A stretch of 55,899 nucleotides of DNA, filler included, from Dirinaria sp. TL-2023a (lineage: Eukaryota): the NCBI GenBank assembly GCA_051941275.1. It is 5 parts of 5 records of this genome, joined end to end, with 100 filler letters (N's around TTAATTAATTAA, not from the genome) between each part and the next. Parts side by side here need not be neighbours in the genome. Positions count along the whole stretch, not along the records: positions 11,212 to 22,320 come from JAVEBF010000876.1; 4 more parts are not named here. One strand, 5' to 3'. Made by a program: the position numbers and the translations under genes. Positions 1 through 55,899 of this stretch are shown here, one piece after another. Every line of letters starts with the position of its first letter. Within the stretch, counting starts at the first letter, position 1. The notes beneath the pieces are model-generated. The model saw only the letters and a program-made list of their open reading frames with translations, searched no databases and was not told the origin of the DNA.

Positions 1-2303
1 GTAAGGTAGGCTCGTAGGATCAGGTAGAGCACAGTACCAAGTACCTTAGTACGTACCCCCCCACGAATGCCAACCCCGATTGGCGATAGATCAACAGCTT
101 CCCAGAAGTACCGACACTGGCTTGACTGGCCTACTTTAGTCGGCGGTCCGTGTGACAACCTTAACCTGCTGAGAGTCGGAAGGGTAAAGCAGTGGTGAGT
201 AGAGGGGATTCCTACCCTTAGTAGTGTCTTCGTGACGAAGAGAAACAGCAAGGTATTTTATTAATAAACCCCCCCCCGGACTTTTATTAGTTTCCCAGAA
301 GACAGTACGGAGTAGTCAATAGTCATGGGGATATCACTTATTTTAATCTTCCGTGGTAGCCTGGCAGCCCGAAGCCCAAAGCCTCGAATGAACAGACAGC
401 AGTGATTTGATCCAATGTACAATGATCGAATGTGACGGACGGCCAGTCTTACGACGGCACTGATAGACGCTCTCCAGCCCTAGAAATACACGATCGGGAT
501 CACAGGGCAGCAAGGTCGCAAGCACTGCTTCCTTCTCCTCTTTCCTGCTGACTGGTACCTCCACTCCCTGTTGTTTCCTTATTGGCTTTGGTGACCCACG
601 CATTGGGCAAGTGCGCAAAGACACTCGCTCCTCTGCCTGGGCTGCGACGGAGAAGTAGCGAGGCGATCCGTCCCGGCGTGCCACTACTGGACGCTGCGGC
701 GAAAGGCCAGTCGCTCACCCTGAATGGGCCCCGCCCGCCACAAGCCTGCCAGAGAGCTGGATCGGAAACCCTGGGGTTTATTTTTTGGGATTAGGACTAG
801 TGGTTTCTAGGCAGTCAAAATGTCAGAATGATGTGACCGTGTAGGCTATCACGCTGCTGCAGGGTTGCCGTGGGTGGAATACGGGCGGACGAAAGTCCCT
901 CGATCGTTCTTGGGGGTCGTGTTGGCGCCGTGTGGGTCTTTTGGTAGTCGGAGGTAAGCTGGGAGCAAGAAGGATGAAAAAAAGAAACATCTTGCCCAGA
1001 AGGGCATTAGAGTTGGGTACGCCTGCAGCTTGCAGGCCATGCAAAGGCCATGCGACAAATCAGCGCGCCAGCTATCTCAATCTCCCGTTGTAAGCCCGCC
1101 ACATCCATGCCCGTGTTTGCGTGATCAAAGCACCTGAACAAAGTCAAGCCTCAGTAGTAACTGCCATAGCTGAGCCAGAGCACAGGCCAAAGGGAAGAAG
1201 AGTGCTAAATGCACATCGATTGGTCGAGGACGAATCTTTCCCCCTTATGGCCAAAACTTTGCTATGTATAAGCTCCATCGGCAAATATGCTTCTGTCATC
1301 AATCGTTTTGCCGCCACTCCATGATTGAACACCTTCATAAGTCAATAATATATTGCCCAAACCAAACTTGAGCTCGCAAGCGTTACTGTTCCCTCTATGA
1401 AAGCAAGAGGCTGTTGCTACACAACTGTTCCTGCGTCATCTGAATAATTGGCCCATCCGCCCTCCATATTTGCAGATGTACTTTACGGAGCAATAAGTTT
1501 AAATCCTATCTTGTACTCCGCTCGTGGCAAGAGCAGGCGTTGTGGCTGCCCTCAGAGGTTGGTATTGGAAATTCAACGAAGGATGTGCAATGAGCGTAGA
1601 AGAACAAAGGACCATTCTCACGAAACCGGATACAAAACTTAGTATGTATTGCAAATAATGACTTCATCAGATTGTCGATATCATCGTTCTGGCACTCAAG
1701 GTCATTCTCAAGAAAATGAGATTAGGCTACCATGTCAGAACCTGACGAAAAACTTTGGCAGAGATCTGCACTGCTTTGTAGATAATTCATATCAAAGACG
1801 ACGTGGTCAGCAAACAGCACAGCAAATTGTAAGCCCGGAGAAATCCCCCAACGTGAAACAAGACCACGGAGCAAGGCCTGCAAAGTGTGCTGGGTGTGTT
1901 TGTAAAGTTTGCCCGCACTTCCATTGTTCTCATTGCCACTATATCCTCGGTCAATGGTTGAAAATCCTTCTATCAAGCACGTTCGTTTGTAGAAATAACT
2001 GTTTTCAATTTTGGTTGAACGTTACAAAGAAAATCTTACAAGGAGACTTCGGAACGGAGTACAGGCTGAAAGGGAGCTGGGATTGCTGCGGCACCTCAGA
2101 TGCTCTGCCAAGCTTGGGCTTAAAGGAGATGAGCAGTGGCCATAGAGACATTGAAAATATGAACTATCATAGCATGAGCATGTGCTGCAACGTAATAACA
2201 TGTTCAGCTTGTCGAGATCCACAGACAGCGAATCCTTAGTCAGTTCCGTACTGCGTCTGTCAGCTTTGTTGATTAGCAAACACTCTAAGCAGTTGTCAAA
2301 CTT

Positions 2304-4024
2304 CTACGATGCAAATCTGACGAAGTCCTGCTGTTGAGATAGAGCATGACCCTCTGCATCTTCCGAAAGATCCATCATATCATCCTCCAAGCCATCGGAT
2401 TCGACGTCGTCGCTGTTGATATCATCATAGTCCTCCTCTCCACTCGTTAGATCACTCCCCTCGTTTGCCGGGCCTACAGTTGTGATTTGATGATGACTTT
2501 CTGTTGCGTTAGCAGCGTGCTTTTTAAGCTGTCCTGCTCTATCGATATGAGGCAAGCGACATTTTTTATTACGGCAGGTTCCAAACTCAGCATAGTTTGG
2601 GCACTCATGCACATGCCGCTCGTCACAGAGTCTACCTTTAGCACAGTAACCTAGGATGGCAAAGTCGCGACAGACCGACGCTGATGGATTGACACGCACA
2701 TGCGTGTAGCGGCAGCTGCTGTTAGTGCACTTTCCGCGCAGGAAATGTAAACAGGCTGGGGCTCGTTCCGGTGTGGCGTCATGTGAAAGATCACAAGATT
2801 CTCCTGCTGGACAGCTTCCTTTCTGTAGATAGTCTTTGCACATGGCGACTTTGTCGGGGTTATGGATATACGGACATAGGGGTCCTTTAGAGCAATGACC
2901 TAGGCAAAGAAGACATAGTCAGTGTCCGGCTGCTGTAACTTTCCTCGAGCCAAAAGTATCTAGATGTCAACAGTCCCTGCACTTATCGAAGGTGGAGAAG
3001 AGGTTACCAGTTCTCGTAAAGCGCTGGCATGGTTTGTCGATCTTTTTGACACGGCCGGCTTCCCTTGATTGATATTAGTTCATGGTCTCTTGATTGACAT
3101 TTGCCCACCGCCGTGGAAAATAGTTCATATGAAACTTTCTAACAGTATACTCACTTTTTAGCCTCCACGATACCAGCTCGATACAGGTTACCATTCTTAC
3201 TACGGTAAAATACAACTCCGCCAATATTAGCCTGCCTTGGTGTTGCATGTGCTGACTTAGAAGTATCTTGCTTTCTTGTGAGCTCAGGAGTTGCAACCAG
3301 CCTATGCTATAGCTCGTACGCACCAGGATCACGAATCAATTTGCTCCCACCGTTCATCACAGTGAAGCCTAAACCTTCGATTACGACGCGATAACCGGTG
3401 TGCGTAACAGAGGAGTGGCTCGAAGAGAGCGAACCCAATGACCGAAGATATCTATTAACTTGGTCCTTCTCATTCTGCTGCCTGTAGAGGGCGTTCTGCC
3501 GTCGCGTATTGTCGATTGCTTTCTTACGAGACTTAGCTTCTTTGTCATAGATATTCGAGTTGATCAGCTGCATGTGGCGGTCCCGTTTGGTAATCCAGTT
3601 AGAAGACCTTAGCATGGTATTGTCCTCTTGGTTTTCTTGCATATTGCCGTGCTCAGTGACAAGAGTAGATGGCGTGCTATCAGCCGCATTCTGACTATGG
3701 CCAGCAACTATTGGTTGCCTGAGGATCAATGTGCGGTTTCTGTGGGGGTTGGTGACCCTTCCACCACGATCTACCCTTGAATATGGCGCTGCCCGCGTAT
3801 GTTTCCATATTCCTCCATTATGTTTCGGAGCCGATTGGCTGTTACGTACAGAGTTCCGTCCAGCACCTGGATCGTTCGATTGATATAGATCTGATGGATG
3901 CTGTGTTTTACGAATGTTGATTTGACCTATGAGAATTAAGCCCTGCCCAAAGCAGATTCGACTTATTGTGTTACTGACCAGCTAGCTGGCTGATCCTGGC
4001 CAGGAGTTGATTATCTTCAGACAT
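2304..4024 (-). CDS. Multi-exon CCCH zinc-finger protein (ZC3H3/Red5-like)
   Basis: Exon 1 (4024-3979) encodes MSEDNQLLARISQLA. A GTCAGT..TAG intron (3978-3927) follows, then GQINIRK. The C-terminal ORF 2304-2843 has tandem C-x7/8-C-x4/5-C-x3-H fingers (CKDYLQKGSCPAGESCDLSH, CLHFLRGKCTNSSCRYTH, CPNYAEFGTCRNKKCRLPH) and an acidic tail. Internal exon boundaries are not all resolved. Confidence 0.8.
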
Positions 4025-4543
4025 GCTTTTTCACAATACCATGCGCGGTCGGTAGATATAGTTGATGGAAAGAAGAGAATTTGAGTAGAAGCGATCAGTA
4101 GTAAGTACTAAGTAAGGTACGTAATGTATCTTATGGGTGAGGTACGGCACATGCAAGTGAGCAGGCTAACTAGGTAAGGACGATCCCTGCTAGCTGCTTA
4201 TTGATCTCTGGGCTCCGATTGGTGGGAATATCTAAGAGAGCTACCCTATCAACCTGGTACAGAATCACTTACTTTACATAGGGTACCTTACTTTTCATGT
4301 ACATATACATGTGATTTCGCGTTAAGAGGTGAGGTACTGGACATTATTCCTGGCATGGCATCGTCTTGAAGTAGGGAGATGCTTTCATTGCCAGTAATGA
4401 GTTTATTCATGAATGGTTACAAAATTGTAATGGATCTCAGCATCTTAAATCCACGACAGCCTTAACCAGCTAGCCCAATCTATGTAAGCAGGATTCTAAA
4501 GCATCGACTTATAAAGCAGTCACAACGTCATCGCCGTGTGTGA

Positions 4544-5839
4544 CTAGATTGGCAGAACATCTTCCATCTCCTCCTCATTTTCATCGTCCTCCCCTTCCGA
4601 ATCTGAGCCTTCGTCCAGGCCATCGTCAGGGGCCTTCTCGTCTTTGGCTTGTTCGTATGCTTCGTAAGCACCTCCTTTGGCCTCAGGCTTCAGTTGCCAA
4701 TTGTTTGCGAACGTCCCTGACCTGACAAGGTGTGCGACCATCTCAAGCGTTTCCTTAAGATAAGCATCGGGTTGCTGAAGTCGCTCCTTAAGCGATCTGA
4801 AGGGCCAGTATTCGTATTGCTTAAAGCAGTCGTAAATGAGGTCAAGTAGCTCATTTTGTGCGATGCGCGCAGCCTTCATTTTCTGTGACTTCTCGCCCTT
4901 TTTATTCTTGGTTTTCTGGGAATGTTTAGCGCCAGCCTCGGCAGAAAAGTCAAAACACGTACAATGAACGAGGTGAATCCAAGGCCTGCCCCAGGAACCA
5001 TTGTCGTGCCTCCTGTAGCAGCGACCAGTCCGGGTTGGTACTCCGTCCTAGGCCTGGTCTTCTTTCCAGCTTCCCTTGCTCTTGTCTCCATGATACGTTT
5101 GTAGTCCGTATTATCTACTGGTAAGCAGTTGAGCTCCTTCTTGATCCGCCCCGCTATAGCCGTCTGTTCTAAAGAGCCTCAATGTAAGAACTAGTTCCCT
5201 GACCAACTGTACTCAAGCTTACTTGGAATACCCCTTCGACCACGGTATCTGCGGTTCTTGTCTATCCCTGTGGGATCTTGGCCTCCAGTCTTCGTACGTG
5301 CCAGTGCAAGAGGCACATCTCCACCGCTCGTTTTGAAGCCTCCCTTCCGGCTCGCTGTATAGCCAGGCAGGTCCTTTTCATTGAAAACAAAGGTGTTTGT
5401 TGGCTGCGCGTTAGTCATTTGTAGGACGTATTCGGCTGGTAGCATAGCTTTCTTCGCTATGTCCAAAGATAGCATCAGGCTCAGCTAGGATGGCCAATTC
5501 ATCAGCATGTCTTGATGTGAAGGCTATACAGCTGGACTAACTCACACTTTCAGGCTTTTCTATAGTACCTTCAACTCTGACCGTCCCAAGTCTAATCTCC
5601 TGCTCGTTATCCAGTGTTGACCAATATTTCCAGAGGTATTTCGGGATTCTTGTAAGGAAAAGGTTTCGAGACGCTTCTGCAAATTCGAGGTCACCAGCAT
5701 CTTCGTAGATATCATCCTCTGCAAGAGGTATATCCATCAATTCTGACTCATACTTGACAGGCAAATCTGCGCCATCTATGGGTTTGCCGTCGGGATCGAA
5801 TTTACGCCCTGGAACTGCCGTTCCTTGCGCCGTCGTCAT
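4544..5839 (-). CDS. tfg2: Transcription initiation factor TFIIF beta subunit (RAP30), multi-exon
   Basis: N-terminal DIYEDAGDLEF..LTRIPKYLW..IRLGTVRV, middle EYVLQMTN..NTFVFNEKDLPGY, and C-terminal winged helix ARIAQNELLDLIYDCFKQYEYWPFRSLKERLQQPDAYLKETLE..WQLKPE. The pieces are spread over ORFs 5537-5857, 5191-5475, 4876-5091 and 4544-4879. Confidence 0.9.
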
Positions 5840-6400
5840 CGTGGCGACCAGTTGCACTGGAGCAAGTGCCTCAAAAGTGCTGAAAAAACGGCATGTTGTG
5901 ACGCCAAAATCCAGTTAGCAACCTGTTGGGATGGGTGGTGGCAGCGATGTCATGGTAGGACAAAGAAGCTCTACGGATGGCGGGGTTTTTAGGTACTTCC
6001 ACTAGAGTAGGTAGGTAAAGGTAAGGTAAGCTTACCCCCGGTGTAGTCGATCAGGTAAGGTGTAAGGTAATCGCAGTAAGGTATACCTTATCTTACAGTA
6101 AATTACATATCATGTGATATAACTTAGCGGGGCATTCACGCGGGTACCTTGAAGTAAAGTATCTTAAGGTACCTCAGGGACCTTAGGGATCAAATGCTGT
6201 CTCACAATGTTGATGTCTTAACCATGCCTTGGCGTTCACTTTGCAATGTATATTTTTTCAAGCAAAAATACGTCGCAAGTCACTAATTATCAAGGTAAAC
6301 GATATTCTCCATAACCGATACACCACAATCTCAGCACATTCACTTGCAGAGCCTCGATCGGCAGAATCTCAACCCAGCTACTGGACGCCAATCATTAAGT

Positions 6401-7724
6401 ATGGCATCCACGACGGTGACTTCTGCTTTGGCGAGGCTTGAAGATGTCTCAACCCCACAACAGGATAAGCTTCCTGGCTATAAGGATCTCCTCGCCAACG
6501 TTCTTTCCAATGCCGACTCCGCTATGTCGTTGTCTGCCAACCTTACCGCTATCATTGATTCCTTACTGAGCGATTCCCTCGGACTTCTAACTGCGCGCCC
6601 TTTATTGAACAGCGCAGTCCAAGCTATTGGCTCGATTAGGACCGTTGGAGAGCGAATAGCGGCAGGAACCCACGCTCTTCGGGTCTTACAGCCTAGAGTC
6701 GTTTCATTCGAGGAACAAGATGCCATGATCAGAGAGATCCTTGCCGATTCCTATCAGGAAAGTGAAGAATTCCTGGAAGCAGCAAAGGTTCTTGCTGGCA
6801 TGCCACTTGAGTCATCACAACGTACAGTCTCCGATGATTCAAAGGTGAAGATCTGGATTCGGATCTGTCGCTTGTTTCTGGAGGAAGATGACACTACAAG
6901 CGCAGAAACTTTTCTGAACCGGGCGAAAAACTTGCTCTATAAGGTAGAGAACCAAGAGCTCAACCTGCAATTCCAATTATCCCAAGCTCGCATTCTAGAC
7001 GCTCGGCGGCGGTTTTTGGATGCTAGCCAGGCTTATCATCAAGTCAGCTTCTCTTCGATACTGGAAGAAGGTGAGCGCCTTCGCGGTTTGTCCTCGGCTA
7101 TTGTATGCGCTGTGCTAGCTCCAGCCGGACCACAGCGATCAAGAACCCTTGCGAAGCTGTATAAGGACGAACGAGCGCCTCAAATGGAGGAGTTTAGCAT
7201 CCTAGAGAAAATGTTCCTAGATCGGTTGTTGACCTCAACAGAAGTGGCCAAGTTCGCAGACAAGCTAGCACCGCATCAACTTGCGCAGACTGCCGACGGT
7301 TCGACGGTCTTGGCTAAGGCAGTCGTGGAACACAACCTTCTCAGTGCTTCGAAACTTTTTGAAAACATATCGACGAGTGAGCTCGGTGCATTGCTGTGTC
7401 TTGATCCTGAGAAAGCTGAAGAGTATGCTGCTCGTATGTTCGAGCAGGGTCGGCTTATCGGCCGTATCGATCAAATTGATAATGTCATCTTCTTCGAGGG
7501 CCGCGAAGGAAGCGGCGAAAGAATTACCACAGGTCAAGCCATCACTGGAGTAGCGCATAGGGACCTCAGAAATTGGGACTTCAAAGTTCAAGGCATTGCC
7601 GAAGAGATTGAGCGAGTTGCATCGATGCTGCAACTTCAATATCAAGTATGCTTATAATCACACCTCCTAAAATTATTCTTTAACCTGTGATCAGGGCCTT
7701 AAAGCAGGCACTGTGGCACACTGA
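6401..7724 (+). CDS. csn4: COP9 signalosome subunit 4 (PCI domain)
   Basis: Motifs PRVVSFEEQ, RLFLEEDD, LAPAGPQRSRTLAKLYKDER, AVVEHNLLSASKLFENI and GRIDQID. Terminal intron GTATGC..CAG at 7646-7694, last exon GLKAGTVAH* at 7695-7724. Confidence 0.95.
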
Positions 7725-9557
7725 GGGTGAAGGCCCCTACGAGCTCTGAATAACCTACATGATTATCTAGACACGTCCCCGAGCTGCGACCTGATGACAG
7801 TAAAGTGCGTACAATAGAGCACTTCAATAACAAGCACTTTTTTGAAATCTACCTGTCATTTTAACATTTTGACACTGTGCTATTCTTCCGCTGGAATATT
7901 TTCTATCCATGTCTGCGGTGAGTACTGGCTGGGTACCTCAGCTTTCGCAACAAGCTAAGACGTATTACCGATGTACGCGGAGCATTCGGCAGGCAGCCTG
8001 TGGCTACTTAGCCTTCTCAGCAGCAACAAGGAGCAGCACCAGCACATTTCTCGGAGCTGACCAGCTTTAAAAAATACCGAGAGCGTCGTCACGGCTGCCA
8101 TTTTGTCCACCGATTACCTAGTTGAGTGAAGATCAGATCTCTAATCTTATCTATTAGCCTGCGAAGCGATCGATCCTAATGACCCTCCACAGTTCCTTTC
8201 AGAATATTTACGGAAAGCAGATATAGACGCGTTCCATTCTAACAGACAGTTTTAGGATATTGATATTACATGAAGAGTGAATGCGAGTACCTGCAGTCTT
8301 TCAAAACAGTCCTTTCAACGCGATAATGAGATAAAGATTCTGTTACCATGACCAGTGACATGATCGATTGCGTCGCAAGAGTCCGGCTTAGGATTTCGGA
8401 ATCGAGTAGTTGTTTCAATTACCCAGAGTGCTTCAAAATTCTATTTCTTCCGCGTATCAGTAGCTTTTTTCGCAAAATTGACTTTCAGCGATCCAGCCTC
8501 AAGCTCCGTCAACTTCTATCCAGGAGAATGCTCTTCTTGGCCTTCTATTTACTCTTATATCTAATGAAACGCCACGAAACCGTAGAAAAGAGTGTTCCAG
8601 GCAGCGCTCCAGAGATTGTCGAAATTTATGCCCAACTCTCCGATCTTGCATTGAGCTATCGATTCTGTTGTCGTCAATACTCCGTTCCCGTTCGTCATTT
8701 CATCCCGCCACTTTGTTCTTCCACTCGATCATATGGTTCTATGAAGAGTTGCCAGCCCGAGTGATTGGAGAGGTAAAATAGACCTGGAATGATCAGAAAA
8801 TGTTGTGCCAAAACATTCGGCTTTTCTCAATAGGTATACATCCATTGGTATCCACGCGAATCATGCAGACATGACGAAATTCTTGAACGATGAAGATCTC
8901 GGTTATTGAACGCGAGAATTATCGACAGCCGGTTAGAGACCTAGTACAACCTTGAGTTGAAAACCTCAACGCTAGACTATCAGTTCATTGTGAAGGCAGC
9001 GCGGAAATGGACTGTTAGCATGGTGACACTGTTAGTAAACACGACGCTTAATCCAAACCGCCTGCGTACTGTCCCCGGTGCTGGCTTAAATTGGAGTATT
9101 GGAGAGCCAGACCCTGTTTCAACGCCAGCAGATTTGGACACACCTAGACGGAGTCTGACGATCGCAAAGAGTCAGACGAGGTTTCCACGAAATGCTCGAC
9201 ATTCATGCAAGGTTCTTGCTCAGCTATCCATGCCGTCTTGATGGCGAGATTCCGGTCAGTGTCTGTGCTACGTAGAAAAGGAAATCCTATGATGCGCTTA
9301 AGTCGCCGCGGCAAGACGAGCAATACGGTTCTGTGAATCGAGATGAACATTACGGCTTGAATCCCACAACTCCGGCAACCTGAAACAAGGCGAGGGCCCA
9401 CAAATTCCGATGCAGCCGCTCGGATAGTGGAGAGAACTGAATGTGTAAGAGTCGCGCAGTTAGTTACAGGTGGCCGTCTATGATGCGACTGAGTATAAGG
9501 ATATGCTTCTTTTGAGGAACTTTAGATCGCGAAAGGAGTTCATGTTTGGTTTCCAAC

Positions 9558-10189
9558 ATGAAAATCTCAAGACCACTTTCCCTACACAAGGTTTCTGGTC
9601 TTTTTGGGTTAGCTTTGACAGTATCGTTGTCTGGTTCTGTACCTTCAAGCTCAGTACCAGATGTCTTAGTCAACGCCACGTCACAGTTGCGACTCCCAAT
9701 ATGCTCGAGGGCGTCAGACGTAGCGAACAGGTAATTCCACACAGCAAAGGTCTGCAAGTGACAAGTCATCGGGATCTAACCTTTATACTTGAAAGACTCA
9801 ATGAATATCCGAGAGACCCATACCAAATGCGAGTCGCCGACACCACTACGTCTCTGATCTTCAGTAAATACGGCTCCACGCTCTATTTCGCGACTTTCCT
9901 TGATCTCATCTGCAAAGCGCAATATCAAATCGTTCAGGACATGGCCGCTTCCCATGGGGATGGGCCTGTATCGCAGCCGGACTTCGAATGGGTCCAAGAG
10001 AGGCTATCCGTGGAAATCAGTCGGCCGTTCGCTCAGCTGGATCTAACGTGGTTGATGTTGGCGGATACACTGGAAGGATTGCGCGTGTTCTTCACTAGAT
10101 ATGGGTGGTTTGAGACGACGATTACTGTGTTGGATGATACAGCGGGCCCCGTGGGGTATGGCAGCGTCAAGTACAGAGTACGTGTATGA
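9558..10189 (+). CDS. Small putative secreted protein of unknown function (about 188 aa, 2 exons)
   Basis: Exon 1 (9558-9730) MKISRPLSLHKVSGLFGLALTVSLSG.. has a hydrophobic leader. Intron 9731-9795 (GTAATT..CTAAC..AAG) joins in frame to exon 2 RLNEYPRDP..LTWLMLADTLEGLRVFF..VLDDTAGPVGYGSVKY. Confidence 0.7.
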
Positions 10190-10435
10190 AAACATAATGC
10201 ATGGGAAACGTAGATAGTGTCGATAGGACTATCCTGAATCAGGAGTGGATGTACAGTCAAGATATCAGCGGGAACAAGTATGAACGGAAAAGTGAGCCAG
10301 CCCCTAACGTCAGTCTTTATGCGATGGACTGTTATTGTTATGCTAATAAGGAGTTCCTTATGGAAATCAGGTACTAGCTAGGTTATGTGGTAATGTGCAA
10401 CAGTATGAGAAACAAGGAGTCTATTACTATCAAGA

Positions 10436-10677
10436 CTAATTACTGAGAAACTCAAGTTCTCGAGATGAGAATGATCTCTTTATTCTATACGACTTCGCAA
10501 TCGTTTGACAGTATTGCGAATATATCGTACTAAAGTTTACGCAGCGTTTATAAAACGATGACATCAAACTATTTAAAAATTTTCGAATACTCGTTCCAAT
10601 TTTACTGATCTCAGAGAATTTTGAGAAAATTTTCACTCATTTCACGTAATAAATCACTAAATCGTAATGATTAAAAT
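10436..10677. mobile_element. AT-rich degenerate repeat relic (RIP-like)
   Basis: Abrupt shift to AT-rich sequence with very few CC/GG dinucleotides and retained CG/TCG/CGA. It abuts the LTR-like unit. No coding homology recognised. Confidence 0.35.
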
Positions 10678-10882
10678 TGTCATGAACCTAGACCTGGAGC
10701 ACCTTAGGTCAGGTCACATGATCAGGTCACATGATCAGACTCAGCGTTCTCTCGGACCGATATTGCTTCGGGTCCCTATTTGAGTCTTTCTGTAGATAGA
10801 TTTCCTTTTCTTTTCTTCCTTATAGATAGTGTTCTAGTCTACTAGCACCCATATGCCATTGAGCGCTGTGCAGGCCCTGACA
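10678..10882. mobile_element. Solo LTR-like element (205 bp)
   Basis: Starts TGTCA (10678) and ends TGACA (10882). It has an internal tandem GGTCACATGATCA x2 and a pyrimidine-rich tract. No target-site duplication is visible. Confidence 0.55.
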
Positions 10883-10886
10883 TTAG

Positions 10887-11111
10887 TGTTACGACCCTGA
10901 AACACCTAAGTAGTAAGATAGACACCAAGTCCCTTGACTTGGTTTAGTTAGTCTTTTGGCGCTGCCGGGACTTTTACCATTGAGAAACCTATCTAACCAA
11001 GGTTGAGTCTTTGACATTAAACCAAGTCAACACGGTCGCAAGGTTCTGAGTTCGATTCTCAGCCCGAACGCTTGAAGAGTTTTCGGGTTTCGGCGAGAAC
11101 TTGTGACTGAG
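10887..11111. mobile_element. Second LTR-like element, truncated by the contig end
   Basis: Begins TGTTACGACCC 4 nt after the first unit ends. It contains a 13-bp inverted repeat (10934-10946 / 11018-11030) and runs into the contig break. Confidence 0.4.
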
Positions 11112-11211
11112 NNNNNNNNNNNNNNNNNNNNNNNNNNNNNNNNNNNNNNNNNNNNTTAATTAATTAANNNNNNNNNNNNNNNNNNNNNNNNNNNNNNNNN
11201 NNNNNNNNNNN
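11112..11211. other. Artificial contig linker
   Basis: 44 N + TTAATTAATTAA (stops in all six frames) + 44 N. Confidence 0.98.
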
Positions 11212-11615
11212 TTATAAAGCCCACCATTCGGATCCCCGTTCGTAACCACCTGGATCGTCGCATTCGTGCCCTCCCTCACCGGCGTCCCCGCGGGCAGCAC
11301 CACGTCCCCGAGGCAGAACTTCCCGATCCCCTGCTCCTGGACCGTGCGCACCAGCGTGATGTTGAAGCCCGTCCCCACCGAGTTGCCGAGACCGAGCAGT
11401 ACTTGTACTGCTGCTTCGTCGTGCTCCATCGTCAGCTGGATCGGGCCCCCGCCTGTGAGCGGCCAGAGGGTCCGGTTCGTCGAGGGAGTGTTTTGCCCCC
11501 CGCATGGGAACTGGACCAGGGCGTCTTCGTCGAAGCCCCGCGCCGGAGGGGAGTCGAGGGTGAAGTGGGCGAGGGCGGTGAGGGGGAGGATGGAGAGAAG
11601 GAAGAGGGAGAGCAT
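11212..11615 (-). CDS. X325 / Bim1-like secreted copper-binding protein (LPMO-like His brace), 3' end truncated by the contig end
   Basis: Signal peptide MLSLFLLSILPLTALA is followed directly by His1 (HFTLDSPPARGFDED..FPCGG). A second His sits at mature position 49 (MEHD), then FCL and NATIQVVTNGDPNGGLY. The expected C-terminal Cys motif and GPI tail would lie beyond the break. Confidence 0.85.
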
Positions 11616-12826
11616 TGCTGCGTTTGGGGATTGTTGAGGGGGGATGATTGGTGGGGTTTTGAGTGAGAAGTGAAGAGAAGAGGTAAGGTCTTTGGAGGGT
11701 TTGGAATGGTTGGCCGGTTATGGAGAATTGGTTTGGGCACGAGGAACAAAGAAGTGGATTTTTTTTTTGGCCGCTTCCGAGTTTGAAGTACGAGAGGTGA
11801 CAATCGTGTGCTGCGTATTATTGCGGGAACGTGCAGAATTGAGGAGTTTAAAGGGAAGGTAGTAAGGTAGTGAAGCAGCAACACGAAAGAGAGAAGTCAC
11901 AGCTGAGGAAAAAAAACTTATGATTCGGCAGGAACCACGTGAACATAAACACACACATACACATACACTGTTCTATTCAATGTCCGTTACATGATTACTA
12001 TCACAGCCCTAGGTAAGGTAATGATCATCCTCCGAGACGTTGCCCCTCAAAACGTGCTCAAAACGGTGCCTAGATTCCATCTTGAGGATCAGGCATTGCT
12101 CCGATCCACGTTACCTTATTCAGCGTCAAACGGCGAGAGTGGCACTAGATGGGGGCTGATACATAAGAAGATAAGGTAGTCAGCTGATCAAGTTGATGCG
12201 GTGAGACCGAAGATGAAATGATCAGGTGTTCGGTTAGGGAGTCCATCCTCGGTGGAACAGAAGGATTGGCGATAGATTTTGGGGTTGAGGGAGTTTGAGG
12301 GAGTTTGAGGGAGTTTTTTTCTTCAGCGTCTAAATCCTTGTTCTCGCTTGTCATGCACGGTTAGGGCTTGCTAAGCATTTGGGGGCCGGGCGTTTTACGC
12401 GGGTGCATCACTCGATAGTAAGGTAATACGAAGTATCGTCCCCCTAGCGTACGTACATCATGGCAGGTAGCGTAGTACTGAAACAGGGAAAGGTGGCGGA
12501 TTTGATTCGATCATCGAATCTCGCATCAATGATGGTACCATCCAGATAAATCTCTTTCGGAGCCTTTTTGTAGTGATAGTGTGGTCCCGCGCAGGTGGTA
12601 AGGCGTGCTCTCAGCTCTGGCCGCAGGTACCCAGCCTTGACTTCCTACCCGAGCCTGATATCATAAAGAGATTCTAGGCAGGTACAGTAATTAAGGTAGT
12701 TACTCTCTGGACGCCTCGCTGTGCGCCTAGGTTCCATTGAAACCGTCATTTCTAGCCTTAAAGAATAGCACTTGCATCATCATAGCCATGCTCGAAACTC
12801 CTCCATGTGATGTAGAACCAGTTTGA

Positions 12827-13449
12827 CTAATGTTCTTCCAATTGCGCATACCGGCCCACCAACAGCTCGCCTAAGAATATACCGCCCATGACAGACATAA
12901 AGTAGCCGACATTGAATGTCATCACCGCCAACATCCTGTAGCATCGTTAGTCTTCCGCCTCGAGAAGGTTCCTCTGATCGCCACTCACAGCAAATACTGC
13001 ACTCCGCTCAGCACCATCACGTACGCCGCCCGGGGCAGGTCGACGCTGAACCTCCAAGGAACCACGCCTTTGCGCTTCCTTCGCACTACTCGTACGTGCT
13101 CTTCCACTCCCCGCTCCGTGATCAGAGTTCCGGTTTTGGCCCGAGAGTCGCTGTTGATGCGCTCCACTTCGGTCGGAGTGCCTCTAACGCTGACATATCT
13201 CCGATTGAGCTCATTGTCCAGCCAACGGTGTTCAAGTAAGTGCTTTCCCGCGGCGAGGCACCGGGAGATGGTGGCAAGGACGATGAGGAAGATGCAGGTG
13301 CCGGCGTAGGAGCCTGTCGTCGCCGGCGTCCAAGCCGTTGAATAGAGAGGTGTGGAGGTGATGGTAGTAAAGACGTTCGACATCATGGAAGACATGGTGG
13401 TGTTGGATGTGGACTGCGAGTCCGTGGAAGACATGGAAGACATATCCAT
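12827..13449 (-). CDS. Ctr-family copper transporter (about 189 aa, 2 exons)
   Basis: Met-rich N-terminus (MDMSSM..MSSMM), TPLYSTAWTP..YAGTCIFLIVLA and PWRFSVDLPRA. Intron 12988-12936 (GTGAGT..CTAAC..CAG) joins YLL to MLAVMTFNVGYFMSVMGGIFLGELLVGRY, which carries the MxxxM and GxxxG motifs. Confidence 0.93.
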
Positions 13450-14400
13450 TGTATGTAGAGCGTGGTTGTGACTGAAAAGAAACAAAGGAGCTTTCGGTTG
13501 TAGAGGGTACCTAGTAATCCTTTGAACTGTTGGGTGAAGGCTTTCAAGGTGGCATGGGACCACAAAAGTAGATACTGTTGGCTCGGAGGCGCAGGCACAG
13601 GGGCGGGGCGTCCGGGAAGGCGTCCATGATGGGTGGGTGATGGGACGTTGAAGCCATCAGTTCAATGTAGGAAAAACTTGCTCAATTGACCGCAACTACC
13701 CTAGTGTGGTGGCATTCGGAGCACGATTTGTGTCACGATTCTACCTATGGATAAACTGTGACACACTAATGAGGAAAGTGCAACCGCTCTTGTCCAGGGT
13801 CATGGTTGGATTTAGTCCGGATCAGGTAAAGTAGCCGAGTACTTGAACTCAGTCGTAAGTACATTCGTACAGTATCTTACATCTTCCATGTACCTGAGTC
13901 TGGACTGTTCTTTGTCACCAGGAGAATGAATCAATGGAAGGTCGGGTGGCACATGTTCATTACTTTACCTACGTTACCTGACCTTATCATTACCTTCCCT
14001 TATCACTTACCCACTGTACCTTCCATTGTGATTCCCCTGCCTCCCCATCCAATCAGCCTCAGCCTACCGAAGTAAGTTACCTCAGTTGAGGTCGGTCCAG
14101 TTTCCCACCGAGTAATGAAACCACTTCCGTTCCATCCCAACCTTTGTGCTATCTCGTCTTCCTCTCTCTCTTCATTCTTTATTTGACCTGACAGTGACTT
14201 TGTTCTCTACTCTTCAAGTTTCCTGAGTTATTGCAGTGCTCCCGTTTCTCTTTATAACTTCGAATTTGGATCGTGCAATCTCTGGGCCGACAAATGGACA
14301 GAGTGGGTTAGCGACAGGTGCATATTCTGTCCTTGAACGCTATCAATCCATCGTCATAGTTCTCGATAGGGCCCGAAGACGAAAACCTTTGACCGCCAGC

Positions 14401-16623
14401 ATGGATATGTCGGGTATGAGCATGGGGAGCGAAATGGGCGGCATGTCCATGGGGAGCGGCGTCCCCAACCTCTTCTATCTGCAGAAGATGTTTTGGGCTG
14501 TCGTTGGAGCTGCTATAGGGCTTGCTACGGCAGTCAATGTGTACAATGAGCTTCTTTGCAGGCAAAGGTAAGCATCTTCCGGCTGTCAGCCATGATGCAT
14601 CTAATTATGTCTCAGGATATCCGCCGCTCGTCGTGGTCACAGTGCACCCGCAAAGCCAACAGCTTTCCTTCCGTCGAGTGTAGCCACCACTGCGGCCATA
14701 TGCCGCGAGGCAAGCTATTCTAGTATACCTATCAGGCTCACGCCGAAGCTCTACTGGTCGACACCACAATTTGGACGTGTGTTACTCGTGCTTGCAGAGT
14801 TTGTCGTTGTAATTGTGCTCTGTTTCTACAAGCTGCACCCTAAGGATCAGTGGCAATGGGAGGACATCGGATACCGCACGGGCTTTATCGCCAGCTGCCA
14901 ATTGCCCCTGATCGTCCTCCTTGCTGGTAAAAACAATATTGTCGGCTTTCTCGTCGGTACGAGCTATGAGAGACTGAGCTGGCTGCATCGATGGGCGGCA
15001 AGAATCCTGCTCTTGACCGTCACATTACACATGGGCTACTGGTTTGCAGATTGGTACCGTTATGATTACATCAAAGTCAAGCTCACAACAGACGCGATCA
15101 CGAAGAGAGGCTTCGCCGCGTGGGTTATCTTGGTATGGATTGTCTTCAGCTCCATGGCTCCGGTCAGAAGATGGAACTACGAGTTTTTCGTTGTGCAACA
15201 CATCATCACTTACGCAGGTTTTCTGGCATCTGTGTATCTGCACCTTCCGGCAGAGGTGAAAGTCTGGGTGTGGATTACTATTGGACTGGTCATCCTAGAC
15301 CGCACCATACGCACTTTTACGGTCTTGTACACCAACACCCTGGTCCTCCATCAGGCCAAGCGCGAGGGTTTCTGGGCCAGTAAAGCGACTTTCGAGCCCT
15401 TGGATGCGGAGACTACGCGCATTGTCATCTCAAAGCCTCCCCTTAGCTGGAAAGCAGGCCAGCACGTGCTGTTGTCATGCCACACCATTGCGCCTTTACA
15501 ATCCCATCCTTTCACAATCGCTTCCATACCCTCCGACGGGAAAATGGAGTTCCTGATCAAGTCCAAAAATGGAGGCACTAGACGATACCTTCGACATGCA
15601 GAGAAGCAATTGGGCTTGCCCATCACAGATACTCCAGTGGAATTGCGCCATCGAAGTGCAGTCACGCTCGAAGGGCCTTATGGACGAATCAGGCCTTTGC
15701 AACAATTCGATAGCGTGATGTTCGTCGCAGGCAGCAGTGGAGGAACTTTCACCGTACCTCTGCTGCGAGAAATCGTACGTCTTTGGAAGACCGGAGGAAG
15801 AGACACGGACTCGCCGTGGTCCTTGTTCAATCCACGAGGTTTTGTAACAAGATATGTAAGATTTATCTGGGTCGTTAAGTCTCGAGCGCAGTACAAATGG
15901 TTCTCCCACCAGCTCATAAATGCTATCGAAGATGTCGAGTTTCTCAGAAGCCAGGGACAGGATGTCGAGCTGGAGATCAGTATCTACGTCACTTGTGACC
16001 AAGACTTCGTCAGCGGCACCAAAGGCGTACCTCAGCAGAGCGGCTGCGATCTGAGGCAAGATCAGCCTGCAAAACCATCCTCAACCCGCCTCCCAATGCC
16101 ACAGCGTGAGGAGAACAGAGAGGATGACATTTCTTCCCAGCCGCGCTCGCACCCTGTAGCCGAGCCGGAGCCAAAAGCATCTTGTGGACCCGACGGTACA
16201 TGCTGCTGCCAAACGACTATTGAGGACGAGGATGGCATAAAGTCCACAAACGCCGCGTGCGAATGCTGCTGCTCGAACTCGAGAGATCTCGCACTCAGTG
16301 ATGAGAAAAAACCAACGCCAGTAGTGGAATCCATCAGCTCTGATCAGAACTCTGACCGATCCTTGACATGGGCGAACGCAAACAGAATAGATTCCTCCCC
16401 GCGTGCCGAGATCTTGATGTTATCGGGTCGTCCTCAGCCCAAGAATCTCATCCGGAAGACGTTGGAGCAAGCATTGGGCGAGAGCGCGGTGGTCGTCTGT
16501 GGGCCCAAAGGACTCGTGGCGAATGTTCGACAGAGCGTCGTGAGCCTCAGCGATGAGAGGGCTATACATAAGGGGACCGGCGCCCAGGGGGTATACTTGC
16601 ATGCCGAGGCTTTCGATTACTGA
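14401..16623 (+). CDS. Ferric/cupric reductase (FRE family, about 724 aa, 2 exons)
   Basis: Exon 1 14401-14567, intron 14568-14615, exon 2 in frame with ORF 14779-16623. Heme-His motifs (WLHRWAAR..LHMG, YEFFVVQH), FAD motif HPFTIAS, EGPYG, NADPH motifs VAGSSGGTF and VVVCGP, and C-terminal HAEAFDY. Confidence 0.93.
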
Positions 16624-17734
16624 ACCCAAAAAAAAAAAAAACCGTGTACATGGATACGATGCTTCATCAGATGTAGAGCATTGCGATATCGAAACGGGCT
16701 TGGCGCACACAGGGACCTGGTTCTCATTCGAGTGGGAGTGGAGGGGGGGAAATCAATGTGCATGCATAATAGCGCAGGCGTTGGGTTGGGTCTTGAAGAA
16801 TAATGGAAGTGCAGATACCCCCAAGCAAAGCAAATCACATATTATATCATTTGATAAATGTCTGTTGTTGATACGATCGATCCTCATCGTGCGATAAGTA
16901 AGTTAGCCGCAGGCAGATTACGAGCAAATTCAGCTTTTCAGCATGTGATTAAAGGAAAACTCTCGACTGGTCAGATCAAGAAATCTAATTAGGTAAAGAA
17001 AAGCCTGCTTGCATCATCTTTCTTTCCTTTTTTTTTCTTATTTTATGTAATATAAAGTTCCGTGCTACGGTAATAAGCAAGGCGAGTCTTTGATGATGGG
17101 AGGGGCAAAAGGAAGGGGGAATACTAAGGTAAGGTAAGTAAAAATCACGATATAAATGATGTGCTTGACGTGGACTATAGCACCTTACCCCCATCCTTCC
17201 TTCGTCTCATTTCAATCCAAAACCCCAGATTCTTAAATTATTTGTTTTCTCTTCTCTCTACTTTACGAAATCCGAAAGAGAAGAATATCGAACACTAAGT
17301 AAGATACGCGATGTGAATATGGATATGAAGGTAAGGTAGTTGAAAGAGGATCCTTTAATTATTCCGTATCCATTCCATCCATACCCTCTCTCTGTCTCTC
17401 AAACCTATCCTGTTCTTCGTTCAAAGATATACATACATACACACAGACACTGTCGAGGCCCCCGCGGGTCTTCCATTTGGATCCTTACAAACCTCCCTTC
17501 CTTCCTTCCTCTTCTTATTCTATGGGACAACTGCCGTGCTCCCTCCCTGTCTCTCGGAAAAGATGAAGAGAGCAGAATCTTCATCTCGATCCCAGTTCAG
17601 GTATCTGGTTTCTGGTTTCCAACACCGACTCTCCTTCTCTTCCTTTCCTTTCCTTTCCTCCACCTACAATCCGCTTATGGTCTGCTGCAACGGGACCACC
17701 AACTCACCGCGACCACCGAAGAAAACGCTGCTTC

Positions 17735-17799
17735 CTTCCTCCTCCTCCTCCTCATGGTCCTCCTCCTCCTCCTCCTCCTCCTCCTCCGCCGCCGCCGCC
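17735..17799. repeat. (CCT)n followed by (CCG)n microsatellite
   Basis: Interrupted CCT triplet run followed by a CCG run, between the fre and areA 3' ends. Confidence 0.85.
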
Positions 17800-18476
17800 A
17801 CTGCCCATCTGCGCGCTTGCCCGCCTCGATGCAGCGCAGGAGGGGGAGAAAAACCATAAAATAAAAAGCAAAAACACAGTGAACAAAAAAGTCAGGAGGG
17901 GGAAAAAAGTGTCAGCCCCCACCCGCGCGGAACCGCCAAGTAAAATCGACTTTGCGCACTTCTAGCACCGCCTCGGAAAATTGCGGGCTAGACGCGGTTG
18001 TATCAAATTTCAAACTTCTGTATTCTTCCCCCATATCATGGTTGCCCCCCGGTTATTCGTTGTGGAGATCCGAGAGGGAGAAAAAAAGAAAGAAAAGAAA
18101 ACCGCCCCCGATGGGAAAACATAGGAAGGTTTGTGCGACTTGGACACCGGACCCAAATGCCTATGTGATGCTGGAAGGGGGAAAAAAGAGAGAGAAAGAA
18201 AAAAAGGGTTGTATGTGCGCCTGTGTGCGCCGAACGCCGCTTGATGATGATGATGATGATCAAGGGTATCTTGTCGTGGTATATCCATGTGCATCGATGT
18301 GAGAGAGAGGATGAAAGATAGGACCAGGGTTCATCGAGGTTAAGGTGTGGTACGTATATCAACTTTGGGGGTTGATTGATAGATCGGGTGCTGTCGGAAG
18401 CAGCTTTCGAGCAGAAGATTGCCAAAAGGCGTGCCAAAATGACAATCAAGCCTTTTGCGAGCTTGGAGCTACCGGA

Positions 18477-21369
18477 TCAAAGGCTCATGGTCAACCACTC
18501 CCATTCTGCCTGACCGCTGACAGGCCCTCCGCCAGCGGTGATAGGTTGCTGACCATTTGCCACCGTGCCGAAGCCTTGCATAGGCATACCGCTGCTTGCC
18601 CGCTGTTGCTGAAGGCCTGACGACGGTTTCTTGGACGAAGTCGGCGACATTGGCTTGCCACTCGTACCTTCTGCGTCGGCCATTTGCTCCTCCGCTCGGC
18701 TTCCTTGCCTCTCGTGCCTTCGCTGCCGCTTAGGAGCTACGGCAGCTACTGATCTATTGGCTGCATTGCTGACCGGCACAATCGGTGTAGGTTTCGGTGG
18801 AGCAGCGGCAATAGGCACAACACCTCCCTTCCCAGGAGCAGCTCCGTAGCTCGTAGGGGTGCTGCCGGCTGTGGATCCTCCGTTCGCAGAGCCTTGGGCA
18901 GACGGAGGGGATGCCGAGTCGTTCACACTCGGAGGCTTGGCAGAAGTTGGAGTCGTTGCTGGTGTCTGGTGTATGGAATTCTTGCGTGCGCCCTTTTTGG
19001 TCGAGCGTGTACTCGTACCAATCGGTAGCTGGTGGCCACTGCCTCGATTTCGCTTCTTGATCACATCGGTCTTAAGGGAGAGGGGGCGAACAACACCGTG
19101 AAGCTTGAGGAATAGACCGCACGCATTACACAGGGGGTGGCCTTCTGGGTTTCGGCGCCAAAGTGGGGTTGTTTGTGTGAAGCAGTTCGTGCAGGTCGTG
19201 GGCACTCCGTTGTTTTCGCCGTTCTTCGGACCACCAGGGCTGCCGGGGCGAGAGGGAGCTACACTACTGTATCCAGACGGAGGTGGAGAATTTGGAGATG
19301 ATTGGGGTCTGGCATGCATGTGGTGTTGCTGACTGAGTTGTACCGCATTTGGTGTGGAGCTGATTCGGGGAATCTTCTGATTCCTCTGCGCTTCGTTCCC
19401 TCCATATCGGATGTCACTTACGGATGTGGTTGATCCGTGGCCGCGGTGCAGCCCACCGCCGTTCGTCCAGTCCTGCGGCGACGAGACCATCTCTGTTCCT
19501 CCAATTGTTACTTGCTTTCGAGGCAGACCGTTGGGATATCGTGCCGCCGTGTTATTCAGACTGCTACCTATGGACGGGTCCCAAGCCACAGAGTTCTGCA
19601 TGTCAAACGAGGGGTCTTCCATGGGCGAATACTCCAACTGCATCATCATGGATGGATCTTGGAAACTATTGCTCTCTTCATCCTCGTTTTCCGAATCACC
19701 TCCAAAGGAGAACATGTTGTCCTGACGGGCAGCGTTCATGGCTGGGGAATGCGTCCCCGAATATCCGGCCTGCAGGACGTGAGAAGGATTGATGTGTTGC
19801 TGCATTGAGAAAGTAGGGGCGCTCATGTTGCTTGTAGAGGCGGTGCCTGACGTAGTCACAGCGCTGAACATCTGTTCGTTATTTGGATTGTAGATGTATC
19901 TTGGCTGCATATTTGACAGTTGCGAAGGCCGACCTGCGGAATAGTTTGCCACTTGACGTTGCTGACCGTCGAAATACATTTGTTCCTTGTCATGCAGCGG
20001 TTGCGGAGTGGAAGTCGTCGAGGGGTAAGCGGAGCCCGGAGGAGAGTAGTAATCTGAAGAATTTAGGGATGATCCTACAGGAGTATGTTTGTATCGCGGA
20101 TATGGTCCATGCGGGGCGATCGGAGAAGCAGTTGGCGAGAAGGTGAAATCTTGTTGAAAAGGGCCGGCAGAGTGTAGTATGGGGTCGTCGCTGATGCCAA
20201 AGGTGTCAATTGGAAATGGGACGTTGGAGTAGCTGTTCACATGCACAGGATACTGAGTTTGTTGTGCTGACGGATCCAAGGTGTAGTCCGATAAACCATC
20301 AGGCTCGTTCGATACAGGAATATTGTTTGTAGGCTGGATCTGAGGAGAGAACTGAGCTGGGCGCTTCTTTGACTGTATTCGCCAAGTCAGTCAAACATAT
20401 CTTGCACATCCGTGTAGAACACAATACAGACCCTCGTCTCATCGATACTGGTCTTGCGCACTCGTCGCTGTACATATCCGAACTCATTGGCCCTTGTTCG
20501 ATCATGCGACGGGGCTGATGGTGGGAAGGCAGGATGCGGCTGTTCTTGCACGCCCTTTTTGGTCTTGATTGGTATAGCTGAAGCCATGGCTGCAGACGGC
20601 GCTGCTGCTAATTCGGAGGGAGGAGAGGGGGACAGCCCAGCAGGAGAAGCAACGGAGGTAGGGAAGATGTAGTCATCGATGTTCATGGGATCATCCTGAG
20701 CATTGTTTGTGTCGTTGTGTGAACTTCGTAATCGAGCGATTCCCGACGGCATGGTCGGCGCGCTCGTAGCTTGTGAATTTAGTCTACAGCGAGCTGTTAG
20801 CCAGAGCTAGTCGCAGAACTGAAAGACAGCACGTCGGCCAGAGCATACCGTGCCTGTTCCCGCTCCTTGCGCTTCAAATTCATGGCCATCATCCTCCACG
20901 TCAAATTCTCCATGCGCTCATGATTCGGCAGTTTCGTTTTCGTCTTACTGTACAACTTCCATATTTGCGTGCCTAGAGGGTCTCTCTTCTGCATCTCCTC
21001 AGGATGTTCGAGATCAGTACTAGCGGCATCATCTTTCCAGTCGGGGAAGAAAGCCTCGCGGAGCAGGTCCTTGCGGGCATTGTTGGTCTGTTGCGAGAGA
21101 TCCAGGTTGGCGCGAGGGGAATCGTCCGGAACTGGCGATACAGCGGACACCTGCCGAGGCTGCGATGACGAAAGATGAGATGGATTCGACGTTCGTGAAG
21201 TTTGTGGGGAAGCGGCGGATGGAGGGACATGGTGGTGGTGCTGATTGCCTGAAGATGGCCCTATTAAGGCCTCGAACTCTGCATTCGACTGGGTGGCTGC
21301 ATGTGCTGGACCCCCACGCGCTCCTCCGGATTGCGCTCGTTTACTCATTGTACTGGCAGAAGCCATCAT
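18477..21369 (-). CDS. areA: Nitrogen regulatory GATA factor AreA/NIT2 (3 exons)
   Basis: [25 protein letters not shown] domain. GATA finger [50 protein letters not shown]. Diagnostic C-terminus EWEWLTMSL. Introns 20848-20784 and 20431-20373 join to [11 protein letters not shown]. Confidence 0.97.
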
Positions 21370-21872
21370 GCTCGTCCGGCTGGACAGGACTCGAGGATAC
21401 AGCGGGTCGCCGACTCGCTCACTGGGGGCGGGGAGGGGGATGATGGCGATGGAGGGGCTTCAAAGGAGCGGACGACGCTCGCCTCCGCGCGTGTTGCTCA
21501 GTCGCTTGGTCGCCTATTTGCTCTCATAGTGCCACCAGGGATAGTACCGAGTACCGACAGAGAGGGTGGAGCCTTGTAAGAGGAAATAAGGTAAGAATAA
21601 TTGGTAGACGGTGTTGGTTGGACGGATGTCTATTCTCTTGCTACTGGTCTAAGAGGAGTCTAGGGGCAGTTCTAGGGGACGGTCTGGGAGCGTCTTTCAA
21701 TTAGCCACACACATACACTGACCCCTGCGGAACGCAGCAAAACGGGTGCATCAATTGGCAGCGGGCTAATGTGCACAATATCAATGTGATGAGTGGTGAC
21801 TGGTGGGCGAGGTCTGCGAACCTAAGCCGTGGAAGGGGACCGAGGTTTTTTCTTTTTTTTTTTTTTTTTTTT

Positions 21873-22320
21873 TTGGAAGAACAACCTTCTTGCATGCTAT
21901 TATGAATCAGGTTCTCGTTTTTCATGCAGAATGAACGTCTCTATCTACTCTGTCAAACGAAACGAGTAAAGGAAATGGTTTGAAGATGATCGTATCATCG
22001 GCATGGAATGACACTTTTTATAGTTTGGATCTTTTAACTTTTCGATTGAGCACGTCTGGGTTTTTGCTCAAAGAAGCAGTATACTGACATAGAAGATATG
22101 TCAGGCGGCGAAGATGTGATTAAAGGAGATCTTGTTTGACGTCTTATCTAAAGCATGAGACGTGCTAGATGACTATCTTATTATCTTTGCATGGTCTAGT
22201 GGGAAGCATAGAAAAGAGGGTAAAAGCGGTTATTAAGTCAGATACGTGGTATACCAAGTACTAAACCTCCAAAATTTTTGGTATGTATAGTATAATATAA
22301 TGTCAAACACATACCAAAAT
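21873..22320 (+). mobile_element. Decayed Tc1/mariner-type DNA transposon, 3' part of the transposase
   Basis: Reading across frameshifts gives YES..FMQ (21921), KWFEDDRIIGME*, YSLDL..IEHVW..LKEAVY and an intact C-terminus SIEKRVKAVIKSDTWYTKY* (TAA 22262-22264). This matches the Tc1 pattern FMQDNA..WPxxSPDLNPIE..SMxxRxxAVIxxxGxxTKY. Confidence 0.8.
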
Positions 22321-22420
22321 NNNNNNNNNNNNNNNNNNNNNNNNNNNNNNNNNNNNNNNNNNNNTTAATTAATTAANNNNNNNNNNNNNNNNNNNNNNNN
22401 NNNNNNNNNNNNNNNNNNNN
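22321..22420. other. Artificial contig linker
   Basis: 44 N + TTAATTAATTAA + 44 N. Confidence 0.98.
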
Positions 22421-22904
22421 GGTGTGTGCTTAGCTGGAGCCAAAAAAAAAAAACAACGGCCAAAACGTGTTTCAACTTAAAAAAAAAAAAAAGAAAGAAT
22501 ACCACAGCTCACCGCAACAAATCACCTCTACTGCCCAAGGCTATCTTATATCTTCTTCCATAAGGCGATATGCATATAACTTACATCTCCCACATCCATC
22601 CACCACTCTCTTCATCGGCATCCCATCATACCTGAATCCGCGCACTTGCTCGAAGAAAAAAAAAAAAAAAGAAAGGCCTACAGTAATGCGCTGATAGCGT
22701 TATAGAATCCAAAAAAAAAAAAAAAAAAAAATTTATACAAGATGTGGCATCCCCTGAAAACGCCGTCGCCATGAAGCGTCCTTATAATTTTCCAATGCAA
22801 TGCTTCCTCCTTCCTCAGTCCCTCCCAAAATGCTCCATATGCATCTCCTGTAACCTGTGCCCTTTGAATGCTGTAGATCTTGCTTTTTTGAAATACGATG
22901 CCTT

Positions 22905-25900
22905 TTACTTCGAGCCCATCAATGAGCCGACTTTTTCCCTCTCCTCGTTGATTGCACTTTGTAGTCTACGCGTTTGGCGTGTTGCTTCGTCCCTGTAGAA
23001 CGAATATCAGCTTTATAATTCCATATATTAAAGAAAAATACAGAGATGGGGCTTACCTAGCAGACTGCAATTCCATGACCTCGATTTGCGCTTCATTCAT
23101 TTTGCCCACCACCTCATGCATCTCTTTATCTGCCTCTGTGAGCGCCTTCTCCAATTCCTCTACCTTCCTCTCCAAGAACTGCGTCCTGAGCGCCTCATTC
23201 ATGCTCATGCCTGCTCCACTGGTCGTGCGATCCAGTTTCGGACTTCTTTGCGTGAATATTGGACTGACCGGCGGCATACTTGTCCGTGGCGAGTTCAGAG
23301 AAGTTATAATTGTAGGCGTACGCTGTCCATTCTTGGCGCGTTGGAGCTGGCGGTTGTGAGATTCGTTGAGCTCGCGCACCTCCTCTTCATGGCGTGCGAA
23401 GGCTTCTTCAGAGTGTTGTTGCGCGCTCATGAGTTTGTCCTCTAGAGTTTTCAGTCTGCCTTGCATGCTGGTAATTCGGGTGGCTGATGCTTTCTGCTCT
23501 GCTTCGCCACGTCCGATGGCTTCAGCTAAGCGCTGCCTTAGTCCACTGTTCGAACTCAGCTGATTCTTGACTTGGGCGGCAAGGGCTTCGACGCGGTCAG
23601 CGGAGGCTCGTAGCTGATTTGCCAACGCCTCATTCTCGCTTTCGTGGAAATTTTCGGCTTCTTCCAATGACTCGGCTTTGGCTCGGAACGCTTCTACCTG
23701 TTTCTTTGCCTCGTTCCGCTCCGTCTCTGCGTCGCTGATGCTTCGGAGGAGCAAATCCATTTTCTCTTCTGTACCGGCATCGTCAGCTGACGAGGGGACT
23801 CCACCCGAGAGCTCTTTGAGCCGTGTTATCGATGACGCTTGGCTATCTTGAAGGTCTTTATATGCTTTCTGAAGTGAGGCAGATGTCGCCATTCCCGGCC
23901 CGGGATCTTGTAGTACATTTTCATCACGTGAGGTTCGGACAGGTAGCTCCGGAACATCAATGTCATGATCATTCAATAGCATCCGCAATGAGCTTGTCTC
24001 GTACTCTGCTCGATCCAGATCCATCTTGAGCCCAACCAGACCTTTCTCGCATTGCCATTTCTGGGTAAGGGCATCGTCCGCACGTCTTCGGAGCTGCGTG
24101 ATTTCATGCTTCAATCCTCTGACTTCCTTCTCATAGCCGGTACGTCGAGGTGACTGGGCTTGGACAGCATTGTCTCTTTGGATTTCCAAAGCCTTCATCC
24201 GCTTTTCATGCTCCTTGTTCTGGTATCTTTGGCGGTCGAGTAGGTTTCGTAAAGCCTGATGTAAAGCATCGCGCTGCATTTCAATGTCTTGAGCCCGATC
24301 TGCAAGCAATTCCTTGGATTCCCGTTCTTTGCCGGTCATCGAATTCGACCTAGTCAGCGAGCCAGCTCGTGAAAGGCCATTCGTCACATTTCCACGTGCC
24401 AATGAATTTGACCTCGTCAAACCGGCCCTCAGGCCTAGCGTAGTCGGTGAAGGTGCTATGCCCCCTTCTTCGGCGATAGTCTCGAACCGGGAGGATCCTG
24501 ATTGGGTTTCGAGTGGTGGCTTTTTGACAGTCTCATCTTTCAGAGTCCGCAGCTCTTGCTGCATGCGGGCATTATCATATTGAAGCTTTTCAAATTCGGC
24601 AGCAGCAGCTTCAAGACCCTCCACACGAGCACGCAGCTGGGGCACCACTTCGTCTCGAAGATTGTCTCTTTCATTTTGAGACTGAGCAATATCGCTTTTA
24701 AGTGCAGTCAGCAACTCTTCAAAGCTGTTTTTGGTTCTTCGTTCCTCATTCAATCGTCGACGAGAGTCTTCCAGAGCGGTTTCGAGATCTTTGATTCGTG
24801 TGGCAGCACTCGAGGATGCGGCACGCTCCTGGTCAATCTGAAGAATTCAGCACATTGCTTTTATTGCAATGGAAATGTATACTTACATGCTGCATTTGCT
24901 CCCCCATGTGCTGAACATGCATCTCGAGCACCTTGCTACGATTTCTTTCATCTTGCAGCTTCTGGTACAAATCGAGCTTGAATTGGGCCTTTTCTTGCTC
25001 AGAGATCCGCTTCTGCTTCGCTAGATCTTCTGCTTTCGAGTTTCCCAAATCGCTCATCGGATATCTTATCGAGCTCGTGCCGGAATCAGAGAAATAGTCG
25101 CTTGTGCGCCTCATGTCTGGACCTTGAGAAGCTTCGAACTGCAGCCGCTCGATGATATCTTCCAACTCCATCTCGCGTCTGATAGAACCGGCCAACTCCG
25201 AGCTAACCTCCCGTAACTCATCTTGCATGTCGGAAACCTGCACCGACATGTCCGTTGGAGGAGGCATTGGGAAGCCGGTGTCCGCGAAATTGGAAGCTTG
25301 GGAATGCCCGTTTGCTTTTGACACATCAATCGATCTCGGTTTGTTGTAGGCTGCATAGTGATCAGCCGCTGGCGACAGTGGTGAAGGAGCACCTGGTGAA
25401 TGGCTTCTTCCTGAATAGGTGGGTGAATTTTCCGCTATTGGTGACGACGTCTTCCATCCAAAGAACGACGTAAGTTTATTTGGACCTGGGGATCTGGGTG
25501 TTTTCGTGATGATGGAGGGGTCTTGGGGAGCTTGGTCGAAGATAGAATAATTGGTGGCATCTATATGGAGGTTTTTTGGTTTTGAGCTAGGGTGTAAGGT
25601 CATGGTAGCCGCTCTTTGTAACCCGCCGTCGCTCGTAACATTGGGATCCGTCGACTTCTCATAAGTCTCTGGATTGCTCGCTAGCCGCGCATGGCTGGGC
25701 CTAACAGACGGGGAAGTATTTTGATCCAAGTTTTGTAGTGCCTGTCGTTGAGGTTGTTGAAAAGGAGCGAACACGCTGTTCTGGGGGTGAATAGGAGATT
25801 GCCCGCGGGGAAAGCTTCGTAGAAATGACGTTAGCAAAAATGTGAATCGTGACTTAAAACAATGTCTTATACCGGACAGGGTGCCTACTTACCGATCAAG

Positions 25901-26248
25901 GTCTCGAACCACTAGTTCCGGAGATGCGCTCGGAGGAGGTAGCCAGGGTACATTGTGTGAGTCGATTGTGTTCTTCGAAACCTTTGTGTTTTCGTCCGAA
26001 TCTTCCTCCCCTACAGCAACAATGTGTCCTCCAGACGACAACAGCTGCTTTGGGCCTGACCCGGCCGACCCAATCGAGGCAGATGAGGGGACTGGTTTTC
26101 GCTTGACAGGTGAAGACCCGTTGAACTTTGTGTGGGATAAGGAAGGTACGTTGATGGTGGAAGGTTTGGGACGCGCTGGAGCTGTGGAGGTGGAAGTCGA
26201 GGTGGTTGAAGGAAGGACGTTCGGTTTCGAGGGGTTTGCACGGTCCAT
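22905..26248 (-). CDS. Large fungal coiled-coil protein of unknown function (4 exons)
   Basis: ORFs 25889-26248, 24833-25837 and 23053-24753 are separated by GT..AG introns. The N-terminus is Ser/Pro-rich and is followed by long heptad regions (AGSIRREMELED, RDNLRDEVVPQLRARVEGLE, KWQCEKGL). Last exon RDEATRQTRRLQSAINEEREKVGSLMGSK* ends at 22905. Confidence 0.75.
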
Positions 26249-27614
26249 GGCTCTGTGACCCGGGGGTTAGGAACAGGTCCGCTTGGCCATGGTTGATCAT
26301 GCAGGCAAAAGGTTCGATCTTCTCAAGGCTTGTCCTTTTCGCGGCAGGGGGAATCGACAGTAGCGAGAGACTATGAAAAGGGGATTGTAGGGCTATGAGT
26401 CCAGACTCGCAATGATCGCGGGCCGTAGCGATAGAGGTTCATCTGACAATAATGGGGAAATAGATTTGCTCGAAGCGGAAAGGCGGAAGGGACGAGCTGG
26501 TGGCCGACGATGACCGTGCCAGTTGGAAGGGTGGGACGGCGGAGGTTGGTGCAGGGTTTATTTGTTCTCTATCAGGAGGACTACCTTACAGTACTCCGTG
26601 TAGTCCTTCAGTTAGGCTCGTTAGGTGCGGTAGGTAAGATAGGTAGCATCGAGTCATCGACCCTTTAATGCGCCTGGTATGTAAAAAAAAAAGCCGCGCT
26701 TGCCCGCAAAATCGATGAAACATGTTATCGCGTCCAATTAAATTGCTACACGCCCACCGGCTGCAGGAACCCTTCAAATCAGCCATTGAGAAACATTAAA
26801 AAGGGGCAGGGGGTGATCGTCGCACCCACACGCGCTCCAAGCCGTCTGATCTTTCCCTGATCTGCATAACCGAGCTCCTTCTCTCGACTCTGATATTACT
26901 AATTATTATGCTCGACCACTCCATTCTACTAGCAGCATGGAACGAATCTAGGTACCCTATGATTCTCTGCTGCGACGGTACTCCCTGTGATAGTGCACAT
27001 AAAGTAATCTCGTGCTGAGAGCGTCTCTTGGCATATCACGAGAGTCGCGGCTTCCTCGGGGAAACAGCCCGCTAACCCTGGTTGCTAAGAGTAGAGCCTC
27101 ATATCGGATCGGTGTAGTGTCCAATCATCCCAGGGATTCGTACAAGAACTTAATTGTAGTATTAAGGAGATGACGATGGACTTTTTTATAATCGGATCGA
27201 AGAGTCAGCGTCAATCTGACAAACCATGGAAGATATATAAATCCCAGGAAGAACATCGAAAGAGCGATCACGAACATGAATCAATACGCTGACACGTCAC
27301 TCAAGGAGTATGAAGACCCAATCTTGCCAGCGCATGGGTAATTTTGGATGTCAACCCCCTCTTGGAGGTGGAATCTCACGTCTGCATCTGTGTTGTACCA
27401 GTCGTCAAACGTGTTGTCGGTGTGTACTTCTTGGAGCTTCGTTCAACTACCATATGGTGAGCGTCTACTCAAAAATCCATACGTACATAACCCTCTCATG
27501 TTACAATGCTATGTATGTACCCTATATACAGAGGACAAGATGCCATCGGCAGTCGTCAACGCTCTATCGTCCGAGACAGGAGCGGCCAGAGCGAGTTCAA
27601 GCCAAACCTCTCAC

Positions 27615-29162
27615 TTACTCATCAAAACTGTATCGAAGCCATTCCCCTACCGCCCGTAGGCTCTCCCATCTGACTGACTCATCGCGATCCGTCATCAACT
27701 CCATAACTCTCGCTTTGGCGCCCAATTTCTCCAATTGGCCCCTCTTCTCTGGTGCCTCTTTGACCAGCCATCCGACGTCATTACATGCGATAGCCAGTAC
27801 GCTTTTCTCGTCTTCCCATGCCTTGTTTAATATCTGCTGCAGCGCCTTCGGCAATTCGCCCTGGTTGTCGTCCAGGATCTTACGCGCATTTTCCCTCCAG
27901 AAATTGGCGTCACGATGTGGCGGCGTCCATCGCAAGTGGCCATTCTGGACCTCGGCGGCATACTCGTCGAAAGTTGTTTGCGAGCTGGTGTAGTCGGCAA
28001 GAAGATCAGTGAGTGAATTTAGATCCTCAAGAAGATCGGGATCTGTGAGATGGCGGCTTTTGAGGTTCTGTAGAAGGGCGGGCAGGCGAGCGGTCGTTGC
28101 AAGAGGAAGGAGAGCTGAGCGGTTCGAGGATGGAGTCAGAATGTTGAGTAGTGTCGACAGAAGCAGGCGGGTAGTCTTCTCCTTTGGCGAGAGACGGAGG
28201 AGCTGCGTATAGAGAGGAAGTATTTCTTGTTCTCTGTAACGCAACTATTAGCAATTGAAGCCTTAGGCGTCTCACGATCTCCTACCGTTCAAGCCCTTTG
28301 CCGACCAGGGAACCCTCAAAGGATAATTGCCAAATCGTAAGAAGAACATGATAAAGTAGCTGAATCCCAACACCTCCGGCAAGCCCTGCCTCCGTAGCAC
28401 TTCGAATGCTGGTGGCTCCGCTCCACATCGTTGACTCGTTGTCTTTACCTGAACCAACCGCTGTACGGAGTATCTCAATCAAGGGATTGACTGTCTCTTC
28501 TCGTTGGCTCCAGAACAGCTCCCGAGCTTTCTTCGTCCTTAACAAAGCCGAGTACTCCTGCACTGCAATATCCTGCAAGCCACTGTCTTGGCTAGTAGTC
28601 AGGGTGGAAAGGTATTTGTAGAGTTTTGATAAAGCTGTATCTAATTGATCGTTTGACTTTGGAGATTGTGACTGGGCGCTCGATAGTAGGCTTGTAAGGA
28701 CTGAGGATGTGAGGAGGGGTATAGGATCTTCGGGATTATTGGTTTGTGTTAGGAACGGTAGGAAGGGCTTGTATGGATCAGAATGCTCGAGTAGAGCAGT
28801 CATAAGATTAGGCGCATCTACAGCTTCCAGTCAGCGCTGTGATTGGACAGCATCGTAGGCTGCTGACCATTGACCAAATCGCCAGCGAGAACGAGCATGT
28901 ACTGGATCACATCGGCCCGCTTCGCTGCTGATTCCAGCACACTCTTCCCTTGGCTTCCACCCAGTAACAGTGACTTATAAGATTCTGTATCTGAATCTAC
29001 CGTCTGCCTTCTCTGTTCTTTGCGGACTTTATCCACAGCCTTGATCTTCTTGTAGTCATTGTCTGTAATAGTACCTGCGCGAACAGCGCCTTCCCACGGG
29101 ATCGGTCGAGCTCTGATATTGTTCTGAAGAGAATTGAGATATGTGGGGGGATCTAAGGACAT
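27615..29162 (-). CDS. vma13: V-type ATPase V1 subunit H (3 exons)
   Basis: MSLDPPTYLNSLQNNIRARPIPWEGAVRAG, GIQLLYHVLLTIWQLSFE, TTFDEYAAEVQNGHLRWTPPH..FWRENA and LAIACNDVG..LGAKARVMELM. Confidence 0.95.
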
Positions 29163-29690
29163 TTTGCAAGGTTAAGTGAGAAATGATCGAAGCACTGACC
29201 GGGGTTTTTGGAGAGCTCGAGTTGAGAGATAAGGTAGGGCGTATGTAACTTGAAGTAGGTTGTGGGACAGCTGTCTAGAACCTGAAGCTTGGACCCTTGC
29301 CAGAAACGTCACTACTCCATCTACAGCTCGCACGACTCAGCCGCTCAGGTTTAGGGTTGGAACTCATGCCCTATCTTATCTATCTTCAGGAGCATCACGC
29401 TGACTGCATCTGATGAACTGTCTCAATACCTTATCTGAATAATCATAATCGATCTCGAGTCAATGATTAACATCTTCTTCGGATTTAGGCTTTACACAAC
29501 AGTAAGGGAGATTCTTTTCTGATACAACCCTAACCCTGCTCTGATGATGCCCTGGGTGAAAACGACACCATCAGAAAACAAAACCGCTTCTCACGCAAAA
29601 CCCTTAACTTTATGAAAGCATCCATAATAGTCCTTCATCAAATCTTGAGAACACTGGACGACAACGAAACGACGCTCCAACATCCCCAGT

Positions 29691-32600
29691 ATGACGAGCC
29701 TCAAAAGATCTCTAGCATCAGATCCACATGCTTCAAATATTTCGAGTAAAGTTTTCATCAGATCTACCAAGAGCGGCAAAGTTCAGAAGATAGTCAGAGA
29801 GCTCTATCTAAGGCAAGATATACCCTGTTCGTCAAAACTATGCGTAAGCTGTTTGGCGAGCGCGCCGGCAGATGCGAATGGCCACGGTAGATACGATCAT
29901 CTCCTTCGCTTTTTCCGTCTCCCGTAAATCTAATATATCCCTAGTACTTCCTTTCATTTTATCTGAGAAGCCCGCTGGAACTAAAGCCTATCCCACGGGC
30001 CATTATTTGGTTCCAGATACAAATGCATTTCTTAATGGCATGGATCTCTTCGAGCATAAGTCTGCCTTTTACGACGTCATAGTTCTACAGACCGTATTGG
30101 AAGAGTTACGGAACCGTTCGCTACCACTATACAATCGGTTACTGGGTTTAACTAAGACCGAAGATAAGCACTTCTATGTCTTCTTCAACGACTTTAGGCT
30201 TGAGACTCATGTAGTCCGGGGTACGGGTGAAACTATCAATGACCGGAATGACCGAGCAGTGCGGAAAGCGGTCGACTGGTACCAAGACCATCTCCGGCAG
30301 GCCGTCAAGGCTAGCAAGGGTACTAGAATTGCCCCTGCTGTTGTCATGCTGAGTGACGACCGAGAAAATCTCAAGAAAGCAAAAGCGGAGAATATCAGTT
30401 GTTGCTCACTCTCTGACTACGTCTCTGGGCTCGAGGATGCCGACCAGCTCTTGGATATGATTGATGCTTCTCGACAAGGGCAGGAGATCCGAAACAGTGG
30501 TGCTGAAAATATATATCCTGAGTATTTTTCCCTAGCCAAGATGATGACTGGCATCAGAGCGGGAACGCTCCATCAAGGTATCTTTAATGTCTCGCCCTAC
30601 AACTACCTAGAAGGATCTGTGCATGTACCCGCATTCGAAAAATCGCTCTTGGTTCTGGGCCGCGAGAACAGCAACCGAGCTATCTCAGGTGATGTCGTGG
30701 TTGTAGAAGTGCTGCCGAGACCGCAATGGAAGGCTCCATCTACAAAGATAGTAGAGGAGGATACCCTGAATAAGAACGAGAATGCCGAGGTGGAAGAGGG
30801 AGAAGGCGAAGCTGTCGTGACTGAGCAAGAGCGCCGAGCACTACAAGAGCAAGTGAAGAAGACTCATGGAAAGAGTAAAGAGGGACGCCCGCAGCCGACT
30901 GCTCGCGTCGTAGGTGTAATCAAACGCAATTGGCGGCAGTACGTCGGGCATATCGATAGTGCTTCAAGCTCGATGGCGAAATCCGGGCGAAGACAGCAGA
31001 CTGTGTTCCTTCTACCAATGGACAAGCGGATTCCCAAGATTCGGCTGCGGACAAGGCAGGCTGATGAGCTCATGGAAAAGCGAGTGCTGGCTACCATCGA
31101 CGCCTGGGATCAAGACTCTCGTTATCCCGTGGGACATTTTGTGAGATCGCTTGGTGAATTGGAGACCAAAGCAGCGGAGACTGAAGCTTTGCTGCTGGAA
31201 TACGATGTTCAATACCGACCCTTTCCAAAGGCGGTGCTGGATTGCTTGCCAAAGGAGGGTCACGACTGGAAAGTACCCTCAAGCACACAAGATCCAGGCT
31301 GGCGTGGTCGAAAAGACTTGAGAGACTTATTGATCTGTAGCATCGACCCGATAGGTTGTCAAGACATCGACGATGCACTCCATGCTCGACCCTTGGCAAA
31401 TGGCAATTTTGAAGTTGGCGTACATATTGCAGACGTGTCCCATTTCGTCAAGCCGGGCAATGCTATGGACACCGAAGCTAGCGTTCGAGGAACGACCGTC
31501 TACCTGGTCGACAAGCGGATCGATATGCTGCCTATGCTCCTTGGCACTGATCTGTGTTCTCTCAAACCCTACGTGGAACGCTTCGCCTTTTCTACGATCT
31601 GGGAGATAACACCTGACGCTGAGATTGTCAGCTCAACCTTCACCAAATCCGTAATTCGCTCCCGTGAAGCTTTCAGCTACGAGCAAGCCCAGCTCCGCAT
31701 CGACGACAAGTCGCAAAGCGACGACCTTACTTTGGGCATGCGCACACTGCTCTCCCTCTCGCAGAAACTCCGCCAAAAGCGCATGGACGCTGGAGCGTTA
31801 AACCTCGCTTCCCCGGAAGTGAGGGTCCAAACGGAATCCGAAACCTCCGATCCTATCGACGTCAAAACAAAAGAGCTCCTCGCCACCAACTCCCTCGTCG
31901 AGGAATTCATGCTGCTAGCCAACATCAGCGTCGCCTCCAAAATCTACACCTCCTTCCCCCAAACGGCGCTGCTCCGGCGCCACGCCGCTCCCCCCGCCAC
32001 AAACTTCGACGACCTGACAAGCCAACTCTCCACGAAACGCAATCTCAGTCTCGACGTCTCCTCCTCGAAAGCCTTGGCCAACAGCCTCGACACCTGCACG
32101 GACCCGCAAGAGCCCTTCTTCAACACCCTGATCCGCATCCTCGCCACCCGCTGCATGATGTCCGCCGAGTACTTCTGCGCCGGCACCCACTCGTACCCGG
32201 AATTCCGCCACTACGGCCTCGCATCCGAGATCTACACGCATTTCACGTCGCCCATCCGGCGCTACGCCGACCTCGTCGCGCACCGCCAGCTCGCGGCCGC
32301 CATTGGCGCCGAGGAGGAGGATGATCTCGACCCGGCCCTGCGCAGCAAACCCAAACTGGAGGCTGTCTGCAGGAACCTCAACGTGCGCCACCGCAACGCG
32401 CAAATGGCCGGGCGCGCCTCGGTGGAATATTACGTCGGCCAAGCCCTCAAGGGCCGCGTCGTGGACGAAGAAGGGTTCGTGATGAAAGTCTTCGAAAACG
32501 GGTTCGTGGTGTTTGTGCCGCGGTTCGGCATCGAAGGGCTGATCCGGTTGCGGGAGCTGGCGGAAGGAAAGGAGAGGGAGCCGGAGAGCAGTTTCGACGC

Positions 32601-32730
32601 GGAGGACTTTGTGCTTGATATCCGCGGGTGGAGGAAGGTGGAGGTGTTTGGGAAAGTGCGGGTCAGGATCCGTGATGTTAGGGAACAGGGTACGGGGAAG
32701 AGGAAGATTCAGATGGGGTTGTTGAAGTAG
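29691..32730 (+). CDS. dis3: Exosome catalytic subunit Dis3/Rrp44 (PIN + RNB + S1)
   Basis: Exon 1 has KVFIRSTKSGKVQKIVRELYLRQDIPCSS. Intron 29887-29944. PIN motifs VPDTN and ETINDRNDRAVR. RNB motifs SIDPIGCQDIDDALH and HYGLASEIYTHFTSPIRRYAD. Confidence 0.97.
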
Positions 32731-33528
32731 TCGTAATAGCAAAAAGAAGAGCACGGCCCCCCCCAAATGAAAGTGCCGGAGATCTACCTTGTTGCTGAAG
32801 TTGACAAATTCCAAACAAGCACACGAAAATCCTCATTCTCATCTCCCCCCTTCCACCTCCTCACAAAATCCATAACCCCTAAACCAAATCCTGACCTCCT
32901 AACCTCCCAAAACCAATTCAATAAATCATCAGAAGCCGATTATCAATGTAATCAATTACCAACCCCCCCAAAAAAGAAATCAAACCCCACTTAAACACTC
33001 GTAAGGAAATCTAACAATACTTATTCGCGAAAGTGTTTCAAAATGTAGGATCAGGGGGATTATACCACGCTTCCACGCTTCCATACCTATACCTTTCCTT
33101 TTGCTTTCCTTTTTGCTTGCTAGTCTGAGGAGGAGAGAGAAAGACCGCGAAGACCCTCTTCCTTCGCTCTCAAATTCACATAGTAGTAATAAATCTATCT
33201 TCCGTATTCCTTATTCCTAAAATAAGGATAATGACGGAAGAAAGAGAAAGAAGAGGTGAGGCGAGAATATATATATATGTATGTAAGTAAGTAAGATTAC
33301 GGAATTTAAAAAAAAAAAGAGAAGATGCGGGTCGGATGCTTTGATTGATTTGATAAGATGAGATACTTTGGACGTTTGGAGATCGTGATCGTTGGCTTGA
33401 AAGGGCAGATTGGCAGGATTTAACCAAAAAAAAAAGGAAAAAAAGGAAAACAGGGGTCCAATGAGTGGCGGATTTTGTATATACTTTATGCTTTTATCCC
33501 ATTGGATTACTTTAGGTATGTAAGTATG

Positions 33529-33628
33529 NNNNNNNNNNNNNNNNNNNNNNNNNNNNNNNNNNNNNNNNNNNNTTAATTAATTAANNNNNNNNNNNNNNNN
33601 NNNNNNNNNNNNNNNNNNNNNNNNNNNN
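33529..33628. other. Artificial contig linker
   Basis: 44 N + TTAATTAATTAA + 44 N. Confidence 0.98.
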
Positions 33629-33690
33629 ACATAATACCCTTGCTTATGGACCTGCCGAAGAGAGATTGGCAAAAAGTAAGGTGTTTCGGT

Positions 33691-35171
33691 TCACCGCCGC
33701 GCCACCCCTCTCCCAGCCAGACCCCTCGCTTTCATCCTCCTAAACGCGTCCTCCCCACTCGCGCCCAGCGGCCGCGCAAACGCTCCCCCCTGCACCCCAT
33801 TGCTCCTCGGCACGACGTGGAACGTGCGCACCTCATTCTCCATCCTTGCGCGGTTCGGGTTCTTGACGGGGGTTGCCAGCTGGCGCTGCCTCTCGAGGCG
33901 GTCGCGCTCGGCCTGGCTCATCTGCTGCGTGGCCTTGACTCCTCCGGCCTGGGAGTACTTGAGCGGGTCGTAGTCGATGGTGGGGAGGTTGCGCTTGCGG
34001 TAGTCGTCCGAGCGGTTGAGCAGCGGGCGGGTCCATTCGAAGAGCAGCCGCCGGGCCGCGCGTTTGATGCTCGGTTCGGGCTTTTTCGATTTCTCGTAGA
34101 AGAGCACCACTTTGCCGATGCCGGAGCTGACGAGCGCTTCTTTGTCGATGGGCAGGCGGGCGAGCGCCGCGAAGAGTTCTCGCTGGATGTTGAGAGCGGG
34201 CAGGGACCCGTCGGACAGAGGTTCGAGGAAGAACCGGACCGATTCCAGCAGGTTGTTTTCTGGGTCCACGATGGCGGATTCGACGTCGCGGCTGTTGCGG
34301 TTCAGTAACGCGGTGACTTCGGGGAGGAGAAGTAGTTTGTGCCGAGCTGGTTGTGGGGGTACCGAGGATCGGGCACGGACATCGAGTTCGGCGGCCTCGG
34401 CCATGCGAATGCGGAGGGAGTGGATTTCTTCGTCGGCTGCTGCATTGAGATCCTAACAATGTGTGAGGACTGGCTAGACATTGGAAAAGCAGGGGTGAAA
34501 CTCACAATGCCGTCTGCACGGCGCCGACGCCTAGTTGGGTTTTTGATGGCTGCGTCCATCTCACGGTCTAGAGCTCGTCGACGTCCTGTGTATCGTTGAA
34601 GATGATTAGCAATTTGTCTGTATTGAAAGGATTAGAATGAGCACTCACGTTCCTCAGGGGTCAACCCTTCTTCATCCTCCTCAATCCTCTCACGCGTTTT
34701 TGCCTTGTCCTTCCTCCTCTCGCCGCCATCCACATCAGCCTTAGGCTTACGCCTTCTCTTTCCCTCCACCTCTTGGCCTCCACTGAAGTCATCCTCATCA
34801 CTATCATGCCTCTTCCTCTGTTTTTTCACCTTCTCTCTCCTCCCCTCTTTCTTTTTCTTCTTCACCTCTCCATCGACACCATCTCCCGGCGTCCGCTTGT
34901 GCCGGCCAATCTTGTGGACGTTGCCTTCATCGACTGCAATAGCTGGACGATCCTCGATGGCAATATTAGCCGGATCGAAGTCTTCGAACTGCGCTTCATC
35001 GATATCGGAAAGAATGGAGTCATTGTCGCTGTCCGCGTCGACGTCCAGATGAGGGTTACCGATCGGTGCAGATGGGGTGTCGGCATCTTGACGGTCAGGG
35101 TCGTTGGGGTCTGTGGGATCGTGACCTGCTTCAGGGAGGGGTGACTCCGGTGGTGAGGAGATGTCGGACAT
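33691..35171 (-). CDS. iws1: Transcription elongation factor Iws1/Spn1 (3 exons)
   Basis: Acidic/basic N-terminus, then the TFIIS-N-like domain LLESVRFFLEPLSDGSLPALNIQRELF..SSGIGKVVLFY..LLFEWTRPLL. Confidence 0.93.
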
Positions 35172-36329
35172 TTTGATCTTGGACAGGAGATTTGAAAATG
35201 GTGGAAGAAGACGAGACCGTGAGTGTGTGATATCTGATAAAGATGTAGCGATTTCTACTATGCGTATCTGAGCTGCCTATCGAAGTTGCATTGGAAGCAC
35301 GAAAGTTGTCAAGTGAGGTGTGTCTGATCAAAGGAAAGCCAGAACTAGAAAGCCTCGGCGAATATTCGGAAAAGTAGCCTCTAGACGCGCGTTAATTTAT
35401 TAGCGGCAGCTCGCTTGCATTAGCCCCGAGACCCTTGATCTCCAGTATCAATTTGAAGCCTCGGTCATACTCGAAGCAGCACATTTTTCTCCTGCTCCAG
35501 ATCCACCCACTCACTCCGCCCACGCAAACCCTACTCCAATCAACACCCTACAACCTTCCTTCACGCATCTCCCCACCAAAACCATGTACGGACCACGTAC
35601 GTCAACTCCACTACCCAAATCCCCCACAATCCCCAAATCAATCAATCAATCAAACTAACCAAGAACCGCAGCGCAACAAGCGAGCAAAGCGGAAATCAAG
35701 GTGCGCGATCCCTCCCATCCCAAATGTCATCCACTATATATCGCACCTTTCATCCCCAGCGCAAGACGTTCCCCGAAGAAAAGACAAGAGAGGAGAAATA
35801 AATCAGAGCGAACGAAAGCAGATCTGGGATGAAATATATATGCTGACATTGGGGGGTTTCTTTTTGGGACCCCGGTGGGATTAGGAAGCAGAGGAGATTG
35901 CCAGCAGAGAGATCCGGAATATGGCGCTGGGATGTGTGGTGTTGTATTTCTGTCAGTAAATAATTTTTTTTTTTTTTTTTTTTTTTTGGGGGTTTGACGA
36001 AATGAAGCATTTTCGAGATTGAATAGAACGTGTGGACTGATGGCAAATATGTATGTCATCGCAGCGCCTTTCGTGATCGACTACGTGAGCAAACTCGTTT
36101 GAGTGCTCGGGATCCAGGTGGGGAGGTTTGGATGTCATTGCTGTGAATTGAACATGGAGCATAATGGGGCATTGGGGGGATAGGTTTACATGGTCGTTGT
36201 ACATTATTCGGTTACTGCATTCGTCTGTATTGAACTTGCACTGAATGGAGATTGGGGTTTGGAGCAAGGGAGACGCAGTAAAGCGACTCAGTCCGTGTAT
36301 GCATTCTTGCGCGGCTTCCTTCCTGAGTT

Positions 36330-38165
36330 TCATCGACCCAATCCATTAACGCCGGCCTTCTTACCCTCCTCCCACTCCGCAAACTCCTTCTGCAGCTGCT
36401 CCATCTCCTTGTGCAAGTGGGCGATTTGCGAGCTCTGGCTCTCAAGGATCTGGTATGCCGTTAGCTCCCATCCCCTGCCCGGAAAGCTGCTGTTACTCGA
36501 GCTAAAAAGAAAATCCCACATACCTCTTTACACCTCTTCATCACAGCCTCATCAATCCCCTGCCCACCCTGCTCAATCGACTGACCAGTCTGCTGCATAT
36601 CACGCTCTAATTGTCTCCCGCGTTCACGAATATTGACCATTCGAGCCCAGATCTCCTCCCCCCTACCGCTCAACGCAGGGTCAAACACCGTGTTCTCCAG
36701 CGTCATCAACTTTTTCCTCAGCTCCTCCTCGGTACTATCAAGCGCGTACCCCCGGTTCCGCAGCACCTGCGTCTTGGCGGCTAGGCTCAAGCATCTCCTA
36801 CTGAGCCGCAGATGCCGTCGCCGACATTCCACGGCACGCGTTGAAAATTCCAGATCGTGTCGCCTGAGTAATAGCGCCAAACCTTCTTTGATCTCCACCA
36901 GTCGCCCACCCAAGATTTGCAAATGCTCTCGTTGCCCCAATGCCCTCTTCCCGAGCTCAAAGAAGCCCCGCACTGCGACCGGGATCGTGTTCGGAGAAGG
37001 CTTGTTGCGGAGTGCTTCTTCCCATTTCGCTTCGTCATCGCGAGTGGTTGGACCGTAGAAAGGGGCAAGGTTGGGAGCTATGGCGTTGTAGAGGTAGGTT
37101 TGGAAGAGCGTATTGGGAGATTGGGGGTGCCACTTCAGGAAGGCGAGCTCCATCTGGTCCATCACAGACTTTTGCCCTGTAGCTATCACTTAGCCATGAC
37201 AACATGAAGAAGAATATGATGAGGTAGTGAAACCTACGTGGCTGAGGAGTTTGTTGGGGGGACAGTATGGACTGGCTGAGTCCACTTTGCTGCGCAGTTT
37301 GTGACTGCTGTTGTGTGCTTTGGCCTAGCGTTCCAAAGAGACTGGTACCTTGTTGCTGCCCTGACTGTGCTTGGTTTTGCTGGTTTGTGGTCTGACCAAA
37401 GCCTCCAAAGAGATTGCTACCTTGCTGTCCACTCTGTTGCTGGGTTTGCTGGCCAGTGTTGGACCCGAACAAACCGCTTCCGCCGCCCAGCAGCGTCGAC
37501 CCACCAAGGGCGCTTGTTCCGGACGACTGCTGCGCGTTACCTCCGAGACCGCCAAACGACGATCCACCAAGAGTACTCGTTCCGGACGACTGCTGCGCAT
37601 TGCCTCCGAGACCGCCAAACGACAATGCACCGAGAGTATTCGTTCCGGACGACTGCTGCGCATTGCCTCCGAGACCGCCAAACGACGATCCACCAAGAAG
37701 ACTCGTTCCAGACGACTGCTGCGTATTGTTGCCTCCAAGACCGCCAAACGACGATCCACCAAACGTATTCGCTCCGGATGACTGCTGCGTATTAGTGCCG
37801 AGCCCGGCAAACAGTCCCCCACTCTGCGGCTGCTGTTGCTGCTGCTGGCCCTGCTGTTGCGGAGGGCCAAAGATACCCCCACTGCCAAAGATGCCCCCTG
37901 TTGACTGCTGAGGCGATGCCGTGGGAGGAGCGAATAAGCCCGTCGTCGGCTTTGCGGGCGCGGGCGTTATCCGATCGAAGAGGCTGCCCCCGCTGGGAGC
38001 TGAGGTGGCCGGCGCCGAACTGCTGCTGGAAGATGCGGGTTGCCCGAAAGCGGAGCCGGTGTTGGTGTTCAGGGAGCCGAAAAGGTTGGGTTTCTGGGCT
38101 TGGTTATTGGTTGTTGTTGAGCTGAAGAGGTTGGAAGATTGCTGGGGTTGACTCGAAGCGAACAT
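36330..38165 (-). CDS. nup57: FG nucleoporin Nup57/Nup54 family (3 exons)
   Basis: FG/GLF-rich N-terminal ORF 37035-38165, then KW..FQTYLYN..WEEAL..IPVAVRGFFEL and QVLRNRGYALDSTEEELRKKL..GRGEEIWARM. The last exon ILESQSSQIAHL.. ends at 36330. Confidence 0.88.
37495..37790. repeat. Coding tandem repeat, 63-bp unit, about 4.5-5 copies, inside the nup57 FG region
   Basis: (G)GACGACTGCTGCG recurs at 37521, 37584, 37647 and 37710, with a variant at 37776. It encodes QQSSGTxxLGGSSFGGLGGNA. Confidence 0.9.
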
Positions 38166-38592
38166 CGTGATGCTTGGGAAGGGAATTCCTGCGGATTTGA
38201 TGAGTGGGGAGTTTTTTCAGTGAGCTGTCCGCGGATGCTTGAATCGAAGATCTGCTATTGATTCCTTACGAGTACCAAATCATGTGATCTGGCAATTCGG
38301 AGGAGGGGGGATTCAGCAAAGTGTCTTAAGCAATCGAAAACCCATCATACGAACAAATGGTTCCGAACTAATATTGTGTTGTTGGCGAGTTACCTACCGT
38401 AGTTTTATTGTTTGAGGCGCGTTCCGCGCGCAGCTCATCAGCCAATCAGAAATCGCCTATACAGCTTCGCTCAACTTCCCAACTTGGTAAGCTTCGACAA
38501 GAGGCCTGTCCGATTCAGCAATTACGATTGCCCTGTCATACAGCTCGAAAAGAGCAGACTCTCACGCATACTTGCTACAAACTCCTATCAGT

Positions 38593-39405
38593 ATGGCTGC
38601 TCGCCAGCCCAAGTAAGTTTCGACCTTAATTGTTTCCCCGGTGCCCCGACTAATTTCCATTCTACAGGTTCAACCAAAAAGTTCTGATCGATACAACCCC
38701 TCTTCCCGACTCGGTCCCTCCAGTCAAAGAAATTGGAGCTTCTTCCGCCCCGCTCCTCTCTGCGAGTTTCTTCATCGGTGATAGGTGCAGAGCGTTCAAT
38801 GATGATTTCATGCTATGCAAGACTCAGGCGCATGGGAAGGGCGAGATCGAATGCATGCGGGAGGGGAGGAAGGCTACCCGCTGTGCGGCCAGCGTGTGAG
38901 TTCACCGTCTTGGGTCCTCGATATAGAGAGAGACATTTGCGAGGGACGTGTCAGCCTCAATGAGGGGTTTGTCGAGGGGCATGGTTGCAGACCGAACAAA
39001 AAGATGAGGGGGGAATGACGGGATCCATAACGGAATCGAGAGAGCACGGAACATAGCAGTCCAGGATCTTGGGCTAATTCAGCTCCGGCGACAGGATTGA
39101 CGACATTAATAAATCTTGCCTCGAACAGTTTCGCGAGCACTGGCAATGCCTCGACGACAACAACCACCAGATGTGGCACTGCCGACCGCAAGAGTGGAAG
39201 CTCAACGGGTGTGTCTTTGACAAATTGGTAGGTGGGAACAGCTCGAGAAGGGGAAGTTTGGTGGAATATGGGCTAATTTGGAGTGCATCTATAGAGCTTG
39301 AAGAAGGAGATACCAGGGACGCCCAATGGAGAGACGCCGGTGCATTTAAGGAAGAGGCAGATCTATGCACATCGCGGTATTCCTCGTGAGGCGGAGCCTA
39401 GGTGA
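38593..39405 (+). CDS. NADH:ubiquinone oxidoreductase 20.8-kDa subunit (NDUFA8 family, CX9C), 4 exons, 163 aa
   Basis: Exons 38593-38612, 38668-38895, 39095-39227 and 39295-39405 splice in frame to MAARQPKFNQKVLIDTTPLPDSVPPVKEIGASSAPLLSASFFIGDRCRAFNDDFMLCK..ECMREGRKATRCAASVIDDINKSCLEQFREHWQCLDDNNHQMWHCRPQEWKLNGCVFDKL..TPVHLRKRQIYA. All introns are GT..CTAAT..AG. Confidence 0.93.
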
Positions 39406-40029
39406 ATGGGAATGGCTCAATTCTTTTGTTTGCATTTTTTTCTTCTTCTTTTTTTCTTTTTTTTTCTCTTTTTTTTTGAAAAGCTAAATGATCACGTAAA
39501 ACCAATGATGTGCAAGTGGCTGTAGTTCGAATCCCAGAATCTCGATCAATAGGCATCTAAGGATAGTAGCATGTTCAGTAAGCCATTTGCTAATTACAAT
39601 AAGCGACTTTTTCCGTCGAGAACGCTTGCTCAAATAGTCCCCATAACAGGACATCTCCATGTAGTGCAGTACCTGGATCATCACAACGCCACATCACCCG
39701 TCCCTGGATTCTTATCCGACTACGGTGTGAAGAGAAGGCGCCTAAACAGCAATATGTGCCACGCTGAGCTGATTTACACTGAGAATGGAATAAAATCCTT
39801 TTTTTTTTTGCATTGTGCCAATTTTCCTTCGCTTTTTACAAGTCCGGATGCATTGTAAGTCCAGAGTTTGAAGATGTTACCACGGCGTATCAACCGAATG
39901 CTACCGCTGCCACCTCAAGCAGCCAACAGTGTATTGTAGGAGTGTCGTTCGCGAGAAGGAACCGTGGGCGACTGGTGCCTGGGAGGGAGTAGACAAGGCT
40001 AATAAGGCCACAGCAAATAGTTTGCAGAA

Positions 40030-43000
40030 CTATCTGAGAGCCAGAAGCTCGCGCGTCTTTTTGGCTAGGTTGGGGATCCTCTTTAATGCTAAATCCCTTG
40101 GGTTAGTCTCGTTGATTTCCATGTACCCTCGCTCAAGTCGCTGCAGGATTACGTCGAGGATCTTTGGCGACACCTCAAAGATTTCAGGATCCTACCAGAT
40201 AATTAATTCGCGGCCATAGTATTCGGAGGAGTTGACTCACTCTAGGATCGATGTTGCGCAGAACAACTTCCAGCCAAGTCAGTCGTTCCATCGTACTTTC
40301 GTATAACGAAGCTGTCATTGCCGCGCCGACAGAGAGTGCAACCAGAGGTGCAAGCTGCTCCAGAAAACCCGGGTTGCAGTGGGCGAAGTAGGTGTTGTAG
40401 ATGCTTTCTTGCCGATTAGATTGCAGCCACTGCGCATTTTAGTACAATGGTGAGTGCAGAATGAAGGGTGTCACCTACTTGTATCATTGCTTCCTCATAG
40501 TGCCTTTCGGCCATCATGCGAGATATTGCGTTGAGCTCTGCCTGTTCAGGCGTCATCTGTTGGAGGGCGGAATGACTTGATTCCCGAGACGCTTCCTGTT
40601 GTCTTCTCGAAGTCTCCAGGATTGAATTGGCTTGACGATCTTGTGCCGCTTGGGACTGGAGCTTGAGAATTTCTTGCTGAAATTCCGATTGCGCGGCCGC
40701 CATCGTGTTGACAGTCTCGGATAGACGACGGACGAGCATGGTGAGATCATCAATCTTTGCACTGTCAATCTGTCTCTGCACATCTGCCTGGTGGAGCTGT
40801 TCCTTTACACGCTCCTGGGTTTCCACACTTGTCTTTTGGGCTACATTGAGCGCAAGATTCCTGAACGATGGAGTGATAGTGTTGTGCAAAGTCGAGATAA
40901 ACTCCTTCTCAACGTGGCCAGAGATTTTGTTGGTAATTTGATCGGAGAGAACACGGAGAACTTCAGGTTTTTGAAGCGAGCGGCTGACGGCTTCGGGTAG
41001 AGCAAGCTTCAGGTGAGCTGGAAGCGCATTTTGCAGCTGCTGAGTCAAGGCTGCTGCGAGCCTCTTATCTAGTGTAGTGGACATGACATCTGCTATGGCC
41101 GGGATGACAGAATCTTTGATATTCATTTGGATAATCCGGCTTAGTGCCTTATCAACGTTGTCTGATAATGTTGAGGAGACCAAACGAAGCATTGCATCCT
41201 GTTTAGCAGTGCCTGCTGCATCCTGAACGCGTTTATCATCATCAATACGGCGATACAGATTCTCCAGTTCTCGGCCGAGGACTCTATTGAACTCAGTCGA
41301 CACACCTATCTCGATCTTCTTGAGTTCTTTGTCAAGGAAGTCGCCGGATATCCCAATGTTGACGGACTCTCCATTTGCTATCGTCTGTGAACGACGCTCG
41401 GCTTGGGGGCTCACTCCACGTTGAGCTGTGTCGCCGTGTGAGTCAGAGGTGGGAGCAGCAAGGTTGGGCGTTTCGCCATGTGCTGGTTGAGTTTCAGCTG
41501 CAGCATTGCGCTTTTTCTTCTTCTTTTCCGCCTTCTCGGAGTGACCGCTGGATGTCAGTTCGGGAGCTGGTGGATCCTTTGGATCGGCTGGTGGAGCGAG
41601 ATTTGCGGTTGCTTCGGTCTCAATATTGCGGGTTCTGACTGGTGACGAAGCTGTACGCTGTGCCACGTCACCCTTCTTATTCTTGGATTTTGAATTCGTT
41701 TGATGAGCAGCAGATGGTCCATTATCTCCATTCATCGGAAGCACATCGCCGGACGGCCCTGGCTGTCGCAGCTCTCTAATAACCACGAGGCCTTCATTTT
41801 CTGCTTTTACCGGGTTTAGTACCCTGCTCTCATTTGACCAGCCGAGATCCTCCTTATTGAAACTGAGGGATATTACGCCCCTAGAATGCATCAAGTATAG
41901 CTCAAAAACATTAGAACTATCTTCCTCTGGCGGCTTTGTGGACTCATAATCCGATTGAAGCAAGTCCATACTTCGCATCAGACAGATGGTACGGAGTGAG
42001 TACTCACGGATACCGCTCATGATAGCCGTGACCGTTGGCCTTGGTAAGGATGGGTCGTGATTTGCCAATTTCTGTGCTAATTGAGCCTGAGACATTGCGG
42101 GAACTAATTCATATCTTGGAGCGGATAGATGTATGAAATACAGTGAGTTTCGCGTGGGATGTCCAAGCACTATGATCTGAGAGGACGGATGATACGCGAT
42201 GCTACAGATGGCATCCGTTTCCTGGTCATGAGGGAAATTCAACTCTTGTACCACCTTGTTGAGACACAAATCCCAGAGTTGCAGTGTGTGGTTCTGTTTC
42301 ATTCCAATCAGGACATAGCGCTGCGCTATGCCTTTCTGATAAGCTCGCAGTTTATCAACGAAGAGAATGGAGGTAGGCCACGACTTCTCGGAAGCTCGAA
42401 TGGTTGCAAAGCTGAGTACTGGAGTCTTGATATCGATTGTAGCAAGTTTAGATGCCGTAGCGTTGTCTTCAGTAACAAGGTCACGGATGTCCCAGATCTT
42501 TAGTTTGCCCGCTTTGTCCAGTGTTGCGATGACGGTATCATCTTCACTGAAAACGAAATCCTTGCTAGCCTTGCCCGTACTGATCTTCAAGGTGCGGTCT
42601 TGGAAGTAGTCATCTGTATCCAACTTGGACGATTCGCTAACGAACTTTGAAGCACGTGCATGCGATGGGAAGATAATGTGGATGGACTTGCCCCGACCAA
42701 TACCGAAGAATTCGGCATGGCGATTACTCTTCTTCGCACGGGTTTTGAGCTGACCGGTCGAGGGGCTCTCACCATGTGATCCCAAGGGTGGAACGATCAA
42801 GCCTTCTTTCTCCATGGCCTCTGCCTGAAAATCTGTTCGAGAGGGTTGCTCTCCCGGCTTGACCACTGTTGCCCAATAGACTGCACCGCTGATGCCCGTC
42901 GCGATGACATTTTGAGTACCGCGTAATGGGCTATGGTGTTGCGCGGTCGATATGCAGACATTGAAGATACGGTCGTGAGTGCTCTTGAAAATTTGCTGGT

Positions 43001-44721
43001 TATCACCGTTGTCTTGGCGAATAACCCTGATGCCTCCAGGTTTTGCGACGGCGGCGACGCCATATACGACGACATCGTTAGTAGCTGTGACCAGAGTTCG
43101 ATCGATCTGGTCGAAATCTTTCTTGAACTTAGCAACATCGATGAGAGTGTCATGGCGGATATCGACTTTAGGCAGGTCATTCAACCGAGTGATATCAATT
43201 GCAACGAAAGGCTTCATTGGGAATTGGTAGACAGGCACAACACGCTCGCCTTGCGCTCGAGAGTGAGAGTCCGTTGTTTCAGTCGTTTCGCTGTCAGGGG
43301 CAGGTCTATCCTGGGCGGCGTCGTCGATAATACCTTTCACGGCTTCGGCGACAGGCGTGGTCATCGACTCTTCCAGAAGGTTCTTGTTCTCCTCCTTGTC
43401 CAACTCTTTCTTGATTTCTACGGCTGTCTCGTGAGCGCTCTCCGCCATCGCTTCGATTGTTTGCTCTTGCGCTCTTTCGAGCTCTTCCTTCTTGATCTCT
43501 GCTTGTTTCTCCTTCTCTTCAGCATTTGCAAGGGCATTCTCGACCTCCTGATCCACCTTACTACCAACTTCGTTCAACGCCTCGGCCACTGTTTCAGGAT
43601 CGCGCGTTGGAGCTCCGATCCCCATCAAAGCTTCGACTGGGGTGCGCCCATCGACGACTGGAAGAGGCGCTGGAGACTCGATGCTTTGCAAGACATCGTG
43701 GCCGGAGGGTGTAAGCTTTCGCCTTAAGCTAGCAGAATCACGAGAGGGAGACGGCTCTTTTATCTTGCGTTTGTGAAAGTCCGGCGTGGGCGATTTTGCC
43801 TTGGTGTTGCGGGGAGAGGACGCAGCTAACTGCTCAAAAGGATTGACATAGGTGAATATTCCCTCCTTCTTGGGAGCAGGCTCGGCCTTAGGCGTTATCT
43901 GTGGCTCAAAAGGCGTAGGCGTGTCATCTTCCTTGTTCCCAAAGACTCGGATGGGGGAGTCCTTGCGATGAGACGACGGCACATCATACTGCCCTTGGCC
44001 TTCAGTCTCCACTTTGCCTTGAGATATGGAGCCAGCATGCGCGTCGTCCGAGTGCGGTTTGGGTGAGGACGCCTCTACTTCGCTGCCCGGGGCACTTGAG
44101 CGATTGAGGAGCTTCAGCAGAAATTCCTGGTGATTGGCCGAGGTTGATGGCCCCTGCGACCGGTGAGCCGAGGCCGAGGCCGAAGCCGGTGTCGTCGCCC
44201 TCGCCAAAGGCTTCGGTGTCGTCTCGCGGGGGCCTTCGCGCGGTGAGGGGGTAGAAGGCTTTCCCATAAACGAAGCTACAAGGTCCGAGGCAGAGATACC
44301 ACGACCATGGATGCTGTGTGCTCTCGCCGTGGGAGATAAATGGTCATAGCTCATCTGTGGGGCGCCGGCAGGATTGTGTTGGTGATGTTGCGGATGCAGG
44401 TGAGGTGATGTGTGTGCGTCAGGGCTTGCCTGACGCTGAGCTTGCTGGTGGGGTTGCGGAGAGGGTGAGGGTGCACTGAATTTCAGCAAGTTCAGTAAGC
44501 TGGCGGTGCGGTCTGCATTTGACGGATCGTCGGGTCGGGGAAGGGGATGATTGCTGGTGGTACGGGTGCTTTGGTTCGAACGAAAGGATTGATCGTTATC
44601 GCGAGGAGTTGGTAAGCCTGGAGACATGATCTCTGAAGGGGTAGGATCATTGATGAATGCCTGAGGCGGTGCTGGTGTTAACGAGGTTGGTGGGTGGTAC
44701 GAGTAAGGATAAGTGTAAGGG
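40030..44721 (-). CDS. Edc4/Pdc1-like decapping scaffold (low-complexity N-terminus, beta-propeller, C-terminal helical region), 5' end truncated by the contig end
   Basis: The frame of ORF 40416-44627 stays open to the contig end. It contains FTYVNPFEQL, VYQFPMKPFVAI, KKDFDQIDRTL, QLKTRAKKS and WD-like KLKIWD / HTLQLWD. Two 3' introns lead to WLQSNRQE.. and DPEIFEVSPKILD..LLALR* (stop at 40030). Confidence 0.72.
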
Positions 44722-44821
44722 NNNNNNNNNNNNNNNNNNNNNNNNNNNNNNNNNNNNNNNNNNNNTTAATTAATTAANNNNNNNNNNNNNNNNNNNNNNN
44801 NNNNNNNNNNNNNNNNNNNNN
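44722..44821. other. Artificial contig linker
   Basis: 44 N + TTAATTAATTAA + 44 N. Confidence 0.98.
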
Positions 44822-45162
44822 GAAAAAAAAAAAAAAAAAAAAAAAAGGAGAATTTCAATCTACGAGGGTAGGATCCTGAGAAGGCATGGTTGGTCGAGTA
44901 TCCCAGACTGAAATTTTCACAAAAAGAAAGAAAGAGAGAAAGCATTCGGTGAAGTATATATACAACGTCCGATAGATGGATTGGATGGACAAAAAAAGAA
45001 ATTGATTTATCGTTATGGTTTATGGGTTCATGGGTTCATTCCGATTCCGGATCCTTTCTCACGCTTGCAAGATCACGGCTTCCCACAAGGAGCACTGAGC
45101 AGAGCAGAGTTCAAATCGAAATCGAATTTAAATTCCCAATCATATCTATCTTTCCTATGCAT

Positions 45163-47034
45163 TCAAAAAAACCCATGCCCACTCTGCAACACGCTGCTAC
45201 TAGCCACGAAACTGAAGCCGCCGAAGGGATCATGACCTCCTCCTCCAGCCCCACCCCCACTACCACCACCCGGCAACAGCGGACTAAGCGGCAAACCCGT
45301 GAATTCCGCCGCGAAATTCTCCGCCAACTCCGGATCCGTGATGAGCGGTTTGATCGGGGGCTCGCATTCCCGACGTTCCAGGCGCTTCCAATCGATCTTG
45401 CGGAAAAACCGGTGCTGCTTGATGAGTTTCAGGTCGACGAGGCGCTTGCGGGGTTCCTTGCGCAGCAGGCGCGTGAGCAGGTCCTTGGCGTCCGGGCTCA
45501 GGAAATAGGGCAGCACGAGTTTCGATCTGAGGATCTTCTCTTTGGTTCTGGTTTCGTTGTTGGCGGCGAAGGGGGACGAGCCGGTCAGCAGGTCGAAGCC
45601 GAGGATGCCGAAGGACCACCAGTCGACCGCGGTGTCGTAGGCGGCGCGCTGCTGGATCACTTCGGGCGCCATGTACTCCACGGTGCCCGTCATGGAGCGG
45701 CAGCGGTAGTCGCCGTCGACGGCGACCTTGCTGAGCCCGAAGTCCGTCAGCAGCAGGTGGCCCTCCGAGTCGAGCAGGCAGTTCTCCGGCTTCAGGTCCC
45801 GGTACACGACGCCGATCGTCGTGTGCAGGTGCTCGAGCGCCAGCACCATCTCCGCCATGTAGAAGCTGGCCGTGTCCTCCGGGAACATGCGCTCCGTGAG
45901 CATGCGCGTGAAGAGCTCGCCGCCCTGCGCGTACTCGAGGATCAGGTAGAGCATCTCGTGGTCTTGGAAAGCGTAGTAGAGTTTCACCACGAACGGGTGC
46001 CGGTTGATGCTCTCCAGGATGGCGCGTTCGGTCTTGGTTTGTTCGACGAGTTGCTTGCGTACCGTGAGGGAAGCTTTGCGGAATTGCTTCTGGGCGTAGA
46101 GACGGCCGGTCGCCGCGTGCTTCACCAAGAGGACAGTGCCGTAGCTGCCTTTGCCAAGGCAACGGAGCGGCTCGAAGTCGCTTGCCGTCATCTTCCGGCT
46201 GATCTGATCGAGCATAGGGCCCCTGCCTGGTGCATTCTCTGCGTCTTTGGGTGCATCTGGGCTGGTGAAGTCGTGCTCGAGAGGAACTTCATAGCTGGTG
46301 ATTTGATTTGCATCCTCGTCGCTGTGACCTTCGGACGCCGCGCTCACACTGCTGGGCGTCTCTGTCCCGAGCTTGCTTTTGTGCCTCAGTAACGAAGGCT
46401 TTTGGAGACCGTTGTCGGCGTTGAGATTTTCTAGTTGTCGTGTCAAGGCGCTTACACTTCCACCTGGAGAAGAGCCTCGCCCTAGGCTGCTGGTGATGCT
46501 GAAAGATCGGGTGACGCTCAAGTCTCGCTTCTTGAAAACTTCCCCGCTTGAGAAGTCGGAATCCTCGTCGCATGATGTGCCGGGAGTGAGAACACTAGGG
46601 GAATGCAATGCTGCAAGGACACTCTTTTTCTGTGCTCTTTTCTTCCTTCGCGCGGCTTTGCCGCTAAGATTGACTGGCTTGAGCGTGTGATCAGCGATAT
46701 CAGTTGTCCTTCCTCTTGGCGTTGTAGATGCCGCTCCGATATCGATAGGCGGCGTGCTGCCCGTGGAAGTATACGCTGTGTGCGGCTGTTGAAGAGCTTC
46801 ACTCAAGCTACTCTTTCCTTTGGCTGCGCCACAAATTTGTCCTCCCATCGTCGTGCCTGTCGACGTTCCTTGCGTCGCATCCTGCGCAACAGCCTCGAAT
46901 GAGGCAAACTCTCGCTGCGCATCCTCATTTGTAGAGCGCTCCAGGACTGTCGTACCGTTGGTGTTGTCCGCATAGCGCTGCCCAGCTCCTGCGGTAGGTA
47001 GCCAAGACGCTTCGGGTTGTTCGAAAGCGAACAT
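45163..47034 (-). CDS. psk1: AGC-family Ser/Thr kinase, S6K-like (Psk1/Ypk3 type)
   Basis: GKGSYGTV, YAQKQFRKAS, YRDLKPEN, LTDFGLSK, GTVEYMAPE and AVDWWSFG, plus the AGC tail ITDPELAENF..FGGFSFVA. First ATG at 47034. Confidence 0.85.
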   Translation of the reverse strand: MFAFEQPEASWLPTAGAGQRYADNTNGTTVLERSTNEDAQREFASFEAVAQDATQGTSTGTTMGGQICGAAKGKSSLSEALQQPHTAYTSTGSTPPIDIGAASTTPRGRTTDIADHTLKPVNLSGKAARRKKRAQKKSVLAALHSPSVLTPGTSCDEDSDFSSGEVFKKRDLSVTRSFSITSSLGRGSSPGGSVSALTRQLENLNADNGLQKPSLLRHKSKLGTETPSSVSAASEGHSDEDANQITSYEVPLEHDFTSPDAPKDAENAPGRGPMLDQISRKMTASDFEPLRCLGKGSYGTVLLVKHAATGRLYAQKQFRKASLTVRKQLVEQTKTERAILESINRHPFVVKLYYAFQDHEMLYLILEYAQGGELFTRMLTERMFPEDTASFYMAEMVLALEHLHTTIGVVYRDLKPENCLLDSEGHLLLTDFGLSKVAVDGDYRCRSMTGTVEYMAPEVIQQRAAYDTAVDWWSFGILGFDLLTGSSPFAANNETRTKEKILRSKLVLPYFLSPDAKDLLTRLLRKEPRKRLVDLKLIKQHRFFRKIDWKRLERRECEPPIKPLITDPELAENFAAEFTGLPLSPLLPGGGSGGGAGGGGHDPFGGFSFVASSSVLQSGHGFF

Positions 47035-47864
47035 GGTCACCCGAGAAGATAATACCCAAGAGACTTTGATGGATGGGAGCTATCGTGTATTTAACGTTGA
47101 CTTGTGAGGAAACCAACTTCCTGGACAAACAGGTCAGCACGAATTCTGTGCCGGCGACGAAACTCCCTAATAATGGCAAGACTACCTTAGATGAGTTCCT
47201 CGATCCCGTAACAATGAGATTACCGTCCGCCCATTCAGGACGGACCATCCGCCAGTAGCCAGAGGACAGCGCAGACGCGAGAGTCGGTAAAGTTAGACAG
47301 GGCTATGTCGACGGGCCTCAGCTCTGGATTTACAGGAGCAAAAGGCAGAAGGGATCGAATGGGTATGCTCGAGCGTCCGAATAGACCCATAGATTGATTT
47401 TCTAGTGCTTTGAGATGAGGATTGGATGAGGATTTTGTAGGCCGAGAACCAGGTTGTTTGTGATGCGACAATAATACCTATTGTTCGGTTGGTGAAGTGT
47501 TTGATTGAACATGTGGAAGTCACATTTCCTTGTTCTCGGAACCCCTGGATGAGTCAGCTTCAGCCCTACGACATCTCCACGGTGAGATCAGGAGCAGGAG
47601 TAAGTGAACTCACCCAGTACCCACTCAATTACATGAAACAAGACCACTAGCTTGATATCATTTGGCGCATCCTCATCAGTTCAAACGAGTATGAAAGGTA
47701 GAGATCGCAGCGACAGATCAGTCAGCGCTCACTTTGCGACGCATGAGTTCTACAACGGGCATTGAGTACACTACATCTGGTCTCATTTGAGCTATCTGCT
47801 AAGCTAGAGCCTGAGAGCCTCTAGATGGTAGATGCCATAGATTTTCCGGCAGCTATGCTCTCCC

Positions 47865-48897
47865 CTACTGAGCAATACCAATGACGCCGCAAGCCGGTCG
47901 TCCTCCAGCATTGCCGGTTGTTTTGCTCTGCTCATGACCGCCTTTACCCAAATCATCTGTACCAGCATGGACGACTATTGTGCGCTACAATGGATATCTC
48001 AAGTCAGTTCAATTCACAGAGATGGTAAAGATGCGAGGAAGATAGAGGAATATCGGTAGACAGGAGGGTATACTCACTCCAAGAACGCTCTCTTGACCGA
48101 TCAACTTGACCTGGCTATCCGTGATGGAACCCTGGGAGTTGCCTTGTGCGTCGGTCTGGAAGTTCCCGAGATCCCCGACATGACGGTCGGAGTCAGAGGG
48201 GGCGCCGTGCTGCTTAGAAAAAGGATTGACTAACAGGAAGGAAGTCAGTAAGGCTGTAAAACAAAAAGATAACACAGCCAAAACGACTGCGCGAAAGCAC
48301 TCAGGTGTATTTGGGGTGTGGTGCCGTTCTCGCCGCCTAATGGGGAATTGTTCTTGCTGTGATACAGTGAAAAATTGGAAGATCCTTTCGACGTGGCTTC
48401 CAAACCAAGCGCAAGGCTCTAATGGCCTCGCATGCTGGAGGACGACCTACAATGTGGTCCGGCGCTGGTGCAGCCATTGGTGTTGTCACCGAACTGGTGG
48501 ACGTGCATGCCTCGCTGGGCGGACGGGTCGCTACCCTTGATATCATAGGTGATGGTAGTTGGCGAAGATTCGGACGTTTGTTCGAAGGTGACGGTACCGC
48601 CAACCGTCGAGTCGCCTCGAAGGACTGCCACTGTTGCAGAAAGAAGAGTCAGCCGGATGTACATTCCATAGACGGAAAAGCCGATGTAAGATCAAAGCTG
48701 GGGGGTTTGCAAGACAGGACCGGTGGTCTTTCTTGGCCTCCTCAATCGCAATACACTAGAATTTGCTCGTAGAGCTTTGTAATGGATCGAGCAAGCTCGT
48801 ACTGAAGTGCCCAAACCTGCCGATGTAGACAGGGTGTGGGGGATACATTCGAGTGGTAATTTGAACGTAATTCAAAGGACTTACCAGCTTTAACCAT
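47865..48897 (-). CDS. sod1: Cu/Zn superoxide dismutase (4 exons, 154 aa)
   Basis: Exons 48897-48885, 48630-48451, 48229-48078 and 47984-47865 give [76 protein letters not shown]. Confidence 0.97.
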
Positions 48898-49516
48898 TTT
48901 TGTACGATGAGGATGTTCAGGTAAATTAGGTACAGATATTCTAAATCTTGCTTAGGTATGATAAGGGTTTCGGGACTACTGTTGAGAAGGAAAAAGATTT
49001 GAAGGGCACAACAAGATGACGAAAGTGTTTATAGGCGACATGAGGGACCCCCAAGTGGGGCCGAGGGCCCGAGGGGCCTCCGGTGGGTGAGGGGAGGGAA
49101 AACGTCAGATAAGTTACATTAGTCAATCCTTCCAAGTTGCTCTGGCCAATGATCTTCAGGCCGTCAACATCATAGACAATCCTCGTTCATCCCAGGGGCA
49201 AAATGGCATGTCTATGGTGGAGTGAACAAACACCTTAACACAAGTTTAAATATGTCGAAAACTAGCATAACAGAACTTGGTGGAGAGCACGGAGGAATTT
49301 GTTGCAGCTGGCAGTTTGGTTACTGTGTTCTGGCGTCCAACTATTAATAATGATCATCAGGCATTCTCTAAGCTATTGCTATTGTGAAAGAAAACACTTG
49401 CTCCATCGTACAGGCTAATCAACCCTCGTAAATCATCACTCATGTGTATTATTACGTCCGTGCTGACGCCGACCATTGATACACAAAGCCGCGCTTGCTA
49501 TACACTTTCCTAAGCA

Positions 49517-50868
49517 TCACGTCCCCTGATGTTCAGGCTTTGTATGTGCCACCTGGCTGGGCTTCGGGGCTTTCTCCCTTGCCATTTCCTTGGCCAGGGA
49601 ACCCTCAGGCGCGTAGCCCGCCTCCTGAGAGCGAGATTCGGTAGGCGCTTCGTCATCCATGGCTGCAATTTGCGCCTCCGTGGAAGCACGCTCTTTCTCA
49701 AGTCGGGTTTCTCGTCCACGTTTATGGCAGTACCAAAAGACGAACAGCAGGACTGCAGTCACTTGTCAGCGGGATAAGGCTGCACAGATCAAGCTTCTTA
49801 CCAAATAATGCTAGTGAATAGAGAACGTTCATTCCTAAGAATGCTGGGAATCGTAATTTCAGGAAGTTCATGATGGCCTTCAGCATCCCCGCCACAGCTC
49901 CTGGCTTCGTCACCAGATCCTTCAGACTGGGCACTCGAACTTTCACACCCATCTTCTCGGCCGCATGCGCCGCGTGATCGGTGTATTTTGAATGCAAGCC
50001 ATGCTTCTCCGCTGCCGCCGCAAGCACCTCTGGCCCCACCGACTGCGTCACCTTGGATGGCAATTGTTTAATCAGTTTTTGCAGAAATGAGGGTAAATGT
50101 TCGTAACCACGCTGTATCTGGTCTTCCGAGTTGGTGAGGAGTGATTCAAGGTCACCGTAAGCAGTCGGTACACCATTCACAAGGTCTTTGAGAACAAGTT
50201 TAAACCTGTAGAACTTTATCAGCGTGATTGCATGCGGTACGGAAGGGAGACCGTACATACTTGTTCAATAGCTCTTGTGATTCCTTGGAAATAGAGAAGA
50301 CGCGGTTATCCACAGCGGCAAGATTTAGCTGCTCAAGCACCGACGCCATTTCTTCCTCCTCCTTTTTCGCCTCTTGGTCAGACACGGTTCCGTCTTCGTT
50401 CGGCTGAGCGTCCGGCGGTTTGATGCTCTCAGCAGCAGTCATCAGATCAGAGGCGGTGGCTTTTTGACTTCTGCGCTTGCTATCCCTGCTATCGCGCCGC
50501 AAAAAATTCCATCTCTTGTGTTTCTTTCCAGATGATGAGGTTGGCCGCTCCTCGTCTTTAACGTTTTGATTCTCTTCAGTCGGCGACGAGGCTGCCAACG
50601 GCGTATCAGGGCGATCTGGCAGCGGTACTTCTTTTGCTTCCTCCGCCAGTATAAGCTGCATGTCGTTCCCTTCAGGTTCTCCAGCTACTGGTAAATCCCA
50701 TGGGCGCTCTGGCGGAGGTGAACCGCGCGGTGGTAGTGGTGGCGGCGTTCCTTCCTCGGCGATACGCTGCAGAAAGGCTTCATCTTCCTCGCTGAGCACA
50801 GGTGCTTCAGGTGCCTCTGGCTCTTCTTCATGCTTTTTGGCCTTCTTGTGAAAAGCGTGTTTGAACAT
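49517..50868 (-). CDS. Conserved fungal protein of unknown function with a C-terminal transmembrane helix (3 exons)
   Basis: ORFs 50200-50868, 49722-50258 and 49517-49762 join through GT..AG introns: LNLAAVDNRVFSIS..FKLVLKDLVNGVPTAYGDLE..SLALFVLLFVFWYCHKRGRETRLEKE. Confidence 0.8.
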
Positions 50869-53609
50869 CCTGGGGACAAATTACGGTTGTAAGGATCCCG
50901 AATCGTTATGTAACAATATTTGAGGGTTTATTGTAGGTTGAGAGATCCAAGTTCGAGGAATTCCTAGCGTTAGTCTTCTCTTGCGTTCATTGTCCAAGAT
51001 TCAGGGCACTTCTGGCCCCGCGATGCGCGTCATCGTGACAATCCCCCACAAACACTTGCCACTTAGTCGATGAGGCAACAACAGCCTCATGATATTACTG
51101 CTTCACTGGAATATTGGATATTGAATTCATCACAACATAGCAGAGCTCAGGACTTAGATCAGTCAAGGCTGTGGATGCATTTGTCGGAAAACAATCTATG
51201 CAGAGCACCAGTCCAAGGCTCGCAAGGGTTCCTGGTGGACACTAGCAGCGCCACTACGAAGGCCAAGTTTAATTGAAGCTCGCCTACAGTAGACGGCTGT
51301 CTGGCGGTTGTGGCTCGCCTAGAGTTATCGCTTGCGTAATTCATTGTTGCTAAGTAGGGGCCCCCAAAGCCACCCAAAGCCCATAATACGCACCTTATAG
51401 AAAGTATGTGCAAAGCAATAATAGTAATGTGTCGCAACATTCTTCACTTTCACTTTCGCACTCGTAAGTCGCAAGGCTAACTTCTACTTTCTTAAGGAAC
51501 AACGGCGCATCATTTTTTGGACCCTGTTCCTTACAGGTGTGTTTGCCATGGTATCTAGTCTAAGTTTCGTCCCCTCACGGTCCAAGTTTCTACCAATTCC
51601 TGAACCTTTTCAAGGCCTAGCCAAGAGCATAGCAGGCGTGCGACGCTTTTTCGAGAGAGAAAACGAAATTTGCTTGGGTGTACTCCGTTGACGTGCTGTA
51701 CCAAGTATATAGTCCCAATTCGATATCACGAATGCCTCCCAATCTGATTTTGAACCTACGACCTGGGTCCGTTTGCTCTAGAGCACAGTCCGTCAGATCT
51801 ATCGCAATTCGGGTAATACGAAATCCCATGAGAATGGAGCTATTGATTTTCTAGCAAGCCATAACTTCAAGATTTGAAAGGTCAGGCTATCTTTCCCCAT
51901 GATCGAAACGAAAGCTGGTCTTTTGACGCGGATAGATAAGCGCTACCTGTAGGAAGACTAGCAGCAAGAAGAGAGAGATGGAGTTTGGCTATCCTCTGCT
52001 TCGCGTTTAAGAGGGCGAAGATCTCCACAGACACATCAATCCTCTAGAGCTCAGCTGCCGAGATTGCGGAGACTGAAGTAGATATCTCGGACCCAAAACC
52101 CGCCAGGTGTTTGGGGGCGGTCAGACAAGCTCAATGACGTTGGCCAATAATCGTCCAAAGTTGATGACTACTCTCTTCTAATCATCGTTTGTTGGTTGAA
52201 AGGCTCCTCGTTCATACTAGTTGCTTCACTGTTCGTAGATTCTGAATAGTCCTCAGCAGCTGCAATGGGAAGGGTCTGGGTAGAAGCACATATTCTAATT
52301 GTGCAGGAAAGCGTAGATATCTAATTCGTGATGAATACGAGTTGAGTATCGAATTGCACATCATCCAGGTACTAATTGTAGCAACCCAGTCTTGAACCCC
52401 ACCAAACAAAAGGGAGAATAGCGAAATGGTTGAAGATCGCCAACATGCTTCATCAGAAAGCGTTAATCGAAGATCTGTAGAAGGGATTGATGAACGAACT
52501 GGAAGAGAAGAGCGAAGAGCCTACGTTGATGATACCTCGGTCCTGGAGCAGTGAAGAGCCCCTTTGAACCCAATAATAATGAACGCATAAATGGGGCCAC
52601 TCAGCGAACTCATTTTCTCTTCCGTCCCAACGAATGGGCGACGAAACTCATCCCGGCTCATCGACAAAGGGATTCGTAAGGAACAGTAGTACCGTCGCGA
52701 ATCTGAATCCATCTTTCCCACGAGCCTCTTACCTCGGGCTCGAGATGGCGCTGAATGATCCTTTCATCGGCGATGGCTCAAATAAAGTCGACATCGATTT
52801 GATGAAACGCTAGGGTCAGGAGACATGGCTTGTTCGATGAGACTTACCTTGTGGGGCACAAGGCATTTTCCACGCCTCGTAATCTTAAATCTTGAGACGA
52901 GCTGAAAGTTACCAAGGAAATTCATTAGCGCTACCTTGAGTCCAACCATCCAGTATTCGATCGCCTCTCTCTGTCGGTTGCAGCGATGCTACATACGAGG
53001 CTACTGCCCTTCCCCAGTACTTACAGTACATGTATAGCGCAAAGCCTTGACAAAGTAGCAGTGGCCTAATTGCAAAACCTCATAATCATATTATCATCGC
53101 TACCTACAGCAGTACTCCAGGTTAAACGGAAGTACTACTGTGGAGTGGGCGAAGGAAGGGTAAGGTAGAGTACGAGTACAAGCCAAGGGTCCGAAACTCT
53201 TCCAAAAAAAGGCTTCAAATGCGACCGCCGAGCCGCCGTCGTCAACGCGTCCGCTAAATCATCCAATAGATCAACGGCATTCCTGATCTCCAACAACAAT
53301 GCACGACGTTTGTCTGTCGACTGGCCGATCCCATGTTACAGCCTCAGTGTACAGCTGCAAGGCACGTCAAACCTGATGTGACCTAAGGGGTCAGAGGCTT
53401 CTCGAGCTCTGAAGTGGAACGTGCAGTCGCTTCACCCACCGTGCCTTATATCATTGCGTACCCAGCACCAGGGCTACACCCAATTAGTGCCATTTTGCAC
53501 TCGCTATATCTGCTATATGTGCCATGTGCCTTGTCATCAATAGGTTTTCATTTGCGAGTGCCTCTCTTTCTTCCCCTCCCCCACTCTCCACTTGCAAGGA
53601 GCACACCAG

Positions 53610-54565
53610 ATGTTGTTGCGATACCCTTCGCAATTAGCACTGCTGCTCGCCACAATCCTGCCTTCTATCAGCGCCGAAGCTTCAGAAAGGTATGCAGCGT
53701 TGCAGTGTAACAAGGCTGTTCAGCATCTCAGCAGTTCTTTAGTAACCGTGTTCGCCGTAATAGATGGATTTTTCCTGCTGTTGACTCAAACCCAATATAC
53801 AACTACCTCGACATTGTAAATGCTTCCTGGACAAGTACTTACAATCCCCCTACTCTCATACTCTGGTGTCACAATGCTACGGAGGACGCGGCCGACAAGA
53901 GATTGTATCCCAGTATGGACTCCTGTCTGCCATGGCCTTCTGTGTTTTAATCAGAATGATTAGAGTACAATCAGACTGTACCTCAAACCGGAAGTCGCCT
54001 GATCCCATTGAATTACGACGCTGCTGCTCTAGCATGTCACTTCGAAGTCCTGTCAGCTAAAGCAATAAGGAACGGAAAGAGGTCGGTCCCAACATTCAAT
54101 AGCAGTGTGATCACGGTCGAGGTCGTCCGGGGGAAACAACCTGTGACTTGGTCCCAAAATGATGCTGCTCAGGCACCTACAGCCTCAGGTACAGCGACTG
54201 CAAGCCAGACAGAGACAACAGTGGTTCCATCCAAAACCTCCAACGCCACAGCTGCCACCAGCTCGGCAAGTCAGCAGGGACTCAGTACCGCCACAAGGGC
54301 TGGTATAGGTGTGAGCGCTGCTGTAGGAGTGCTCGTGATTATTTCCATCGTTGCTGCGCTGCTTTGGCTGGGAAGACGGAAGCGACGGATTTTGGATCGT
54401 TGCACTAGACCTCATAAAAAAGCTGTAGACATGTCGGGGGAGCTGCAGGCCAATGATCCTCCACAAGAGATGGAAGCTAACTCTCTTCAGGAGCTTCCGA
54501 CAACTCCGGTTGTTAGAGATTTGAACCATCATGATCAGACTCAGGATCAGAAAATAATAGGTTAG
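53610..54565 (+). CDS. Single-pass type I membrane protein (signal peptide, small Cys-containing ectodomain, Ser/Thr stalk, TM helix, cytoplasmic tail)
   Basis: Exon 1 MLLRYPSQLALLLATILPSISA. Intron from 53690 (GTATGC) to 53763. Exon 2 WIFPAVDSNPIYNYLDIVNASWTS..LWCH. Exon 3 ..ACHFEV..AGIGVSAAVGVLVIISIVAALLWLGRRKRR..QEMEANSLQELP. The second intron boundaries are approximate. Confidence 0.72.
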
Positions 54566-55899
54566 CGTTTGCATCCATTCCTCAACATCGAGTACTCGTG
54601 TTGCCGCGCATCTGGTTCTCAATCGTGTCTTCTTGCCCTTGGTTGCTCAACTCATTTCCAAGCGCACGGGCTACGTTCCACTCAATATCAATTTTGCGAT
54701 AACCTGTTCCGTCTTAACGGAAAAGCATTGCAAAAATCTCATCCGCTGTTGAGCAGCTGATGCTGTCCTTTATCTAAATTTTGTCCAAGACAATTTTGCC
54801 ATTTTCCAGAGGCACCATAGGCCATCAATGACCGCCGCTCCTATTGACGAAGCACCGAATCAGTACATAAAACAAGACGAGACACACCTACGCTAGTAAA
54901 AGAGCCCCATTTGCTCGTGGCAGCCATCATCAGACCGAGGAAACGGCTCAGATCGTAAGATTCGTTATTCCATGCCTCCTATTGTTCTTCGGCGGAGTTG
55001 GTTCATTCGTCTAAGTCGTATTATTATGGTAGTTGAGCTGCCTCGCTGATCCTGAGGACCAAACCACGATCGTCTTACATCTTTCCCTTGGAAGCAACTG
55101 AGTGCTTTCTCCCCCCAAGCCCGGTGTATATATACAGGGAAATTTCTAGCTTTCCAGACGTCCACAATCAGATCTTGCTTCGTCTTTGTGCTCTTGTCGG
55201 AGCATGTTACCATCGCCGCTGAAGAGATGGAGGATCCCGGCAGAAACATACCTTACTCAAGGATTAGCGAAATACCATGAAGAGGTTTCCAACGTGCAAG
55301 TCGGTTAGGGAGCGACAGATGAAAATATCCTAGAAAGTTGATGCTTGGTCTTGACACACCATGTGGAGGCTCTGGTAGATAATACTCGGGCGAGTCCGGC
55401 TGCGCCCTGGACACCGCAGAGTGGTTCAGCGTACTCGTATGAGGTAAAGCTCAGTAGCCTCTACTTTCTCTCAACGGCCAACATTTCTTGAGTAGGACAG
55501 CGGGTCGACTGAGCGATGATCAGAAGCAAAGGTGGTGGTCGATTTAGACGAGTATCTGGACGACAGCAATAATCTTCATCGTGTGGCGATCGAGCATATT
55601 GAGGATAGGAGCTCTTCAAAGCGTCTTTTGTTTTAAATTAGTTGAGAGATAGATCAATCAACCGAGCGCTCGCAAGATCTATTACTTTCAGCGGTAATGT
55701 AACACATTGCATCCACACCTCCCTTCTCTAAGATCTGTATGCTTCTCCTCTAAAAGGGACTTGAGCTATCTGTAGAGTTGCACTTCGTGGCACGACCTTA
55801 ACACCCTTTTTCTTATTCAAAAAAAAAACCCCCCTTCGGATTCAATCTTCTCGACTCAATCCCCCTATTTCACTCTGCTCAAATCATAATGCCTAATAT

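Follow-up and report, generated by a model that had tools for sequence, protein, structure and literature searches.

The role of X325/Bim1-like proteins in copper uptake is proven only in Cryptococcus, and their function in ascomycetes is mostly inferred. The question raised by the locus described here, from Dirinaria sp. TL-2023a, is whether an X325 gene lying beside a Ctr copper transporter gene and a FRE-family reductase gene belongs to a copper-acquisition system. The window, meaning the whole stretch of DNA that was analyzed (55,899 nucleotides), consists of five contigs linked by N44-TTAATTAATTAA-N44, and the three-gene locus is confined to the second of them (window 11212-22320, 11,109 bases). 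The data make it quite probable that filamentous ascomycetes have an old, conserved cluster of three genes for copper acquisition and that this locus is its copy in a lichen fungus.

Pfam matches to all three genes show that the identities given in the initial annotation (X325, Ctr and FRE) are correct. The 5' part of the BIM1-like/X325 gene (134 codons; PF20238) lies on the minus strand at 11615..11212, a Ctr copper transporter gene with one intron (189 aa; PF04145) lies on the same strand at 13449..12827, and a FRE-family metalloreductase gene, also with one intron (724 aa; PF01794, PF08022 and PF08030), lies on the plus strand at 14401..16623. This is the geometry that had been claimed, with FRE divergent from the other two genes and ATGs at 13449 and 14401. 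The Ctr gene had been placed about 1.2 kb upstream of X325, and the distance measured from the Ctr stop codon (12827-12829) to the X325 ATG (11615) is 1,211 bases. The claim that no gene lies between also holds, as the Ctr and FRE tags (Q9191_005585 and Q9191_005586) are consecutive with zero annotated genes between them, and six other genomes carry their X325 and Ctr genes under consecutive tags. The uninterrupted order X325 - Ctr - FRE matches the A. fumigatus-type cluster order. RNA contigs from a lichen metatranscriptome cover all three genes and are spliced for Ctr and FRE; the source of these contigs (runs X1-X3 of one study) is a relative, 90-99% alike, and they show presence only.

The X325 gene matches the BIM1-like domain PF20238 at 11615..11214 on the minus strand (E 1.9e-27, profile positions 2-114 of 140), and the copy is incomplete after residue 134 because the contig ends there. 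An RNA contig covering this gene spans 11212-11754 and extends past the contig end, and the protein P0365 (224 aa), which is 96% identical over 131 residues, displays the C-terminus missing from the window; at full length it matches PF20238 at profile positions 2-139 of 140 (E 6e-37). The initial annotation described a secreted His1/His49 protein, and the features of the gene product agree with this. A signal-like peptide of 16 residues ending in ALA (11568-11615, minus strand; cleavage site read by eye) precedes a mature protein that begins with His, so numbered that His1 is residue 17 and His49 is residue 65. A16-H17 and H65 are invariant in the alignment (n=17 sequences), and both His align with those of the LaX325 structure 6IBH (profile match E 1.1e-20 over 150 residues). 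LaX325 (PDB 6IBH/6IBI/6IBJ) likewise has His1 and His49, with its copper site completed by an Asp, although unlike the window protein it comes from a basidiomycete. Cu(II) binding and a lack of polysaccharide cleavage count as further marks of the X325 family. The Asp of an NGDPnGG motif, residue 128 in window numbering, is invariant in the alignment and is likely the equivalent of the LaX325 copper-site Asp; this falls short of proof because the HMMER alignment to 6IBH has a one-residue gap beside it. P0365 and other homologues carry a C-terminal S/T/G-rich linker and hydrophobic tail, and some homologues are named 'gpi anchored' in their source annotations. The window protein is probably secreted and GPI-anchored.

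Ctr proteins are marked by MxxxM in TM2, GxxxG in TM3 and a Met-rich ectodomain, and Ctr trimers import Cu(I) through the MxxxM filter. The window Ctr has a Met-rich N-terminus (MDMSSMSS...MSSMM) and the motifs MLAVM and GIFLG, of which M155, M159, G172 and G176 are invariant (n=21 sequences). It is encoded by exon 1 at 13449..12989 and exon 2 at 12935..12827, stop included, on the minus strand, separated by a 53-nt intron (12988..12936) whose cut is ambiguous by 1; a spliced RNA joint at 12934/12988 was found in three runs. The full 189-aa product P0121, identical to the window Ctr across exon 1, matches PF04145 with E 3.4e-38, and exon 1 from 13449 also matches this family.

FRE reductases are marked by two His pairs in the transmembrane domain, by FAD and NADPH domains, and by HPF and CGP motifs. 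All of these are present in the window protein, with His pairs H180/H194 and H251/H265 (each spaced by 14), HPF at 353, CGP at 684, and matches to Ferric_reduct, FAD_binding_8 and NAD_binding_6 (PF01794, PF08022, PF08030) at 14617-16620 on the plus strand. Exon 1 (14401..14567) and exon 2 (14616..16623, stop included) flank an intron at 14568-14615 that is borne out by a spliced RNA joint, and P0241 is 100% identical to the window FRE. A specificity that would be cupric rather than ferric is supported only by context, namely the linkage to Ctr, the Mac1-type motif described below and copper-responsive orthologues in other fungi. The protein begins with a Met-rich tail (MDMSGMSMGSEMGGMSMGSG; 14401..14460, plus strand) that directly precedes an extra hydrophobic helix and is similar to the Mets motifs of Ctr ectodomains; of 13 dereplicated loci, counting the window, 12 have three or more Met in the FRE N-terminal extension.

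Both promoters of the locus contain a Mac1-type site, TGCTCA. One lies in the X325 promoter (12055..12060, plus strand; context AAAACGTGCTCAAAAC), 440 nt upstream of the start codon of X325, and the other lies in the divergent promoter shared by Ctr and FRE (13679..13684, plus strand; context AAAACTTGCTCAATTG), at distances of 230 nt and 717 nt from the start codons of Ctr and FRE, respectively. Among dereplicated intergenic regions, TGCTCA occurred in 16 of 17 between FRE and Ctr, ranking 1 of 2056 hexamers, and in 18 of 21 between Ctr and X325, ranking 2 of 2076. First-order Markov simulations reached the observed counts in 3 of 1000 runs for FRE-Ctr and 1 of 1000 for Ctr-X325. The flanks of the promoter sites favored A at both -4 (81%) and -3 (65%) and C at -2 (69%), whereas sites elsewhere in the loci had flat flanks. 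The extended promoter motif is AAC(T/G)TGCTCA, though it should be noted that the flank pattern was defined after the sites were seen and its P value is thus optimistic. Both window sites fit the consensus from F. oxysporum Mac1 ChIP (DHNTGCTCANNN), and the conserved motif agrees with the A. fumigatus MacA motif (TGTGCTCA).

Synteny searches, proposed in the initial annotation, found X325 linked to Ctr/FRE well beyond the window. In 15 of 15 named genomes for which two or more of the families were listed, tags or accession numbers were consecutive or one apart, with no counter-example. All three tags are consecutive in Fulgogasparrea decipioides (Q9201_007193/2/1), cf. Caloplaca sp. 1 (Q9220_000037/8/9) and Gyalolechia sp. 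2 (Q9216_003844/5/6). X325 and Ctr are consecutive in three further genomes and in Xylona heveae (XP_018186401.1, XP_018186400.1), Ctr and FRE are consecutive in two further genomes, and four genomes have X325 and FRE tags that are one apart, while in two these tags directly follow each other. A metagenome set of 60 loci was taken from the X325 alignment, of which 59 had an X325 match, forming 45 groups at 95% nucleotide identity. Ctr lay upstream on the same strand as X325 in 18 of 19 groups having at least 2.7 kb upstream, and FRE was also present on the opposite strand in 12 of 13 groups having at least 4.5 kb. One well-flanked X325 locus (L023) had neither Ctr nor FRE within 10 kb, and in another (L009) Ctr was downstream of X325 and convergent. 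The trio was seen in many Lecanoromycetes and Xylona, and also on contigs carrying an X325 closest to Dothideomycete or Leotiomycete proteins; published work has it in Aspergillus and, in part, in Pseudogymnoascus. The adjacency of X325, Ctr and FRE is not chance. As regards this window, the result is an ordinary one: an incomplete copy of a cluster that is widespread, found in the fragmented assembly of a lichen fungus.

The conserved synteny and the Mac1-type motif common to both promoters support the proposed module of capture, reduction and import. Under copper shortage, a Mac1/MacA-type factor would bind the AAC(T/G)TGCTCA sites in both promoters and turn on all three genes, a step suggested by motif conservation together with Fusarium Mac1 and Aspergillus MacA data. 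Outside the cell, X325 would bind Cu(II) at a histidine brace of His1, His49 and Asp, as judged from LaX325 and Bim1, and the residues themselves are present. FRE would then reduce Cu(II) to Cu(I), which its Met-rich N-terminal tail may hold, and the Ctr trimer would bring in Cu(I) through the MxxxM filter as established for the family. A fuller reading, held tentatively and rated slightly below even, is that the trio is an ancestral Mac1-controlled copper-uptake cluster of filamentous ascomycetes, never described as such, in which every gene retains an AAC(T/G)TGCTCA element, whether individual or shared, and the Ctr-like Met-rich tail of FRE suggests a physical Cu(II)->Cu(I) relay from X325 to Fre to Ctr.

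The initial annotation knew of no described cluster that includes the X325 gene. This novelty claim fails in part because the adjacency and co-regulation of three A. fumigatus genes, Afu6g02800 (putative GPI-anchored), Afu6g02810 (ctrA2) and Afu6g02820 (metalloreductase), were published in 2008; according to the accessible text of that paper, the trio rose together and was deleted en bloc (Sugui et al. 2008, PMC2481287). No paper was found naming an X325-Ctr-Fre cluster, and neither the X325/Bim1-like nature of the GPI-anchored neighbor nor the conservation of the trio seems to have been stated in print. The likeness to the window is known for the order of surface protein, Ctr and reductase, whereas the surface protein was, as far as the accessible text goes, not recognized then as X325/Bim1-like or assigned a copper-uptake role. 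The same text gives no defect for the triple deletant, the assays being iron-limited medium and H2O2 (PMC2481287). Afu6g02800 is the best Swiss-Prot match of BLP3, a Bim1-like protein of P. destructans, in the part of that source available, and from these papers the window X325 may be orthologous to Afu6g02800. The Ctr proteins of A. fischeri, A. novofumigatus and A. lentulus (section Fumigati) are 56-57% identical to the window Ctr and would be ctrA2 orthologues.

Three other explanations of the locus can be weighed against the copper-acquisition reading. That the genes are adjacent by chance or through an assembly artefact, with no functional link, could be argued from the short contig and the X325 gene cut at its end. 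However, the gene models are matched by RNA contigs and the same order and orientation recur in 15 named genomes, as they do in 18 of the 19 metagenome groups that were informative, and because of these synteny counts chance adjacency is refuted and its probability is negligible. It is also very improbable that the cluster serves reductive iron uptake or the oxidative-stress response instead of copper uptake. The A. fumigatus trio goes up in hyphae confronted with normal as compared with CGD neutrophils, with iron and oxidative stress discussed in the accessible text (PMC2481287), and MacA influences iron genes as well. However, the triple deletant is described there as growing normally on iron-limited medium with H2O2 sensitivity not raised (PMC2481287), the high-affinity copper importer ctrA2 is under MacA control and is repressed by copper, and the motif is of the copper-sensing Mac1 type.

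More weight, though still an unlikely prospect, attaches to the view that the genes are co-regulated neighbors but X325 feeds no copper to Ctr, acting mainly on the cell wall as a copper buffer or integrity factor, or as a redox protein, so that linkage means shared regulation only. Cryptococcus Cbi1/Bim1 affects the cell wall too, by the accessible part of one paper (PMC9258870), P. destructans BLP2 is described in the available part of its source as abundant in all conditions and a proposed core matrix component, and electron transfer is listed as a possible X325 role in a review. Against this, X325 is linked specifically to the Ctr importer and its reductase in many lineages, the copper-response motif is common to the promoters, and Bim1 works with Ctr1 in uptake. 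The conserved linkage and common motif give independent genomic support for a copper-uptake role of ascomycete X325 proteins. The linkage also points out which X325 paralogue merits testing, and the long-unexplained 'GPI-anchored protein' beside A. fumigatus ctrA2 gains a name.

Several known systems resemble the locus in part. In P. destructans, the Bim1-like gene BLP2 (VC83_03095) adjoins a FRE gene (VC83_03096) by tag, and the accessible text reports that withholding copper induces both, in RNA as well as in protein, without remarking on their adjacency. However, no Ctr is annotated between them there, with CTR1a at VC83_00191 and CTR1b at VC83_04814, and BLP3, the paralogue with the strongest induction, adjoins no CTR by locus tag. 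The A. fumigatus homologues given for BLP2 and VC83_03096 have accession numbers that differ by two (XP_747797.1 and XP_747795.1). Cryptococcus neoformans Bim1/Cbi1 belongs to the same family as the window X325 (PF20238; X325) and is a copper-limitation-induced, GPI-anchored, histidine-brace Cu binder acting with Ctr1 in uptake, but its link to Ctr1 was established genetically and not via gene order. The Cryptococcus Bim1 and Ctr1 genes are not known to be neighbors. Bacterial CopC-type histidine-brace chaperones are, by analogy only, also encoded beside a copper transporter, whereas they have another fold family and lie in prokaryotic operons. Reports from Aspergillus and Fusarium differ in describing ctr-fre pairs, the third Fusarium gene (FOXG_07771) being a SAM-domain protein, not X325, and F. 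oxysporum FOXG_02393 and FOXG_01130 are annotated 'uncharacterized'. These pairs are the A. nidulans ctrA-freC divergent pair, which has a common promoter with Mac1 sites and which 110 of 127 species have kept, and the F. oxysporum divergent pairs ctr3-fre9 and ctr1b-fre12, where Mac1 binding was seen by ChIP-seq; like the locus in the window, they combine divergent Ctr and FRE genes, a common promoter and Mac1 sites.

The window of 55,899 bases is not one molecule. It is made up of five contigs in descending size (11,111 to 11,078 bases) from a lichen-fungus genome binned out of a metagenome, and the four N44-TTAATTAATTAA-N44 linkers at 11112-11211, 22321-22420, 33529-33628 and 44722-44821 mark contig joints, so that any feature spanning them is an artefact. 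One of these joints truncates the X325 gene, and the trio of X325 gene, Ctr copper transporter and divergent FRE metalloreductase lies wholly in the second contig (11212-22320). The initial annotation of a three-gene cluster in one contig is confirmed. The next gene on this contig, approximately 1.9 kb past the FRE stop, encodes an AreA-type nitrogen regulator (18477-21459, minus strand; GATA zinc finger PF00320 and GATA_AreA PF08550) with no evident copper link. The other contigs carry housekeeping genes at 6299-7654, 29848-32727, 40419-44720 and 45166-47079, a set that comprises a PCI-domain proteasome/CSN subunit, a Dis3/Rrp44 exoribonuclease, an EDC4-like beta-propeller protein and a protein kinase.

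The X325 gene, which starts at the ATG at 11615 and is truncated by the contig end at 11212, spans 134 codons and matches BIM1-like_dom (PF20238, E 1.9e-27) over profile positions 2-114 of 140. Its N-terminus consists of a signal-peptide-like stretch, MLSLFLLSILPLTALA, followed by HFTLD, which places a His at the N-terminus. In an alignment of 17 X325 sequences H17, H65 and D128 were invariant, and when the profile from this alignment was compared to solved structures the sole match was LaX325 (6IBH, E 1.1e-20), and it aligned at His1 and His49. According to a review, the fourth copper site in X325 is occupied by an Asp carboxylate. The homologue P0365 (224 aa), which has 96% identity to the window X325 over 131 residues and falls in a common 90% cluster with it, supplies the part absent from the window, namely NCADITF..., a linker rich in Ser, Thr and Gly, and a hydrophobic tail. 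A complex prediction using three Ctr copies and residues 16-158 of P0365 gave no answer (a score of zero) and is evidence neither way.

The Ctr gene encodes 189 aa in two exons (13449..12989 and 12935..12827) separated by a 53-nt intron, and its product matches PF04145 (E 3.4e-38) with the invariant MxxxM and GxxxG motifs. The FRE gene encodes 724 aa, with exon 1 at 14401..14567, an intron at 14568..14615 and exon 2 at 14616..16623; three Pfam domains were found, along with two His pairs with a spacing of 14, HPF and CGP. Identical public proteins exist for both in Dirinaria sp. TL-2023a (Q9191_005585 for Ctr and Q9191_005586 for FRE). Both introns were spliced out in RNA contigs from three runs (X1-X3) of one lichen metatranscriptome study; these contigs are 90-99% alike to the window, which indicates that the RNA came from a relative. 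Coverage by RNA contigs also includes X325 (11212 to about 11754), with the RNA record extending beyond the contig end. Uncovered stretches between genes and between-gene depth differences were left out of the reading of these data. A candidate FRE 5'UTR intron (joint 14071/14237) is not claimed, as it was found in a single contig of low depth in which one side of the joint is 20 nt long.

The FRE begins with a Met-rich tail, MDMSGMSMGSEMGGMSMGSG (14401-14460), that precedes an extra hydrophobic helix. At least three N-terminal Met were present in the Ctr-linked FRE of 12 of the 13 dereplicated loci, the window counted; the other Met-rich N-termini were in the metagenome loci L003, L010, L011, L015, L031, L037, L041, L044, L049, L052 and L053. 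The tails are MxM/MxxM repeats (e.g. MGGMSMG) similar to the Cu(I)-binding Mets motifs in Ctr ectodomains, and the FRE tail may hold Cu(I). A search of the literature at the level of titles returned no relevant title on a Met-rich tail in fungal reductases.

Linkage of the trio was assessed in named genomes by the adjacency of the locus tags given in the homologue lists, using the best 120 hits per search. All 15 genomes in which these hits included at least two of the three families had linkage, and no counter-example to tag adjacency was found among those hits, which are the extent of the comparison. Fulgogasparrea decipioides, cf. Caloplaca sp. 1 and Gyalolechia sp. 2 each have three consecutive tags for X325, Ctr and FRE. 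The genomes with X325 and FRE one tag apart are Heterodermia aff. obscurata, Loekoesia sp. 1, Blastenia crenularia and Pyrenodesmia sp. 3, and those with adjacent X325 and FRE tags are Letrouitia subvulpina and Xanthomendoza sp. 1. Consecutive tags were also found for X325 and Ctr in Gyalolechia fulgens, Letrouitia leprolyta and Ikaeria aurantiellina, and for Ctr and FRE in Wetmoreana brouardii and Gallowayella weberi. Xylona heveae, from another class, has X325 (XP_018186401.1) beside Ctr (XP_018186400.1). The deposited lichen Ctr models P0146, P0152 and P0163 lack the short second exon bearing MxxxM and GxxxG, and models of this kind either stop at ...YLL or continue into the intron. In L. 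subvulpina and Xanthomendoza sp. 1 the annotation may have missed the small Ctr gene, and a missed Ctr exon 2 may explain the genomes with directly adjacent X325 and FRE tags.

The same arrangement was sought in JGI metagenome contigs, which were scanned with the X325 alignment to give 60 loci in which Ctr and FRE were then looked for by tblastn. X325 matched in 59 loci, forming 45 groups at 95% nucleotide identity, with the window as a 46th. Where 2.7 kb or more of sequence preceded X325, 18 of 19 groups had Ctr upstream on the same strand, and where 4.5 kb or more did, 12 of 13 groups had both Ctr and opposite-strand FRE; since the scan patterns select one X325 orthogroup only, these counts are silent on other X325 paralogues. 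Ctr was also seen in six shorter groups. The exception, L023 (X325 at 10001-10540), is the only well-flanked X325 locus with neither partner, Ctr and FRE being absent within 10 kb on either side. At only about 50% identity to its closest listed protein, this X325 may be a paralogue. In L009, a short contig, Ctr is downstream of X325 and convergent (L009:270-863 and L009:1391-1759), so linkage is kept in a different arrangement; the nearest named Ctr is from Geoglossum (85%). The nearest named proteins of some loci were Dothideomycete-like or Leotiomycete-like, a rough hint of breadth given identities of 44-84% for most.

All hexamers were counted on either strand in dereplicated intergenic regions. 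Between FRE and Ctr, TGCTCA occurred more widely than any other of the 2,056 hexamers (16/17 regions, 24 sites); in the Ctr-X325 regions it ranked second among 2,076 (18/21 regions, 29 sites). These counts were reached in 3 and 1 of 1000 Markov simulation runs, respectively. Its density per kb was 1.58 and 1.28 in these regions compared to 0.64 in the rest of the loci. The 52 promoter sites have a common 5' flank, with A in 81%, A in 65% and C in 69% of sites followed by T/G, whereas the flanks at 118 sites elsewhere in the loci were flat; the extended pattern, which was picked after the sites were seen, fit 41/52 promoter sites and 13/118 of those elsewhere. The window has sites at 13679-13684 and 12055-12060. 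The motif fits the MacA motif of A. fumigatus, TGTGCTCA, and the Mac1 consensus derived by ChIP in F. oxysporum, DHNTGCTCANNN. These sequence data suggest that in most lineages a copper-response-like element of its own serves the X325 gene.

The best reading of these data is that the trio is a copper-limitation regulon in cluster form. The X325 protein at the surface would capture Cu(II), the FRE would reduce it, and Ctr would import Cu(I). The capture-reduce-import module proposed initially is supported in part: the residues, the linkage and the motif stand as observed features, and copper binding, reduction specificity, hand-off and induction are inferred. The companion claim that no cluster including an X325 gene had been described is not supported, because Sugui et al. 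2008 (PMC2481287) already report the A. fumigatus trio Afu6g02800, Afu6g02810 (ctrA2) and Afu6g02820. Full-text literature searches found no paper naming the trio as an X325/Bim1-Ctr-Fre cluster, a result that is not firm as the two founding X325/Bim1 papers were outside their scope, and no paper with both "ctrA2" and "Bim1" was among the search results. The generalisation that the trio is conserved and has copper-response elements of its own may be unpublished, and it merits a short comparative note.

Known systems provide several points of comparison. In PMC2481287, the three A. fumigatus genes were deleted together and were up together in hyphae exposed to normal compared to CGD neutrophils (log2 11, 8 and 3). 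In Pseudogymnoascus destructans, the best Swiss-Prot hit of VC83_07867, named Bim1-like protein 3 by the Peterson laboratory, is Afu6g02800. A 2026 proteome table from that laboratory pairs BLP2 (VC83_03095) with XP_747797.1 of A. fumigatus and the reductase next to it, VC83_03096, with XP_747795.1, two numbers away; at the level of accession numbers, this spacing is consistent with the A. fumigatus trio. No annotation of FOXG_02393, FOXG_01130 or FOXG_07771 was found in the searched files of the Fusarium supplement. The divergent Ctr-FRE pair itself is well documented: ctr3-fre9 and ctr1b-fre12 of F. oxysporum are direct Mac1 targets, and A. nidulans ctrA-freC have a Mac1 promoter in common, an arrangement present in 110 of 127 species.
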